Positions 1 through 64,000 of a stretch of 64,000 nucleotides of DNA are shown piece after piece. How positions within the stretch are numbered: position 1 is the first letter of the stretch; the number at the start of each line of letters is the position of its first letter. The stretch lies in the IMG/VR virus record IMGVR_UViG_3300009011_000001, positions 62,001 to 126,000 of that record. One strand, written 5' to 3'. A program made the position numbers and the translations under genes. Under the pieces are notes generated by a model. The model was not told where the DNA came from, made no database searches, and worked only from the letters and a program-made list of their open reading frames with translations.

Positions 1-251
1 ATAACAACAGCACTGCGTTAGATGCCATGGATCGACTGGTGTCTGACACAGGGCTGGCTCAGCCATCTCAGTCCGCAGGGCTGCTTGGCGAAATGCTTGT
101 ACTTAACAACGTATTCCGCAGTAGTTATAAGCATCACGACGGTATTCTGGACGAACTTGAGCAGCTAATGCCCAACGACCCCCGCTGCAATATCGAGGAA
201 GTTTTCAACGTGGAGTTCTCTCCCGATGGGAATTTTCTGAGGATACGTTAG
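1..251 (+). CDS. Hypothetical protein, probably 5'-truncated by the window edge
   Basis: Frame is open from position 3 to the TAG at 249-251, which overlaps the GTG start of the next gene. Confidence 0.55.
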   Translation, partial: NNSTALDAMDRLVSDTGLAQPSQSAGLLGEMLVLNNVFRSSYKHHDGILDELEQLMPNDPRCNIEEVFNVEFSPDGNFLRIR

Positions 252-643
252 TGCCAGCATACATCATCGACATAGACCTTCCGGCGATCAGCGACCTTGA
301 GTTGGTCGCTGATCGTCTTATGCACCTGCAGGAATATGAGGAAGAAACTCGAGAGGTTGCGATGACCGATGTTACAGACGCTTTGTTGCATTATTGGTTG
401 CTCGCAGACTTTGACAGACTGAACCTCTTGCTTGACGACATCAGGGCCGACCGGCCAGGATTCAGGGATCATGAGATCTTTGAAGCTTTTGAACGTCTGG
501 CCAATCCCTTGAAAGCAGGATACCGCCAACTTAACAGTAGCTCTAAAGCCATTCAGCGCGAACTGCTTGAGGTCGATGAAATCATCACCTACGAAGTGAA
601 AGTTGACAAGAACTTTAGAACTATTGGGTTCTCTATTTATTGA
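251..643 (+). CDS. Hypothetical protein (small-gene chain upstream of DNA polymerase)
   Basis: 130-aa ORF with GTG start coupled to the previous stop. Confidence 0.7.
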   Translation: MPAYIIDIDLPAISDLELVADRLMHLQEYEEETREVAMTDVTDALLHYWLLADFDRLNLLLDDIRADRPGFRDHEIFEAFERLANPLKAGYRQLNSSSKAIQRELLEVDEIITYEVKVDKNFRTIGFSIY

Positions 644-652
644 GGAGCTGTC

Positions 653-973
653 ATGGAGTCAGCGCAGAACAAGTTCATTTTCGATACGCCCAAAGATGGT
701 GGACTTAATCTTGAAATGCTCCAAAAGACTATTGCCTTCTTCGCCACAGAGCTGAACGATCAAAACCAATTCCTCAGCGACTATCAGTATACGTTTTTGA
801 GGGAGTCCTTCGGTGCTAATTCAAAGGCCATTGAGGACGTCTGCAACAAAGCCCTGGACATTTTGGAATATAGTGGCGTCATGAGAGAATTGATCGTGCC
901 CGGTCAAATCCTTAATGATGTAAGCTGCGATCTGAACGAAGACTGCGGTAGAATAATCTTGGAGTGGTTATGA
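653..973 (+). CDS. Hypothetical protein
   Basis: 106 aa; GAGGAG RBS upstream. Confidence 0.75.
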   Translation: MESAQNKFIFDTPKDGGLNLEMLQKTIAFFATELNDQNQFLSDYQYTFLRESFGANSKAIEDVCNKALDILEYSGVMRELIVPGQILNDVSCDLNEDCGRIILEWL

Positions 974-1335
974 ACGCATTAGCCAAGGTAGATAAAGATA
1001 CGGTGTTCCTGATCGAAGAGAACGCCTTCAACCGATTCAAGACCAAGGAAGAAATGATGGGTCATCTCGCCATCCTACGTGGCATGGCTGAACAGATCAC
1101 CGAGAGCGTACCCGTCAGTCTGGAGATTGCCATCTGGCCATCGACCGACCTGTTCCTTATGGGACACCCTGCGAAGTCCCCTGTTAGAACCTTGTACTCT
1201 GTACTTTCAGAAGTCCTCGCTTCTTCAGGATTCTCGATAGGGGTGCTCATGACCCTTGAGGTTGAGAACCATGAACCATACGACACCACCGCCATCAGGG
1301 TGGAAGGCCGCTACAGAATCTTTACCGTCCACTAA
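964..1335 (+). CDS. Hypothetical protein
   Basis: About 121-123 aa; GGAG RBS and ATGA overlap with the previous stop. Confidence 0.7.
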   Translation: MVMNALAKVDKDTVFLIEENAFNRFKTKEEMMGHLAILRGMAEQITESVPVSLEIAIWPSTDLFLMGHPAKSPVRTLYSVLSEVLASSGFSIGVLMTLEVENHEPYDTTAIRVEGRYRIFTVH

Positions 1336-1765
1336 TGTCCATGTAGAGCGCTTCCTCTTTGATATCACGAAGGAGGTCAGCGCATTCGTGGACAACTCTG
1401 ACTATGGGGTAGAGGACTTAACTTACGATGTTCCGCGAATCGTAGCTTACTTCCAATTCGCCACAACCGACGTCGAGCTGTTAGCGGAGTATTTCTGGAC
1501 AAAGTACATTGCCGGTACGCCGAAGGATTCGATCATTCTTGCGTCACAGGCCGATAAGCAATTGTACCCGGATATGAACGAACAGTTTGAATCACAAGGA
1601 ATTGTGAAAGCCGACATTGTCGGCATAGACGTCGATTATACGGAGCATTCAACTAAAGGCCTTATCGAATGTTTTGTATTTGTCAGAGCCAAAGTTCGGA
1701 GTAAACCAGATGGTCTACCAGCGGGTAGTGGGCTTTTGCCCCGACTTAGTCACAAGGATCGATGA
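1271..1765 (+). CDS. Hypothetical protein (start uncertain)
   Basis: ORF overlapping both neighbours in a tightly packed operon. Confidence 0.6.
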   Translation: MNHTTPPPSGWKAATESLPSTNVHVERFLFDITKEVSAFVDNSDYGVEDLTYDVPRIVAYFQFATTDVELLAEYFWTKYIAGTPKDSIILASQADKQLYPDMNEQFESQGIVKADIVGIDVDYTEHSTKGLIECFVFVRAKVRSKPDGLPAGSGLLPRLSHKDR

Positions 1766-2129
1766 GCTCGTAGCCGAGAAATTCGAATACGAGTATTTTG
1801 ATGATCCGATCAGTGATGCCAGAGCTGAGATGATTCGTGAGATGGACAGCTACTGGTACCGCCGGCAGCTTTTCGAGGCCTTTGGTGGCATCAATCACGT
1901 TGCTCTGCTCCGCAATGAATTGCAAGAGCTTGCTAAGGTCGTTGAGGGCCACGAGCTCCTTGAGGCATGTTGTCTCATGTATCGTCCATTCATCCTGCAC
2001 TTGTCGGATGAAGGCTTCTTTGCAATTGACTGCATTGAAGCAAATAGCAGTAAACTGTCGGTTGCTCTTCAGGTTGAAGAGAATAATAAAAGGAAGTTTA
2101 TTAAACCATCAGTTGAGAGCAGTCAATGA
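1674..2129 (+). CDS. Hypothetical protein (start uncertain)
   Basis: 151-aa ORF; ATGA overlap with the next gene. Confidence 0.6.
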   Translation: MYLSEPKFGVNQMVYQRVVGFCPDLVTRIDELVAEKFEYEYFDDPISDARAEMIREMDSYWYRRQLFEAFGGINHVALLRNELQELAKVVEGHELLEACCLMYRPFILHLSDEGFFAIDCIEANSSKLSVALQVEENNKRKFIKPSVESSQ

Positions 2130-2518
2130 AACTTGATTCGAGCGCACTACAGGCGACGCTGACGTTTGAAACCTACGCCGGCGTCAAATACAACAACCTC
2201 AAGTTCCTCGCTATCCTCGACGCAGGGTCTGTGAGCGATCTGGGCCAAGATCCTTTTGGTCTGCATCTTCAGAACCTGCCGTACCTGCCCGACCCGAAAC
2301 CCGAAGCTTACACCGATTATAGCTACGCCCTGTTCCGCGACGCCGAGGGAAAGAAAACCTACCTCGGCATTCCGTGGGTCCGTGAAGATTCGATTGTGAA
2401 TAAGGGGCAGCCGGATTATCTGATGACGATCCTTGCCCCGACACCAGCTCAGCTGGACTCTCTTCGCTCCATGGCCATCGCCTCGGGCATCGAGAACTTT
2501 ACGCTTAAAGCAATTTGA
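2126..2518 (+). CDS. Conserved phiKZ-like protein (gp49-like position)
   Basis: 130 aa, LGIPWV motif, lies immediately upstream of the DNA polymerase gene. Confidence 0.65.
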   Translation: MKLDSSALQATLTFETYAGVKYNNLKFLAILDAGSVSDLGQDPFGLHLQNLPYLPDPKPEAYTDYSYALFRDAEGKKTYLGIPWVREDSIVNKGQPDYLMTILAPTPAQLDSLRSMAIASGIENFTLKAI

Positions 2519-2522
2519 AGAC

Positions 2523-2572
2523 GACATAAGGCCGGCCCGCAGGGGCTGGTTTTATGCCGCATTTTCTTTTTT
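2523..2572 (+). terminator. CATA-hairpin-TATG element with U-tract
   Basis: gacataa-ggccggccc-gca-ggggctggtt-ttatgcc followed by ttttctttttt. Confidence 0.8.
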
Positions 2573-2621
2573 CACTCGATGCACTAATGTTACATACGCC
2601 GAGCCCCATGGATGTAACGAA

Positions 2622-4751
2622 ATGTCAAAGAGTGCGAATCCTTTCATCCGCGATCTGGACGATTACCAGCGCGATATCGATATCCTCCCCGGTGCAAAAG
2701 AACAGATTGCGAAGTATGTAAGCCTACGACTGAAGATTACGTTTGAAGAAGCCTACGAATGGCTTGAGAAAAAGCTGAAAGATCCGCAATGGAAAATTAA
2801 AGACCCAGCAATGGAACGTCTGCTTCGTAAAGGACCCGGCAATCGGGTCGAAGACGAAACGACCTTCCTGCAGTACATCGAAGAGATCATCGACAACAAC
2901 TGGATTCTGTCGCCCGCACTGGTAGCGTATCAGCGTCCTGAAGTTGAGCTGTCTCCGATTGCTGAATGGCAAGAAGATAACATTGCTGCACGTAAGAAAT
3001 CCAAGACCAACATGTTCGTCCTGAAACAGGCCGGTCAGTTGCTCAAGTCTGCTTTGGCGGACTATGACCAGAACGCACGGAAGATTCGGATCAACGCCGT
3101 ATCTGGGCAGCATGGTTCTGAAGCTAACCCGTTGTATCAAGCTACCGGTCACTATAGCCTCACAGCTCTCTGCCGAGCTGCAGCGGGGTACGGTAACGGC
3201 ACCGTTGAACGCTTCCTCACGGGATCTAAACATTATCACACGCCCGAGATAGCCAAGGCGAATCTTGTCGCGATTCTTACCATGGAAGATAAGAGTCGCT
3301 TTCAAGAGGCCATGGATTTCTACGAGCTGACATATCCTGAAGTAGACGACGTGCTGGCAATGGTTGAGCATTCGACCAGCCTGTATTGGAAGTCTCCAGA
3401 AGAGTCTGCCATCATCCGTGATTGCATCACCGGCATGACGCCACTGGAGCGAGCCATTGTTACCTACTCGGGTGACATGTTCCACTTGGCTAAGCACAAC
3501 CCGGACATCATCCGTGAATTCATGGGTGAAATGATTGTCGACAATATCGATGGCATGGAAGATGTCGATACTGACGCTGAGCTGAAAACCATGAACTCCA
3601 CAGATGTTGCGTACATCAACGCCCTGTGTGCTGACGTGATGATCGGTTCCGACCACAAGCGGGTAAAGGCAAACGACCCAGCTGGGTGGCAAGTCATCGG
3701 TAAGACAGCTCGTCGCTTTAAGGACGTGATGCAGCGATTCCAGTTGCTGATCTCGACCTTCTTCGTGCCTCGTCACCTGCCGCCGACTGTGGCTTCTCTG
3801 AAAGGCATTCAGCGCCGCGCTTGCCTGGCAGCAGATACCGACTCCTCCATCTTCACCTGCGAGTCGTGGGTTAAGTGGTATTCGGGCGACTTGAAACGCG
3901 GTCGCACACAAGACCGCATCTGGTACCTGACCACCTACATGGCGTGTCAATGCATTGCGCACTCTTTGGCAATGTTGTCGGCAAACGTCGGTGTGGAAAG
4001 AAAGAACATCTTCCGCTTGGCTATGAAGAACGAGTACGCATTCCCAGTGTTTGCACTCACGAACTTGGCCAAACACTACTTCTCGCTTATTTCTATGCGC
4101 GAAGGTAACGTGTACAAGAAGATGGACTTGGAGATCAAAGGCGTTGAGCTTCGTGGTTCCACTGTGCCAAAGGAAACTTTGGATGCAGCCAAGGACCTGA
4201 TGCAATTCATCCTGAACACTGCAAATGCCGGTGAGAAGATGAACGCCAAGAAGATGCTCACTGAAATTGCTGAGCGTGAGATCGAAACGATTCGTTCGAT
4301 TAAGCGCGGTGAGTACAAGTACCTGAAGTCTGCACAGATCAAGCCGAACAGCGACAAGATCATCCACTTCGAACTCTGGCAAGAAGTGTTTGGTCCAAAG
4401 TACGGCGAATCCGTGCTGCCACCTTTCCCGGTGGTGAAAGTAACAACCGAGCTGACCAACAAGACTCTGATGAAAGAGTGGTTGGAAGGCATCGAAGACA
4501 AAGAGTTGGCTGCACGCATGGTTGCTTGGCTGAACCGCACTGGTCGTGACAAGTTGCCTACCATGTATCTGCCTACTCAGGTTGTTCGAAATTCTGGCCT
4601 GCCAGTAGAGATTCAAGAAGCGGCAAACGTACGCAAGCTCGCTTACCAAATCAACTCCGGCTTCTACCGGATCCTTGAGTCCACAGGTTTGGCTATCGTC
4701 GACCGCAATCACCACCGTCTGGTGTTTGACTTCTTGAGGATGGCGGCATGA
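2622..4751 (+). CDS. Family B DNA polymerase, subunit carrying motifs B and C (phiKZ gp50-like)
   Basis: KIRINAVSG (motif B), AADTDS (motif C), KHYF and IKGVE; likely start MSKSANP at 2622. Confidence 0.9.
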   Translation: MSKSANPFIRDLDDYQRDIDILPGAKEQIAKYVSLRLKITFEEAYEWLEKKLKDPQWKIKDPAMERLLRKGPGNRVEDETTFLQYIEEIIDNNWILSPALVAYQRPEVELSPIAEWQEDNIAARKKSKTNMFVLKQAGQLLKSALADYDQNARKIRINAVSGQHGSEANPLYQATGHYSLTALCRAAAGYGNGTVERFLTGSKHYHTPEIAKANLVAILTMEDKSRFQEAMDFYELTYPEVDDVLAMVEHSTSLYWKSPEESAIIRDCITGMTPLERAIVTYSGDMFHLAKHNPDIIREFMGEMIVDNIDGMEDVDTDAELKTMNSTDVAYINALCADVMIGSDHKRVKANDPAGWQVIGKTARRFKDVMQRFQLLISTFFVPRHLPPTVASLKGIQRRACLAADTDSSIFTCESWVKWYSGDLKRGRTQDRIWYLTTYMACQCIAHSLAMLSANVGVERKNIFRLAMKNEYAFPVFALTNLAKHYFSLISMREGNVYKKMDLEIKGVELRGSTVPKETLDAAKDLMQFILNTANAGEKMNAKKMLTEIAEREIETIRSIKRGEYKYLKSAQIKPNSDKIIHFELWQEVFGPKYGESVLPPFPVVKVTTELTNKTLMKEWLEGIEDKELAARMVAWLNRTGRDKLPTMYLPTQVVRNSGLPVEIQEAANVRKLAYQINSGFYRILESTGLAIVDRNHHRLVFDFLRMAA

Positions 4752-4788
4752 TTGGCTGGACAAAACCATTAGAAAATCAAAAGGAGGC

Positions 4789-5322
4789 GTGATAATGATC
4801 CGCAGTATCAATGAACCGTTTGATGCACTCGAACTGACATTCCCGAATGGGAGTGTGGAAATGTGGAAGAACAGCGCTGAAACCTACGAGCAGTATTACG
4901 AGCGCGTGGCTTACGAACTGAAGACATCCGGCAGTTTCAAAGCTGCCGAGATCTGCAAGGTCCAGATCCTGGTCGGCGCAAGCGCAACCGTTTACGAAGT
5001 GACGGACCCAGATCTTCATCGCGTTATCTGGGAACTTCGCGACCTTTCGATTGCTGCCGATAAGTTCAAAGCGGTCATTACTTTCGAAACGGCCGTTGGC
5101 GAAGAAGGTAGTGAGAAGAAGCCAATCTTCATCGAGGTTTATCTCGTTGCCGATACCCCGGCCGCTGCAATGCGCAAAGCAGCCGATTATCTCGAAACGC
5201 GTCCAGGCACTGTGGTGAAGAATGTAGTTATCCAGCCGATCTATCCGCTGGATAGTAACGCTACCCAGACCTACAGTCTCGAAATGATCCAGACCCCTCA
5301 GGTGTTCACACCACCAGCTTAA
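4789..5322 (+). CDS. Hypothetical protein
   Basis: 177 aa; AGGAGG RBS. Confidence 0.75.
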   Translation: MIMIRSINEPFDALELTFPNGSVEMWKNSAETYEQYYERVAYELKTSGSFKAAEICKVQILVGASATVYEVTDPDLHRVIWELRDLSIAADKFKAVITFETAVGEEGSEKKPIFIEVYLVADTPAAAMRKAADYLETRPGTVVKNVVIQPIYPLDSNATQTYSLEMIQTPQVFTPPA

Positions 5323-5334
5323 AAGAAGCATTGC

Positions 5335-5376
5335 GGCATACAGGCAGGGCGCAAGCCCTGCCTGTCACCTATGTCG
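5335..5376. terminator. Bidirectional hairpin (GCAA loop) with CATA/TATG flanks
   Basis: acaggcagggc-gcaa-gccctgcctgt between convergent genes. Confidence 0.8.
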
Positions 5377-6451
5377 GCATGCGTTCAAAAACGTACTTGT
5401 TCAGACGACCTTCGAGGAATACGGAAGCTGCGGTCGGAAGTCCATTGGACATGACCTTATCTTCTTTATTCACGATAGCCATGCGCCTGATCACAGTCAG
5501 CTCGTGGAGCATCTTGTCGTAACCTGCCCGCTTACCCACCTCAAGCATTACCGAGGCTGCATCGACCTTGTGGGAGATCAGAGCCCACAATACCTGAGCA
5601 GTTGGTGAAGTCAGCGGCAGGGTAACGCTGTCGAGGTAATTGTCTCCAAAGATGGCCGGAATCGTAGAGAGGATCTGGTTAGCCCCCATCTCTTTACCCA
5701 GCATTTTGTTCAACACATCCTCGGCTACCTCATCACCTACTTGGTTCGCGATATTCTGAGCAAACAGCAAATTGCTCTTAACGCCACACGGATTCCGGAT
5801 ATCCAGATACGCCATGATCTTGTTAAACAGCGCAACGTTCAGGTGGCTCTTCATCATCTGTGGTAGGACGTAGCCGGTAACGAACGCTTCCATGTTCTTT
5901 TCAGGGAAGGTCGCTTTAAACATTCGCCACTTGGCCGCAAGTAGAGGAATGTCGATAGCCACCACTGCCAGATCTGAAACGTCGATCTTTGCAGAGTTCA
6001 TCACAGCTGGTTCAAAGATCGTAAGATCGGAGATAGGGTGGTTCACTACCCAGACTGGCTCCACGTCCCGCCAGTTAGTCCACAGGTCCATCATTTTGAA
6101 CCGTGGGTTACGGGCGTACATGATGATCTCAGGACAGCCGTCGTAGAAGACGCTCTCCGTAAAGAGACGACCTTTGCTAAAGCTGGACGTCATCTTTAAG
6201 GTAGGGACCAACCGTAGACTCGCACCCTCGCAGCGCTCAAGGTACTTGACCATGTCCCCATCGAACTCAACGCCGAGGCTGTTGATGATCTTGAAGAGGA
6301 GGTGGGAGCTATCAACACGTCCGGGAAGCAAGGCACGTTCATGGACGTACTTCAGATAGTTCTCTTCCACGCGTTGCCGAAGGAGGACCATCTTGGCAAA
6401 CTGGAAAGGGGAGTTGTCGAACCGGTTCTTCGGATTTAAGATGTTGTACAT
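5369..6451 (-). CDS. Conserved phiKZ-like protein (gp52-like, probable virion protein)
   Basis: 360 aa; divergent from chmA as in phiKZ-like phages. Confidence 0.75.
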   Translation of the reverse strand: MYNILNPKNRFDNSPFQFAKMVLLRQRVEENYLKYVHERALLPGRVDSSHLLFKIINSLGVEFDGDMVKYLERCEGASLRLVPTLKMTSSFSKGRLFTESVFYDGCPEIIMYARNPRFKMMDLWTNWRDVEPVWVVNHPISDLTIFEPAVMNSAKIDVSDLAVVAIDIPLLAAKWRMFKATFPEKNMEAFVTGYVLPQMMKSHLNVALFNKIMAYLDIRNPCGVKSNLLFAQNIANQVGDEVAEDVLNKMLGKEMGANQILSTIPAIFGDNYLDSVTLPLTSPTAQVLWALISHKVDAASVMLEVGKRAGYDKMLHELTVIRRMAIVNKEDKVMSNGLPTAASVFLEGRLNKYVFERMPT

Positions 6452-6603
6452 GGGTTGGAATCCCGGCCGTGTAAAAAGTTACTGAGGGTATCTACTATAT
6501 GTAGACAAACGACCTGCCTTGTGCAGGTTGGGTCTTGGTGCCCTGCTGTTGAAGTTCATCTGATAGTGTTCGCCCAGGATTCGATCCTAAGAAATTCTGG
6601 CCC

Positions 6604-6618
6604 TACATTACTACCTTG
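6604..6618 (+). promoter_or_regulatory. Putative early (vRNAP) promoter TACATTAC-N5-TG upstream of chmA
   Basis: Same motif recurs at 16870, 21898, 56132 and 63574; resembles the phiKZ early consensus TATATTAC. Confidence 0.7.
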
Positions 6619-6829
6619 ATATTTAGCACGCCTTGTATTTAATCACATGGTAGCGGTATCAGTTGAGCAGCCAATGGCGTGAGCCACTGGGTACCCGGAT
6701 GATGAGCTGGGGAACTTAAGCCCAAACGGATATGGCCGTATCCAGAGTGTTGGGAATTCCTGACGCGATAGGGAACCATTAAAGGCATTTCGCCACAATC
6801 GCAAACTGTGTACACACCAAGGAGTAAGC

Positions 6830-8791
6830 ATGTCTGACGATAATCTGTTCAAAGACGGTAACAACGACCAATCTCACGCAGGTACCGAACAACGTCAAAA
6901 CGAACGCACCACCCACGAATCTGCGCAACAACGCTACGAACAGCCAGCACCATCGGCCTGGACTCTGGCTGATCTGGGTAACGTCCAAGGTCGTCCAAGC
7001 CTTGGCGGTCTGACCGACGGCGCTCTGTCGCTGATGATCGAAACCTTCGAAGAAGCCAAGGACCGTGCAAGCGGCCGTGTTCCCGAAGAAATCAGCTCCA
7101 AGCGCTTCAAAGCTCTGCCGCTGGTTGGCCAGCGCATCGGTAGTCAGATGTCGGCTCTGCTGATCGCTCTGCCTGCGACCATCGCCAACAAGCTGTACGC
7201 AATCGTCTACATCGCTCTGATCGAACCGGCTGGCCCGATGGCTACCCGTTCTCTGTCCGACGGCCAAGGCACTTACGAAGCTCTGTACCTGCCGGAAGAC
7301 CGCCTGACCGAGAAATACGTGAAGGCCATCCGTGACGAAGTGTCGGCCAACATCCCAGGCGCGCAAATCGTTATCGCCGGTCGTCAAGTGATCACCCAGG
7401 GCACCGTTGCTGCGCTGAACGAAAAAGAAGGCGTGGGCATCATCGAGCGCATCTTCGACAACGGCTTCGACGCAATCTGCGGCTACCGCCAGAACATGAT
7501 CGATGCCATCACCGGTCAGCGTACCAGCGATCGTCGCATCAACCCGGACGCCGTCGGTCGCCGTGACCGTCTGGAAGCCAGCTTCGACTTCTCCGGTGCC
7601 CAGCCTCTGGACACCTCGGGTCTGCCGATCGCTTCCGACGCCGCAATGACCATCTGGTACTCGGCCGCCGACCAGGACGAAGAAGGTAACTACAACCGTA
7701 TTCCTCTGGCCGAAGCGCGCATGTCGCTGAACCTGTTCCTGGATCAAAGCACCAAGCAAAACACCCTCGGCTTCGGCCGTCGTCGTGATCGCAACAAAGA
7801 TGACCCGGCTCCGTTCCAAGCGGTGCTGACCATCAACAACGTGACCTCGCCGCAAGGTGTTCCGTTCTCCCTGGAACTGGCGCAGCTGACCATCGCAGCT
7901 ACCGCAATCCTGTCGAACGACTACCGCTGGGCTGAAATCCTGCGTCCGCGCGCTACCATGCCTTCCGGCCTGAAGCCTGCGTACAACATCAAAGACCTCG
8001 TGCATTTCGCCGACGTCACCGATGAGCAGCGTGAAAAGATCCTGCAAGCCGTTACTCCGAACATCAGCGACGCCGACCTGTCGAACTACCTGGACCTGGT
8101 CGTTCAACCGCAAATCGCTTTCGCAATCGTGGCTCCAAGCTCCTGCGAGAAATCGTGGGTTCTGTCGATCTACGAGAAGATCGCAATGGCGAAGAACGAT
8201 GCCGAGCGCCGTGCTCTGACCACCACCCTGTACGACAGCGCCGACGTCGTGACCGGCAAGCGCTTCCGTAAGGTTCTGCGCGAACTGGGCGGCGACGACA
8301 GCACTCCACCAGTTGTTCTGACCGGCAACCCGACTCTGGTCGGTACCTGGGTCGACTCCGACGGTCGCGAGCGCGCTCTGAGCGAAATTCAGAACGTGCC
8401 TGCGGTCCTGAGCCGTGTCGGCGCGAAAGGTCTGGAGCTGGTTGAAGACTTCCAGTTCACCATCCAGGACGATCGTCGTCCGGTTCCGGCCAACTTGGCG
8501 GACCGCTTCGGCATGTTGAACAAGTCCTTCGGTTCGATCCACGTTGTGACCACTGCAGAACAAGTCGGCCTGGTGCCGATCTACCTGCAAGCGCTGAACA
8601 TCTCCCTGCAACAGGCCAACATGACCTGCGTACCGACTTCCCTGGAAGGTACTCAGACTCGTCGTCGTCCTGCTTCGGGCGGTTACGGCGGCCTGGCCAC
8701 CAACGATATCGGCGCCACTCGCCGTCAAGGTTCCGGCTTGTCCGGCCTGAACACCCGTGGCAACGATCCGTTCGGCGGTCGCTACTTCTAA
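6830..8791 (+). CDS. chmA: Chimallin, the major phage nuclear shell protein (phiKZ gp54/PhuN-like)
   Basis: 653 aa, strong codon bias, AAGGAG RBS, low-complexity N and C termini, located between the gp52-like gene and the nvRNAP beta' gene. Confidence 0.85.
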   Translation: MSDDNLFKDGNNDQSHAGTEQRQNERTTHESAQQRYEQPAPSAWTLADLGNVQGRPSLGGLTDGALSLMIETFEEAKDRASGRVPEEISSKRFKALPLVGQRIGSQMSALLIALPATIANKLYAIVYIALIEPAGPMATRSLSDGQGTYEALYLPEDRLTEKYVKAIRDEVSANIPGAQIVIAGRQVITQGTVAALNEKEGVGIIERIFDNGFDAICGYRQNMIDAITGQRTSDRRINPDAVGRRDRLEASFDFSGAQPLDTSGLPIASDAAMTIWYSAADQDEEGNYNRIPLAEARMSLNLFLDQSTKQNTLGFGRRRDRNKDDPAPFQAVLTINNVTSPQGVPFSLELAQLTIAATAILSNDYRWAEILRPRATMPSGLKPAYNIKDLVHFADVTDEQREKILQAVTPNISDADLSNYLDLVVQPQIAFAIVAPSSCEKSWVLSIYEKIAMAKNDAERRALTTTLYDSADVVTGKRFRKVLRELGGDDSTPPVVLTGNPTLVGTWVDSDGRERALSEIQNVPAVLSRVGAKGLELVEDFQFTIQDDRRPVPANLADRFGMLNKSFGSIHVVTTAEQVGLVPIYLQALNISLQQANMTCVPTSLEGTQTRRRPASGGYGGLATNDIGATRRQGSGLSGLNTRGNDPFGGRYF

Positions 8792-8799
8792 GTAGCAGC

Positions 8800-8858
8800 G
8801 GCATAGAGCAGCAGGCGGAGCAATCCGCCTGCTAGCTCACTTTTTCTTTTTATGTTGC
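8800..8858 (+). terminator. Hairpin and U-tract after chmA, with CATA/TATG flanks
   Basis: agcaggcgga-gcaa-tccgcctgct followed by tttttcttttt. Confidence 0.8.
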
Positions 8859-8875
8859 TAGGGGGTTAAGCGAGA

Positions 8876-10375
8876 GTGGAAATAATCACCTATGACATCC
8901 ATGAGCCAAGGCTTCGATACGAAAATCGCACGGGTATTTATCCGTCGATCGTAGACTTCGACGACCTCTATAAGACACTTGAAGTCAAGCCGATTCTGGC
9001 GAACGACATCGATCTGTCTACGGAACAAGGGCGAGATCTTTTCACCCGTCTGGTCTATAGCCGTCACGATGGCGATATGTTCAGTAACGTTCCGTCCTGC
9101 GCCTGCGGGTTTACGACTCGTGGTAGCCGTATCAACACACTCTGTAAAGAATGTGGACAACCGGTACTGCCGCTGACCGAAATGCCCATCCAGCCGATCA
9201 TTTGGATCCGATGTCCTGACAAACTGCCAGGCTTCATGAACCTCATGATCTATCGTCACCTGAAACTCGAGTTTACAAAATCGGGCTTTAGCGCATTGGA
9301 TTACATCATCGATCCAAGCTATCGGGCTCCCAAAGCCGACAGTGACGAAGAAGCCGTGGTTGTAAATATCCTCGGCAACAGCCGCAATCGAGGGCTGAAG
9401 TATTTCCATGACAATTTCGATGACGTCATGGACGCGCTCTGTGCAAGTCGGTTCTACATCAAGACCGCACAGTCGCTGATCGTCAAGAAGTATTTGGCGA
9501 AGTTCAGGCATCTGGTGTTCTGCAAATACCTGCCCTTCCCATCGAAGGTTGGGTTCATCATTGAGAACGTGGGCGAGCGTACGTTTGCCGACCCTCGGAT
9601 GGCACCAGCAATCAGTGCTCTGATCTCGTTGTCCAACGCAGCTTTCGGCAAGAACCTCCCGCTGAAAGATCTGGAGAAGCGTGTCGGTCGTTCGATTGGT
9701 AAGCTTACCCAGTACTACATGGACAATGAAAGCAAGAACCTGTTCGACAAGTCCGGTATCTTCCGGAAGCTTGTCTACGGCACTGACCCGCATTTCAACG
9801 CCCGGACTGTAATTACACCGCTCCATCAGCCGCACAACCATGACTCTATTGAAACCCCTTGGGGTGTCAGTATTCTCATGCTGAAGCTGCACATCGCAAA
9901 CAAGCTACTCAAAGAGGACTACACGCCGAACGAAATCTCGACCCTGATCTACGACAACATCACCCGAACTCAGCCTAAGCTCGAATCGATCATCGATGAG
10001 CTGATTGCAGAAACACCAGGCGGTAAAGGTATCCCCGTAGGCTGGACGCGTTTCCCGGTATTGCTCAGGGGTAGTACGAGCCGTAAGTACATCACGGCAG
10101 TTAAACGTAACCCGACGCAGTTGTCGACCTCTACCAGTCCTCTGACGGTTAACGCCAGTAACGCCGACTTTGACGGTGACTACATGACGATTCAGATGGC
10201 TCTTGATGCCGTGGGCGCAGCAATGTACGACCGCTTGGCCGACCACACTGGCATCATGGATCTTAAGCATCCGTTTAAGATGAGTAACCATGCTGCGATT
10301 CCAGCACCAACGCTGACAACAATCAACGCACGGCTTGAGGAGGGTATTGCAATCTCTCGACCCGTGGAGGTATAA
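8876..10375 (+). CDS. Non-virion RNA polymerase beta'-like N-terminal/catalytic subunit (gp55-like)
   Basis: Zn finger CACG...CKEC and catalytic NADFDGD motif. Confidence 0.92.
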   Translation: MEIITYDIHEPRLRYENRTGIYPSIVDFDDLYKTLEVKPILANDIDLSTEQGRDLFTRLVYSRHDGDMFSNVPSCACGFTTRGSRINTLCKECGQPVLPLTEMPIQPIIWIRCPDKLPGFMNLMIYRHLKLEFTKSGFSALDYIIDPSYRAPKADSDEEAVVVNILGNSRNRGLKYFHDNFDDVMDALCASRFYIKTAQSLIVKKYLAKFRHLVFCKYLPFPSKVGFIIENVGERTFADPRMAPAISALISLSNAAFGKNLPLKDLEKRVGRSIGKLTQYYMDNESKNLFDKSGIFRKLVYGTDPHFNARTVITPLHQPHNHDSIETPWGVSILMLKLHIANKLLKEDYTPNEISTLIYDNITRTQPKLESIIDELIAETPGGKGIPVGWTRFPVLLRGSTSRKYITAVKRNPTQLSTSTSPLTVNASNADFDGDYMTIQMALDAVGAAMYDRLADHTGIMDLKHPFKMSNHAAIPAPTLTTINARLEEGIAISRPVEV

Positions 10376-10996
10376 ATGGCCCGCTTAGTAGACTGTGACG
10401 AAGATGTCATGCACGCCCGAACGCATGGCATTATGAGTACGTCGGACCTGAGCTTCTTCAGAGATCGTGCTGAACGATCGATGCGGGAGATCGGGCACTT
10501 CAGATCAGCCTATGCGCAAGAATCCTTCGATGCGATCGCATCGTTTGACCTTGCAGGCTTGCGTGATCGTGTAGAAGCCACCAACACTCGTTATGAGCAT
10601 CGGTGGTATCGCAACGTCGTCCAAGAACTGGATGACCTTATCGCTATCCGCAATGCTTCAGCAATCAACCGCCGGTACATCATGTCGGATCCTCGGATTC
10701 GTCGCCTGCATCAATTGGGGCGTACTGACGGTTATGGCGATCTGTATAACGACGAAGATCCTTGGGCAACCGCTCTGGAACATCAAGCTAACCGTGAGAT
10801 CATCACGGGAGGCTACGTTGAGGAAATCGAAGAAAAAGATACCTGGCGCATGTGCATGGGAACCACTGATGAAAATGGTGACCAGATCGCAAGCTTCCGC
10901 CAGCGTGAAATCGTGCGCGAGAACCGCCGCAAGGTTCACGGCCTCCTCGATCTGGGCGGACTTGATCCACTCAGCCCTCTTGGCAAGACGCTGTAA
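10376..10996 (+). CDS. Conserved phiKZ-like protein (possibly gp59/Imp3-like)
   Basis: 206 aa, GGAGG RBS, directly after the nvRNAP gene; the gp59 assignment rests on synteny only. Confidence 0.6.
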   Translation: MARLVDCDEDVMHARTHGIMSTSDLSFFRDRAERSMREIGHFRSAYAQESFDAIASFDLAGLRDRVEATNTRYEHRWYRNVVQELDDLIAIRNASAINRRYIMSDPRIRRLHQLGRTDGYGDLYNDEDPWATALEHQANREIITGGYVEEIEEKDTWRMCMGTTDENGDQIASFRQREIVRENRRKVHGLLDLGGLDPLSPLGKTL

Positions 10997-11023
10997 TTCT
11001 CTAGCCCTAGAGAACCACCATTA

Positions 11024-11058
11024 AACATAGGGCCGGCCTTCGGGTCGGCTTTATGCCC
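11024..11058 (+). terminator. CATA-hairpin(TTCG)-TATG element
   Basis: catagggccggcc-ttcg-ggtcggctttatg. Confidence 0.75.
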
Positions 11059-11080
11059 TTCAATCCCTGGAACCCCGTAA

Positions 11081-11290
11081 ATGCCACAATACCAAGGCGG
11101 TCAAGAAGTTTTCGCAGCAGTCGACATTTACCTGACAGAACGAGATGGAACTCAAACCAACCACGTCCTCGCCCGCCAAGGTGAGCGGATGGTGGTGCGT
11201 TGCGCAAGTCCGCTCGAAGTATCTTCCTATTCTAATCCGCTGCTCGCATTCGACGTAGCGCCAAACCAAATTACCGACCGGGAGTTTTAA
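11081..11290 (+). CDS. Small hypothetical protein
   Basis: 69 aa; abuts the next ATG. Confidence 0.55.
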   Translation: MPQYQGGQEVFAAVDIYLTERDGTQTNHVLARQGERMVVRCASPLEVSSYSNPLLAFDVAPNQITDREF

Positions 11291-11881
11291 ATGGATCGTG
11301 CACAAATCGAATCACTGGCTAAGCTTTCAGGTTTCAGCGATCTCGGCAAATGCGAGTTCGAACAGATTCGTAACGGGTATTGGCCATCGCATCCGGATTA
11401 CGATCAGATGCGAGAACTCCACCCTTGGTGGCGCATCACTACGGAGTTCGGCACTGTTGTAGTTGGTCGCCGTAAAAAGGTTTTTGAAATCAACTGGAAT
11501 GAAACCAGTCGGCGCGGTATCGTTACTGACGATGACGTTACCAAAGATAACACCATGGTGCACGCGTGGAGTATCGGCGATGCCGTTAACTACATGCGAA
11601 AAATCCTCACCCTTCCAATTGTTGACGTCACCCTTCCAGATTTCAAAGAATACGATTGCACCAAGTTTGAAGACATCAACATGATCATCCGTCGTTTCAG
11701 CGACACCACGACGATTGAGTTCAGGCTGATGATCGCCTTGTTGGACACCTACCATAACCAGCCATCTCCGCCACCGATCAGCTTGTCCATCGCCAGCAAG
11801 AATGGCGTGAAGGTGAAAGATCGGTTTGTTCTCCATGTTGGCGATCTTCGCATCGAATGGATGACCAAACGAAATGTCTAA
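11291..11881 (+). CDS. Hypothetical phage protein
   Basis: 196 aa; GGAG RBS; aromatic-rich HPWWRITTEFG...GRRKKVFEINW segment. Confidence 0.75.
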   Translation: MDRAQIESLAKLSGFSDLGKCEFEQIRNGYWPSHPDYDQMRELHPWWRITTEFGTVVVGRRKKVFEINWNETSRRGIVTDDDVTKDNTMVHAWSIGDAVNYMRKILTLPIVDVTLPDFKEYDCTKFEDINMIIRRFSDTTTIEFRLMIALLDTYHNQPSPPPISLSIASKNGVKVKDRFVLHVGDLRIEWMTKRNV

Positions 11882-12077
11882 GCCCTATGTAGCAATTACC
11901 GCGAAAGAAGGCGTTGGGACAGAAAAGCTCTCCGTTGACGACTGGGTCGTTGAAGTCAAATATGCTAAACCGGGGATGCAAGGATCCCAGCACTTTATTC
12001 CAAAAGCACGAACGCCGTCCCCCGATAGCGTTGTCTACCAGATCGATACAGAAGCATTAAAGCTCAAGTCCGCCTGA
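11874..12077 (+). CDS. Small hypothetical protein
   Basis: 67 aa overlapping the previous stop, followed by a terminator. Confidence 0.6.
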   Translation: MSKPYVAITAKEGVGTEKLSVDDWVVEVKYAKPGMQGSQHFIPKARTPSPDSVVYQIDTEALKLKSA

Positions 12078-12095
12078 TAAGCCAGTCGTGTAATC

Positions 12096-12138
12096 GCAGG
12101 AGCCTTCGGGCTCCTGCTACCCGCCTTCTTTTTTTTTT
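12096..12138 (+). terminator. Intrinsic terminator
   Basis: gcaggagcc-ttcg-ggctcctgc followed by a long T run. Confidence 0.8.
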
Positions 12139-12177
12139 GCCTATTAGATGTCTTCTACCACCTCTTGAGAAACGATC

Positions 12178-12603
12178 ATGGCTAAGAAAGTCGCTACCTT
12201 GGGAATGGAAGGATTCCTTGAGGACATCAACCTCAAAATCGACTACCTCATGTGCTGCTACTTTTACACCAAGTTCAAGCAGACCACTCTGTACAGAGGC
12301 AGGCTCGTTTCTTTGTCTAAGACCCTGCAGATGAATGGCCATGATGCGATCGATGCCAAGAACGCCATACAGGCCGACTTGCAAGGATTTCTCGAGAAGT
12401 TCTTCACGACCACACAAGTTGAAGTGCTGAACCTGACCAAAGATAGTGACCCGGGTATTAACTTACAGATCGATGCAATAGTAAGTGAGCAAGGGTCCGT
12501 CGAAGGTAACTCCGTTAGCGTCGGCTACTCAGTCTTCAGCAAAAACTCAATGCTCAAGCAGCTCGTGAACAGATCAAATGGCACGACCATTTACAGTGCC
12601 TAA
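12178..12603 (+). CDS. Conserved phiKZ-like protein (gp62-like, probable virion protein)
   Basis: 141 aa; syntenic position upstream of sbcD. Confidence 0.65.
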   Translation: MAKKVATLGMEGFLEDINLKIDYLMCCYFYTKFKQTTLYRGRLVSLSKTLQMNGHDAIDAKNAIQADLQGFLEKFFTTTQVEVLNLTKDSDPGINLQIDAIVSEQGSVEGNSVSVGYSVFSKNSMLKQLVNRSNGTTIYSA

Positions 12604-12626
12604 CTCCCATGTCGAAGGAATAATCG

Positions 12627-13253
12627 ATGTCGACCGCAGACCAAGCTACTCCCGCACCGTTCGTAATGCCGACTACTCGCGAAGGCTTCAAAGCCCTGTT
12701 CGCCGAATTGTTCAGCGAAACCATGTCCAACCCGGCTAACGCCAACCTGCTGGCCAAGACCCTGTTCGCCGCTACCCACAACGCACTGCTCGGCGCCATC
12801 GACAAAGACTTCCGTCAGGACAACAAGCCGGTCATCGTGAAGCAGGAATACCCGGACTCGTGGCGCTGCACCGTCGTCGGTGGTCAGGGCGGCACTCTGA
12901 CTGTGACCGTTGAAGAAAAGAACGCCGCCGGCGAGTGGGCCAAGGCCGACATCTCCGAAGCTCTGGAAGCCAAGACCGCCGGCCTGGTGCTGTCGCAAAC
13001 CGCAGCTCCTGGCGACATCTTCTACCTGACCACTTCCGCCAAAATCGAAGCGGCCCGCGACAGCTTCGTTGACCAGTATCTGGCCGATGCAGAGAAAGAA
13101 CGCGACCAGCGCGGTTCCGATGCCATGCGCCAAGCCGTAGGTGCTGACCTTACCGGCGGTGAAGCAGCCCCGGTTGAAACTCGCGAAGTTCCTCGCGACG
13201 ACCTGTCGCAGAACGGCGTAGTCGTGACCCAAACGGTCGCCAAGACCGAATAA
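12627..13253 (+). CDS. Hypothetical protein, likely highly expressed
   Basis: 208 aa; strong codon bias; AAGGA RBS. Confidence 0.8.
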   Translation: MSTADQATPAPFVMPTTREGFKALFAELFSETMSNPANANLLAKTLFAATHNALLGAIDKDFRQDNKPVIVKQEYPDSWRCTVVGGQGGTLTVTVEEKNAAGEWAKADISEALEAKTAGLVLSQTAAPGDIFYLTTSAKIEAARDSFVDQYLADAEKERDQRGSDAMRQAVGADLTGGEAAPVETREVPRDDLSQNGVVVTQTVAKTE

Positions 13254-13261
13254 GTCCACAC

Positions 13262-13304
13262 GGCATACGGAGCAGGCTCGCGCCTGCTCCGTTTCCTTTA
13301 TTTC
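13262..13304 (+). terminator. CATA-hairpin terminator
   Basis: ggcat-acggagcaggc-tcgc-gcctgctccgt followed by a T-rich tail. Confidence 0.75.
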
Positions 13305-13320
13305 ACTTGAGGTTCAGAAC

Positions 13321-13944
13321 ATGACTGATGACCGCGATTTGAGTCACCTCAGCGCTGCCACCCGCGCTGGCTTGGCTGACTGGGATGATGCTGCTAACAG
13401 CATCCTGGAAATGTCCAAGGCGATGATTCGCCGTGTACCGGAAGCCTACTTCGTTCACAAGCTTCTGCCGATCATCCGTAACTGGGTACAGGGTCTGCCT
13501 GCGGAAGTAGGTCAGTGGATGAACGTGGCTGACGGCATGGAGAACGAGATCATCGTTGTCGATGAAAAGAACGTCGAACTCTTCATCTGCCCACCTCCTT
13601 TCATCGGTATTCCGCCACGCGCGCATTTCAGCGCCAAGAACCGTGATTCGGCTCACGCCATTGTTCACGCTCAAGGCCTGATGTACGACGCCGGTGAGAT
13701 CCGTAAAGCTAACGCCATTGACGAATCCCTCTTCGAAATGGTGGTCGATAAACCTGACGTCGCCATCAAAACGGCCGCGTTGGACAAGATGATCGCTATC
13801 TGGCAACGTTATGAATTACCGTTGCAGGAACTACTAGGGGCGCACACTGACGAGATCATGGCAGCTCGCGGCGCACCCAGCAATGTAGCAGCGAAAGATC
13901 AGGCGCCAACCAATGACGACCAAAACGAAACCATTAGCTACTGA
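13321..13944 (+). CDS. Conserved hypothetical protein
   Basis: 207 aa; GAGG RBS. Confidence 0.8.
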   Translation: MTDDRDLSHLSAATRAGLADWDDAANSILEMSKAMIRRVPEAYFVHKLLPIIRNWVQGLPAEVGQWMNVADGMENEIIVVDEKNVELFICPPPFIGIPPRAHFSAKNRDSAHAIVHAQGLMYDAGEIRKANAIDESLFEMVVDKPDVAIKTAALDKMIAIWQRYELPLQELLGAHTDEIMAARGAPSNVAAKDQAPTNDDQNETISY

Positions 13945-15034
13945 CGCCGTCAGGATTGCCTGGATAAGCGATGTGCATCTCGCGCATCGCCGCGTCAAGA
14001 TCAAGAAGCAGCTCGATTATCTGCGCCGTCGCTTTAATAGAAAGACGATGCACAAATATCGAGCCATCGTTTGTTCAGGCGATTTGTTCGATAAGCGCAT
14101 CCCTCACGACAGCGAAGAAGCTATTCAGATCTCCATCTGGATGACTGAGCTGTGTGAGCTGGCAAAAGAGTTCAATGTCTCTCTTGTCTTCCTTCTGGGC
14201 ACCCCTAGTCACGATCAGGGCCAGCCTCGTTGGATCGTTATCATCAACGAAGAGATTGCGAAGATCGGTGCGGACGTTCGGTATTACGACAAAGTCACTG
14301 TCGACAAGTTGTACCCGGATGGCCCAAATGCGTTGTTCATTCCGGATGAGGTCAATCATTCGTCTGACCTGACGTATAAGGAAGCAGTAGAAGCAATCAA
14401 GATGGCCGGTCTTGATAAAGTGGAGATTGCCGTCATGCACGGTATGTTCCACTATCAGGAACCGATTCGCACGGTGGTGAGTCATAGCGAAGAAAAGTAC
14501 CATGAGATCGTTAAGCACCTGATCATCATTGGCCACCACCACACGCACACCAAGTTTGGGATCATTCGTGTACCGGGCTCTATGGAGCGCCTGAGACACA
14601 ATGAAGAGGAAGATAAGGGTCACTTTGAAACTGTCTACTCTCCGACCGAAGGTGTGTTAGAAGAAGAGTTTATTGTCAACACAGACGCCGAGATCTTTGC
14701 CACTATCAATATAGAAGGCTGGCCTCTGGATCAAGTCTATGCGCATCTTAACAGCCTTAGTCACTATCCGGATGGTAGCAGGCTACGTTTAGCGATGAGT
14801 CGTCATGATGAGGCTTATACGGCGTTGCCTGGCATTAAGAACCGGTTCCCACACTTCAGCATCGAATCCAAAAACATCGAAGTGGAGAAGCAGATAAAAG
14901 AGACGGCGGATTTAATCGACCGTCCAGTCATGACCTCCATCAGACCCGACACCCTAAAGTCTCTTGTCATGCCAAGGATCACCGGCGATGCTGAGGTTCT
15001 GAAGGTTGTCGAAGCCATTTTGGATGAAGAATAA
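13913..15034 (+). CDS. sbcD: SbcD/Mre11-like metallophosphoesterase nuclease (gp65-like)
   Basis: SDVH, GDLFD, GTPSHD, MHG and GHHH motifs. Confidence 0.88.
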   Translation: MTTKTKPLATDAVRIAWISDVHLAHRRVKIKKQLDYLRRRFNRKTMHKYRAIVCSGDLFDKRIPHDSEEAIQISIWMTELCELAKEFNVSLVFLLGTPSHDQGQPRWIVIINEEIAKIGADVRYYDKVTVDKLYPDGPNALFIPDEVNHSSDLTYKEAVEAIKMAGLDKVEIAVMHGMFHYQEPIRTVVSHSEEKYHEIVKHLIIIGHHHTHTKFGIIRVPGSMERLRHNEEEDKGHFETVYSPTEGVLEEEFIVNTDAEIFATINIEGWPLDQVYAHLNSLSHYPDGSRLRLAMSRHDEAYTALPGIKNRFPHFSIESKNIEVEKQIKETADLIDRPVMTSIRPDTLKSLVMPRITGDAEVLKVVEAILDEE

Positions 15035-15048
15035 CCAAGGAGCACAAG

Positions 15049-15909
15049 ATGTCTGCTGCTCAAGACAGATCACGAGAAGTTATATCGCTCCGCGCAGTAG
15101 GACAGTTCCCACTGTCCATTGCAACGAGCCTAGCGTTTGAATCGGCTGTGGGGATCCTTCCTGAGGCCCCAGCGCCTGAGCCAGAGATCCAAAAGCGTGA
15201 TCTGATTATGGTCAATGTCAGGACGTTGATCCGTAACCTCTTGGGCTCCATTGCGAAAGAAGACAAGCCCCACCTGGAGAACTATACGCTGGCCGAAGCA
15301 ATCGTCAGCGAAATGAAGGTAATGGAGCAACTGGCAGTAGAACACTCGAATGGACAGTGCAGCGTTGAGTTCTATTCCTGCACCTACAGCGATGTTCAGC
15401 TGAAGTTCTCCAGGGCTTTGATTAAAGTGCCTACAACGCCGCTACAGGTGGCTTACATGGGTATTGAAAAGGATATCATCAAGTACCTCAAGGAAGATTT
15501 CAAAACGGCACCACCGATCGAAGACTACACCCGAGAATTTAAAGATCGTCAGAGCGATGCTTTGATTATTACGCACTTTGCAATTGATCTGTTGCAGCGT
15601 TATCGGTTCAACTCTTTGTCTCTGCTGGAATCCCACACCGGGGCTATCAAACCTCCATTGCTGTGGAATACCAAGCTGCATGATGGCCGTGAGTTCGAGA
15701 TTCTGCCATTTGACAGAATGACGCTGCAGATGTTTGGCGACGGTGTGATCTTCGCACCTATGCCGATCAAGATTCGTCAACGACTGTATTCGATCGCTGT
15801 GAAACAACAATGGACTCCGGCTTCTACAAAGGACTGGATCATTAAAGGCGTCGAGGCACATCGTGACCCAGCACTTGAGGTATTGGTCAAGGATCTCTAC
15901 CGTAAGTAG
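15049..15909 (+). CDS. Conserved phiKZ-like protein (gp66-like)
   Basis: 286 aa; AAGGAG RBS; syntenic position. Confidence 0.75.
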   Translation: MSAAQDRSREVISLRAVGQFPLSIATSLAFESAVGILPEAPAPEPEIQKRDLIMVNVRTLIRNLLGSIAKEDKPHLENYTLAEAIVSEMKVMEQLAVEHSNGQCSVEFYSCTYSDVQLKFSRALIKVPTTPLQVAYMGIEKDIIKYLKEDFKTAPPIEDYTREFKDRQSDALIITHFAIDLLQRYRFNSLSLLESHTGAIKPPLLWNTKLHDGREFEILPFDRMTLQMFGDGVIFAPMPIKIRQRLYSIAVKQQWTPASTKDWIIKGVEAHRDPALEVLVKDLYRK

Positions 15910-15968
15910 CCGTAAGTAGTTACATCAAGCGTATATTTATTGAATAACTCAACCGCAGGTGGCATCAA

Positions 15969-16754
15969 ATGTCGGACCAAAAACAAGGCTGGACTCCCAC
16001 GGTAATGGATGAGCGAAAGCTCAAACTCCACGGCGAACATGCTCTGGTGGAGGGCGGGTTCAAACCTGAGTTCGCCATCAAGTGGATTCAGAAAACCAAC
16101 GCCTTCTCCATCAAGGTCAACACCGGCACCAAGACCGAGAAAGGTTATCCGATCGTTATCGAGACCGCCATCGACTGCCTGTCGTTGATGGAACTGATGG
16201 AACTGATCGACACCATCTCCAAAGCGCCGGGCGCCGTGTCCTTCGAAATGGACAACTGGGGCCAGCCGTTCATCTACAGCAAGGAGCAGGGCAAGTCCAT
16301 CCGCAGTCCGGACATCCTGAACGTTTCTCGCTTCCAGATCGCCAAGCGCGAAGACGGCTCCATGGTTCTGTCCGTGGCCGCCAAGGGCAAGAAAGAACTC
16401 GAGTTCGAATTCAAGGGCAGCGACTTCCACCGTATCCAGAAACAGGGCGAAGCGAACAAGGCCATGGCCTCGCGTATCGCAGCTCAGACCTGGGCCGGCT
16501 TCTGGAAGAAGTTTGCTTTCGAGAAGTACACCAAGGACTGGGCAGAAACCGAGTACGACAAGAACAAGCGTATCGAGCGCATGAACAAAGCCAACAACAA
16601 TGGCGGCGGTCAGCGTAACTACAACAGCAATAGCGGTGGTGGCAGCAATAACAACTACCAGCAGCGTCCTCAGCAACAAGCTCCTCAGCAAAGTGCTCCT
16701 GCACCGGCGTCGCAGCCATTCGAAGACAGCTTCGATGACGACGTTCCGTTCTAA
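15969..16754 (+). CDS. chmC: ChmC-like nucleus-associated single-stranded nucleic-acid/RNA-binding protein (gp67-like)
   Basis: Globular N-terminus, N/G/Q-rich disordered C-terminus, SSB-like tip DSFDDDVPF; lies immediately upstream of the gp68 and picA homologues. Confidence 0.7.
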   Translation: MSDQKQGWTPTVMDERKLKLHGEHALVEGGFKPEFAIKWIQKTNAFSIKVNTGTKTEKGYPIVIETAIDCLSLMELMELIDTISKAPGAVSFEMDNWGQPFIYSKEQGKSIRSPDILNVSRFQIAKREDGSMVLSVAAKGKKELEFEFKGSDFHRIQKQGEANKAMASRIAAQTWAGFWKKFAFEKYTKDWAETEYDKNKRIERMNKANNNGGGQRNYNSNSGGGSNNNYQQRPQQQAPQQSAPAPASQPFEDSFDDDVPF

Positions 16755-16776
16755 AGCCCTGCCTTTCTAGGCAAGC

Positions 16777-16830
16777 AACATACAGAAACCCTCAATCGCA
16801 AAACGCTGCGATTGAGGGACTTTATGCCGC
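16777..16830 (+). terminator. CATA-hairpin-TATG element
   Basis: ccctcaatcgca...tgcgattgaggg flanked by cata and tatg. Confidence 0.7.
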
Positions 16831-16869
16831 GAAGGTATGTTCTCACTGGATCATACTTCTTTATGATCC

Positions 16870-16884
16870 TACATTACTAGGGTG
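16870..16884 (+). promoter_or_regulatory. Putative early promoter TACATTAC-N5-TG
   Basis: TACATTACtagggTG about 30 nt upstream of the gp68-like start. Confidence 0.7.
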
Positions 16885-16912
16885 TAGCAGTCCACCGCCA
16901 CTGGAGTGAATA

Positions 16913-18493
16913 ATGGAGTTAAGAATTGCAACTTACACAGTTCGAAGCTTTTCGATTGTGGAAGCGAGGCATGGGGATGAGCCGGAACTTGTGTTCAATA
17001 CGGCAGGCTACACATCCACAAAGCCCGGCGCAATTAAGCGTGACGACGACAGCGAACTCGGCACCAAGATCGAGCTCTTTGAAGAAATCAACGCCCTGAT
17101 TGCAAGCCTTGATCAGAAATCGCAGGACGCATTGTTCGAGGAGTACGCTCGTCTGGACAGTACGTTGACCAGTTTCCATGTTATCGGATCGACTGGCATC
17201 TCTGCGATGAAACAACTGAAAGAAAACCTGTCGGCGATCATCAAAGCGATCTACGACATCATTCCTTTCAGCGCTTTCCGCGACTACATCGTTAACAGCC
17301 CGCACATTCGACTGCCCATCGAGTTGGCGGACACCTACGTCACCACAGACAAAGTAACACCGCTGTATAAAGAGCGGACTTACCTTCGCCCTGAGTACAT
17401 CGATCTCAATGCGTATGCATTGGCTCTGCGGCTGATGATCCCAATCTGGGGCGGCTATCTCCCGATCGCCGAAACCGAGCATGGGAAGATGAAAGAGTAC
17501 GACGCGTTCAAGCTGCTCTACGGTTCTGCCTTAATGAAGACGCCGGTGTTCGATCGGTTGGAGCGTTATCTGGCAGCAAACCTCGACGCAAGCAAGTACG
17601 AGTTGTCGGTGGTCTCGAAGTTCTTGTCGGCAGACGAAGTCCCAGGGTTCCTTGCAGCGTTTGCATTGATCCGGAAAGTCAGCGTCGCGCCATTGTCGGC
17701 TGTGTCTGATAAAGACCACCTGATGAAGATCATCTATAACTACGTTATCGGTGACAAGAACCGCATCCCTCCAGCGTTCGCGAGCAACATCCGCGATAAG
17801 AAACCTGACGACTCCTCGTCTGAAGGTAACGAAAGCGTCTGGGGTATCTTCAAGATGAAAGCAAAGATCTCCACCGGGGACTTGTGCATCATTGAAGAAT
17901 ACATCGAGAAGTACACCCGAGCCGCCAAGAAGATTGCGCCGACTCTGTCCGATGAACGAATCGAGCTGTGTGTTCAGAACGCTCTGACTCTGCACGACTT
18001 CGATCCGACCTACGGCCAAGAGTGGCTGGTGATGCAAGTGTGTTCTACGATCATCGTGGGTACAGCCATCGAGTTGATGGATCGCACACCTGGGCTTATT
18101 GCAGCAGGTATTGTTCAAGCGGTATTGTGGGAATGGGAACTGCCGCAACTGGCTATTCTGACCACGGCCCGTATCGCCAAACTTAAAGAAGGAGAAATCA
18201 TTCAACCGATGCGGCGCTTACCCATTGCGCCTGCTTTGCTAGAACAGTTTGATGTGATCTACCCGTACCGGACGCCCGAGCCGAAACGTGGCGATCCGAT
18301 CCAGTCAACCAACACCGGTGTCATCGATGTTGAGAAGCATGCCGCACACTTCTATCGCCACGACTGGGTTCCGCAATGCCCGACTGAACTTGCCAAGAGC
18401 TACTATCGTTCCGACAAGACCCGACGGATCGAAGTCACCGGTGACCTTAACAGTCAGCTTGGTGAAATGCTGGTCAAGATCAACAACTTCTAA
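16913..18493 (+). CDS. nvRNAP promoter-specificity (sigma-like) subunit, gp68-like
   Basis: 526 aa; size and position between chmC and picA. Confidence 0.75.
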   Translation: MELRIATYTVRSFSIVEARHGDEPELVFNTAGYTSTKPGAIKRDDDSELGTKIELFEEINALIASLDQKSQDALFEEYARLDSTLTSFHVIGSTGISAMKQLKENLSAIIKAIYDIIPFSAFRDYIVNSPHIRLPIELADTYVTTDKVTPLYKERTYLRPEYIDLNAYALALRLMIPIWGGYLPIAETEHGKMKEYDAFKLLYGSALMKTPVFDRLERYLAANLDASKYELSVVSKFLSADEVPGFLAAFALIRKVSVAPLSAVSDKDHLMKIIYNYVIGDKNRIPPAFASNIRDKKPDDSSSEGNESVWGIFKMKAKISTGDLCIIEEYIEKYTRAAKKIAPTLSDERIELCVQNALTLHDFDPTYGQEWLVMQVCSTIIVGTAIELMDRTPGLIAAGIVQAVLWEWELPQLAILTTARIAKLKEGEIIQPMRRLPIAPALLEQFDVIYPYRTPEPKRGDPIQSTNTGVIDVEKHAAHFYRHDWVPQCPTELAKSYYRSDKTRRIEVTGDLNSQLGEMLVKINNF

Positions 18494-18519
18494 TTCCGCT
18501 AACGCCCTGAGGAATAATC

Positions 18520-20172
18520 ATGCGTCTTCTTAAACTAAACTTCGTCGAAGCTCCACCGATGGCCGATCAGTACATTCGGTCATTCGATTTCGATATGAAG
18601 AATAGCCGGATTGACGATCTGGCAAGGCTGACCGAAGACGGTACAAACATCCTTCCTGAACGACTCGCCAAAGTCAGTTCTTCGCTGATGTCCCCAACGA
18701 CCCAACGTCGTGAGAAGATCGTTTCTCAGATCGATAAGGGCTGGGGGCAGCGCCGGATCATGTTCTCGATGGTGGTTGAAACATCCAGCCGTCCAAACCA
18801 TCAGACGTACGAATACATCGTTGGCCATACCGACCACGATGGCTTCTCGATGCTCGGCATGAAGGAAGTGAAGCTCGACAACCGGATGAAGCTGTACTTC
18901 GACCAGATCACCCACATTAACCTGTCGGGCGGTATGCGTCGTAATCAAGAAATCTGGACTCCGTCCATCAAGGCCAGTGACTTGGTCTTGAACCGTGACA
19001 CGCTGCGTGGGTTTGGCCACGACGACCTAGCTAGCCATGGCGGTCACCGCCCACTCACCAAGCGCCCAACGGATCTCTTCCGCCGCGAAGGCGCAGAGCT
19101 GAACTACAACGAAAGCAACTTCAGCCTAGACAGCGATAGCAACGATCGCCGTTCGGAAACCCACACCAACAATACTGTTGGTACGTTCACAAGCACGTTG
19201 AAGCTTTCCAGTCGCGATAACAATAGCCCAACCTCGTTCCTTCATCGGACCCTGGATGGCTACGTTACGGCATCTACCGGCCTGGGCCTGGGCGCTGATT
19301 CCAGCCCGTACGGTTTGCCAGACGAACGTCAGAACAAGCTGAGTAATCTGAAGCGTGCCTACGGCACTGTGGATGAAAACGATCCATCAGCTGACCGCTA
19401 CATCGAAGAGCTCAAGGAGAATACCCGGATCCTCAACACCGGTTACATCACCTACGGCGAACTTATGGAGATGAACCCAGAGTTCGTCAAGAGCGCTCAA
19501 GAAGACTTCGCCTTCGCAGATCCAAAGAAAAGCTATCGCCATGGCGACATGGGGATGTGGCGCGGTGACGACAACGAAACCATTGCAGCGTTCCAGATTG
19601 CTTGCTCGCTTCCGGGCCTGATGATCAAGAACATGTACTCGAAGATCGATGGGTTCACCATCAACTCCTACGGGCACAGCAAACTGCAGCGGATCACTGG
19701 CGGTATCACCAGCCCGTACATCGAAGGTATCGATACTTCTGCCACATGGCCGAACTTCGAACACCAGGTATCTGAAATCATGATCCACGAAGTCACTCGT
19801 GGGGCATTCAACTTCGAGGCCAAGATCGATGCAAACGTTGACGGTTTCGTCGACATCTGGATCCGCATCGACGGTGGTCCTGAATCCTTCCACAGCTTCC
19901 CGGCATATTGCGCAGGCACTGTGGCTCCGACTCTGGATACCGACGTGACTTCGCTGAGCCGCATGAGCCGGAACATGACTTCGATCTCGAACAGCTTGGC
20001 TGACAGCCGTCTGAATCGTAGTCGAATCAGTCTCGGTGAGCTTAACCGCAATGAAGAAGGCGGTATCAAGCTTGGTATTGGCGGTAACTTCCGCCGCGAA
20101 AACAATGATCTTTTCGGTAACACCGACGATCTTCCGTCCAGTCTCGCACTTCCTTCGAAGAAGAACTGGTAA
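18520..20172 (+). CDS. picA: PicA/Imp1-like phage-nucleus protein import factor (gp69-like)
   Basis: 550 aa; follows the gp68-like gene in the conserved block; GWGQRRIMF segment; synteny-based. Confidence 0.7.
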   Translation: MRLLKLNFVEAPPMADQYIRSFDFDMKNSRIDDLARLTEDGTNILPERLAKVSSSLMSPTTQRREKIVSQIDKGWGQRRIMFSMVVETSSRPNHQTYEYIVGHTDHDGFSMLGMKEVKLDNRMKLYFDQITHINLSGGMRRNQEIWTPSIKASDLVLNRDTLRGFGHDDLASHGGHRPLTKRPTDLFRREGAELNYNESNFSLDSDSNDRRSETHTNNTVGTFTSTLKLSSRDNNSPTSFLHRTLDGYVTASTGLGLGADSSPYGLPDERQNKLSNLKRAYGTVDENDPSADRYIEELKENTRILNTGYITYGELMEMNPEFVKSAQEDFAFADPKKSYRHGDMGMWRGDDNETIAAFQIACSLPGLMIKNMYSKIDGFTINSYGHSKLQRITGGITSPYIEGIDTSATWPNFEHQVSEIMIHEVTRGAFNFEAKIDANVDGFVDIWIRIDGGPESFHSFPAYCAGTVAPTLDTDVTSLSRMSRNMTSISNSLADSRLNRSRISLGELNRNEEGGIKLGIGGNFRRENNDLFGNTDDLPSSLALPSKKNW

Positions 20173-20198
20173 CTTTCACCCACGAGGGGTAACAATGA

Positions 20199-21488
20199 AT
20201 GTCAACGAAACTCGACAGTCTACTTGATTTCTATCTGAAGCTGTTGTTGGACGTCGGTGTGTTCGACAAAGATGGCAAAGGGCTGTTGTCCTACGATCAT
20301 GGCGGAACTCCTCATCCGGTATCGCTGGCCGGCACGCGTCTGTGCCTGCCGACCCGCGAGATCGTTCGTGACGGCGAATGGACTGCCCGTACGGCATTCC
20401 ACCCAATGTCTGAGCAGATCAACCAGGGCCCATCGCCGGTACTGAATGCACTCAAGGCGTATATCGTCGAGCGCATTCGTCCGGTGTACAAACTGATCGC
20501 GTTGGAGCTGGCTGAGCTGGTGGCTGATCATAGCCGCCACAAAGGCCTGTCCACCAAAGCGGCCAAGTTCATGAAGCCGCTAGTTGGTTTCGACGACACC
20601 ACGACCAAAGCTCTGGAAAAGGTTTTCAAGCGCACCAGCACTGAAATCCCTGAAAAGCGCCTGGTCAGCATCTTCCTGCAAAGCGGTGGCGGTAATGGCG
20701 TCCTGCGCAGCTGCAGCGTTTCCTTCCCGCTGATGGATGACGCCGACAACGAAGACACCACCACGTTCTTCGAAGTCAACATGCCGCGCAAGACCAAGGA
20801 CAAAGGGCTGATCGTAGCTCTCCTGAAATACGTTCTGGGCGAAGCTTCGGATTTCACCGGTGAAGTCAAGACCGGCGATGCGCCGTACTTTGAAAGCCTG
20901 CTGATCAGCTTCCGCAAGATTGCTGAGCATCTGAACGGTCTGATCGATCTGCACAGCCCGGCATGCCCGGTGTTGAAAGACTTCCGCTTCCATCTCGAAT
21001 GGATGGATGTGCTGGATAAGTTCGGCGAGTTCTGCGAGAAGTACGGTGTAGCGGTTCCGGCATTGCCGGGTAATGTGGGTATCGATCCAGAGCCAGAAGA
21101 TGAAGAAGAAACGCCAACCCGCTCGGTCTTCGAAAGCACAGCAGACCAAGTCGGTTCGCTGGACCTCCCGTTCAGCAAAGACGGCGAAGAGCGTAGCGGC
21201 ACTGGCGGTTCTCTTTATCGCAGTAGTGCTGCCCATACTCGCGATCGCGATCAAGGTGATCGTGGCCTGGATTCTGGCAGATCTGATAGCAGCAGCTTGA
21301 GCATCTCCGACATCCTGCGTGATCGTGGCAGTCGTGATCGTGATAGCGGCCTTGATCGCCGTCCGTCTCGTGACAGCCGTGACAACCGCGATCTGTTCTC
21401 CCGTCGGGATGAAGAGCGTGGCGGTATTCGCCTGGGTGGCGATAACGGTCTGGGCGGTTTGGGCCGCGGTGGCGGTAAGCGCTGGTAA
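20199..21488 (+). CDS. Conserved core protein (gp70-like) with R/D/G-rich disordered tail
   Basis: 429 aa; LCLPT...FHPMSE...GPSPV segment; syntenic position. Confidence 0.75.
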   Translation: MSTKLDSLLDFYLKLLLDVGVFDKDGKGLLSYDHGGTPHPVSLAGTRLCLPTREIVRDGEWTARTAFHPMSEQINQGPSPVLNALKAYIVERIRPVYKLIALELAELVADHSRHKGLSTKAAKFMKPLVGFDDTTTKALEKVFKRTSTEIPEKRLVSIFLQSGGGNGVLRSCSVSFPLMDDADNEDTTTFFEVNMPRKTKDKGLIVALLKYVLGEASDFTGEVKTGDAPYFESLLISFRKIAEHLNGLIDLHSPACPVLKDFRFHLEWMDVLDKFGEFCEKYGVAVPALPGNVGIDPEPEDEEETPTRSVFESTADQVGSLDLPFSKDGEERSGTGGSLYRSSAAHTRDRDQGDRGLDSGRSDSSSLSISDILRDRGSRDRDSGLDRRPSRDSRDNRDLFSRRDEERGGIRLGGDNGLGGLGRGGGKRW

Positions 21489-21490
21489 AC

Positions 21491-21533
21491 GGCATAAAGA
21501 GGTGGGGGCAACCCCACCTCTCTTGCTCTTTTT
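21491..21533. terminator. CATA-hairpin(GCAA) terminator between convergent genes
   Basis: agaggtgggg-gcaa-ccccacctct followed by a T-rich tail. Confidence 0.8.
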
Positions 21534-21873
21534 AATTTGCCGTTAGACGAGTTCGATAAACCATCTTCATCCTGGCAACTAGATCTTTGTCTGGAATTAG
21601 CAAGGTCCCGATGTTCTCGTTGATTTCGTGCATGGAGTTAATTCCGTTCACACGCATAATCAATTGGTGGTCTTCAAGCTCAACTCCCTGTTCCAGTAAG
21701 TACCCGGCCAGGTCAAACTGAAACAGAAACCCTTCCTCTGGCGCAACGGCAACAGCGCGCGTAGCAGGGTGGGTTCTGAAAAACGTAACCAGTGACTCGA
21801 TGTAAGTGTTGTAATCGCGAGTTGTTGTGTATTCGTCAGGGCTCTCAATACGAAGATTGTCCAGCGCGCTCAT
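21532..21873 (-). CDS. Small protein, possible LysM/gpX/T4 gp53-like baseplate component
   Basis: 113 aa; GAGG RBS; LIMRVNGI...LLIPD pattern. Confidence 0.6.
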   Translation of the reverse strand: MSALDNLRIESPDEYTTTRDYNTYIESLVTFFRTHPATRAVAVAPEEGFLFQFDLAGYLLEQGVELEDHQLIMRVNGINSMHEINENIGTLLIPDKDLVARMKMVYRTRLTAN

Positions 21874-21897
21874 TGTGACCTCGTTAATTTCCAGTCA

Positions 21898-21912
21898 TAC
21901 ATTACAGTTGTG
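21898..21912 (+). promoter_or_regulatory. Putative early promoter TACATTAC-N5-TG
   Basis: TACATTACagttgTG upstream of the nvRNAP beta gene. Confidence 0.7.
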
Positions 21913-21930
21913 TAGTACCATTACCGCCCA

Positions 21931-24120
21931 ATGGAGTTGCAAATGTCGGATCCGCGATTTCCGATTCACCCTGAGTATGTTTCATTTAACGGGATGAACT
22001 CGTATTTCAAAAACGTGTCACCCGTTCGACAAGTGATGCACACCGGCGCTATGTCCCAAGCGCTGATCGTAGATGGCCGCACCCGTAAGCGTCAGCAATC
22101 GGGTCTGGAACGAGAAATTGCCCGAGGAGCTCTAAACCACACGTTCCGAAACGACGTGATCATTCGAGCCGTAATCCCACGCTTTACTGATGACATGTTC
22201 AGCCACCTTCCCAATGGCCGAACTGCAAACCCGCTCGATCTGGTGATCTTTGAAGATTACCGTACCGAGCAGCTGGACGTCATGGAGCTTTCTAAGTTCC
22301 ACGTCATGCACCAGCACTTTGGTTTCGTGTTCGACATCGACGAAGACATCTATAACCGGATGGCCAACGTCAAAGATGTCATGATTCCAGCAGGCACTTG
22401 TGTGGCTCGCTCTCCGGCCGTTACGCCGGATGGTGACTACATGCCCGGACTCGAAACCAACGTTGTGATGCTGTCTCACCCGGCAACGGATAACGACAGT
22501 ATCATTTTCTCTGAGTCCTACGCGTCAAAGCGTATCCGTTCCAACGCCTTCGAATCTCGTGGGCTGGAATGTGGCCGGCACAAATATCCGATTAACGCTT
22601 ACGGCAATGGCTCGATCTTCAAGCCAATGCCCGATGTAGGCGAGATCATTCATAGCAACGGTCTGCTGATTGCGACTCGTCCTTACGACGAACGCCTCGA
22701 TGCGGTCTACATGACGCGCAAGCAGTTGCTCAAGCCGATCTATTGGCTGGATGATCGAATCGTTGGCCACGCAGGTGCTGAGATTGTTGACATCGAAGTG
22801 ATGCACAACAGTCATCTTGCAAGTCAGCGCTTGCCGGAAGAAATGTCAAGACAGTTCCGCAAGTACTACGACGCCGATCGCCGCTTCTATACGGAGCTGA
22901 TCCGCAATACGGTATTCCGTAGCGGGCGTTGGAATGACAACGTGAACATGTCTGACCGTCTGGCTACTCTGGTCACCATGGCAATCCCTCGTGCCGGTCA
23001 CATGCTGGTCGAAGAGGGAATGTGGCCGAAGAACCAGGCTGATGAACTGGACGTGCGTCTGAACTATCGTGGCGATCTGCTCGATGAGTGGAAGGTGAAA
23101 CTTACCTACCGCTATAAGACAGAAGCAGGCGAGGGTCCAAAGGCTACGGACGAAAACGGCGCTAAAGGCGTTGCATCGTTTGTAATGCCAGACGCCGACA
23201 TGCCGGTCGATGCATTCGGTAACCGTGCTGAGATTGCTGTACTCAGTAACCCGACTGTAAACCGGATGAACCCTGGTCGTCCTCACCAGCAAATGATCGG
23301 CGCTGCCGGTCGTGATGTAATCAAACGTGTTCGCCGCACCTACGGTCTGCCGTCGATGGGCGAAGTCACGAGAGAAGGGGCTGAGCGTGCTGTTTACGAC
23401 AAAGCCAATGCTGAACTGAACTTTAAGAACTTCGCGTACATCGTTGGGTTCTACAAGATCGTCAGCAAAGATCGGATGTACATGTTGGCAACTCGCGATG
23501 ACGTCATCTCTACTGGACGCTATCTGCGACATCTCGTCGAAGTCATTCTTGACGGCAACGGCGAGCATGCTTACGGCATGTACATTCAGAAGGTCCCTGA
23601 GAGCGAAGATAAGCTCGATGAGATCATTGATGCGCTGTACTCTGGCGATTACCGCCCTGAGATGAGCCCGGTTACCTTCCGCGATTACAGCGGCAAAATG
23701 GTGACCACCAAGGAAGATGTGCTGATCGGACCGATCTACCACCTCATCCTGGAAAAGACTGCTACCGATGGCTCTGGCGTGAGTTCTGCGAAGCTTAACC
23801 ACTTCGGCATTACTTCGCGTCTGACCAATGCCGACAAGCACTCAACCGCTGGTCGTCAAACGGTGACTCGTTCTCTCGACGAGGCATCCATCCGGAGCAT
23901 GGCAGCGGCATCTGGCGCTGAAGTCATGGCGCACATCGTTGACCTGCACAACAACCCAGTGGTGCACAAAGCGGTGTGTCGCAACATCATTACGGCCGAT
24001 AAGCCTACCGACATCGATGAACTCGTTGACCGGTCGGTCTTTAAGCTGGGTGGCCACCGGCCGCTTGCGTTTGCAATCAACCAGTTCATTTGCTCAGGCA
24101 AGTTCATCACTCACGACTAA
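21931..24120 (+). CDS. Non-virion RNA polymerase beta-like C-terminal subunit (gp71-73-like, uninterrupted)
   Basis: GPKATDENGAKGV, DMPVD, NRMNPG and IGPIYHLILEK beta-subunit motifs; start may be 21943. Confidence 0.9.
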   Translation: MELQMSDPRFPIHPEYVSFNGMNSYFKNVSPVRQVMHTGAMSQALIVDGRTRKRQQSGLEREIARGALNHTFRNDVIIRAVIPRFTDDMFSHLPNGRTANPLDLVIFEDYRTEQLDVMELSKFHVMHQHFGFVFDIDEDIYNRMANVKDVMIPAGTCVARSPAVTPDGDYMPGLETNVVMLSHPATDNDSIIFSESYASKRIRSNAFESRGLECGRHKYPINAYGNGSIFKPMPDVGEIIHSNGLLIATRPYDERLDAVYMTRKQLLKPIYWLDDRIVGHAGAEIVDIEVMHNSHLASQRLPEEMSRQFRKYYDADRRFYTELIRNTVFRSGRWNDNVNMSDRLATLVTMAIPRAGHMLVEEGMWPKNQADELDVRLNYRGDLLDEWKVKLTYRYKTEAGEGPKATDENGAKGVASFVMPDADMPVDAFGNRAEIAVLSNPTVNRMNPGRPHQQMIGAAGRDVIKRVRRTYGLPSMGEVTREGAERAVYDKANAELNFKNFAYIVGFYKIVSKDRMYMLATRDDVISTGRYLRHLVEVILDGNGEHAYGMYIQKVPESEDKLDEIIDALYSGDYRPEMSPVTFRDYSGKMVTTKEDVLIGPIYHLILEKTATDGSGVSSAKLNHFGITSRLTNADKHSTAGRQTVTRSLDEASIRSMAAASGAEVMAHIVDLHNNPVVHKAVCRNIITADKPTDIDELVDRSVFKLGGHRPLAFAINQFICSGKFITHD

Positions 24121-24134
24121 TCGAGGTATCATCA

Positions 24135-26108
24135 ATGCGTACGTTTCACGTCAGAGAATTCTTTGACAATCCGCAAAGAGATTGGCCGTGTTTGAAAGAT
24201 GAGCTGTTTACCCTGCAGTTGGACGACGGGGAGAAAATCAAGACCGTTACGGCGGCGCTGGAGATCTCCAAGAAGTTGTGGTTGGTCCATGAGAAGTACG
24301 ACCGCCTGCCGATCCTTGCGCGTCACTGTGTGCAAAAGGTACCGATGTCCAATGGCGATATTTCTGCCATTGGCTCGGCGGTAGCCGAAGATATTCACGA
24401 CATCTACGGCATCGGCGGATATAACCGGGAAGAGCTCTGGTGGTATATGCAGCTGAACAACCAGCGGCTGTACAACGAGAGTATCATTGACTATCCTGAG
24501 TACATGAGGGGGTCTAACTCCTTCACGTTCCACGAGGTCTACCAACACCCGGAAATCAAGAAGATTCGGGAAACGCTTTACGATAACCCGACAGCAATCT
24601 CCATTGAGAAAGCGAACGACAAGGCAACGCACGTCATCATGACGGCACCTGACCTTGCGCGTAACGCCATCGTATCTGACCTCCGGGCCAAGATCATCAA
24701 GATGGAGCAGTTCCTGCAGGTCATCCTTGTTCGGGGTTTCAACACCGACATCGATGACGTGATCTATCGCAAGCCGATCATGGGCAACTATTACTCCGGC
24801 ATCAACGACCCTGCTGAAGCGGCCATGGACTCGACCTTGGCTTCCAAAGCGATCATCTATCAAGGTGAGCCGTTGGAGCAAACCGAATACGCCAACCGGA
24901 AGTTGCAGTTCAGTTCACAGCGGGTTGATCTGCTGATCATGAACGACTGTAACTCCCCGGTGTTGGCACCTATCGAAGTGACGCCTGCGCGCTACTCCGA
25001 CATGGAAGGGTTGTACTTCAAAGATCCGGAGACGGGGAACCTCAAGTCCCTGCGTCTGCGTGATCGAAAGAAATACGAAGGCATGACTCTGAGCTTTCGG
25101 TTACCGTTCAATTGCAAGTATCGAGGCAGTGCTTGCGTATGCCGGATGTGTTACGGCGAGCTGGCATTCAACCTGCCTTACGGTGTGAACATCGGCCATG
25201 TGGCTTCCACCATGACTCAGTCGGAAGTATCTCAACGAGTGCTGAAGGTTAAGCACTCCGAGAAGTCGACTGTGGCCGAACGTATCAACATCAACTCCGA
25301 GGAGAAGCCTTACATCGACCATGCTGAAGCGCCGAATATGATTGTTCTCAATCCTAATTTGGCGAAGAATGGCATCAAGTTGTTGCTCAAGGCTGCGGTG
25401 GTTCAGGGCGTGTTCAATGCGTCCAAGATCCCACTGCTCAAGAAGGACCAGATTCGCGAGGACGTTCCGACGTCCAAGTTCAGTCAGTTCCGCAATGTGT
25501 CGTTCGATCTGCCGACTCAAAGCAAACAACCGATGCGGGTGCACGTCACTGTCTCGAGGGGTGGTAACTATTCCTTCCTGACACACGACTTCCTACGGTT
25601 TATGCTTAAAGAACAGTTCACAATCCGGGAAGATGGGTATTATCACATCGACCTGACGAACTGGGATTTCAACAAGCCGGTATTCGAGCTGCCGAACAAA
25701 CATATCTCGATGCGTGACTTCGCTGCTGAAGTTGAGGTGTTCGTTCGTTCCACACGGGATAACTCCAGTCGCCACCTGGGTCGCCTGAAACAGCTGACCC
25801 AATACGCCGACCCAGTGGAAGCAATGCTGGACGCGCATGAACTGATCGCGAGTAAGGTTCCCGTTTCGATGACTCACGTAGCCGTGGTGCTTCTATCCAT
25901 GACTGTGGGCATGGACCGGGACAGCGTCAAGATCCCACCGTTTGGCGAGACTCTGCGTTTCGCTAAGTACGGCAAGATCCTGGCGAACGGTAGCTACGGT
26001 GCGCTGTTTGCGTACCAAGGCGCCAATGCGGTAATGGACAAGATGGAGCAGTTCCTGATTGTAGATAGGATGCAACATTTGCTCGATCCGATGATCATGC
26101 CAAATTAA
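24135..26108 (+). CDS. Non-virion RNA polymerase beta'-like C-terminal subunit (gp74-like)
   Basis: TEYANRKLQ bridge-helix-like segment, C..VCRMCYG Zn site, SQRVLKVKH trigger-loop-like segment; GAGG RBS before ATG 24135. Confidence 0.9.
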   Translation: MRTFHVREFFDNPQRDWPCLKDELFTLQLDDGEKIKTVTAALEISKKLWLVHEKYDRLPILARHCVQKVPMSNGDISAIGSAVAEDIHDIYGIGGYNREELWWYMQLNNQRLYNESIIDYPEYMRGSNSFTFHEVYQHPEIKKIRETLYDNPTAISIEKANDKATHVIMTAPDLARNAIVSDLRAKIIKMEQFLQVILVRGFNTDIDDVIYRKPIMGNYYSGINDPAEAAMDSTLASKAIIYQGEPLEQTEYANRKLQFSSQRVDLLIMNDCNSPVLAPIEVTPARYSDMEGLYFKDPETGNLKSLRLRDRKKYEGMTLSFRLPFNCKYRGSACVCRMCYGELAFNLPYGVNIGHVASTMTQSEVSQRVLKVKHSEKSTVAERININSEEKPYIDHAEAPNMIVLNPNLAKNGIKLLLKAAVVQGVFNASKIPLLKKDQIREDVPTSKFSQFRNVSFDLPTQSKQPMRVHVTVSRGGNYSFLTHDFLRFMLKEQFTIREDGYYHIDLTNWDFNKPVFELPNKHISMRDFAAEVEVFVRSTRDNSSRHLGRLKQLTQYADPVEAMLDAHELIASKVPVSMTHVAVVLLSMTVGMDRDSVKIPPFGETLRFAKYGKILANGSYGALFAYQGANAVMDKMEQFLIVDRMQHLLDPMIMPN

Positions 26109-26117
26109 CCAGTAAAG

Positions 26118-26151
26118 ACACACTGCGTAGCTTTGCGGCTACGCAGTGTGT
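26118..26151 (+). terminator. Perfect 14-bp hairpin
   Basis: acacactgcgtagc-tttgcg-gctacgcagtgtgt. Confidence 0.65.
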
Positions 26152-26161
26152 TGGAGGCTTT

Positions 26162-26665
26162 ATGTCTACATCAGAACCAAAGATTGTTGCAGGTCTGACA
26201 TTCCATGAATGTCAGCTAGACGACATCAGCAAAACAATTGACGACTTTGTTGCCGCACGGACCAAATACTACCATCGGTTCTCCGGTCGTTTCATTTACC
26301 TCCTTCAGGATAAAAATACCAAACTCTACGAAGTAAAAACCAGCACTAATGTTTCTAAAGGTCTTCGAGCAATCGCTGCCGGAAAATGCTCAGCTTGGCT
26401 CAAAATGCTTTATCCGAATCGTGTTCAGGACAATATCAATGTCTGGGTTGCGGAGTCTGTAGACGGCATTTCAGATTGGCACGTTGAGTCCGAGCTGTTC
26501 GGAAGCTGGATCAACAAAAAGAAAGAAAACGACCATGCCAAACGCCTTGCTTCACGCATAGGCAGGATGTCAGATGAAGAGATCCTTGAGTTTAGGCGAG
26601 TGAATCCGAAAGGGTTTGCAAGGGTCGGCCAGGCACTACACATCCTCGATACGCCCGCTCAATAA
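26162..26665 (+). CDS. Hypothetical protein, degenerate GIY-YIG-like
   Basis: 167 aa; GGAGG RBS; FIYLLQDKNTKLYEVKTSTN segment; more AT-rich than flanking genes. Confidence 0.6.
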   Translation: MSTSEPKIVAGLTFHECQLDDISKTIDDFVAARTKYYHRFSGRFIYLLQDKNTKLYEVKTSTNVSKGLRAIAAGKCSAWLKMLYPNRVQDNINVWVAESVDGISDWHVESELFGSWINKKKENDHAKRLASRIGRMSDEEILEFRRVNPKGFARVGQALHILDTPAQ

Positions 26666-26672
26666 AGAAAAT

Positions 26673-26710
26673 CGCCGGGTTCGTCCCGGCGGTAAGGGCT
26701 TTTCTTTTTT
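26673..26710 (+). terminator. Intrinsic terminator
   Basis: cgccggg-ttcgt-cccggcg followed by a T-tract. Confidence 0.65.
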
Positions 26711-26766
26711 GACTAAACATCCTAATGCTTTGAGAGAAACTATGCCGTAAGCTTTAGGAGTTTATC

Positions 26767-28290
26767 TTGAAGATAGATGTTTATAGCCACGGCTTTGTGG
26801 TGACTAAACTTGCGAACGCGCATGAGAAACACGCGCTCGAGAAGTTTTGCGGTCCTCTGATCCTCTTCGAAGAGAAGACGTTCGAGGGCGGCATGACCCG
26901 CATGGTGCCTTCTAAGACCTTCGCGGCTTCTAACGCAGGTCGAGAGTATTACCGATTTCACGTCAACCTGCTGAAAGAATTTCAGCACACAATGGCCTAT
27001 CACCAGATCAAGCGTGAAGCCATTGAAATCCAGCACCATCCGGTTGTAATGGATGAGAGCTTTAATGTCCACTTTGTCGAACGGGAACTGAACGTACCCC
27101 GAGACTATCAAGACGAGATCATTGACTACATCGTTCAACCCGGATCTAACAAGGTCATTACGTTGCAGGCTGGTGGCGGTAAAACGACCATTGCCCAGCA
27201 TGCAATGAAGCGCCTTGGTTATCGTACGAGCATCATGATGAAGGGTGGTTACCTTGATCAGTGGGTTGGTGTTCTCGATAACTCGTTTAAGTTTGAACGT
27301 GGTGCGCTGGTGAAGATCCAAGGGTCTACATCTCTGCACACCGTGATGCAGATGGCTATCGATGGCGATCAGTTGCCTGACGTTATGCTTATCTCTATCA
27401 ACACGTTCTCTGAGTACATCCGGGACTACGAGCGCAACGGCGTTACCAAGCTTTATCCGATTCCGCCTCATGAGTTCTTTGAGACGATGAAGATCGGCCT
27501 GAACATCTTCGACGAAGGACACCAGTTCCCGCATCAGGTGATGAAGCTGTTCGTCTACACCCACATCGAAAAGTTCGTGACACTGTCTGCTACTCTAGAG
27601 ACACGCAACAAGTTCATGAACCGTATCTACGAGATCATGTATCCCAGATGTGATCGTTTTGATGCGGGGTATAGAAAGGTTTATATCTCAGCGTCTGCAG
27701 TGTATTGGCAGCTTAAAGATTCCAAGTCCATCAGGTACACGGGATACAAAGGCGCCTATTCCCATGTGAAGTTCGAAGAGAGCATGTTGCTCCACAAGAA
27801 CAAGAAGGTTCTGGCTAACTACGTCGACATGATCTGCGAGTTTGCCGAATCTGAGTTTATCCATCACATGGAGAAAGGGCAGAAGATGCTGATCTTCTGT
27901 GCCACGGTTAAATTCTGTACGATGTTGCAGAAGGAGTTCAAGAAACGGTATGCAGACATGAATACCGTGCGGTACGTTTCTGCAGACAAACGAACGGTAA
28001 TGGACGATGCTGATATCATCATCAGTACGGTTCTATCGGCTGGTACGGCGGTGGACATCCCTAACCTTCGTGTAACGTGGATGACAACCGCAATTGACTC
28101 ACAACAGGCGAATGAACAAGCTCTGTATCGAACGCGTCCTCTTAAGGACTGGCCGGATATCAGACCTCGATTCATTTACTCGTGCTGTACAACGATTGAG
28201 AAACACATGCGCTATCACCGCAACAAGGAGCAGGCTTGGAAAGGTCTGGTTCTTGAACACGGTGTCATGCAATCTCCAATCACCGTGTAA
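26767..28290 (+). CDS. Superfamily 2 helicase (UvsW/Rad25-like, gp75-like)
   Basis: PRDYQ, AGGGKT, DEGH, SAT and GTAVDIP motifs; AGGAG RBS with TTG start. Confidence 0.9.
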   Translation: MKIDVYSHGFVVTKLANAHEKHALEKFCGPLILFEEKTFEGGMTRMVPSKTFAASNAGREYYRFHVNLLKEFQHTMAYHQIKREAIEIQHHPVVMDESFNVHFVERELNVPRDYQDEIIDYIVQPGSNKVITLQAGGGKTTIAQHAMKRLGYRTSIMMKGGYLDQWVGVLDNSFKFERGALVKIQGSTSLHTVMQMAIDGDQLPDVMLISINTFSEYIRDYERNGVTKLYPIPPHEFFETMKIGLNIFDEGHQFPHQVMKLFVYTHIEKFVTLSATLETRNKFMNRIYEIMYPRCDRFDAGYRKVYISASAVYWQLKDSKSIRYTGYKGAYSHVKFEESMLLHKNKKVLANYVDMICEFAESEFIHHMEKGQKMLIFCATVKFCTMLQKEFKKRYADMNTVRYVSADKRTVMDDADIIISTVLSAGTAVDIPNLRVTWMTTAIDSQQANEQALYRTRPLKDWPDIRPRFIYSCCTTIEKHMRYHRNKEQAWKGLVLEHGVMQSPITV

Positions 28291-28291
28291 A

Positions 28292-28343
28292 CGGCATACA
28301 GCCCGGCGCAATGCCGGGCTGTATGCCGCACTTCTTTTTTTTT
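28292..28343. terminator. Bidirectional CATA-hairpin-TATG element
   Basis: cggcatacagcccggc-gcaat-gccgggctgtatgccg followed by a T-tract. Confidence 0.85.
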
Positions 28344-28345
28344 TG

Positions 28346-29857
28346 TTACTGGCCGAGCTGCTGGTAGAAGTTGATCACGTTCTGGCGCTCAGGTTCGGTC
28401 ACGTACTGCAGGATGCGTTCCAGTTTGTACTGGCGGGCATCTTGAGCACGAGTGGCCGGCTGACGAGTGTTGATCAGCAGCGACAGGATGTCTTCGAAGG
28501 TACGGCCAGCTGCAACCGACAGTTTCATCTGCGCCCAGCCCTTGCGAGCCTTCTCAGGAACGAAGAGTACGTTGTACTCGGTGTTCACGAAGTTCAGCAA
28601 CTTCAGCCAGCCTTCGTGGAACTGCTGAGGGTCACGCTGCAGCACACTGCGGATGGTGTTGTACAGAACGACTTGTGCTTCGCCTGCACTGGCGGCGCTC
28701 AGGTTTGCACCCTTGCTGGTCATGGCCTGTTTATATTCGGCCAGTTTTGCGTCGAGAATCGTGTTGTCCATTGATGCCTCATCGGTGCCATTGTTCAGAC
28801 TGTCGAGGATCTTGTCTTGAGATGTGGCATTGCTCAGGCCCATCCGTTGACGAAGAACCTTGACGAGGTCTTCGGTTTTGTGGTTCAGGGTATCAATCTC
28901 ACCCAACAGGGCTGCCTTGATTTCCTTGAAAGTCCAGTGAGTCAGGGGCGCTGCAGAACGTGCGCGGTCTTCCAACAGAACGCCGTTGGCAGTTGCCTCT
29001 GGTTTCTTGCCGGTGTTGATGAACTCGATGGCTGCAGCCTCGGTCCAGTTACCCGGCAGGCGGTAACGGCGATACAGCTCATCGTGCAGAGTTTCGGCGA
29101 GGATGCCAGGAGGAGTCTTGATCTCACCGTTGGCCCAATCGACCAGAGCACCATCGGTCCAAGTAGCCATGTTCTTGGTACGGCGAATATCGACAGGCCA
29201 TTCGAGGTGGCTGGTCTTGTTCGGCATCACGCGCTTTTCGTCGAACAGCGTCAGAGCCGATTGGTCGAAAGCAGCCAGCGCATCAGCTTCGAGCTTCCCG
29301 GTCAGTTTCTTACGCAGAGAAACAGTGGCAGGTTTTTCGACTTCGGTGGCTTCAACCGGGTCTGGAACATTGACCAGCACTGCACCGTCTTGTGCGATGG
29401 TGACCGACTCGGCGGTGACAACGACTTCCTGCAAAGGCTCTTCAGCCACCGGATTTTCAGCGGCCACTTCTGCAATGGCTGCTTGCTCTTCAGTGGAAAG
29501 AATGTCGGCCAGCTTAGGTGGTTCCGGATCAGTGAGCTGAACGACTTCACCATCGGCGATGTCGTAAGGAGTCGCAAGAGCGCGCTCGCTCAGAGTGTTG
29601 TCGATTACCGGCGCCAGGTCCTGCGAGTCAGCTGGAGGTAGATCGGCAGCCAGTTGCTCGTCTGCATTTTCAGTTCCAAGCTCAGTTCCAGAGCCGCCCA
29701 CATTGCCACTGTCTTCATTGCTGTTCCCATTGGTATCTGCAACGCCTTCCGGAGCTGCCTGAGAGGTTTCGTCGTTGTCTGCAACCTGACCCACCAGTTC
29801 GGTGGTATCGTCCTGAGAAGACGTGTCAGTAGTGTTGCCGCGATTCTTTCTGCCCAT
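28346..29857 (-). CDS. Hypothetical protein with long acidic disordered N-terminus (gp81-like position)
   Basis: 503 aa; GAGG RBS; co-transcribed with the vRNAP beta' gene. Confidence 0.8.
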   Translation of the reverse strand: MGRKNRGNTTDTSSQDDTTELVGQVADNDETSQAAPEGVADTNGNSNEDSGNVGGSGTELGTENADEQLAADLPPADSQDLAPVIDNTLSERALATPYDIADGEVVQLTDPEPPKLADILSTEEQAAIAEVAAENPVAEEPLQEVVVTAESVTIAQDGAVLVNVPDPVEATEVEKPATVSLRKKLTGKLEADALAAFDQSALTLFDEKRVMPNKTSHLEWPVDIRRTKNMATWTDGALVDWANGEIKTPPGILAETLHDELYRRYRLPGNWTEAAAIEFINTGKKPEATANGVLLEDRARSAAPLTHWTFKEIKAALLGEIDTLNHKTEDLVKVLRQRMGLSNATSQDKILDSLNNGTDEASMDNTILDAKLAEYKQAMTSKGANLSAASAGEAQVVLYNTIRSVLQRDPQQFHEGWLKLLNFVNTEYNVLFVPEKARKGWAQMKLSVAAGRTFEDILSLLINTRQPATRAQDARQYKLERILQYVTEPERQNVINFYQQLGQ

Positions 29858-29863
29858 CGGTAA

Positions 29864-31156
29864 TTACCTCAAGAAGTTCTCAACATCGAGATCGGTTGTC
29901 TGAAGAGCCTTGGCGTGAGCAGAAGCCATCATCCTCGCCATCATGACCGACGGAATGTCCCCAATCATAGAGCCAAGGCTGTCAGGGTACTTGGCGAGCT
30001 TAGCGCCAGCGCAGATTGCGCACATGTCCCCGTTAGGCGTCTTGCAATAGCCAGGGGAGTACATTGGATAGATGCGACCCTCGTACTCCGGCAGGTTTTC
30101 TTCAGTGATCTGAACGATCTTCCCATCGATCAAAAAGTTCCGGCCAACACGGCGGCTCTCAACCTTCTGAATGAACTGCTCGTCGGTCTCGCAGAACTCT
30201 GGGACAATCTTGGCGTTCTGGAACACCCGGTTCATCAAGTCAACGTCTTCACCCGCCAGAGCGGTCAAAGCACCACGGAAGAAGGAACCAGCCCGCAGGC
30301 TGTTTACCATCTCAGGGTAGTAGTTGACGTCAAGACCTTCAAGCAGGCTGTTAGGGATCAGTGTTGCACGACCACCTTCTTCGAACCCGCCCTCAGGACC
30401 GTGAATAAGGAACATCCGCTTAATCGCCGTCTTGAACGATTTGGCTTTCAGCAAGAAGCCTTCAGCTGGGTTGCCCTTGATCATGTCCATGTAGTTCTTG
30501 ATCATGATGTCTTGGATCTTCGCCTGAATAACAGGATCGTCCAATTGACCTTTATGCTCTTCGAACAACTTGTCACGTAATTGCTTGTTGTCAGGCGGCG
30601 GCTGGAGCGACAACTCAGTCATCGACGGGATGAAGATCTCATACCCGCACAGGTCACCGATAGCGCGACCGAGGCGTTTATAATGCTTCACGTAAATCTG
30701 AGCCGGATCTTCTTCGGCTTCAGGCACGTCAGAGATCATCTTGTCGCAGACGATCTTGGCGATCTTCTTGATCTCGACCTGACCTGCTTGATAAGGATAG
30801 CGATCACCCAGTGCGTAAACCAACACGCGACTGTTGAAGATCAGGTCGCCCCAAGTGTTATCCTCAGGACGATCTTCTTTCAGGTTCTCTACATCACCTG
30901 CCCGAAGAGGGCCGCAGTCATCGTGATAGATGAATGGGATCTCATAAGGCTTGGTGTCTTCGAGAACCTCCCAGTCGAACCCGTTGTTGCCGTTCGGGAC
31001 GTAAACCTCAACAGCCTTGTCGGTGTGGCGCAATGTCCAAGGTTTGGGCTCCCCGGGAATCTCACCGATAACAGTGGTCATCGCCCGGAGAATCCATTCT
31101 CGGTTGTAGTGCGCCTGTGCCTTCATAGACCCGACGAAGTAGTCATGCCTATTCAT
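29864..31156 (-). CDS. Virion RNA polymerase beta'-like middle subunit (gp80-like)
   Basis: SLRAGSFFRGALTALAGE segment and SPGYCK...MCAICAG Zn motif. Confidence 0.85.
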   Translation of the reverse strand: MNRHDYFVGSMKAQAHYNREWILRAMTTVIGEIPGEPKPWTLRHTDKAVEVYVPNGNNGFDWEVLEDTKPYEIPFIYHDDCGPLRAGDVENLKEDRPEDNTWGDLIFNSRVLVYALGDRYPYQAGQVEIKKIAKIVCDKMISDVPEAEEDPAQIYVKHYKRLGRAIGDLCGYEIFIPSMTELSLQPPPDNKQLRDKLFEEHKGQLDDPVIQAKIQDIMIKNYMDMIKGNPAEGFLLKAKSFKTAIKRMFLIHGPEGGFEEGGRATLIPNSLLEGLDVNYYPEMVNSLRAGSFFRGALTALAGEDVDLMNRVFQNAKIVPEFCETDEQFIQKVESRRVGRNFLIDGKIVQITEENLPEYEGRIYPMYSPGYCKTPNGDMCAICAGAKLAKYPDSLGSMIGDIPSVMMARMMASAHAKALQTTDLDVENFLR

Positions 31157-32039
31157 CTACGTCTCCAAACATCGGTTGATAATGTGGCGTAAGCTTCACG
31201 CGTAACTGTTCTGCCTGCCGACGCATTTCGGCGTCGTAATACAAATCATCCAGCCAAGTGGACACGCCGATCATGGCGCTTTCGAAACTCTCGCACGAGA
31301 TAACCGACAAAGAGAAAAGGTCCTCAACAGCTTTCTCGACGGAGCAATCCATCAGCGTGACAACGTTAGCGGCGTAGAGCGATTCGAGACTCAGACCCAA
31401 CCCTCGGTCAGCCTTACCCAGCTCCGCACCCAACGTCCCAGCGTTAGATTTTACCAAATGATTCAATCGTTTGAGTAATGGAGCCGTTGCCAAGCTGGCC
31501 GAACGGTCAGAAATGTCCTGCTCCATCGATTCTGCGCAGAAGCGTCTGACCCGTCCACTGAAGGCATCGCTCACACGAGCAACCTGAGTGAACCAGTCAT
31601 CTTCTGAATAAGTGCCCATGAGATCAAGAATCGCGATGAGTGTCTGGACGGTATCGTCACTTGCATCAATCGCATCAATAACCAACTGAGGGAATTCGGT
31701 CGGATCAAACTTGAGAATGATGTCACAGGCTTCCGTCAACATTGCCAGTGGGATGTCGGGATCAAACTCGACTCCGCAATTGTTGAGGCAGGTCTCGGCG
31801 CCGATGCGCAGGATCTGATCTACAGAAACAACGATTTCTGCCTGATCGACAATCTGTGAATCCATTTGCTGATAAAGAACATCAAGCTCCTGAAGGTGAC
31901 CTTGAAAGTTCACGGAAGAGAGGAGCATGGCAAGCTCTACAAACTCTTCTTCCAATTCTGGAGTACAGCGCCCACGGACGATTTCTCGTACCGTGGACTC
32001 TGTGACATTATCTTCAACTTCAGCTTGTACATCACTCAT
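31149..32039 (-). CDS. Conserved acidic protein (gp79-like)
   Basis: 296 aa from MSDVQAE, which has a GGAG RBS; the longer start would overlap the divergent gene. Confidence 0.75.
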   Translation of the reverse strand: MSDVQAEVEDNVTESTVREIVRGRCTPELEEEFVELAMLLSSVNFQGHLQELDVLYQQMDSQIVDQAEIVVSVDQILRIGAETCLNNCGVEFDPDIPLAMLTEACDIILKFDPTEFPQLVIDAIDASDDTVQTLIAILDLMGTYSEDDWFTQVARVSDAFSGRVRRFCAESMEQDISDRSASLATAPLLKRLNHLVKSNAGTLGAELGKADRGLGLSLESLYAANVVTLMDCSVEKAVEDLFSLSVISCESFESAMIGVSTWLDDLYYDAEMRRQAEQLRVKLTPHYQPMFGDVDE

Positions 32040-32132
32040 GTATAAAGACTCCAGAAACGTCGTATAAATCTTATTGATAATTCGGCCCACATTCGGGCGT
32101 TTGACAAAATATTCATAATAGAGGTCGAGGAC

Positions 32133-32621
32133 ATGGGTAAAAAGAAAAGTAAGCAGGGGGGATTCCAAGCGCGCGGAACATCACCTCTTCAAAATTGCAT
32201 CCGTAATGAGCGGTCAGTTCTGAAAAGCAGCAGTAAGCTGGATGCGTCGATTGCAGACGCCGCTAAAATTCTGGTCGAGTTGCCGGCCGGCATGAGCGAA
32301 CTGAAACGCTCAGGTCACGAAGGTCGCATCCCGGATCTCATCGCGCTGAACCGATCCACCGCCCGTGACCTCGACGGTTTTGTTGCTGAGAAAGTAAAGC
32401 TGGATAAGACGCTGCAGTCTCACGTCGCCAGCCGTCCTTCCGATATCTCCGAACTGGCTGATTATAATAGCCGTACGCTGAGCATCGGTAATGACTTCGT
32501 TCAACTCGGCCAGAAGATGATCAGCACCGTCGGTAAGAGCACCGAGCAGATCATCAACATCCTTACACCAGAAGCTGACGAGCCGAGTGTCGCGCCCGTC
32601 CTTGAAGAGGCAGTAGTCTGA
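32133..32621 (+). CDS. Hypothetical helical protein
   Basis: 162 aa; TGATG coupling to the next gene. Confidence 0.8.
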   Translation: MGKKKSKQGGFQARGTSPLQNCIRNERSVLKSSSKLDASIADAAKILVELPAGMSELKRSGHEGRIPDLIALNRSTARDLDGFVAEKVKLDKTLQSHVASRPSDISELADYNSRTLSIGNDFVQLGQKMISTVGKSTEQIINILTPEADEPSVAPVLEEAVV

Positions 32622-34453
32622 TGACCGACGAAACTACCGGCATTGGCGCAGAAGGCGCCGATAACGATACCGGCACTCCTTTGAACGCAGCGGAGGGTAG
32701 CTTCCATGCCGACGATGTACATGATCCGGCTAACGCCTCCGACGATGATTTCAATGTTGCCGCTGCCGAAGAGAACCCACCCGAAGCTCCGGCACCAGTT
32801 GCATCTGCGCCAGTCGGTGACAACATCCAGGACGAACTTCCTCAACTGCCTGAAAACCCGGCGGATGACGAACCAGAAGAAATCTACTCCGGCGACTGGA
32901 ACCCAGTCCCTGGCGTAAGTATCGATCAGGCTCCGATTACTGAGCCGATGACCGATGAGCTTCTGGCCCAGTTCGCCAAGTTTGGTAAAGTAGTTCTGAC
33001 GAACATGAACCTGCCGGAAGTTCTGCAGCTCGATCAGATCCTGCGTCTGCGCATCATGGTCGCTCAGCGCGATCGCTACGACCGTATCAACAAAGGTCTG
33101 CCGGCTGACAGCTTCATCGAAATCGATATGCCGCAACTTGGCAAGATCTACATGACCGATGAAGAGCAGCGTGCTCTGAATCTGATCAACGATTTCAAAC
33201 GTCAGGTGGCGTTCAACCACATCGGCGACATTATCGAAGACGACGAGAAAGCAACGAACCGTCCGATGGTCGATGGCCAGCCCATCATGATGGGCCTGGC
33301 TTCCAACCCAGGTAATAACGATGGCCTCGCCGCCATTCGTGAAGATCTGGGTCTGGGCCACAAGATCGCCGTTCCTTTCTGGGCAAGTGGTTTCCACGCC
33401 CGCATGGCAGCGCCGGGTGCGTTGGCGCAGATCAGCCTCGATACCCAGCTGGGCCAAGAGAAGATCCGTGAAGCATTGGAATCGGCCGGCTACGCTTTGG
33501 CAGCGCCTGCGGTATTCCTGAACCGCGAAATCACCGATCATGCGATCAAGCACTTGATCTCGACTACCCTCGGTACTGTCGATGCGAAGACCATCAAGGA
33601 AACGCTGTCGATCCTCGACTTCGATCAGATCGTTACGTCGCTGGCTTATGCCACGTATCCAAAAGGTTTCCCTGTTACTCGCCGTTGCGTTAACAGCGCA
33701 CTGAACTGCGATGGCGAAATCACCGACCTGATGAACATCAACCGTATGGTTATTGTTCTTGAAGAACGGCTGGATCAGAACCAACTGCGGTTCATGTCCA
33801 AGCGTGGCGGTAACAGCGTCGTTGACCTGAAGAACGTCAAGGCGTATCAGGAGAAGATGCGTCCGAACATCAGCCGCTACGTTGAGCTGAAGCCGGGTAT
33901 TCGCCTGAAGCTACGCATTCCGACTATTGCTCAGTACGAAGCTACCTCCACAGCGTGGATCGACAACATGACGGCGGAAGCCAAAGCGTTGATCGGCACC
34001 AATGCTCGCGAAGAAGATCGTCAGAACTATCTGGTTCGCGCACAGGCCGTTTCGACGGTGATGGCGTACGCTCACTGGGTTGAAGCAATTGTCCGTCAGG
34101 GCGCTGAACTGGAAGACGAGCCGATCGTTGTTAAAACCCGTAACCTGGGTGAGAACGCAACGCCGGATCAACAGTTCGAAGCCGATCGTGAGATCGACGA
34201 GTTCCTGCGTGACTTCGCATCCAGCCCTGAGCTGACTCAGTTGTTCACGGCCGCGCTGGAGAAATTCATCGCTGCAATGACCATTACCTGCGTCTGCCTG
34301 CCGAAAGTGCATTGCCCGAAATGTGGCCAGCCTATCGACAAGGACACCGGCTCCAAGCAAGACCACCCAGAGCTGGTTACCATTAACCCAACCGAGTTTT
34401 TTTTTACCCTACTCCGCCGCAAAATCGCAAGTGCATTGCGTACGACCAACTAG
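32621..34453 (+). CDS. Conserved protein (gp77-like), candidate tail/baseplate assembly chaperone; 0-frame product of a putative frameshift pair
   Basis: 610 aa; acidic N-terminus; C-x6-C and CPKC Cys motifs; T9 run near the 3' end. Confidence 0.8.
   Translation: MTDETTGIGAEGADNDTGTPLNAAEGSFHADDVHDPANASDDDFNVAAAEENPPEAPAPVASAPVGDNIQDELPQLPENPADDEPEEIYSGDWNPVPGVSIDQAPITEPMTDELLAQFAKFGKVVLTNMNLPEVLQLDQILRLRIMVAQRDRYDRINKGLPADSFIEIDMPQLGKIYMTDEEQRALNLINDFKRQVAFNHIGDIIEDDEKATNRPMVDGQPIMMGLASNPGNNDGLAAIREDLGLGHKIAVPFWASGFHARMAAPGALAQISLDTQLGQEKIREALESAGYALAAPAVFLNREITDHAIKHLISTTLGTVDAKTIKETLSILDFDQIVTSLAYATYPKGFPVTRRCVNSALNCDGEITDLMNINRMVIVLEERLDQNQLRFMSKRGGNSVVDLKNVKAYQEKMRPNISRYVELKPGIRLKLRIPTIAQYEATSTAWIDNMTAEAKALIGTNAREEDRQNYLVRAQAVSTVMAYAHWVEAIVRQGAELEDEPIVVKTRNLGENATPDQQFEADREIDEFLRDFASSPELTQLFTAALEKFIAAMTITCVCLPKVHCPKCGQPIDKDTGSKQDHPELVTINPTEFFFTLLRRKIASALRTTN
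34397..34405 (+). other. Putative programmed -1 frameshift or slippage site (GAG TTT TTT TTT)
   Basis: T9 in register as T TTT TTT; the -1 frame is open from 34387 to 34890. Confidence 0.65.
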
Positions 34454-34527
34454 GAAAGGCGCACATCAACCACGTCGTCTCAATCGACTTCGGGGAAGAT
34501 GTTTCGCCGTATACGCCGGGCACCCAC

Positions 34528-34890
34528 ATGTACGACGTCATCTTGAATACCAAGATCGACGATTCAAAATCCAAGCGCCTTGTGTGGCTTGAAGCATACG
34601 ACCAAACCTTCGGTCTGTTCGACCATGAGAAAGATGGCCACCGGCCTGAAAATCAAATGGCAGTCATGCGCATGCATCCGGCTGAGGACATGGCTACGGG
34701 AAACCGTTTGCGTGGATTGATGAAAGAGTTGGTTGCCTGTCGTATTCCCGAGATCACCAACGAACCCCTATCGAGACTCCTCCATTATCCTTTGGATATT
34801 TTGGAAGAGTATTTGGTAGAGGGGCGTAAAGCTCGTGCGCATCAGCAAAAGCTTCAGGATGATCTTGAGGCGGGGTTGAAAGAGAAGTAA
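34528..34890 (+). CDS. Conserved protein (gp76-like), probably the C-terminal extension of the frameshifted product
   Basis: Frame extends upstream to 34387 without a stop; ATG 34528 has no clear RBS. Confidence 0.7.
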   Translation: MYDVILNTKIDDSKSKRLVWLEAYDQTFGLFDHEKDGHRPENQMAVMRMHPAEDMATGNRLRGLMKELVACRIPEITNEPLSRLLHYPLDILEEYLVEGRKARAHQQKLQDDLEAGLKEK

Positions 34891-34892
34891 AC

Positions 34893-34929
34893 GACATAGA
34901 CCCCGGCACTGAGCCGGGGTCTATGCTGT
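34893..34929. terminator. Bidirectional CATA-hairpin-TATG element
   Basis: catagaccccggc-actga-gccggggtctatg between convergent genes. Confidence 0.85.
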
Positions 34930-34931
34930 CA

Positions 34932-36257
34932 TCAGAAGAGCTTACGAACGTTGTCCCGATACTTGCTGATGTAGTTGTTGGCAGAGATGTTGATCTTGCC
35001 TTTATTAGCGAGCAGGAACTTGTCGACCACCTTCGTTACTTCCAGACCACCTTTGGCAATCTTCAGCGTCGCTTCGTTACGGGCTTCAACCAACTGAGCC
35101 AGAGCGTTCTCCAGTTCAGTGAAAGCCTGCACCGTCGACGTGATGTTGCCGAAGAAGGAAGTCAGGTGAATAGCGTAGGCATCTTGCAGGCCGGGCTTCA
35201 ACGCAGTCTCGCTGAAGTTCGCCAGACGATCCAACACAGGGCCAGTTTTTGCACTCGACCATTTGATCGTTTCGATGATCTCTTTGGACCAATCGTCGAT
35301 CTGCATGTTCAAGATCAGTTCGCTGTACTTCTCTTTGGAGAGCTGGCCGTGGCGGCTAGACAGCGACTTCATGTAACCCTGGATGTAGTTGGTGACCGAT
35401 TGGAAATCAGACATCCGCTTGTCGACGTGAATGTCACGGCGAGAGTAGCCATAGCTGGTCGCCAGATTGGTCAGGTTACCATTCGTCAGGTTCAGCATCT
35501 TCAGCGTTTCGATCGCCTCACGGATGTCCACTTCAGTCTCGGCTGTAACCAAGTCATTCATGAACTCATCGACCGCCTGAATGAACGGAGGAATCGTTAC
35601 CTTGAGAGCGCCAGAGATTGCATCCAGTGCCCGGTTCCGATCCTCAGCCTTCTCGATGAAGAACGTGTGGATTTCACGCCAGCCTTTGTTCAGGTTGTTC
35701 AGCGAGTTGACGATAGCGCCTTGGCGCACCTTGCGGTAGTCGTCAGCCACAGGCAGGTTGTGCAGGGTCTTGTCGACATTGATCAGGTAGTCCTGAACAG
35801 CCGCTACACGATCAGCCAGACTGTCAATGGCAATCGTACGGCGTTCGTTACCGTTCAGGAATTCCCACAGGCGTTTGAAGGAACGCACGATGAAGTTCAA
35901 GATATCGCGCAGCACCTTAACCACGGCGTTGTACGCAGTGGACACGAAGCCTTCAGTAGAGACGGCGTAGTTGATGCTGCTCGGATCCGAGGTGAAACTA
36001 CCCACGGGATATTTCTGGAGGAGCTTCTTCAGAGAGGGGTATTTCTCAGCCAGGTGCTGAACTTTCTGAATGTCGTCACGACACACAACGCCACGGTTCA
36101 GAATCCCGCTATAAGAAGCGAAGACCAGATCCATGTCGTTATAGTCCTGAGTGTACAGGGGATTATCGGGTACCACTCGGGTTTGTTCAAACAGTTCGGC
36201 ATCCGGAATGACCTCATCCGACTCGAACGATGCGTCTTCCAAAAATACAGTGCTCAT
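34932..36257 (-). CDS. Internal head protein (gp86-like)
   Basis: 441 aa; SFE and STE prohead-protease-type sites. Confidence 0.75.
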   Translation of the reverse strand: MSTVFLEDASFESDEVIPDAELFEQTRVVPDNPLYTQDYNDMDLVFASYSGILNRGVVCRDDIQKVQHLAEKYPSLKKLLQKYPVGSFTSDPSSINYAVSTEGFVSTAYNAVVKVLRDILNFIVRSFKRLWEFLNGNERRTIAIDSLADRVAAVQDYLINVDKTLHNLPVADDYRKVRQGAIVNSLNNLNKGWREIHTFFIEKAEDRNRALDAISGALKVTIPPFIQAVDEFMNDLVTAETEVDIREAIETLKMLNLTNGNLTNLATSYGYSRRDIHVDKRMSDFQSVTNYIQGYMKSLSSRHGQLSKEKYSELILNMQIDDWSKEIIETIKWSSAKTGPVLDRLANFSETALKPGLQDAYAIHLTSFFGNITSTVQAFTELENALAQLVEARNEATLKIAKGGLEVTKVVDKFLLANKGKINISANNYISKYRDNVRKLF

Positions 36258-36296
36258 TTCACGTCCTTCTTAACAAATTGTTTTAGTGAAGCCGCC

Positions 36297-36740
36297 TTAG
36301 GCAGCTTCTTTCTCGATGTGGCTCTTGAGCAGGGCTACAGTGTCCGAGATCTTGCCGGAGTCCAGGCAGAGGTTGTCCATCTCAGGAACGAGGTTGCGGA
36401 AAACATCGCCGAACATCTTGTCGCCATGGAGCAGATCCATTGGCTTGCAGCAGTAGGCAATCTCGTAACGGCGCTGGTAGATCTTGAACGCCAGTTGTTG
36501 GGCACGATCGACTTCGAACGGGAGGATCTCGTTGATGTCGTACATGCAGGCCTGATACTGCTCGATGTTCTCGAAGAAGTATTGCTGCAGGCCTTGCTCA
36601 GGCACGTCAGCAGGAGGCAGGTGTACTTGGCTACCGACGGCCAGTGCGATGCACAGAGTAACGTGCTGACGCAGGCAGGACTGATCAAAGCCGGCCGGCA
36701 AGTTGTTGAAGTGGTTGTGGACTGCGATCGGATTGAGCAT
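36297..36740 (-). CDS. Virion structural protein (gp85-like)
   Basis: 147 aa; operon context. Confidence 0.7.
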   Translation of the reverse strand: MLNPIAVHNHFNNLPAGFDQSCLRQHVTLCIALAVGSQVHLPPADVPEQGLQQYFFENIEQYQACMYDINEILPFEVDRAQQLAFKIYQRRYEIAYCCKPMDLLHGDKMFGDVFRNLVPEMDNLCLDSGKISDTVALLKSHIEKEAA

Positions 36741-36745
36741 GGTTC

Positions 36746-38044
36746 CTACCTTAGGTCGGCTGAGAATTCAAAGAAACGGTTGTTAGCAAGGTTTTCCTTC
36801 ATCTGATTCGCACCAAGTGAATGAGCCTTGCCCGAAATCATATCCAGCGTGTACGTCGTGAGCTGGTTGATGACGTTAACGAACGGGTGGATGTTGCTGG
36901 CTTCTTCGTCGATGATCTTGAGGTCAGCGAGAGCCTGCTTGCGCAAGTCTACTGGCAGATCACGATCCTTCAGAAGGTTGACGATTTCGTTACGGATAGC
37001 TCGGATGCGTTGCTGCATCGGAGGGTACACGTCGGCTTTCAGGCCGTAGAAGCTGCCGCTAATAAAGAAGCTAGCGGCAAAGCCAAACGCCAGACGACGC
37101 ATGACGTGCAGGGTCAGTTCTGCAATACCTTTCGACAGAGCAAAACCGTAGGGCAACATAACAACGGTCAGGAGGTTGCTCATCACACCCACCCACATGT
37201 TGTCGTAGCCAGGCTCCGCATCCATCCAGCCTTTTGCTCGTTCCAACTTGCTGAGCGCACGAACCAGATCTTTACCAACCATCCAGCGGGCAGCAAACTG
37301 ATCGGCCATTGCTTCAGCCAACCGTTGATCGTACCAACGGGTGTTGTAGGCGCGCTGCATGCGCTTGACCTGACCTTCCAGCACCAGTGCCGTGATCTCG
37401 CTACTGGACACGTCGCTTGGAATCTTCTGATCGTTCTCAGAGAGCTTCAAGGCACAGCGGGCAAGGGCGAACTTACGGGACTCGCTTTCCTGCATGTCCA
37501 TCCGACCGACCAGCTCGGCGAGGATCACGTTGGTCAGAAGCGTCTGACCTAGGAACTCACAGATCGACCAAGGATGGCCAAGTTCGTGAGTGAAGATGGC
37601 GGCCAGTTCAGCGGCTTCGAAACTACCGTCGAACATCGTGTGGGAAATGCCGCAGCGGAAAGGGATCTTCGAATAGAAGCCAGACACCTTGCCATTCTTA
37701 CGGTCGATCGAACCATTGAGGATCTCGATCGTTTCGAGCTTACCCAGCTCGTACTTGTCCATCATCTCCGACGCCTTCACGTTGATCGGAGAGTAGGCGT
37801 TGAAGTTTGGATCAAGCACGAACATGCTGAAAGCTTTTGCAGCTTTGCTTTCAAGCAGGACTGGAGTAACGAACAGCCCGGTTGCACCACCGACGATCGG
37901 AGTGATCTGTTCGAACAGGGCATCGGATTCAGGCCTTGAGGCTTTTATGTCGATGATTTTCTGAAAAACAGCAGCAATGGCCTTTGGAAGATTGCTATTC
38001 GTTTGAAATGCAATAGCCTCCATCGACTCTTGGAATTGACCCAT
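36746..38044 (-). CDS. Virion zincin-like metallopeptidase-family protein (gp84-like)
   Basis: HELGH (HExxH) and downstream EAMADQFA; hydrophobic segments; N-terminal SME site. Confidence 0.75.
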   Translation of the reverse strand: MGQFQESMEAIAFQTNSNLPKAIAAVFQKIIDIKASRPESDALFEQITPIVGGATGLFVTPVLLESKAAKAFSMFVLDPNFNAYSPINVKASEMMDKYELGKLETIEILNGSIDRKNGKVSGFYSKIPFRCGISHTMFDGSFEAAELAAIFTHELGHPWSICEFLGQTLLTNVILAELVGRMDMQESESRKFALARCALKLSENDQKIPSDVSSSEITALVLEGQVKRMQRAYNTRWYDQRLAEAMADQFAARWMVGKDLVRALSKLERAKGWMDAEPGYDNMWVGVMSNLLTVVMLPYGFALSKGIAELTLHVMRRLAFGFAASFFISGSFYGLKADVYPPMQQRIRAIRNEIVNLLKDRDLPVDLRKQALADLKIIDEEASNIHPFVNVINQLTTYTLDMISGKAHSLGANQMKENLANNRFFEFSADLR

Positions 38045-38120
38045 GACCGAACTCCAGTGAGTGGGTAGTTATCTACATAATCTGCCTATGATTTAATAGG
38101 TACTGGAACGAGAACAGCCC

Positions 38121-39941
38121 ATGAAGAAGTTTCAAACCCCTCAGGAGATTGATGCCTACTTACGCACAATCCCAAAAGAGCGGATCGTTGCTAAAGAAAT
38201 CAAACATGGCACCTACACCACTCACTCTGAAGAAGGCGTCTTTGATGACGCCATTGTTGCCAAGATGTGGGTTACCTTAGACAATGGAGAACGTTACCCT
38301 ACAATCGTAATTCCCGAAAACTACGAACGCCCCTTTTGGATTACCAAACCAGATTTCCGTCGTAACCAGCCAGAAAAGATTCAGTTCGAATTCCTTCATC
38401 GGCTAGACAAGTTCAAAGCAACTCAACGAAATCTTCGCCGTGAGATCTGCAGCAAGTTAGGTTACGGTTCACCCGGCCTCCCTTTGCGGCAGATTGCGCG
38501 CAGCCAATACCTGTACGGTACCGACCCAGGTCCTGAGGTCTTCCTCAAGCAGGCTTACATGGATCGCTGGCCGACAGCCTTCCAACCAAACGCTGTGTCT
38601 GTAATCGACGTTGAGACCGATGTGAACGGGTTGCTGGATCCAGTCAAGCAACTCCCGATCCTTTGGTCTGAAGTAAACGACGATGAGGTTATCGTCTACG
38701 TTAACGAACAATGGTCGTACGACGTTCCGAACTACGAAGAACTGCTGCGCGAAGATTACAATGCCATCATTCCGCAATGGGTAGATGGTTTGCGTAATAA
38801 GGTCAAAGACAAAGAGACCGGCGAATACCCGGATTGGGTAGATAGCATCTTACGGATGAAGTTCACCGTACGGATGTTGCCAAGTCAGTATCACATCACC
38901 GATAGCATGTTGCAGCACTTGCACATGACCCAACCGGACATCGTGACTGGCTGGAACGTGTTCTTCGACTTTAAGCGCGCTGCTGAATCGATTGAACACG
39001 CTGGTCGAAATGTTAGCCAGGCGTTTTCCGATCCTCGCGTTCCAATGCATTACCAGCGACTGACGTTCCGTGAAGGTCCGCAATCTAAGCTGACGTCTTC
39101 CGGTAAGTCGATGCGACTCGACCCACAGGAACAGTGGCACGTTGTACTGTCGACCTCCTCATTCCGCATCCTGGACTCGATGCAGATCTACTGGCAGCTT
39201 CGTAAGGCTAAAGGTAAAGAATCGGGTGGCTACGGCCTGGGGGCGGTTCTTGACCGTCAATTGTCTATTGGTAAGCTGCATCACGCAACCGAAGACAGCT
39301 CGATCCCAGAAGGCACGCTCCACTGGCACATGGAGATGCAGCTCAAGTACAAAGTACGGTACGGTTCCTATAACGCCGTCGACTCCATTGGCGTATGGGT
39401 ACTGAACAAAAAGAACGATGACCTGAGTAGCCAGATCTCTACCTTGGCTGGTTCGCTCGACTATTCGAACTTTAACTCTCAGCCAAAGATCAACTCGACT
39501 GACATGCTCTTCTCCGTAATGAAGAAGAGTAAACGTGTAATCTGTTCGACGTCCGACCAGATGAAAACGAAGTTGGATGAGAAACTCATTGGTCGTGATG
39601 GATGGATCGTAACGTTTCCTTCCCACAACGTTGAGAGTACCGGCCTGTTCCTCTTCGAAGACATGCCTGAAGTGCAGTCCATGCTTCACATGTTCAACGC
39701 GGATGCTGACGTGGAGACCACTTACCCGATTGCAGGTATCATTCAGAACGTTGCAAAAGAAACGACTCTGGTGGAACCTTGCCGTATTCAGGGCGTGCCT
39801 CCATCCGTACAACGACTCATCTCGGTCAACATGTCTGGTGGTCGAGTCAATGCCATTGAAATCATGCAAGCAACCTGCAAGATCCCAGCTCTTGATCTGT
39901 GGGTAGAAGAAGCTCGTAAGGATTTCGCTAAGGCGGCGTAA
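38121..39941 (+). CDS. Family B DNA polymerase, exonuclease plus motif A subunit (gp82-like)
   Basis: IDVETD (ExoI), GWNVFFD (ExoII), YNAVDS (ExoIII) and DADVETTYP (motif A). Confidence 0.88.
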   Translation: MKKFQTPQEIDAYLRTIPKERIVAKEIKHGTYTTHSEEGVFDDAIVAKMWVTLDNGERYPTIVIPENYERPFWITKPDFRRNQPEKIQFEFLHRLDKFKATQRNLRREICSKLGYGSPGLPLRQIARSQYLYGTDPGPEVFLKQAYMDRWPTAFQPNAVSVIDVETDVNGLLDPVKQLPILWSEVNDDEVIVYVNEQWSYDVPNYEELLREDYNAIIPQWVDGLRNKVKDKETGEYPDWVDSILRMKFTVRMLPSQYHITDSMLQHLHMTQPDIVTGWNVFFDFKRAAESIEHAGRNVSQAFSDPRVPMHYQRLTFREGPQSKLTSSGKSMRLDPQEQWHVVLSTSSFRILDSMQIYWQLRKAKGKESGGYGLGAVLDRQLSIGKLHHATEDSSIPEGTLHWHMEMQLKYKVRYGSYNAVDSIGVWVLNKKNDDLSSQISTLAGSLDYSNFNSQPKINSTDMLFSVMKKSKRVICSTSDQMKTKLDEKLIGRDGWIVTFPSHNVESTGLFLFEDMPEVQSMLHMFNADADVETTYPIAGIIQNVAKETTLVEPCRIQGVPPSVQRLISVNMSGGRVNAIEIMQATCKIPALDLWVEEARKDFAKAA

Positions 39942-39952
39942 ATGGAGGTTCT

Positions 39953-40180
39953 ATGAAACTTGGCTTCTATCAAGTAATGGCAGGGTCGATAACTGATCAA
40001 AGCGATCAGATCCGGAAAGCGTTTACCCACATGTGTCGCGGGCGTCATGAAGGCGTGCTCATGTGTAGTGATGAAAAACGCTGCCGCTACTGCACTCCGA
40101 TCGAAGAGCATGAAGAAGACCATCCTCTGTTCTGGAAAGGCAACAGACCGGTCTACAACGAAGACGGTAGTTGGAAGTAA
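39953..40180 (+). CDS. Small Cys/His-rich hypothetical protein
   Basis: 75 aa; GGAGG RBS; followed by a terminator. Confidence 0.65.
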   Translation: MKLGFYQVMAGSITDQSDQIRKAFTHMCRGRHEGVLMCSDEKRCRYCTPIEEHEEDHPLFWKGNRPVYNEDGSWK

Positions 40181-40187
40181 CCAAAGC

Positions 40188-40226
40188 GACATACAGCCCG
40201 GCCATTGCGGCCGGGCTGTATGCTGT
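40188..40226. terminator. Bidirectional CATA-hairpin-TATG element
   Basis: catacagcccggcc-attgc-ggccgggctgtatg. Confidence 0.85.
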
Positions 40227-43175
40227 TTACGTGCGAGAAGTGTGACGACGGAAGTTGACCTCGATGCCATCAACAACTGCGTACGAGCCATCCGGCTGGT
40301 AGGTCAGAGACTTAGCCAAGCACAGACGAGAAGTTTCATCCAGCAGCGTGATGATGTTGAAGTTGTTCTCTTCACCACCAAGACCGCTCAAGTCAGCGCT
40401 GATCATGTCCTCGCCCAACACTTCACGAACAGAAGCTTCGAGAGCATCGCGAGCAATCTCAACGCCGTCAAGGCCATCGACAATCTTCTGAATAGCTGCC
40501 TTCTCCATGGCATCGCGCAGATCGTTGTCGGCGTAGACTTCTTTCGTAACGTAGATGTCGAGTTTCAGGAACTGAGCCGTGTGCAGAGTAATCCGCTGAC
40601 TATCCTCAACCAGACATTCGACAAACTTCAGCGTGTTGCGAGGCTGGAAGAAGATCTCGGTCTCATCGAGGGTTGCTTTGCGGATAGGGCCCAGCGTGTC
40701 ATTGATCCATTCCACAAGGATCTTCGGCACCTCACGACGGTACGACACATCGTTTACGTCAGATGCGTAGCGGTAGACGCCGTCGAACAGCACGATGTCC
40801 CACCAACGAATGACGTTACGTTCGGACTCCATGATTGGGTTGCCATGCTCATCCATGATGGCAGAACCTTTCTCATGCAGAACAATCGGCTGACCATCCG
40901 AGTTGATCTTCTGCGTGCCTTTTGCATACTGGATCTTCAGACGTTTAACGCCATCTACCTCTTCGATGATTGGCATCTTGGTCACTGGGTCTTTTTCGTA
41001 AACGTCCACATCCCAGAAAGCAAACACATCGGCAGGGTAGGTCAGGAACTTACGCAGACCGATCATGCTTCGTGCCATTGCCCACAGGCCGGTGAGTTCG
41101 TCACCGAAATGGAGGCGCAGGGTTTCGTAGTAAACGCCTACGGTATTGTCAGGCAGAAGGAATTTCCCCAGCACGTCATCGACGACACCACGTTCAAACC
41201 CAGGGACTGTGTAATCAGACACCGACCAGATGACAGACATGTCGTTGATCAACGGCGTTGGGTAGTCGCGTTCAATCGGTTCGAACATGTTGAAGTTGGT
41301 GGTGATCAAACGATGCTCGTCGACATTGACAACCTCGACGTCCCAACGCGATTTCACCACAAACTCAAACACACGCTCACCGCCATCGCCAACGATTTGC
41401 GTGCCGTTGATGTACGCCAGAGATTTCTCACCTGGAGGCATGTACGCCATCTGCACATGCACCTGATCGTCACGCAGGGCTTTCCACACATCGTTGGAAA
41501 TCGACTGAATGCGAATCACGAAGCCATCGTCGGTGTAGGTGATCGAACGGGTCGTGCTACTGCTGATGGTCAGGCCGAGGGTATCGTTGCTGCCCTTGTA
41601 CGAACTGGACTCGATCTCAGGAGCGGAGAAGAAATAAGGCCGCGCCCTGAAACTGTTGTTCGTCGTATCCAGCACGTAATGCAGAGGCGTGTAGAGATAC
41701 GTGCCATCGCTCACAGTGTTCACCAGAGCGTCGCCAGACAGCGCTGCCAGTTTGGCAAGGTCATCATCGGAAACAATGGTTAAAATGCCGTCAATGTAAC
41801 GATAGAGCGTTTTAGGCAACACTGTGAGGCGCTGCCCATTGTCGATGATGGTGGAGTGCGTCAACAAATCCGTAATGCTAGACTTGTAGGTCACCACCGC
41901 CGTATCGATCCCCGTCGTTACTTGCCCTTGAGTGTTGTCGGGCATTGCGCGAGTGGCGAGGTAGGTCCGATGGCTGAGGTCATCGATGTTCATCGAAGCT
42001 TCAAAGCCCAGCGTGCTCAATGCAGTGCCAACCTGAGCGTTGCTGATCGGGAGAACCTGCGGACCTGTAGCGTTCGTTTGAATGCGCTGACGACGTTCGG
42101 CAAACGTTGGAGCATTTGCACCACCGCTGGCAATGTCGCTACTGGCTACAGTGATGGTGCTCATCTGTGCCAATGGAGCGATGTAGATGTTGTTCTCGTC
42201 GTTATCGAGGTCACGCCAGTTGCTGATGTACGATGCCGGAGTCAGACCACCCAATGCCAAGTTCAATGGACCCTTGGTGGTGTAGACGTCAACCCGGATA
42301 TCGTGAGTCACCAAGCTGGTGGCGTAGTACACGTACGGCAGCTCAATAGTCAGCTGATTATCAGCCACGGTAAGTAGCAGGGTCGGATCAGTTGGATCGA
42401 ACGACTGTTGGCTGTGGGTCGTCTTGATCTCTTTCCAAACGCCCTGATTGTTGTTGACGAAAGCTCGACCGTAGTAGAACGAATCAGTCAACGGAACAGT
42501 GGTCAGCAGAACCTTCGAACCTACCAGACTGTACTTGTAGGTCGTCAGCAACATCTGCTTCAACTTAGTACGAACTCGGATCAGGCGAACAGGACCCTTG
42601 TTGTTCTCAGTGATGAAGACCGTGACCGGTTCCCAGTCGACCTTGTTACCCGCCAGAGATTGCAGCGGGGAAGGCTGACTGCCGTCGTAGACCACATCGA
42701 TTGCACCGTGGGCCTTGACGATGAAGTTGATCGGGTACTGGAACGTGAACGTCATTCCGTTCGTGGTGATCTGCGAGTAGCGCGGCAGAACCAAACGACG
42801 GGTAGACGTATCACCCACCTTAACCGCGTACTTCAGAATTTCTTCTTCGGCGATATAGATGTCGAACCATGCACTGCCCGGAGATGCGAACATCCCTTCA
42901 TAGTCAACGTCAGATGCGTGCAGGTAGATCTCTTCTTCCGACTGAGCCGTTTCAGGATACTGGCGCCGGTCAAGGTTCTCGTCTTCCTGAATAGCAGCGT
43001 AACCGGTCAGGATCGAAACCTCTTCCAGATAAGGAAAAGGCATCGAAGGATCGAGCACCATGTCTTCGCCATCGAACAACCGGTTCGTGTAGTTGGCAAT
43101 CAGAACTGACAGGCGAGTGGGCTCGTAACGGACGGCTGCCATGTCAGCCAGAATTTCAGCACTTGTAATCGTCAT
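40227..43175 (-). CDS. Large virion tail/baseplate protein (gp87-like)
   Basis: 982 aa; beta-rich; ASGGANAPTFAERR segment reminiscent of baseplate wedge proteins; synteny. Confidence 0.75.
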   Translation of the reverse strand: MTITSAEILADMAAVRYEPTRLSVLIANYTNRLFDGEDMVLDPSMPFPYLEEVSILTGYAAIQEDENLDRRQYPETAQSEEEIYLHASDVDYEGMFASPGSAWFDIYIAEEEILKYAVKVGDTSTRRLVLPRYSQITTNGMTFTFQYPINFIVKAHGAIDVVYDGSQPSPLQSLAGNKVDWEPVTVFITENNKGPVRLIRVRTKLKQMLLTTYKYSLVGSKVLLTTVPLTDSFYYGRAFVNNNQGVWKEIKTTHSQQSFDPTDPTLLLTVADNQLTIELPYVYYATSLVTHDIRVDVYTTKGPLNLALGGLTPASYISNWRDLDNDENNIYIAPLAQMSTITVASSDIASGGANAPTFAERRQRIQTNATGPQVLPISNAQVGTALSTLGFEASMNIDDLSHRTYLATRAMPDNTQGQVTTGIDTAVVTYKSSITDLLTHSTIIDNGQRLTVLPKTLYRYIDGILTIVSDDDLAKLAALSGDALVNTVSDGTYLYTPLHYVLDTTNNSFRARPYFFSAPEIESSSYKGSNDTLGLTISSSTTRSITYTDDGFVIRIQSISNDVWKALRDDQVHVQMAYMPPGEKSLAYINGTQIVGDGGERVFEFVVKSRWDVEVVNVDEHRLITTNFNMFEPIERDYPTPLINDMSVIWSVSDYTVPGFERGVVDDVLGKFLLPDNTVGVYYETLRLHFGDELTGLWAMARSMIGLRKFLTYPADVFAFWDVDVYEKDPVTKMPIIEEVDGVKRLKIQYAKGTQKINSDGQPIVLHEKGSAIMDEHGNPIMESERNVIRWWDIVLFDGVYRYASDVNDVSYRREVPKILVEWINDTLGPIRKATLDETEIFFQPRNTLKFVECLVEDSQRITLHTAQFLKLDIYVTKEVYADNDLRDAMEKAAIQKIVDGLDGVEIARDALEASVREVLGEDMISADLSGLGGEENNFNIITLLDETSRLCLAKSLTYQPDGSYAVVDGIEVNFRRHTSRT

Positions 43176-43178
43176 TTA

Positions 43179-44249
43179 TCAGAGCCCCTTAATCAGGTTC
43201 TTGTACGTTTCGTTTTCCACCCACCACTCGAACTCCATGGTTGCAAGGTTGATCCATGGATATCCGTGGTAGTTGGTAGCCGCCGTGTAGGACCTGTCAA
43301 CTTTGGTGTAATAGAGTTTGCGCTTGTCGTCACCCATCAAAGGGTTTGCGCGAGCAATGCGGAGGTTGAACTCGTACAGCTGAATAGGGTCGTTATAAAC
43401 AGCCCCCACACAAGCAAACTGCACAGAGTAAGATTTGTTCTCGAACTCGTAGCCCTCCTCTCGGTTGTATGCCATCCCGGCACCCATTGAAAGGTTGGTA
43501 GGGAACGAGGCTCCGGTGTGGAACCATTGTTCGATCTTCCGTCCTGTCGTGTCGAACTTGAAACGCTCGATGCGAGTGAAGTAGTCCATCTTGTCAAGAC
43601 GACGACTCTCAGGGTGAGGAATGATAGGACCCACCCGCAGATAACCGATGTAGTTGATCCACGAATGCAGAGCCAAGCCGATGCAATTACCGCGAATGTT
43701 ATTGAGGGTGACGGTCAGGTCGTATCGGCCGTTGTATTGCGAAATGCCATCGTTCATGATCCACACTTCTTTAGCCATGCCCTCAGGCGAGCTATAGACG
43801 TTAAGCGCAATGTCCGGAGGAGAAGACATTGTCTGGATCAGGTTTGTGAACAGCGTCAGGTACGGCATCCGACGATCCACCAACGGAGATTCTGCAGCTC
43901 CTTTATAGGTGGTGGGGTCGAGCATCATCCGAACAGCGTACTGATAGCTGGTGGGGTCCTGAACGTACAAGGCCGCCAATTCCCGCACTGTGGCAATGTT
44001 ATCGTATGACAAATTGAGATTGGGTCTCGTGAATAACACGAGGCCTTGATCTTCTCGATGCAATGGCAGAGGCGGTAAGTTCGAAAGACGGTTAAGTCCG
44101 TAGAACACATCCGCATATCGACCGTACTCACTACCCCCACCCATACTGCGGGAGATGTTATCCATGACCGCGTATTGATCGGCCAAGCCCTGGTTGTCTG
44201 CAACGTATTGCATCAGCTTGGAGTAGTAGAAATCTTCAGAAGCACCCAT
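43179..44249 (-). CDS. Virion structural protein (gp88-like, possibly tail-tube/baseplate fold)
   Basis: 356 aa; LFTRPNLNLS segment; synteny. Confidence 0.75.
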   Translation of the reverse strand: MGASEDFYYSKLMQYVADNQGLADQYAVMDNISRSMGGGSEYGRYADVFYGLNRLSNLPPLPLHREDQGLVLFTRPNLNLSYDNIATVRELAALYVQDPTSYQYAVRMMLDPTTYKGAAESPLVDRRMPYLTLFTNLIQTMSSPPDIALNVYSSPEGMAKEVWIMNDGISQYNGRYDLTVTLNNIRGNCIGLALHSWINYIGYLRVGPIIPHPESRRLDKMDYFTRIERFKFDTTGRKIEQWFHTGASFPTNLSMGAGMAYNREEGYEFENKSYSVQFACVGAVYNDPIQLYEFNLRIARANPLMGDDKRKLYYTKVDRSYTAATNYHGYPWINLATMEFEWWVENETYKNLIKGL

Positions 44250-44310
44250 AAACCAGCCTCACTAAGTTGCAAATTCGTTTGAACACAAAATCGGGGTATG
44301 AGGAGAAACG

Positions 44311-45576
44311 ATGAATATCTCTGGAATTCTTTCGGCAGCAGGTTCTGCTGCTAAAGTTGGCGGTCTCGCGCTGGGTGGGCATTTGGCTTATCGGGCCAGT
44401 GAGAAGCTGTTGGAAAAGACCGTCGACACTACCGTCGATAAAGCCATCGATGCGATCCTCAATGCGTGGAGTCGTGGCGCTGGTCAGAGTCTGGCAAGCT
44501 ACGGCCAGTCCCTGCGCGTTGAACCGTACACGCTGCTCGATAGCCGCGTTGTTCGCCTGCCGTACATGAAGGACATCCTGAACGTTGGTCAGCGTCATTT
44601 CAGCTGCCTCTACCTGATGGCTCAGGCCAGCGACAACACCATCAACGGTGTTAAAGTTTCTCAGCGCATCGACAAGTTTTCTCCTGACCGCAACCTGCAA
44701 ATGGCGACTGCCGACTTCCTGCAGGGCAAAGGCGGTAAGAACTGGCTTTCGACCGAGTCATATCAATTCGGATTGCCATTCCCGTCTGAGGCTGACGGCT
44801 TTGCCCGCTTCGGCACTTACAGCAGCGAAGCCGCAATCCCTGGCCAGAAAGACGCCGGTTCTCAGAAAGAGCGCGAAGAAGAGCAGCGCAAGAAATCCGT
44901 TGCTTTCTCGAACAACACCGCAAAAGCGATTCAGGATGTTTCCGACCTGTCCATCGGTCAGGTAATCGACGTCAACGTTACCGACGGCAAGCATAGCACC
45001 GTGCTGCCAGTTCAGATCCGTCTGCGCACCATCGGCATGGAACCTGTGTCCCTGGCTGAACTGCTGGCTCTGGGCGGTGAAGACAACAGCTTCGATGCTC
45101 GCTGGATGCGTTTCCGTGTGGGCGACCTGACCGGCTGGCGTAACCTGGTATTCCAAGCCGACCGTATCGACCGTTATCGCCGTGCCGCTCTGGCTGACAA
45201 GTCTGGCTACCTGCGTAAAGCTGTGAGCCGTGACAACAAAGCCCTGCTGGCCACTGCGCTGACTGGCGAACCTTCGGTAGGCGCCGCTTCGTCGATCTGC
45301 ATCATCTCGAAAGAGACTGCACGCGAAGCAGAAGAACTGATGAACGGCCGTCTGAACGACTTCGCTACTCGTCAGTCGATCTTCGACCAGGGTCTGATGC
45401 TGTTGCTGTTTGTGGTTGACGCTGACCACGAAACCCTCACCATCTACACCCGCGATATCGACCATCACGCCACCTACTCGATTCGTGACGTGAAGTCTTC
45501 CAGCAACGAAGCGAAGTCGGATCTCACCGACGTTATGCGTTCGTACCTGGAAGGCCGTATCCCAGGCCGCCTGTAA
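44311..45576 (+). CDS. Head/inner-body protein (gp89-like)
   Basis: 421 aa; STE and SSE cleavage-type sites; TATG and GAGGAG upstream. Confidence 0.75.
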   Translation: MNISGILSAAGSAAKVGGLALGGHLAYRASEKLLEKTVDTTVDKAIDAILNAWSRGAGQSLASYGQSLRVEPYTLLDSRVVRLPYMKDILNVGQRHFSCLYLMAQASDNTINGVKVSQRIDKFSPDRNLQMATADFLQGKGGKNWLSTESYQFGLPFPSEADGFARFGTYSSEAAIPGQKDAGSQKEREEEQRKKSVAFSNNTAKAIQDVSDLSIGQVIDVNVTDGKHSTVLPVQIRLRTIGMEPVSLAELLALGGEDNSFDARWMRFRVGDLTGWRNLVFQADRIDRYRRAALADKSGYLRKAVSRDNKALLATALTGEPSVGAASSICIISKETAREAEELMNGRLNDFATRQSIFDQGLMLLLFVVDADHETLTIYTRDIDHHATYSIRDVKSSSNEAKSDLTDVMRSYLEGRIPGRL

Positions 45577-45602
45577 TCACTTCCTGAAGAGCACCTAAAC
45601 TC

Positions 45603-46505
45603 ATGAACATTGTCGAGTTCCTGAAGAACATCATGCCGTCCTTTGGTAAAAAGGATGTGCGTGAAAAAATCCGCGTCACCATCAGCAAGATCACGGAGAT
45701 TGCCCAGCCTGCCGCTGAAGCAGCCTTCGACGATCTGGACGAGCGTAAGCCAAAGTCCAACTACTTCAAGGTGTTCATTCGCGAACTGCTGAATGAATCC
45801 TCGGCATCGGTGCGTAACCACGCATCGCCGTTCAAGCTGGTCTTGATGACAGCTCTGAACAACGGCCAGAAGTTGATGACGATGATCGAGTCGTACGTTG
45901 ACAAGAACGTGCCCTCGACCGTCCACATCGAAGGTACGACCTATCAGACGGGCTCCGTGCTCAGGCTGATTGAGTTGTTGGACTTCCTGGCTGACTACAC
46001 CCTCCGAAACCTGAACATGATCGTGGCTTCGGAAACCGAGATCGAGGCGTTCGATAAACCGGATATGAATCCGTCGACGCCTTTCGAACTCAAGTACCTG
46101 CTGGCCCACCGTGACGCTTACTTCAAGGTAATGTTCCTCCTCGCCAAAGATCCGAAAGCGATCATGGCGATGATTAACGATCTGCCTGAAATCACGATGG
46201 GTGACGTCGACGGCTCCACCATGCCGGCTTTGGCCGGTGCTCAGGGCGATCCTCTGCAACTGGGGATCATCCCGGTGGTTTCGACGATCTTCCACAAGAT
46301 CGGCATTGTGCTAGTTAACTATGAGCTCGATCGTTACGACCGTGCTCTGAAAGACAAGCGCGTTATCGAGATGCGTCTGGAGTCGTTGCGCAACCGCCGT
46401 AACGGTAACCCGGACGCCGCTGTCGAGACGGTCATTGACGGTTACGACCGTGAGCTGATCGTTCTGCGCCAGAAGATCTCCGACTATGAGGAACGTGCCA
46501 AATGA
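45603..46505 (+). CDS. Head/inner-body protein (gp90-like)
   Basis: 300 aa; C-terminal coiled coil; synteny. Confidence 0.75.
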   Translation: MNIVEFLKNIMPSFGKKDVREKIRVTISKITEIAQPAAEAAFDDLDERKPKSNYFKVFIRELLNESSASVRNHASPFKLVLMTALNNGQKLMTMIESYVDKNVPSTVHIEGTTYQTGSVLRLIELLDFLADYTLRNLNMIVASETEIEAFDKPDMNPSTPFELKYLLAHRDAYFKVMFLLAKDPKAIMAMINDLPEITMGDVDGSTMPALAGAQGDPLQLGIIPVVSTIFHKIGIVLVNYELDRYDRALKDKRVIEMRLESLRNRRNGNPDAAVETVIDGYDRELIVLRQKISDYEERAK

Positions 46506-47017
46506 GCATCGTCTATACCCATCGCGGTTTCCCGGTGGTGTTGGCGTTCTCAGGGCATATCGAAACCCTCTACGAGTCGCCGGACATCAGCGAGATCTAC
46601 CGCTCTCGCGCCAACCAGATCAGACCGAACTTTGATCTGGAGCTGCAACAAGTGGCTATTATGACAAAAGAGTGGTCGGTCACTCGTGGTTTCTTTGTCG
46701 GCGCTTTGGATCCGTCCTGCCGGATCGGTGGATCGGTTCAGGCTTTCATTGGCGAGACCGCCTTGTACCTGACCGGTCGCATCACTCGGCGCCGGATCTC
46801 TTTCCAAGATCGCGGAATGCTGATCAAGGAAGACTCGGTAACTACTGTGCGAGCGCCGTCGTTTACCGAAGCTGAAAGACTGGCAGTAGCTGAACTGGCT
46901 GCCATCGAACCTGAAGCTCTTATCCAGCTTTGGATCACCCGTGTCGGCGTGGACGACCTGTCGAGCACCCTACAGTTATATGTAGGCGACCGTTCACGCG
47001 CCTCGACGTTGCAATAA
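46502..47017 (+). CDS. Virion protein (gp91-like)
   Basis: 171 aa; 4-nt overlap with the previous gene. Confidence 0.7.
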   Translation: MSIVYTHRGFPVVLAFSGHIETLYESPDISEIYRSRANQIRPNFDLELQQVAIMTKEWSVTRGFFVGALDPSCRIGGSVQAFIGETALYLTGRITRRRISFQDRGMLIKEDSVTTVRAPSFTEAERLAVAELAAIEPEALIQLWITRVGVDDLSSTLQLYVGDRSRASTLQ

Positions 47018-47070
47018 GCGTATACGCTGCCGGTCTGCAACCGGCGTCAATCTCCAAGGGAGTTAAGTAA

Positions 47071-48417
47071 ATGAGTTCAGCTTTCGCTCGTGCGATGATG
47101 CAAATTTCGATCGAATCCGGTGAAGTACCGAAGCCGGAAGAAGATTACGATCACAGTGCCGTCGGCGCTGAAGAGTTCGTAGTCGTCACCGACGAAACCC
47201 AAACCGAACTGGAAGAAGCGGTTCAGGACACGGCTGAAAAAGTCGAGAAGATGGTTGAACACGACACTGCCGCCGAGAAAATCGTCGAAGCCGTGGACAG
47301 CCTGGAATCGATCTCCCGTCAACTGGACGCCGAACACGCCGCTGGCCGCCCACTGGTAGGCTTCGCCGTGCCTCTGACCAACCAGCTGATCGCCAGCTCG
47401 CTGGAAGGCCGCGACATCCCTGCCGGTATCTTCGAATCGGCGGTCATGTCGATCCAGGAATCCTTCGAAAACAACCGTTTCGAAGACTACTACACCGAAG
47501 CTGAAGAAAAGACCGAAGGTCTGATCGGCAAGCTGATGAACATGCTGCGCACCGCGTGGCAGTCGGTATGGACCTACGTCACCGAATTCTTCACCACCAT
47601 CGGCCGCTCCGGCACCGCCATCAAAAACGGCGGTACTCAGATCAAGCGTCTGGCTGCCAAGCTGGAAGGTGAAGTGAAGAAAGAAGAACTGAAGACCTCG
47701 GGCTATAATCTGCTCACCGTCGGCGGTTCTTTCAGCCCTGCTGCAGCCGTCAAGGCCGTGGACGACGGGTATACCAGCATCGCTCTGGCAGCTTTCGGTG
47801 AAATCACCGGCCTGGTGAAGCCATGGATCAACGGTGTCAGCCTGACCCCAACCGTCAAGGCCGTCAACCTGCAAGCCATGAACGGCACCCTGAAAGGCGC
47901 TTCCCACGCTCTGCCTGGCGGCTACACCGCCGAGCTGAAGCCTGGTGCTGGCGAAGGCGTTGCTGCCGTATCCGGCGCCAAGTTCGTGATCGCTGCTCCT
48001 GAAAAGAAAGCTGGCGTCGAGAAATCGGCTCCGCTGAGCAAGAGCGAACTGGAAGCTCTGGGCGGCGCGCTGGAAGCTCTGGGTTCCCGTCTGGTGGAAT
48101 CGAAGAAATCCGGTACCGTCACCCTGAACGCTCAGAAAACTCTGCTGAGCGAAGTCGACACCAAGCTGAAAGGCATCAAGGGCGAAGACAAAGACGGCGC
48201 GAAGAAAGCTCGTGCCATCGTGTCCGAAGTGTCCAAGGCGCTCCAGGCCGGTAAGACCATCATCCCTACCTATCTGGACTTCGCTTCGAAGGTCGGCAAG
48301 CAGGGTTACAACTTCGGCAAGGCGTCCCTGGGCGCCTACGGCAAGAAAGTTGAAGAGAAAGGCACTGGCGACGACGCTAACAAAGGCGACGCCGGCAAGG
48401 GCAACGCTGCCGAGTAA
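47071..48417 (+). CDS. phiKZ-like internal head (inner body) protein
   Basis: Acidic propeptide with SIE, SLE, SFE and YTE sites, then a basic Ala/Lys-rich mature region; strong codon bias. Confidence 0.85.
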   Translation: MSSAFARAMMQISIESGEVPKPEEDYDHSAVGAEEFVVVTDETQTELEEAVQDTAEKVEKMVEHDTAAEKIVEAVDSLESISRQLDAEHAAGRPLVGFAVPLTNQLIASSLEGRDIPAGIFESAVMSIQESFENNRFEDYYTEAEEKTEGLIGKLMNMLRTAWQSVWTYVTEFFTTIGRSGTAIKNGGTQIKRLAAKLEGEVKKEELKTSGYNLLTVGGSFSPAAAVKAVDDGYTSIALAAFGEITGLVKPWINGVSLTPTVKAVNLQAMNGTLKGASHALPGGYTAELKPGAGEGVAAVSGAKFVIAAPEKKAGVEKSAPLSKSELEALGGALEALGSRLVESKKSGTVTLNAQKTLLSEVDTKLKGIKGEDKDGAKKARAIVSEVSKALQAGKTIIPTYLDFASKVGKQGYNFGKASLGAYGKKVEEKGTGDDANKGDAGKGNAAE

Positions 48418-48434
48418 TTCGGTGCGCTGAGCTA

Positions 48435-48472
48435 AACATAGAGCCGGGCTTCGTGCCCGGCTCTATGCTGTT
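48435..48472 (+). terminator. CATA-hairpin-TATG element
   Basis: catagagccgggc-ttcgt-gcccggctctatg. Confidence 0.8.
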
Positions 48473-48506
48473 CTCTATGGTATAACCCACAAATAGGACA
48501 CCGGCC

Positions 48507-49673
48507 ATGCCGCTGAATTACAGAGATCAGACAGGAGATGACCCACTCCTTGAATTGATGGAAAGTGATCGTGCATTGCAGATCAGCTTTGAAAGCATGC
48601 AGCGTACGATTCAATCGGTTGATGCCATCAGTCAACTGACCAGTCTCTCCCCTGAAAGTTTCCGGACTGCGGTAGGTCCGGTGATGACTGCTCTGGCAGC
48701 AGGTGCCGATGTTGATCTGGAAAGTTTCGATTACAGCCAAGAGGCGATGAGCTCGAGCGCCGCTGGCATTCTCAAGTCGATTGGTAAGGCAATCGCCGAA
48801 TTCTTCAAAGCCGTCCTCGACTATTTGTCTAACCTCGATCTGGCAGCTGTCTGGTTGGGGCGTAAGGTTTCTCTGCTGGCTAAGACCGTGCCGACTACAG
48901 CCGGCATGCGAGCTGAGCAGAACACCATCGAGATCGGTCGTCAAGCCAAGTATCTGCGAGTGGGTGCAAAGTACATCCGCGAAGCAGGCCGACTTGAAAA
49001 TGAGCTGAAATATCTGGACAGCGCTATCAAGGCGATCTCCACGACTTACGCTCACGGTCTTCTTGATGCAGCCACCCACATGGCCGGTGCTGTACGCGGT
49101 AAGTCTGGCAGTGTCCTTGAACTGGCGCTGGTTGAAACGGTTGAAACGATTCCGTTCGACCGAGTAGCGCAAATGCTCGACATGGGCGCTGCCCCTCAAG
49201 ACCGTTTCAACCGCAGTGGCGTTCGCATGAGCAAACCACTGTTGGGCGGGCACAGCATCTTTTATCTGCAGGCTGACCTGTTGAAGAAAGGTGTGTCGGG
49301 CTTCACCTTCCACGGTCTGCTGTACGAAAACACCTTCGGCAATGAATTGAAGATCGACAGCCATGTCGAATTCGACGTTCTGCAACCGGGTCAGTTTGGC
49401 CACATCCCGGATGCGCTGAAAAACATCTTGGCCAGTTTGTCTCACGCTTCAAACCTCCCGATGCGTAGCTCCATCAGTCGGGCCAAGGCTTCTCTGAACA
49501 ACCTGACCAGCAACATGCAGGGCACAGAGCAAGACGTCAGCAATGTACGCCGTACGGTTTCTGCGCTGACTTACTGGATGGGTAATCCGTCCAGACAGTT
49601 GTACTCCAACTCCATGTCCGTAGTGAGAGCCGCGTTGGCTTACTGCGAAGGATCAATCAAGACTTTCAAATAG
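48507..49673 (+). CDS. Internal head protein paralogue
   Basis: 388 aa; SFE, SPE and SQE sites followed by an amphipathic helix. Confidence 0.8.
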   Translation: MPLNYRDQTGDDPLLELMESDRALQISFESMQRTIQSVDAISQLTSLSPESFRTAVGPVMTALAAGADVDLESFDYSQEAMSSSAAGILKSIGKAIAEFFKAVLDYLSNLDLAAVWLGRKVSLLAKTVPTTAGMRAEQNTIEIGRQAKYLRVGAKYIREAGRLENELKYLDSAIKAISTTYAHGLLDAATHMAGAVRGKSGSVLELALVETVETIPFDRVAQMLDMGAAPQDRFNRSGVRMSKPLLGGHSIFYLQADLLKKGVSGFTFHGLLYENTFGNELKIDSHVEFDVLQPGQFGHIPDALKNILASLSHASNLPMRSSISRAKASLNNLTSNMQGTEQDVSNVRRTVSALTYWMGNPSRQLYSNSMSVVRAALAYCEGSIKTFK

Positions 49674-49681
49674 GTGGCTCT

Positions 49682-50980
49682 GTGACCAGGTTTCTTAAGG
49701 ACTTCAAAAACAGTCTCAACGGTGTAAGTTTCGAATCGGCAGAAGTCCCTCTGGTGGCTGCGCCTCCTGCTCATGAAGGTCCTATCACTCAGGAAGATAT
49801 CGACAGCGTCAAAGAGCACCGTGACGAAGTGGCTGATGTCATTTCTGACGCGAAAGAAGTACATGCCGACGCTGTAGAGATCGGTGCTGTGACCAAGGCT
49901 ACCGATCAGGTGGTTGCGGCCGTCGACAACGCTGAGCACATCACCAAGGATCAGGCCGAGACCTACGTCAACCTGGCCAACCTCGGCATCGATGACGCTT
50001 CCCATCTCCTCAAGTCCGAGATCCCTCGTTTGTCTGCAACTGCAGGCAAGATCGACAGCGAGTCGATGGAAGGCGTGATGAGCTGGTTGGCCACTGCATC
50101 GAAAGGTGTGTGGAACGCTGCCGGTACTTTCTTCGAGCGCGTTGGTACGATCTTCGTTCGTCTGGACAAAACCTCCAACGGTTTCCACAACCGCATCGGG
50201 CGTATCCAGGGCAAACTGAAGAACCGCAAGGGCGATGGCGGCAAGCCACTGTCTCTGAGCAAGGGCGTTAAAGTCCTGCTGGTCGAAGGCAATGGTTACG
50301 TCAATGCCCACGATGCTGGCTCTGCACTCACCTCGTTCTCTGCCATTGCGCTGGGCATCGTTGCCGAACTTGAGAAGTATATGCTCAAGGTCGATAGCGA
50401 GGCCAAGAAAGAGCTGATGGCCGCTCTGACCAAAGACTACGATCGTGGCGAATCGATCGTGGATAGCGCTGAGTTCTCCAACAAGATTCAGTCGCTGCTG
50501 AGTTCACAAGGTCAACACCTGCTGGGTAACGTGCGGTACGAGTTCAAAGAAGCGCGTGGCCGTTCCCGCATTCTGAACTGCGAACTGGTTGAACAACAAC
50601 CGCCTGCCTCGGCGATCATCAAACACCTGGACAACCCGGTGTCTCTGACCGATGCTGAAGTTGGCCACCTGCTCGTGCAGATCGGTCAAGTGGTCTCCCA
50701 CCAGACTACCCAGCTTCAGCAGATCATCAAGTCCACCCAAAAGTCGTTCAGCCAGATCAAAGGTGTTATCCGCGATCTGACCGAAGAGAAGTTTGGTGAC
50801 GACGGTACTGAAGTTCCGCACAGTCACGGCGCTGATCAACATCGTCTGATCCGTCTCGAGAACAGTTTGGTTGATGAGCTGGGCGGTATCGCCAAAGCAA
50901 TGACCCGTCACCAGACCGACCTCATCGAGCGTATCGATGCTGCTCTGACTCTGGTTGAAGAGTCTGTGTTCCAGGATTGA
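49682..50980 (+). CDS. Internal head protein paralogue
   Basis: 432 aa; SFE and SME sites; acidic propeptide. Confidence 0.8.
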   Translation: MTRFLKDFKNSLNGVSFESAEVPLVAAPPAHEGPITQEDIDSVKEHRDEVADVISDAKEVHADAVEIGAVTKATDQVVAAVDNAEHITKDQAETYVNLANLGIDDASHLLKSEIPRLSATAGKIDSESMEGVMSWLATASKGVWNAAGTFFERVGTIFVRLDKTSNGFHNRIGRIQGKLKNRKGDGGKPLSLSKGVKVLLVEGNGYVNAHDAGSALTSFSAIALGIVAELEKYMLKVDSEAKKELMAALTKDYDRGESIVDSAEFSNKIQSLLSSQGQHLLGNVRYEFKEARGRSRILNCELVEQQPPASAIIKHLDNPVSLTDAEVGHLLVQIGQVVSHQTTQLQQIIKSTQKSFSQIKGVIRDLTEEKFGDDGTEVPHSHGADQHRLIRLENSLVDELGGIAKAMTRHQTDLIERIDAALTLVEESVFQD

Positions 50981-50988
50981 TCAACTGA

Positions 50989-51025
50989 CCATAGAGGGAG
51001 GGGTCAGCGACCCTTCCCTCTATGA
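50989..51025 (+). terminator. CATA-hairpin-TATG element
   Basis: catagagggaggggtc-agc-gacccttccctctatg. Confidence 0.8.
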
Positions 51026-51040
51026 CGTATGGGAGTTAAC

Positions 51041-52723
51041 ATGCCGCGCATTACGACAAACCTAGCGGTAAATTATCAGAACATCCAGCTGCCCGTTGCA
51101 ACGCAAATTGCACGGGATGTGATGCGGGTGTGCGATATTGATCCAAACACTCCGTTGTACATGAAAGACGAATTTGATAGCGTGAAGCAACCAGGCGGCA
51201 ACCCAAATGCCGATAGCGTGGTCAAGTTCAACAGCGACTCTCAAATTGTCGTTGTGGCTCGCGATACCTTGCAGAATGATTCGATCACGAACCAGACTGT
51301 GCGCACCAATGACCAACCTCCGTATCTGGAAGACCGCAAACTCGGTTTCAGCATTCGTCCAGTGATGCTGGTGTCCAACCTTCAGCTGACGTTTACTTAC
51401 CGTGCAGCGAGCCGTCAGGAGGCCATGGCATGGCGAGACGAGCAGGCTATCCGCAAGGCTGAGTATCGTCAGGCGATGCACCACGAAATCAATTACAAAG
51501 TGCCTATCCACGATAGCGTGCTGGGTCTCGTTGCGCACATCCACGAGTTGCGTGAAAAGATCGCGGGCTATGGCGACACGTTCCCGGAATACTTCAAATC
51601 GATCTCCTGTGTCGAGACGTCGTCCGATGGCACCTACGATGGCGACATCGAGAAGACCACGATTACCGTACCTCACAGACAGGATGAGATCACGGGTTGG
51701 TTTGACTTCGATGAAATCCCTCAAGAGACCAAGAAGGATCAGTCGACTACGTGGGAAATCGAATTCACGTACAACATCCGCTATAAGCGTTGCACCCACT
51801 TGTATCTGGCGTACCCGCTGATGGTTCACCAGACGCTGATCAACAGCCAGCACTTTTCCAAGGAACGCAAGTACGATCTTGACGACTTGGAGATGTATGG
51901 CGGCATTGGTATTGCTGCTTTGCACCAAGTGCTGAAGAGAACACAGCTACCGCCGCTTGAGGCGTCGTGTGGGATGCGTTTCCCTCATTGGGATGAATGG
52001 ATGCCGGGTTACCGCACACAGCCTGCATGGACGATCCCAGCAGCGACGTGGATGATTGGCCTCGATCCGAAAGATCCTCAGGACATCATCAATCTCGATC
52101 AGATCCCCGATGTTCGCTTCACGCTGGAGATGCTCCAGTATTTGAAGGACAGCCACAAGACGCTGAACGTTCGTGGTGGGGCCAGTGTGTTGTTTACGCT
52201 GTACGCTGATTCGGTTCCGATGGCTGAGAAGATTCTGACCATTGATGAAAACCTGAATGTCAGGGCAACCGTACCTCTCGACCTGCGCAAGCAATATCAC
52301 CTTCGGATGAACTTCCCGACGTTCTACGGGGACTTCACCGAAGAGGCACTGATCGGTATTTCCGACCACCCTATTGCGACTCTCCAGATCTTCCAATCGA
52401 TCCTCTACAAGCTGAACGTGGAGGAGGCCCTCAGGCTTTACGTTGACGATGGATGGATGGATCGCGAATACGTGAAGTGGTTCTACGGTTGGTTGTTCGA
52501 TCACGGGATTGGTGGAGGTGTTAGTCCTGGAAACAATGGGACTGGTAGCTCAGGAGGAAACGGTGGCAGCGGCGTCGATAACGGCCGGCCTGGCGGTGGT
52601 GGCACCAATGGTCCTGGCGGTACAGGATCAGGTGGAGGTGGCGGGACCTACTTGTGGGTAGGCGGTCGCTGGGTGCAATGGCTCACTGTCATGGTTAAAC
52701 GAAAAGCAAGAGAAGGTAACTGA
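51041..52723 (+). CDS. Virion structural protein (gp98-like) with Gly-rich C-terminal insert
   Basis: About 560 aa; GGAG RBS before ATG 51041; synteny. Confidence 0.75.
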   Translation: MPRITTNLAVNYQNIQLPVATQIARDVMRVCDIDPNTPLYMKDEFDSVKQPGGNPNADSVVKFNSDSQIVVVARDTLQNDSITNQTVRTNDQPPYLEDRKLGFSIRPVMLVSNLQLTFTYRAASRQEAMAWRDEQAIRKAEYRQAMHHEINYKVPIHDSVLGLVAHIHELREKIAGYGDTFPEYFKSISCVETSSDGTYDGDIEKTTITVPHRQDEITGWFDFDEIPQETKKDQSTTWEIEFTYNIRYKRCTHLYLAYPLMVHQTLINSQHFSKERKYDLDDLEMYGGIGIAALHQVLKRTQLPPLEASCGMRFPHWDEWMPGYRTQPAWTIPAATWMIGLDPKDPQDIINLDQIPDVRFTLEMLQYLKDSHKTLNVRGGASVLFTLYADSVPMAEKILTIDENLNVRATVPLDLRKQYHLRMNFPTFYGDFTEEALIGISDHPIATLQIFQSILYKLNVEEALRLYVDDGWMDREYVKWFYGWLFDHGIGGGVSPGNNGTGSSGGNGGSGVDNGRPGGGGTNGPGGTGSGGGGGTYLWVGGRWVQWLTVMVKRKAREGN

Positions 52724-52725
52724 TT

Positions 52726-54096
52726 ATGCCATTCGTTGAGATTGAAGAAGATAAGCCAGTAGAGCAGCCGAGTCTGCTGGTTAGCAAGGAGCCTTTCAAA
52801 GGCCCTGTCGTCGACACCAAGAAAACTCAGTACAGCACGCTGTCGACCTTCTATCAGGGTCAGAAGTGGGCTGTCGATTACTACCGTCAGGTGAACGGCC
52901 GTGATTCCACGGTTGCCTCGTTCAGCAAAGATACGCCAGTCACCTACGGCACCTATCGTTTGGTTCGTGGTTTCGAACTGGTGGTTGAATCGGCTATCCA
53001 GAACGACCAGAACTCGGGGGAGGCAAACGGCTTCGACTCGACCGGTAGCGGCATTGTTTATCACTGCATCGTTCCTCAGAACGGTGACCTGTTCATTGCC
53101 GACTTCGGTAACGGACGTAACGTGCTGTTTGCGATCTACAATCCAAAGAAGCTTGGCGTGTATGAGGAATCCCCTCACCGCGTTGAGTGGAAGGCTGTGG
53201 AGTTTGTTGACGATGCGTTGTTCGCTCGTCTTGAAAGCTCTCTTCAGGACACGCTGTACTTCGATCGTGAGAACTTCCGCAACAACCTGAAGTGTCTGCT
53301 GAACAAAGAAGAAGTTGACAGCATCCGTCGTTTGAATAACGCGTGGCGTCGTCTGATCAACCTGTACTTCAAGGACTTCTTCAGCGATCAGTTCTCGACG
53401 TTCCAGGTGCCGGGTCAGTACGTGGACGGGGTGCTGGTACCGACTTACGATCCAAACCTTGTCAAGTACATCCGAAAGACGATCAGTTCGGAACATCATC
53501 GCGATGTTCACAAGGTCATCGAGCTGGATTGCAGTGCCGATCCTTCCGCTGACCAGCTGTCTTTGTTCGACATGATGGCTAAGCGTGATTGGGAACTTCT
53601 GTACAGCTGTTCCCATCATTTCAACGCACAGTCTGTCGACTGCTACAAGTCGTATCCGAAACTGCATTCGGTTTACTTCTCTGGCATGCGCCGGGTGGTA
53701 TCGGCTCGGGATATCAGCTTCACGGTTAACCACCCTCGAGGTGTTATGCCGGGTTCTGTTCTCGAGATCATGAAAGCAGGACCGGAACGTCCAGAGATGC
53801 GTTCGATCCTCCCCCAGTTGACTAAGGGCGGAACCGAACCAGCGCCGTCTTACGGTCGATTCATCAAGCGCGTTCTCTGCGATGACTATTACGTCTTCTC
53901 GAAAGAGTTCTACACCGGCGATGGGGAAGTATCGATGTTGGAGCGCATGGTCCAACTTCGTATGCAAGGTAAGGCTATCGATCTTGTTGATCTGGCTGAA
54001 CTTGCAGATTACGCTCCACGGTTCGATAACCTTGAGCGTTTCTACTACATCCCAATCATTCTGACATTGATCAAATTGGCACCAGGGGTTTTGTAA
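52726..54096 (+). CDS. Virion structural protein (gp99-like)
   Basis: 456 aa; GQKWAVDYY, PQNGDLFIAD and ERFYYIPI segments; synteny. Confidence 0.75.
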   Translation: MPFVEIEEDKPVEQPSLLVSKEPFKGPVVDTKKTQYSTLSTFYQGQKWAVDYYRQVNGRDSTVASFSKDTPVTYGTYRLVRGFELVVESAIQNDQNSGEANGFDSTGSGIVYHCIVPQNGDLFIADFGNGRNVLFAIYNPKKLGVYEESPHRVEWKAVEFVDDALFARLESSLQDTLYFDRENFRNNLKCLLNKEEVDSIRRLNNAWRRLINLYFKDFFSDQFSTFQVPGQYVDGVLVPTYDPNLVKYIRKTISSEHHRDVHKVIELDCSADPSADQLSLFDMMAKRDWELLYSCSHHFNAQSVDCYKSYPKLHSVYFSGMRRVVSARDISFTVNHPRGVMPGSVLEIMKAGPERPEMRSILPQLTKGGTEPAPSYGRFIKRVLCDDYYVFSKEFYTGDGEVSMLERMVQLRMQGKAIDLVDLAELADYAPRFDNLERFYYIPIILTLIKLAPGVL

Positions 54097-54097
54097 C

Positions 54098-54718
54098 ATG
54101 AGGCCAGGCTCACTTGAAAGCATGGGGTTCGGATTTAAACGCCGGACCGATGGTGACGTACCGAAGACAACTGCGTACTACATCTTCGATCGTGCCGAGA
54201 AACACATGTACCAGTTGGATGCTGCACACTTCCGCGCCATGAACGGCCGGATGGGCGATTCCGTCATTGGTGCGCAGTCTGCTGCTGATGTTGAAGCGGC
54301 TGCTGTGGAAATGATTTCCACTGGCGGCACTATTTGGGATATCACTACCCAGTACATCGAAGGCGGGTCCATCACTTTCAGTGAGCCACTCGTGGCGGTT
54401 CGGATCTACAAGCACATCTTGAAGCACTTGGAAGGTCACTTGCGAGAGATGCGTTCGAACATCAGTTACGATGCGCCTGATCTGGAAGACTTCCGTCAGT
54501 TGGCCGAGTTTGCCACAGCGATCCGTGCGTTTGCCATGATGCACGATCCTGAACTGGATAAAACGGCAAGCACGCCTGCATTGGGTGGTTTCATGGATGC
54601 TCGTCCGGTCTTCCGTGCAGCGGCACCTTCATCTGCTCCGAAGAAACCTCAAATCGCGAAGTCCGTAAGAACACTCGATGCTATCGAGCGGTTCATGGAG
54701 ATCTGCAATGGCAGTTGA
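54098..54718 (+). CDS. Conserved protein (gp100-like)
   Basis: 206 aa in operon. Confidence 0.7.
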   Translation: MRPGSLESMGFGFKRRTDGDVPKTTAYYIFDRAEKHMYQLDAAHFRAMNGRMGDSVIGAQSAADVEAAAVEMISTGGTIWDITTQYIEGGSITFSEPLVAVRIYKHILKHLEGHLREMRSNISYDAPDLEDFRQLAEFATAIRAFAMMHDPELDKTASTPALGGFMDARPVFRAAAPSSAPKKPQIAKSVRTLDAIERFMEICNGS

Positions 54719-56117
54719 GTTACAGAGTTCGGCATTGATGCAGGATGTAGCGCCAATCCTCGCATCTCCCGGCAGTCCGTACTTCATCATCACGGCAGTC
54801 ATTCATTCTGGGGGCAAAGATATCCAGCCTCTACAGATCCCACGTCACGACATCGGTCGGGATTATCGTTCTGGTTATTTGGACGATAGCTCGATCGTGC
54901 TGACGCTGGGTGCCGGTACGGTGATGAACGACATCGCCCCTTTTGCCGACGATCTTCGAATCACCATCAGCAAGGCACCTGCTACAGACGAAGGCATGTT
55001 GATCACGTCTGCCCCTGTGCAGGTGCGGACTTACAAGGCCTACTTAGGTGATGATGTTTCGAGCAGTGTTGAGTCTGGCTCTAATCCAGCCATGCAAGAC
55101 ACCGAGACGGCCAACACCTTCTCTGTTCAACACACCCAGTTCGTTCTGGAAGAAGTAGCGATCCAACAGATCCGCAGTCAGCGGGTTGGTTTCATTGCTC
55201 GCGCCTGTCCTCCGTGGCGTGTGTTGGAAGCATTCATCTCCAGAGCGATTAAGGCTTTGAAGTTGGGTGTCGATGAGACGATTAACCGGTTCGACATTGT
55301 TGATGCCAACAATAACAACAGTCGCGACCATGTGATCATTCCTGACGGCACCCCTCTTCTTGATCTGGCTGACCATCTGCAGAACAAGCAAGGCGGGATC
55401 TATTCGACTGGTCTGGGTTTCTATATCCAGGGCGACACTGCGTACACATGGCCGATGTACGACCTGTCTCGCAGACAGACTGCCAAAAAGACGATGACCG
55501 TTATCTTGGCACCTAACCGTCAGTCGATGATGATCGATAAGACATGGATGGTCAAAGGCAGACAGCTGACTATTCTGTCGGCAGGTATCAGCAAGATCAT
55601 TGATGAAAGTGGCGACAAACTCAACACCGAAGGAAATGGTGTGAGATTCATGGATGCAAGCAAGGTTCTGGGCAACAACGGGACGGTTAAGGATAACAAG
55701 TACACCATGAACCGCAGCACGAACGTCAATGAGTTTGTGACTACCGTCGTTGGCAACGGTCAGAACACGGCCGGTGTGTCTAGCCCAACCAGCAACGTCT
55801 ATCTGGAGTCGAGCAAGTTGGCTCGTCGTGCAGTAGCGTTCTTGGCGGTCCCATGGATTCGGAGCAATCCTGAGTCTGTGTTTCCAGGCATGCCTACCGA
55901 ACTGATCTACGAGTACGACAACAACGTGCAGACCATCAACGGAGTGCTGGTCGAGGCGTACCACAGCTACGAGCTGGATGGTCGCGGCATGATCGCTAAA
56001 CGCCACAGGGCGAAGTCTTCGTTGCTGATCGCCATCGATCGTAACGATCCAGCCTACGTCAAGTACTTGCAGAACGGCGGTACTGTTTCTCCAGCGCCAG
56101 AAATGGGGACTATTTAA
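54708..56117 (+). CDS. Virion tail/baseplate protein (gp101-like)
   Basis: 469 aa from MAVELQ with GGAG RBS; GIYSTGLGFY and PGMP segments. Confidence 0.75.
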   Translation: MAVELQSSALMQDVAPILASPGSPYFIITAVIHSGGKDIQPLQIPRHDIGRDYRSGYLDDSSIVLTLGAGTVMNDIAPFADDLRITISKAPATDEGMLITSAPVQVRTYKAYLGDDVSSSVESGSNPAMQDTETANTFSVQHTQFVLEEVAIQQIRSQRVGFIARACPPWRVLEAFISRAIKALKLGVDETINRFDIVDANNNNSRDHVIIPDGTPLLDLADHLQNKQGGIYSTGLGFYIQGDTAYTWPMYDLSRRQTAKKTMTVILAPNRQSMMIDKTWMVKGRQLTILSAGISKIIDESGDKLNTEGNGVRFMDASKVLGNNGTVKDNKYTMNRSTNVNEFVTTVVGNGQNTAGVSSPTSNVYLESSKLARRAVAFLAVPWIRSNPESVFPGMPTELIYEYDNNVQTINGVLVEAYHSYELDGRGMIAKRHRAKSSLLIAIDRNDPAYVKYLQNGGTVSPAPEMGTI

Positions 56118-56131
56118 ATAAAATAGGGTCA

Positions 56132-56146
56132 CACATTACGTCCTTG
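56132..56146 (+). promoter_or_regulatory. Putative early promoter CACATTAC-N5-TG
   Basis: Variant of the motif at 6604, 16870 and 21898. Confidence 0.55.
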
Positions 56147-56221
56147 CTAACCAGCCCAATAACCTGTTCAGTAATATTTAAGGGAACAGCCTAATGATGT
56201 TGAAGATGAAAGGACCTGAAT

Positions 56222-56875
56222 GTGAACACAGCCCTATCCCCGAATACCCTTCCGGTTAAGGCCGGATCGCTGATCAACCTAATTGTGCACGGTGCCGAAG
56301 GCGGTTTGCGTCGGCGCCAGTTCCTCGTGCTCAAAGAGTTTGACCATCAGCAGATGCTTAGCAACATTCGTAATCAAGGCATCGTCAAGTCAGAGGAGGT
56401 ACTTATAAAGCTCTCTGAGCTGCTTCTGGAGCGTTCTATCGTCAAACCCGTTGAATCGTATACGTTGGACATTGGTGACCTAGGACGGCCTTCTACGGCC
56501 CTTCAGAGTTACTACAAGCATTCCCTGAATGCCGACTCGTCTACGCTGCGGGACATGATCGAATACGTCGACAAGAGCTATTACGCTTTCAAGTCTGACG
56601 AAGGGGACCTACACGTCCTCAAAGTGCAGAATGGGGAAACCATCGCACATGTACAAGTGATCTTGCAATTCCCGAACGAGCTGGCATCTTACACGATGCT
56701 GGACTTGACCGGACCACCTGATGCTGACTACCCAGCAAGCCTCGACAAAGAAATAGAGTCTGTCATCACAGAAGACCTAATGTCGAAATGGCCGAACGCT
56801 GAGGTAGTAGTGACGGTGAGAATTCGCAAGTCAGAACTTGCTATTGCCAAAGAAGCACTTCTCACACGTCAATAA
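56222..56875 (+). CDS. Hypothetical protein
   Basis: 217 aa; GTG start with AAGGA RBS. Confidence 0.7.
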   Translation: MNTALSPNTLPVKAGSLINLIVHGAEGGLRRRQFLVLKEFDHQQMLSNIRNQGIVKSEEVLIKLSELLLERSIVKPVESYTLDIGDLGRPSTALQSYYKHSLNADSSTLRDMIEYVDKSYYAFKSDEGDLHVLKVQNGETIAHVQVILQFPNELASYTMLDLTGPPDADYPASLDKEIESVITEDLMSKWPNAEVVVTVRIRKSELAIAKEALLTRQ

Positions 56876-56926
56876 CTAACCGGGGAATTATACTGGAATG
56901 GATTTTGATCTTAGAAAGGTGCTGAC

Positions 56927-57379
56927 ATGCATTACAGAGATAAACAAGATGTAATTACAACGCTTGCAATTTGCGCCCTGTTGACCCAGGATTCAGCGGC
57001 TGTTCAAAGCTGCGCACAACAATTAATGGAGGACAGCAATCCAGCGCTGCAAAAATCTGTACTGACCCCTCTCACTAACGCAGAGGCGGCTTTGGAAATC
57101 GTGTTAGACACTTACGCGTTTCCGACCAAGGAGATTTGGCTTGGCTTTGTTTGGCGAAACAATTTCGAGTACGAGATAATCGCCCACCATCACGATAATT
57201 TCAACTATGATGTCAAAGACGTTGTCACAGCCGTCGCCGACACCTTCGTTGACTGGGGAGTTACCGAAGGGCGGCTTAAGATGCGCGTGCTGCACCCAAC
57301 TGATGGGACTTACAGATATCGCTATGCTGATCTCGCACAGCAAGCGAATTATGTATTTGAAACAGCGAAAGCAGCCTAA
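56927..57379 (+). CDS. Hypothetical protein
   Basis: 150 aa; AAGG RBS; ends at a terminator. Confidence 0.7.
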   Translation: MHYRDKQDVITTLAICALLTQDSAAVQSCAQQLMEDSNPALQKSVLTPLTNAEAALEIVLDTYAFPTKEIWLGFVWRNNFEYEIIAHHHDNFNYDVKDVVTAVADTFVDWGVTEGRLKMRVLHPTDGTYRYRYADLAQQANYVFETAKAA

Positions 57380-57382
57380 CAT

Positions 57383-57436
57383 GGCATACACCGGCTCCCA
57401 TCAGGGAGCCGGTGTATGTTGCTTTCTTTTTTTTTT
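57383..57436. terminator. Bidirectional CATA-hairpin-TATG element
   Basis: catacaccggctccc-atca-gggagccggtgtatg followed by a T-tract. Confidence 0.85.
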
Positions 57437-58685
57437 ACTTGGCAGCGGCCTTGAACGTCTTCAGAGAAGCGTCGCAATGCTGAGCGGCTTTGGAGCAGGC
57501 GCCAGACAGCAGGGGCAGCACTTTGCGTGGACCGGTCATGACGTCACTCATCAGAGCGCTGGCCAGCTTCACAACGTTACCGTTGATTGGCTTCTCGCCA
57601 CCTTTGATCGCCGTTTCCATTTTCTTCTTGGTCGCGTCGATCTCAGCTTTGCCTGCCTGGAAGCGTTTCATTTCCTTGTCGATATCGTCGGCAATGGATT
57701 TGATCTCATCGGCCGTTTCGTTGATCTCGCTCAGGGTGAGTACTTTGGCTTCGAGATCGCGAGCAGGTTTGGACGTGATCTTGATTTCAAAGCGGTCGAG
57801 ATGTTCGGCATTGCGCTGAACCAGTACGACGTAACCACCGCGCCAGTCGCCGTTGTATTTCGCCAGAGCTGGAGACAACAGAGACTTGAGCGATTCGTTC
57901 AGACTATGCAGATCGTCGTGGGAACTCTGATCCATACTGGCGAAGTTGCCTTCGGCCATTTCAGTCACGGAGTTCAGGTAGTTGGTGTACCATTCCTTGG
58001 TAAAGCCCAAGGACTTGGTAGCCATGTCCTTCAGCGCCTGAACTGGACCGGTCATGATGTGCTGAGCGCCACCGCCGATGTGGGAAGCCAGATAGCTGAC
58101 CCATGGACCGGTGAGTGGTTTGTCGGCTTTCGATTCCAGATGATCAGCCTGAGCCTTGGTAACACGAGCCTTCAGGTTCTCTGCGGTCTTGCGCATGGCG
58201 CCAGTGGAACGACCGAGGAATGCGGTGAAGTTCTGGATGTTGTCCCAGAGCTTGGTCAGCATTTCCAGGAACGAAGCCCACAGACGTTTGATCACGCCTT
58301 CAGACTTGCCCTTGGTTTCGTTGCGGTTTTCTTCGTTGGTCTGGGTTTTACCAGCAGCCTCGAAAGAAGCGCAGAACACTTCGGCAGGAACCGCCACGCC
58401 GCAGGTCTTCAGAATGGAGCGCATCCCGATTTCGTACTGGTGCGCCATCCGTGGGTTCCAGTTCTCGGTGCTCACTTGCTCCAGGAACCGGGTGGTGTAG
58501 CTTTCGACGGAGGCGGCGGCATTGCCGAGTTCTTCGACGTTGCGGCTGATTTCGTTGACCTGGTCGGAGGCTTCAACGATAGCGGTGGTAGAAGCAACGA
58601 TGTCGTCCATCACTACTTCGGTAGGGCTGTCTTCCAGGATCGCATCGGCTGCTGCGACCTCGAGCGGGTTTGGATGAACGATCAT
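57435..58685 (-). CDS. Internal head protein paralogue
   Basis: 416 aa; SVE, STE and SFE sites; GVIKRLW helix after the propeptide. Confidence 0.8.
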   Translation of the reverse strand: MIVHPNPLEVAAADAILEDSPTEVVMDDIVASTTAIVEASDQVNEISRNVEELGNAAASVESYTTRFLEQVSTENWNPRMAHQYEIGMRSILKTCGVAVPAEVFCASFEAAGKTQTNEENRNETKGKSEGVIKRLWASFLEMLTKLWDNIQNFTAFLGRSTGAMRKTAENLKARVTKAQADHLESKADKPLTGPWVSYLASHIGGGAQHIMTGPVQALKDMATKSLGFTKEWYTNYLNSVTEMAEGNFASMDQSSHDDLHSLNESLKSLLSPALAKYNGDWRGGYVVLVQRNAEHLDRFEIKITSKPARDLEAKVLTLSEINETADEIKSIADDIDKEMKRFQAGKAEIDATKKKMETAIKGGEKPINGNVVKLASALMSDVMTGPRKVLPLLSGACSKAAQHCDASLKTFKAAAK

Positions 58686-59863
58686 GATGTTTTGTTATCC
58701 TGTTTTGGTGTTTCGTAACGGCGGGTGCAGATGGCAACGTATTCGACACCGGCACGAATGGTTTTGAGGTAAAAAGGACTTACCTGAGTCAGACCACTAC
58801 TGCAGAGCTGGAACGCTTTAACCAAAGCGCGTGTACGCTCGGAGAAGGCCTTTCCTTGAGCACTGTCGGTGTAGCTGCTGGCCATAGACGCGGCTTCTTT
58901 AGCGGCGCTCTGAGACAGCTTGTCGAGACGATCGATTTCACGCGACATCTTCTTGAAAGACGCCAACGCCTGTTCGGCAACTTCGAGACCGTGTTCCATC
59001 TCGCTCAACGTCAGTACCGGACCTTCAGCTTTCGGTGCCTTGACGCTTTGAGAGATCTTGACCTTGGCCCCATTGAGAAGACCAACGCCAGAACCCGGAA
59101 CGATTTCCAGAACTCGACCTACCACAAACTCGATCTTGACAGCAGACAGGTTTGGAAGGTTCTTGAGGACGTGGGTTTCTTTATCGAAGATCCCGTACCA
59201 CTCATGCAGGAAGTCAGAGAACCGTGCATCGGATTCGACGATCTGACGATCTGGTTTGGAGATAGACCCGGAGCGCCCTGTCATGTAGTCAGCCGAAGCG
59301 CCCAACTTGACCGGTTCTTTGCTCTTTGGATCGCCTTTGAGCGTAGCGACCTTAGCGTTGACCTTGTCGACGTACTTGCCGACAGAATCCGCAGTAAGAG
59401 TCAGCTGCCCCCACCAACGCTTGATCGCGTCAATGATGCGCTTAAGAGCTTCAGCCAGCCAAGTCCCGATCCTCGAACCATTAGACTTGCGGTTGTCCTT
59501 GAGTTCCGTCGAAAACTGCTCGGAGGATTCAAAGGACGGAGTCCACACATGTCCTGGAACGTAGAGACCAGCGGCTCGGAAATAACACTCAACAGAGACA
59601 GCCAACTGCTGCGCAGCTTCTGGAGTGATTTCCTTTCCTTCATGAATAGTAACGAAGTTGTCGAAAATGCCGTCAAGGTTGTTTTGACCTTCTACGACTT
59701 CTACGATCTGGTCTGCATCGGATGCCGCGCTGAGCGACAGGTCATCCAAACATACGAACTGCGTATCGCAGTAACCGGAAGCATCGACGATGTCGTTTTC
59801 CAGACTAAGGGCACTTGCGTGCCCTACGCTGCGACTTGCCAGACGTGACAAGACGCTATCCAT
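58682..59863 (-). CDS. Internal head protein paralogue
   Basis: 393 aa; SLE, VSVEC, PSFE and FSTE motifs. Confidence 0.8.
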   Translation of the reverse strand: MDSVLSRLASRSVGHASALSLENDIVDASGYCDTQFVCLDDLSLSAASDADQIVEVVEGQNNLDGIFDNFVTIHEGKEITPEAAQQLAVSVECYFRAAGLYVPGHVWTPSFESSEQFSTELKDNRKSNGSRIGTWLAEALKRIIDAIKRWWGQLTLTADSVGKYVDKVNAKVATLKGDPKSKEPVKLGASADYMTGRSGSISKPDRQIVESDARFSDFLHEWYGIFDKETHVLKNLPNLSAVKIEFVVGRVLEIVPGSGVGLLNGAKVKISQSVKAPKAEGPVLTLSEMEHGLEVAEQALASFKKMSREIDRLDKLSQSAAKEAASMASSYTDSAQGKAFSERTRALVKAFQLCSSGLTQVSPFYLKTIRAGVEYVAICTRRYETPKQDNKTS

Positions 59864-59866
59864 TGA

Positions 59867-61216
59867 TCACTCCTCAGGCTTTTCTTTTTTGTCGTCCGGT
59901 TGGACGTCGTCCTTGCCGCGAGTGTCATCCGGCTTTTCTTTGGACTCATCCTTGCCGTAGCCGTTGGCAGACTTGGCCACGTAAACCAGATTCGAACGCA
60001 GAACACGCAGCACTGGACCGAAGGTGGCGTTGAAACCATCCAGCGCCAGACGGGAACCGCCAGACAGCATCTGGCCAGCTTTGCGCATTTCGGCACCGCC
60101 GTTATCGGCTTCACCTTTCTTCTGCAGACCATGGGAGACCATGCCAGCAGCTTTACCGATACGGCCAATGCTGCGAATGCGCTTCAGGGTATCGTTCCAC
60201 TTGCTGACATCTTTCTCGATGTTCACCAGGTCCAGCAAAACGGCATCGACGGCATCGATGGTTTCTTTCATCTGAACTTCGCTCAGATATTTGAAAGAAG
60301 CATCCTTGGCCGTACCCTCACCATCAACCACTTTCGCCTTGGCGCCGACGATCGGACTGTCGCTGGAAGCACCCGGGGTGATTTCCAGATCGTGGAAAGG
60401 CGTGAACTGATACTTCAGAACCGGTGGCATTTTGGCCGAGGCGCTGCTGAGGATGGTGCGCATGCGATCGGGCTTGTTCGAGGCTATCGCAGAAACGTTT
60501 TCTTCGTTCAGCAGGCCGTCGAAGTGCTTGGACCACGCGTCGATAAACTTCTTGTAGTCGGTGTTGGTGGTGTTCACGATCGACTGGGCTTCGCCAGATT
60601 TGGTCAGAGCACCATCAGAACCCAACTTCAGCTCACCGGTAGGGGTTGCGCCCTTAACGGTTTCTACGCGCTCACGAACACGCTTGCTGTAGGCCTGGAT
60701 CGAGTTGATGTTGTTACGCAGCTTGGCGATAACGCTACCAACAAATTCGCTGAACGAGGCGAAGGCTTTCTTGATGCTTTCCCAGATGCGGTCAATGACG
60801 CTCTGAGACTTCTCTTCGGCTTCGGTCGAGTACTGAATGCGGGTCTTACCTTCGAAAGAAGGCAGAACGACCGACGCAGGGATGTTCATGCCCATGGCGC
60901 GCAACACGCACTCGACAGACACTTGGAGAACTTCAGCGGCTTCCTGAGGAATGCCGGCATCGCCATAAACAGCGATGGTTTCATCAACCAGACCAGCGAG
61001 GCCTTCAGCACCGTTAGTCGAGGCGACGATGTTGTCGGATGCGCCATTGGCTTCGGCAACGAGCTGTTCTTGCTCAACGATCTCGGCGTCCATGGTGTTG
61101 GCCATTTCGACGATTTCGCTTTCAAAGCTGTAGGAGGCTTCTTGTTCAATTCGGGCGGCTTGAACGCCGTGGTTCGCCAACGAACGGCGAGCCAGCATGG
61201 TAGTCATGGTGGACAT
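59867..61216 (-). CDS. Internal head protein paralogue
   Basis: 449 aa; ASDNIV, VSVECVLR, VLPSFE and QYSTEAE motifs. Confidence 0.82.
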   Translation of the reverse strand: MSTMTTMLARRSLANHGVQAARIEQEASYSFESEIVEMANTMDAEIVEQEQLVAEANGASDNIVASTNGAEGLAGLVDETIAVYGDAGIPQEAAEVLQVSVECVLRAMGMNIPASVVLPSFEGKTRIQYSTEAEEKSQSVIDRIWESIKKAFASFSEFVGSVIAKLRNNINSIQAYSKRVRERVETVKGATPTGELKLGSDGALTKSGEAQSIVNTTNTDYKKFIDAWSKHFDGLLNEENVSAIASNKPDRMRTILSSASAKMPPVLKYQFTPFHDLEITPGASSDSPIVGAKAKVVDGEGTAKDASFKYLSEVQMKETIDAVDAVLLDLVNIEKDVSKWNDTLKRIRSIGRIGKAAGMVSHGLQKKGEADNGGAEMRKAGQMLSGGSRLALDGFNATFGPVLRVLRSNLVYVAKSANGYGKDESKEKPDDTRGKDDVQPDDKKEKPEE

Positions 61217-61227
61217 GGAAATACCTC

Positions 61228-61264
61228 TATAAAGCAGGAGGTCCGAAGACCCCCTGCGGTATGA
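61228..61264 (-). terminator. CATA-hairpin(TTCG) element on the minus strand
   Basis: Minus strand reads cataccgcagggggtc-ttcg-gacctcctgcttt. Confidence 0.7.
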
Positions 61265-62560
61265 TTAAGCAGCGGCTTTATCAGCAGGCTTGCCCTTGCC
61301 GTGGGCGTTGGCCGACTTGTTGACGTAGGTCAGGTTGGCACGAACCACGTCGAGGACAGCAGGAACCGACTGGCTCAGGCCATCGATACCGACACGGGCC
61401 AGACTCGAGAGAACCTGACCAGCCATGGAAGTTTCCTTGGCGAAAGCTTTGTGCGCGTCGTCTTTTGCCTGCAGGCTGTGAAGAGCACCGCTAACGCGCT
61501 GGCCACGACCGGCGCTTTTGAGGGTGTTCAGGTTGGCGCGATATTTCTCGAAGTCCTTGGTCAGGTATTCGAGTTCCGCGATCAGTGCGTCGACGCCTTC
61601 CAGCACCTGATGCATGGTGGCTTTCGAAAGAACATCGTGACTTTCGGCAACTTTCGCATTGGCGTCGAACTCGACCTTGGCTTTCGCCCCGACCAGCGGG
61701 TTCTCTGCGTTGGTGCCTTTGGTGATGTGCAGGATGTGGTACGAGGTTACAGGGACCTTTTCCCACTCAGGCAGTTTCTTCTGTTCGGCCATCATCAGGG
61801 TGGTGACAGCTTCGCCGACCTTTTCGGGATCTTTCATCGCAGCTTTCGACAGGTCGGAGCTGAGGACCATACCGAAGTACTCTTCCCACTTGTGCACGAA
61901 CGCAGTGAAGTAGCCCTTGCTGGTGGTCAGGTTCTGAACCGGCGCTTTAGGATTGGCAAGTTTGCCATAACTACCCAGACTGACGGTGCCAGTAGCGTCG
62001 GCGCCTTCGAGCTTGTTGACTTTTTCTTTCAACTTCTCGGAGAGCTTTTTCAGGTTGGCCGTGGAGTTGCGGACCTTGTCGATCATGCTCATGAAGAAGT
62101 CAGCCATTTGGGCGAAGATCTTCTTGATCCATTCCAGAATGCGGTTGACCACGCCTTCTTTCTTGGCTTCGGCTTCGGTCGAGTATTGCGCAGGAGTGGC
62201 GCAGGATTCGAACGACGGCAGGACGGTGCAGAAACCGCCTGGGTGGCCCATGATGCGCAACACGCATTCAACGGAGACTTCCAGTTGCTTTGCAGCATCT
62301 TCTGGAATGCCGTTCTCGCCGTAGATGGCGATGGTGTTGTCGACCAGATCCGACAGGCTATCGACGCCAGTGTCGCTCTGAACGATGTTATCAGAAGCTT
62401 CGGTGATCTGACCGGATACTTCGGCTACTTCAGCAACGTCGCCGTCGACCGCTTCGGTCAATTCAACGATGTCACTTTCAAGGCTCAGCAGAGAAGCCTT
62501 GTCTGCGGCGTTGCGTGCATCGGTAGTACGTTGAGCCAACGTGCCCATGATAGTGCTCAT
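61265..62560 (-). CDS. Internal head protein paralogue
   Basis: 431 aa; shares ASDNIV, VSVECVLR, VLPSFE and QYSTEAE with 59867..61216. Confidence 0.82.
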   Translation of the reverse strand: MSTIMGTLAQRTTDARNAADKASLLSLESDIVELTEAVDGDVAEVAEVSGQITEASDNIVQSDTGVDSLSDLVDNTIAIYGENGIPEDAAKQLEVSVECVLRIMGHPGGFCTVLPSFESCATPAQYSTEAEAKKEGVVNRILEWIKKIFAQMADFFMSMIDKVRNSTANLKKLSEKLKEKVNKLEGADATGTVSLGSYGKLANPKAPVQNLTTSKGYFTAFVHKWEEYFGMVLSSDLSKAAMKDPEKVGEAVTTLMMAEQKKLPEWEKVPVTSYHILHITKGTNAENPLVGAKAKVEFDANAKVAESHDVLSKATMHQVLEGVDALIAELEYLTKDFEKYRANLNTLKSAGRGQRVSGALHSLQAKDDAHKAFAKETSMAGQVLSSLARVGIDGLSQSVPAVLDVVRANLTYVNKSANAHGKGKPADKAAA

Positions 62561-62679
62561 TCCATTCCCCTAACTGTTTAATAGATCTTTGGTTGTTCGC
62601 CGCAGTAAAAATAGAGTAGTCAATAATAACCCTGATACCCAGTCGTATGACCACCACATAAGATCGAAGGTTACCCTAC

Positions 62680-63108
62680 ATGATAGACTTTCTGTTGGCC
62701 GACTTTATGTTTGATGCGCCTCTAGATAAGTACGTCGACACCGCGATCACTTACCAACTCGAGGACATCAGGTTCGACGTTACTGAGTACGGGAATCTTC
62801 AGCCAACGTGCATCCTCTACAACGACAGTACCGATCCGGACCCAACCACATTTGTCCAGTTGCCCAATATCGACGTCTTGTTTAAGAAACGTCTATTGAT
62901 TGGCGATATTGTTGACCATGATCTGAACCTGATCACTAGACCTGAGGATGCGTCGCCAGTACCCATCCCTAGGTGTTGCAAGCGTTGCGGGTTTAAGTTG
63001 TCCATTACCCATCAGAGAAAACTGATCATCAAATGTTTATACTGTCAACGGCAGAAGGAACGCCTAAATGAGTTTCCGTTTACTGAGTCCCGTCGGAATC
63101 ATTCCTAA
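62680..63108 (+). CDS. Hypothetical protein with C-terminal Zn ribbon
   Basis: 142 aa; CKRC...CLYC. Confidence 0.65.
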   Translation: MIDFLLADFMFDAPLDKYVDTAITYQLEDIRFDVTEYGNLQPTCILYNDSTDPDPTTFVQLPNIDVLFKKRLLIGDIVDHDLNLITRPEDASPVPIPRCCKRCGFKLSITHQRKLIIKCLYCQRQKERLNEFPFTESRRNHS

Positions 63109-63505
63109 GGGCTCACTCATCGGCATGAGCGTTAACATGATGGGGACTGCAGGTACTGGACTTGCACTCTCTATCAGGGAACATCAACGATCTGTGTTTG
63201 ATCAGTACGTGAAAGCTTGCAGGCGAGGGACTATCAATACCGACACCATTGTCCTCGATGGTCTGCATCAGAAACTTCTATTGATGCCTATTAAAACGGG
63301 CTGTGTAAGTCATCCATCTCTGGAGATCATTGAAACATCTATTAAACGGTTGTGGCTCTACATGACCGAGAACAATATCGATACCGTCTATCTTCCAAAG
63401 CTGGGTTGTTCTGAAGGCCCACGCAGTCTTGATTTTGATGAGGACATCATTCCTTTACTTACGAAATACTTCCTCGATACCGACTTTACGATCTACATCT
63501 ATTAA
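63068..63505 (+). CDS. Macrodomain protein, TARG1/DarG-like ADP-ribose hydrolase fold
   Basis: SVNMMGTAGTGLA, LMPIK, SLEIIETSI and YLPKLGC match the macrodomain pattern (N..G.MG.G.A / FPTK / P.LGCG). Confidence 0.7.
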   Translation: MSFRLLSPVGIIPKGSLIGMSVNMMGTAGTGLALSIREHQRSVFDQYVKACRRGTINTDTIVLDGLHQKLLLMPIKTGCVSHPSLEIIETSIKRLWLYMTENNIDTVYLPKLGCSEGPRSLDFDEDIIPLLTKYFLDTDFTIYIY

Positions 63506-63506
63506 C

Positions 63507-63544
63507 GACATACAGCCAGCCCATAGGGGCTGGCTGTATGCTGT
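63507..63544 (+). terminator. CATA-hairpin-TATG element
   Basis: catacagccagccc-atag-gggctggctgtatg. Confidence 0.8.
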
Positions 63545-63573
63545 ATTTATCACATCTAAAAAATCTTCAGTCA

Positions 63574-63588
63574 CACATTGCACAACTG
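63574..63588 (+). promoter_or_regulatory. Putative early promoter CACATTGC-N5-TG
   Basis: One-mismatch variant; upstream context (cagtca) matches the 21898 copy. Confidence 0.5.
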
Positions 63589-63634
63589 AATCAAACCCAC
63601 CCTGTTCTTAGGGTTCCGTTGTAGGAGTATAGAC

Positions 63635-63748
63635 ATGAAAGAAGTTACCTTCTTGGCGATCGGTCTCTGTATCGGTCTGTACATTGGCCGTCTGAAAAAC
63701 GCAGTCAATAAGGAGGTCAAGCAACCTTGCCCATGTCCTAAAACTTAA
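63635..63748 (+). CDS. 37-aa small putative membrane protein (absent from the ORF track)
   Basis: AGGAG RBS; MKEVTFLAIGLCIGLYIGRLKNAVNKEVKQPCPCPKT. Confidence 0.6.
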   Translation: MKEVTFLAIGLCIGLYIGRLKNAVNKEVKQPCPCPKT

Positions 63749-63800
63749 GCGCTAAACTGCGGGACGCCATACCGTCCCGCATATTCAGAGGAGTTCCACC

Positions 63801-64000
63801 ATGTTTACAGTTACTCAGAAATACCTTGTAAAGCTGCGTGCCGAGTTCGCACGACTGGATCCGGCTGTCTTCGATAAAGGCATGTGGCAAATCTGCCGTG
63901 CTCTGAACAAGATGCCTGATCTCGTTACCGCGTCCTGCTGCTCGGGCCATGGCGAGCCTGAAAGCACCGCCACTGGTGATTTCTACATCGTCCTGCATGC
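63801..64000 (+). CDS. Hypothetical protein, 3'-truncated
   Basis: GAGGAG RBS; open to the window end; DKGMWQICRALNKMPDLVTASCCSGH. Confidence 0.65.
   Translation, partial: MFTVTQKYLVKLRAEFARLDPAVFDKGMWQICRALNKMPDLVTASCCSGHGEPESTATGDFYIVLH

Follow-up and report, generated by a model that had tools for sequence, protein, structure and literature searches.

A conserved candidate −1 frameshift site near the end of a core gene of phiKZ-like jumbo phages

Programmed −1 frameshifting near the 3′ end of a phage gene occurs in the tail assembly chaperones of lambda (G/GT), P2 (E/E+E′), and Mu, in which a shift on a slippery heptamer a few codons before the stop of the upstream open reading frame (ORF) gives two proteins with a common N terminus, one with a C-terminal extension of about 150 aa. 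The upstream part of these pairs is about 100 to 140 aa, the genes lie between the tail-tube and tape-measure genes, and the arrangement is conserved while sequences diverge. In T7, a −1 frameshift near the end of gene 10A adds a dispensable C-terminal extension (10B) to a minority of molecules of the structural capsid protein. HIV-1 gag-pol and other sites of the U_UUU_UUA class slip with tRNA-Phe on a U-run and depend on a stem-loop or pseudoknot 5 to 9 nt downstream. Escherichia coli dnaX, an essential gene, makes its tau and gamma isoforms in a set ratio by recoding at a homopolymer, aided by an upstream SD-like element and a downstream hairpin, whereas Thermus dnaX does so by transcriptional slippage; in dnaX, the shifted product is the shorter one. 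The same outcome is thus reached by ribosomal or transcriptional slippage in different lineages, a precedent for the locus described below. T4 gene 26 (gp26/gp26′; PF12322, “gp26 family baseplate hub assembly chaperone”) also yields two products, but its second product comes from an internal in-frame start, so that the two share a C terminus rather than an N terminus.

We examined a 64,000-nt stretch (the window) of IMG/VR virus record IMGVR_UViG_3300009011_000001 (positions 62,001 to 126,000), in which an initial annotation had pointed to a T9 run near the end of a 610-aa ORF (ORF1) as a candidate −1 frameshift site fusing it to the downstream ORF (Table 1). The observation held in every sequence detail that we checked. 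ORF1 reads ACC GAG TTT TTT TTT ACC at the run, the last Phe codon lies 15 codons before the stop codon, and a −1 slip on the last heptamer gives 595 + 161 = 756 aa, as had been stated. The interpretation was partly supported: comparative evidence strongly backs a conserved recoding site giving 610-aa and 756-aa products, but resemblance to lambda G/GT holds only as an analogy of mechanism, and the suggestion of a tail or baseplate assembly chaperone received only weak support.

Table 1. Features of the ORF1-ORF2 locus (positions in the window)
Position	Strand	Feature	Basis
32133..32621	+	Upstream gene (162 aa, phiKZ gp078 position); its stop overlaps the ORF1 start, and it is probably in the same operon	ORF list; same gene order in the 28 annotated relatives and in metagenomic gene calls; no PHROG or Pfam match
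32621..34453	+	ORF1, 0-frame product of 610 aa (stop at 34451-34453); homologue of phiKZ gp077, PhiPA3 gp074, and SPN3US gp39 (Chimalliviridae core gene cg18); residues 1-95 predicted disordered, residues 96-610 a confident predicted fold	phrog_4585 at E 8e-70; tblastn hits in 215 phage records; PhiPA3 annotation notes; cg18 table (PMC10299810 supplement); 1118 representative clusters at E<=1e-3; AF2 model with pLDDT 87 and pTM 0.83
33686..33709	+	Codons of Cys356 and Cys363, first conserved Cys pair	At least 90% conserved in 130 homologues; a Zn site formed with the second pair is inferred
34313..34324	+	Codons of Cys565-Pro-Lys-Cys568 (CPxCG), second conserved Cys pair	At least 90% conserved; aligns with the CPECG of T4 gp26 in hhalign
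34384..34386	+	TAA in the −1 frame; 5′ limit of the interval in which a shift can reach ORF2	Sequence; in five close relatives (loci L011, L012, L027, L029, and L031) the −1 frame opens 1 nt before the run, and in L028 2 nt before it
34397..34405	+	Slippery run T9 (Phe593-Phe595), containing the in-phase heptamer T TTT TTT at 34399-34405	T6-T9 run at the homologous Phe-Phe in 38 of 38 loci, against codon usage
34406..34453	+	Dual-coding overlap; 0 frame encodes the tail TLLRRKIASALRTTN* (part of the predicted C-terminal helix, residues 590-609), −1 frame encodes YPTPPQNRKCIAYDQL	Codon-position variability mixed at 0.35/0.23/0.34; the 20 nt after the run almost invariant in the window's clade
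34405..34890	+	−1-frame extension, 161 codons plus the stop codon (TAA 34888-34890); C-terminal part of the predicted 756-aa fusion, including the stretch 34454-34527, which has no start codon	Coding periodicity in the −1 frame between the ORF1 stop and ATG 34528 in the window's clade (0.21/0.17/0.58); phrog_12109 at E 3e-14; AF2 model mostly helical with pLDDT 67
34426..34440		5-bp hairpin, weak, starting 20 nt after the run	104-nt fold with z = +0.40; not conserved in relatives
34528..34890	+	ORF2 as a gene caller sees it (120 aa from ATG 34528); probably not an independent gene	First ATG/GTG/TTG in the −1 frame; no GGAG-like motif in the 20 nt before it; ATG absent in relatives at 67-69% identity, which read THTYD instead of THMYD
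34894..34926	.	14-bp GC-rich hairpin between ORF2 and the convergent gene 34932..36257(−); likely two-way terminator and end of the operon	Sequence

The initial annotation had named loss of the run, or stops between it and the downstream ORF, in orthologues as grounds for rejection; the site passes this test, since orthologues keep the run and no stop lies between the run and the downstream ORF. We compared 38 loci: 28 deposited phage genomes, including a Bacillus phage, 9 metagenomic contigs, and the window. In 38 of 38, a T6-T9 run (T6 in 6 loci, T7 in 14, T8 in 10, and T9 in 8) sits at the same conserved Phe-Phe, 11 to 46 codons before the ORF1 stop, although the proteins are only 19 to 38% identical outside the window's clade. 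In all 38 the next ORF is in the −1 frame, and in 36 this frame is open for 151 to 178 codons beyond the run; one locus (L032) runs off its contig after 148 codons, and RVTF4 has an extra frame break inside ORF2. By contrast, the +1 frame runs only 2 to 91 codons in the 26 loci where it was measured, and at most 17 codons in 18 of them. An in-phase heptamer U_UUU_UUN is present in 34 of 38 loci, and Bacillus phage AgentSmith has exactly U UUU UUA; the other 4 lack a perfect X_XXY_YYZ heptamer but have UUU UUU A, the “six” motif recognized among annotated phage frameshifts (PMC10885494).

The run is selected at the nucleotide level and contradicts codon usage. Outside the site, TTT/TTC counts in ORF1 are 1/17 in the window, 0/14 in Xoo-sp14, and 0/18 in RSL2, and none of 16 other Phe-Phe dipeptides in these ORF1s forms T≥6. 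The product of per-lineage chance probabilities over 18 distant lineages is about 1e-18, and the chance that the −1 frame stays open from the run to the first start codon in 19 distant lineages is about 1e-42, although the independence assumed in both products is approximate. Independent initiation cannot make the conserved part of the extension: the first ATG/GTG/TTG in the −1 frame lies 16 to 89 codons after the run, depending on the locus, and in the phiKZ-like Churi, RAY-like Mortimer, PhiEaH1, AgentSmith, and locus L030 it lies beyond the conserved AYDxxFGIFxH motif. Both parts are under purifying selection. In 130 diverse homologues, representatives of clusters at 50% identity, the 0-frame tail after Phe-Phe is always 7 to 34 residues, and none has the extension fused in frame. 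By Tn-seq the core gene is essential in phiKZ: in the phiKZ Tn-seq tables (PMC12676376 supplement), 0 insertions are listed in PHIKZ077 and 0 in PHIKZ076.4, which lies on the + strand, in the −1 frame and 218 nt downstream, while the four flanking small genes carry 116 to 5481 reads.

We found no stimulatory element of the kind that usually accompanies −1 frameshift sites, although such elements are not obligatory in bacteria. The weak hairpin noted in the initial annotation (Table 1) is rejected as a conserved stimulator: RNAalifold predicted 0 pairs in 14 relatives, and z-scores scattered around zero in 37 loci, in analyses that did not cover pseudoknots or rRNA pairing; for upstream SD-like sequences, the absence rests on inspection by eye only.

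Our preferred explanation, which we hold with reasonable but not full confidence, is that ORF1 and the downstream ORF form one recoded gene. In this view, most ribosomes read ORF1 in frame and terminate at its stop, giving a 610-aa protein that ends in a short helix, while a fraction slips back one base on the U-run (U_UUU_UUU, with tRNA-Phe in the P and A sites) and reads UAC CCU onward in the −1 frame. The resulting 756-aa protein (84 kDa; junction EFFFYPTPPQNR) would share the first 595 residues, with a Pro-rich linker and a helical domain of about 120 residues replacing the terminal helix. The site would be ancient and obligatory; it is kept in every relative examined, across hosts from Pseudomonas to Bacillus, implying that both isoforms, or their ratio, are needed. 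Our analysis establishes the anatomy of the site, its conservation, selection on the run, and coding constraint in the −1 frame where no start codon exists; the fusion product itself, a ribosomal rather than transcriptional shift, its efficiency, and the function of the protein, including any role in baseplate hub assembly, are inferred.

Transcriptional slippage, in which RNA polymerase (a phage-encoded multisubunit enzyme in these phages) adds one U to part of the transcripts, would give the same fusion by standard translation; we consider it unlikely but do not exclude it. The protein outcome and all of the comparative evidence are identical under this model. The T8-T9 runs of the window's clade are of a length at which bacterial polymerases slip, runs of 7 or more are preferred over the minimal T6 (32 of 38 loci), and no stimulatory RNA structure was found. 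However, 20 of 38 loci have only T6-T7, shorter than the 8 to 9 or more residues usually needed for efficient slippage, which favors a ribosomal event for the family, and 34 of 38 runs are phased as a ribosomal heptamer; because nothing is known about slippage by the phiKZ-type polymerases, this is not decisive.

The remaining alternatives are all very unlikely. Two ordinary genes, with ORF2 made as a free protein of about 14 kDa from its own start and the T-run only the way a conserved Phe-Phe happens to be encoded, is how all 28 deposited genome records annotate the locus (two separate CDSs with no join), and most loci do have some start codon somewhere in the −1 frame; but ATG 34528 lacks an SD and is lost in close relatives, the first start codon wanders and often lies inside or beyond conserved sequence, the start-less gap is coding-periodic, the run contradicts codon bias, and the −1 frame is open from the run in all loci. 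Termination-reinitiation would fit the proximity of the two ORFs on one transcript and the absence of an SD before ORF2, but it explains neither the conserved T-run, nor the open −1 frame across the 11- to 46-codon overlap upstream of the ORF1 stop, nor conserved −1-frame residues (FFYP...) starting at the run, nor gaps of up to about 70 codons without any start codon. A homopolymer sequencing error or recent frameshift mutation, the least likely of all, is for practical purposes refuted, even though homopolymers are error-prone and RVTF4 does show an additional frame break: 38 independent assemblies from different laboratories and platforms, among them eight other metagenome assemblies of the window's clade with T8-T9 at the same place, show runs of 6, 7, 8, or 9, always with the same −1 relation, and none of the 130 representatives is fused in frame.

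The locus does not belong with the lambda G/GT pairs, despite the conserved −1 shift near the 3′ end and the inferred N-coterminal longer product. If the gp26 link considered below holds, both would be non-virion assembly factors. Its neighbors are an RNA polymerase beta subunit gene (phrog_2962; phiKZ gp80 homologue), gp79-like and gp78-like genes, and a convergent 441-aa gene, an arrangement also seen in relatives, rather than tail-tube or tape-measure genes. ORF1 is four times too large, and the phiKZ homologue is listed as early-expressed. The two parts of the predicted fusion were analyzed separately, and neither matched a tail chaperone family or fold: phrog_4585 and phrog_12109 are of unknown function, a Pfam scan gave only a sub-threshold Zn-ribbon hit, a profile search of PDB sequences gave 0 hits, and Foldseek against PDB gave nothing significant for ORF1 (best E 0.77) or for the extension (best E 1.8, on a low-confidence model). 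An atlas search of the extension gave only chance-level hits, including a GpE-like one (score 0.84, 109 shared features) that we do not credit. Unlike the T7 capsid protein, the phiKZ homologue is not among the 40 virion proteins of the phiKZ structural atlas, and the extension region lacks Tn insertions in phiKZ.

A distant link between the C-terminal half of ORF1 and T4 gp26 is possible, but homology is not established. Both have two Cys pairs, a CPxCG about 20 to 30 residues before a C-terminal Phe-Phe-x-Leu, and collinear motifs. However, the window protein has no hit to PF12322 at E<=0.1, and only 1 of 90 family members hits it, at E 1.1e-3. In hhalign, full-length profiles gave 0.5% probability and the C-terminal segment gave 49% (E 1.7e-4 over 74 columns, including CPxCG and the terminal FFxL). 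Foldseek matched a BFVD model of a “T4-like baseplate hub assembly protein” at E 1e-3 with TM 0.26/0.48, and atlas neighbor clusters carry PF12322 in 14 to 24% of members. T4 gp26 is 208 aa, ends right after the Phe-Phe, and encodes the pair as TTC TTT with no run. Our best guess for function, a non-virion assembly factor distantly related to gp26, is tentative and, taken alone, less likely than not. It is also possible, though doubtful, that an essential core gene of all nucleus-forming jumbo phages and their relatives, down to a Bacillus phage, is decoded through an obligatory −1 frameshift, overlooked in every genome record examined, to make the jumbo-phage counterpart of gp26; the small “orphan” ORFs annotated downstream (phiKZ 076.4, PhiPA3 073, SPN3US 40, and others) would then be the C-terminal domain of a second isoform, and giant myoviruses would use a G/GT-like two-isoform strategy, arrived at independently, for a baseplate-hub assembly chaperone. 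If real, the gp26 link would connect jumbo-phage tail assembly with the least understood step of T4 baseplate hub assembly.

None of the papers checked, including the PRFect paper on frameshift prediction, the core-genome paper, a 2025 review of nucleus-forming phages, the phiKZ structural atlas, two Tn-seq preprints, and the SPN3US genetics paper, mentions a frameshift in this gene, although only open-access papers were covered and an earlier mention elsewhere cannot be excluded. The fusion would change the model of a core gene in more than 200 sequenced jumbo phages, remove a family of spurious small “hypothetical” genes with inconsistent starts, and offer a handle on a protein of unknown function through two isoforms that differ by a terminal helix versus a linker plus helical domain. 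Knock-down, Tn-seq, and proteomics data for phiKZ-like phages would need to be read accordingly, because insertions or antisense oligos aimed at “gp76.4” would hit gp77-long. The site would also add a deeply conserved bacterial-virus example of U-run −1 recoding that seems to work without a recognizable downstream structure, in hosts as different as Pseudomonas, Vibrio, and Bacillus, and a useful test case for ribosomal versus polymerase slippage.

The phage has no close sequenced isolate: megablast of the locus against phage genomes found no match. A word-indexed protein search reached only close relatives, and a scan with the single protein gave only 2 new loci. Within the 64-kb window, T≥8 occurs at only four places, so that the run in ORF1 is far from a chance feature; the other three are T10 tracts behind GC-rich hairpins between genes.

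The T9 run lies inside ORF1, in the reading ...ACC GAG TTT TTT TTT ACC CTA..., and the −1 frame, which is closed just upstream of the run, is open from there to the stop at 34888-34890. It passes through ATG 34528, which is the first ATG/GTG/TTG in that frame and has no SD-like motif in front of it. A slip on the last heptamer would give 595 + 161 = 756 residues, and the predicted junction in this phage would read ...EFFFYPTPPQNR, while in phiKZ-like phages it would read ...TFFYFGGLEVK. The sequence observation made in the initial annotation is correct. The window is identical to IMG/VR contig IMGVR_UViG_3300009011_000001 (248.6 kb). T≥8 occurs at only four places in the 64-kb window; the other three are T10 tracts, each 6-12 nt after a long GC-rich hairpin and outside long ORFs, which are probably intrinsic terminators and which share a short pyrimidine-rich spacer ending in TTC before the T-run.

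Coordinates of the proposed frameshift locus, its neighbors, and the related features discussed in the text
Sequence	Position	Strand	Feature
Window	12129-12138	+	T10 tract, probable intrinsic terminator
Window	28335-28344	+	T10 tract, probable intrinsic terminator
Window	57427-57436	+	T10 tract, probable intrinsic terminator
Window	29864..31156	−	RNA-polymerase beta subunit gene (phrog_2962)
Window		−	gp79-like gene
Window	32133..32621		gp78-like gene
Window	32621..34453		ORF1, 610 aa
Window	32621-32905		ORF1 residues 1-95, predicted disordered
Window	34384-34386		TAA in the −1 frame
Window	34397-34405		T9 run
Window	34406-34428		About 20 nt, almost invariant, directly after the run
Window	34426-34440		Hairpin proposed in the initial annotation
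Window	34528		First ATG/GTG/TTG in the −1 frame
Window	34888-34890		TAA ending the −1 frame
Window	34894-34926		14-bp GC-rich hairpin, likely two-way terminator
Window	34932..36257	−	441-aa ORF, convergent with ORF2
Window	34923-36806	+	627-aa ORF overlapping the 441-aa ORF
phiKZ	206831-208432	+	PHIKZ077
phiKZ	208651-208893	+	PHIKZ076.4
Pseudomonas phage RVTF4 (PQ015378.1)	about 2700-2760		Additional frame change in the ORF2 homologue
Erwinia phage PhiEaH1 (NC_023610.1)	1-1400		Start of record, inside the ORF1 homologue
T4	7803-8429	−	Gene 26, with nested product 26'

ORF1 matches phrog_4585 (E 8e-70) and the −1 piece matches phrog_12109 (E 3e-14), both of unknown function. A tblastn search found ORF1 in 215 phage records, all phiKZ-like jumbo phages, and an exhaustive HMMER search found 1118 clusters at 50% identity with E ≤ 1e-3. 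Annotation notes identify it with phiKZ gp077, PhiPA3 gp074, 201phi2-1 gp136, and EL gp047; the core-genome study of nucleus-forming phages lists phiKZ gp077 as core gene cg18, "hypothetical protein" (PMC10299810 supplement). Gene order is conserved: the RNA-polymerase beta subunit gene, a gp79-like gene, a gp78-like gene, ORF1, and then ORF2.

The initial annotation had set conservation of the run and of the frame relation among orthologous gene pairs as a test of its proposal, and we carried this out on 38 loci: the window; 28 deposited phage genomes with hosts in Pseudomonas, Erwinia, Salmonella, Serratia, Klebsiella, Proteus, Cronobacter, Ralstonia, Burkholderia, Xanthomonas, Stenotrophomonas, Vibrio, and Bacillus, plus a phage from a sea squirt; and 9 metagenomic contigs. 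Every locus has a T6-T9 run at the same conserved Phe-Phe, 11-46 codons before the ORF1 stop, and in every locus the downstream ORF is in the −1 frame. In 36 loci the −1 frame is open for 151-178 codons from the run. One of the remaining loci runs off its contig after 148 codons; in the other, RVTF4, the ORF2 homologue changes frame once more about 59 codons after the T-run, with the homologous sequence continuing in another frame, which is either an indel in the deposited sequence or a genuinely broken copy. The +1 frame, measured in 26 loci, is open for 2-91 codons, and for at most 17 codons in 18 of them. Run lengths are T6 (6 loci), T7 (14), T8 (10), and T9 (8). Of the 38 runs, 34 form the in-phase heptamer U_UUU_UUN, while four are (G/A) UUU UUU AC(C/G). 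The PhiEaH1 record starts inside the ORF1 homologue, which is therefore not annotated, and its first annotated CDS is the tail end of the −1 extension.

The run is selected as nucleotides and not only as Phe-Phe. Outside the site, the window's ORF1 uses TTT once and TTC 17 times; the corresponding counts are 0/14 in Xoo-sp14 and 0/18 in RSL2, and none of 16 other Phe-Phe pairs in these ORF1s forms T≥6. Given each lineage's own codon usage, the joint chance of T≥6 at this Phe-Phe in 18 distant lineages is about 1e-18, although the independence assumed in this product is approximate. If T4 gp26 is a distant relative (see below), it makes a useful contrast, since its terminal Phe-Phe is encoded as TTC TTT.

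Ordinary initiation cannot account for the −1 extension. The first possible start codon in the −1 frame lies anywhere from 16 to 89 codons after the run; in Churi (a Phikzvirus), Mortimer (RAY-like), PhiEaH1, AgentSmith, and one further locus of our comparison (L030), it lies beyond the conserved AYDxxFGIFxH motif. The window's ATG 34528 is absent from relatives of 67-69% identity, which read THTYD. In nine loci of the window's clade, the 24 codons between the ORF1 stop and ATG 34528 show mean pairwise differences of 0.21/0.17/0.58 at −1-frame codon positions 1/2/3, compared to 0.21/0.15/0.46 for upstream ORF1 and 0.20/0.12/0.49 for ORF2 proper. Using each locus's own density of −1-frame stops inside ORF1, the chance that the frame stays open from the run to the first start codon in 19 distant lineages is about 1e-42.

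The split between the two frames is never resolved among the homologues we examined: in 130 representatives of clusters at 50% identity, the 0-frame tail after Phe-Phe is 7-34 residues (median 14), and none carries the roughly 160-residue extension in frame. An arrangement kept this strictly implies that the unshifted and shifted products, or their ratio, are both needed. The 0-frame tail is part of a confidently predicted C-terminal helix (residues 590-609), in which Leu597 is at least 90% conserved, whereas the −1 frame begins with a conserved Tyr-Pro and a Pro-rich linker.

Independent data come from the supplementary tables of a phiKZ Tn-seq preprint (PMC12676376), with the caveat that the reading of the unlabeled columns is ours. 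PHIKZ077 has 0 insertions in Table S2 and 18 reads in Table S3, and PHIKZ076.4 has 0 insertions and 2 reads, respectively; four adjacent small genes on the minus strand have 116-5481 reads in Table S2 and higher counts, where shown, in Table S3. PHIKZ076.4 is in the −1 frame relative to PHIKZ077 and lies 218 nt downstream; because it is the last gene before convergent genes, a polar effect does not explain its lack of insertions. gp077 is not among the 40 proteins of the phiKZ virion atlas (PMC13250141), and its Churi homologue is listed among early-expressed proteins (PMC11849849).

As for mechanism, ribosomal −1 frameshifting and addition of one U by the RNA polymerase would give the same protein. 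We favor the ribosome because more than half of the loci have only T6-T7, because the phasing fits X_XXY_YYZ in 34 of 38 loci, and because a run of six identical bases is a recognized class among annotated phage −1 frameshift sites (PMC10885494). Against this, we found no stimulatory structure: the window's 104-nt fold has z = +0.40, 60-nt folds in 37 loci scatter around zero, RNAalifold on 14 relatives predicts no pairs, and the downstream hairpin proposed in the initial annotation is not conserved. T9 in the window's clade could well add a transcriptional component. The 20 nt after the run (ACCCTACTCCGCCRCA...) are nearly invariant in this clade, and about 20 nt at the homologous positions (ACCCTACTCCGCCRCARAAT) are almost invariant across loci whose ORF1 proteins are only 30-38% identical (loci L033-L037 of our comparison, with L036 the exception). 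Dual coding (TLLRR/YPTPPQ) may be enough to explain this, although a sequence-specific stimulator such as pairing with rRNA is not excluded. The anatomy of the site and its conservation are read directly from the sequences, whereas the fusion protein itself, the ribosomal nature of the shift, and the function of the gene are inferred.

With 130 homologues, ORF1 gives a confident predicted model (pLDDT 87, pTM 0.83), except that residues 1-95 are predicted to be disordered; this N-terminal region is acidic and Pro/Ala rich, and its length and sequence vary widely among homologues, with much longer versions in SPN3US-like phages and P0038. The predicted fold matches nothing in the PDB (best E 0.77), and a search of PDB sequences likewise gave no match. 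Among predicted viral structures it matches jumbo-phage homologues and also, at E 1e-3, a "T4-like baseplate hub assembly protein." Atlas neighbor clusters carry PF12322 (T4 gp26) in 14-24% of members, and one deposited genome already carries that label. Direct tests of the gp26 link were mixed: PF12322 hits 1 of 90 family members at E 1e-3, and hhalign of full-length profiles gives 0.5% probability, whereas the C-terminal segment gives 49% and E 1.7e-4 over 74 columns, which run through HWV/CIE and CPxCG and in which the final FFxL aligns with the very end of gp26. Both families have two conserved Cys pairs. We treat gp26 homology as possible but unproven. T4 gene 26 is annotated with a nested second product, 26', from an internal in-frame start; if gp26 is related, both families make two isoforms, but by different means and sharing opposite ends. 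The −1 extension models as helices at pLDDT 67 and has no fold match.

The initial annotation likened the locus to lambda G/GT, and its interpretation is only partly supported. The logic is the same, in that a −1 shift near the 3' end would produce a longer protein with the same N terminus, but membership fails on position (there are no tail-tube or tape-measure neighbors), on size, and on family and fold. While −1 frameshifting as a class of mechanism is well known, this case, its depth of conservation, and its location in a core gene that lacks Tn insertions in phiKZ appear to be new: none of the 28 GenBank records fetched annotates a join, and we found no mention of a frameshift in this gene in the literature searched, which was restricted to open-access papers.

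Downstream of the locus, a 627-aa ORF on the plus strand overlaps a 441-aa ORF on the minus strand. Neither has a PHROG match, and the plus-strand ORF, the only one of the two scanned against Pfam, has no Pfam match either; gene calls in close relatives take the minus-strand gene, of 441-448 aa. A GC-rich hairpin separates ORF2 from this convergent gene and is likely a two-way terminator.
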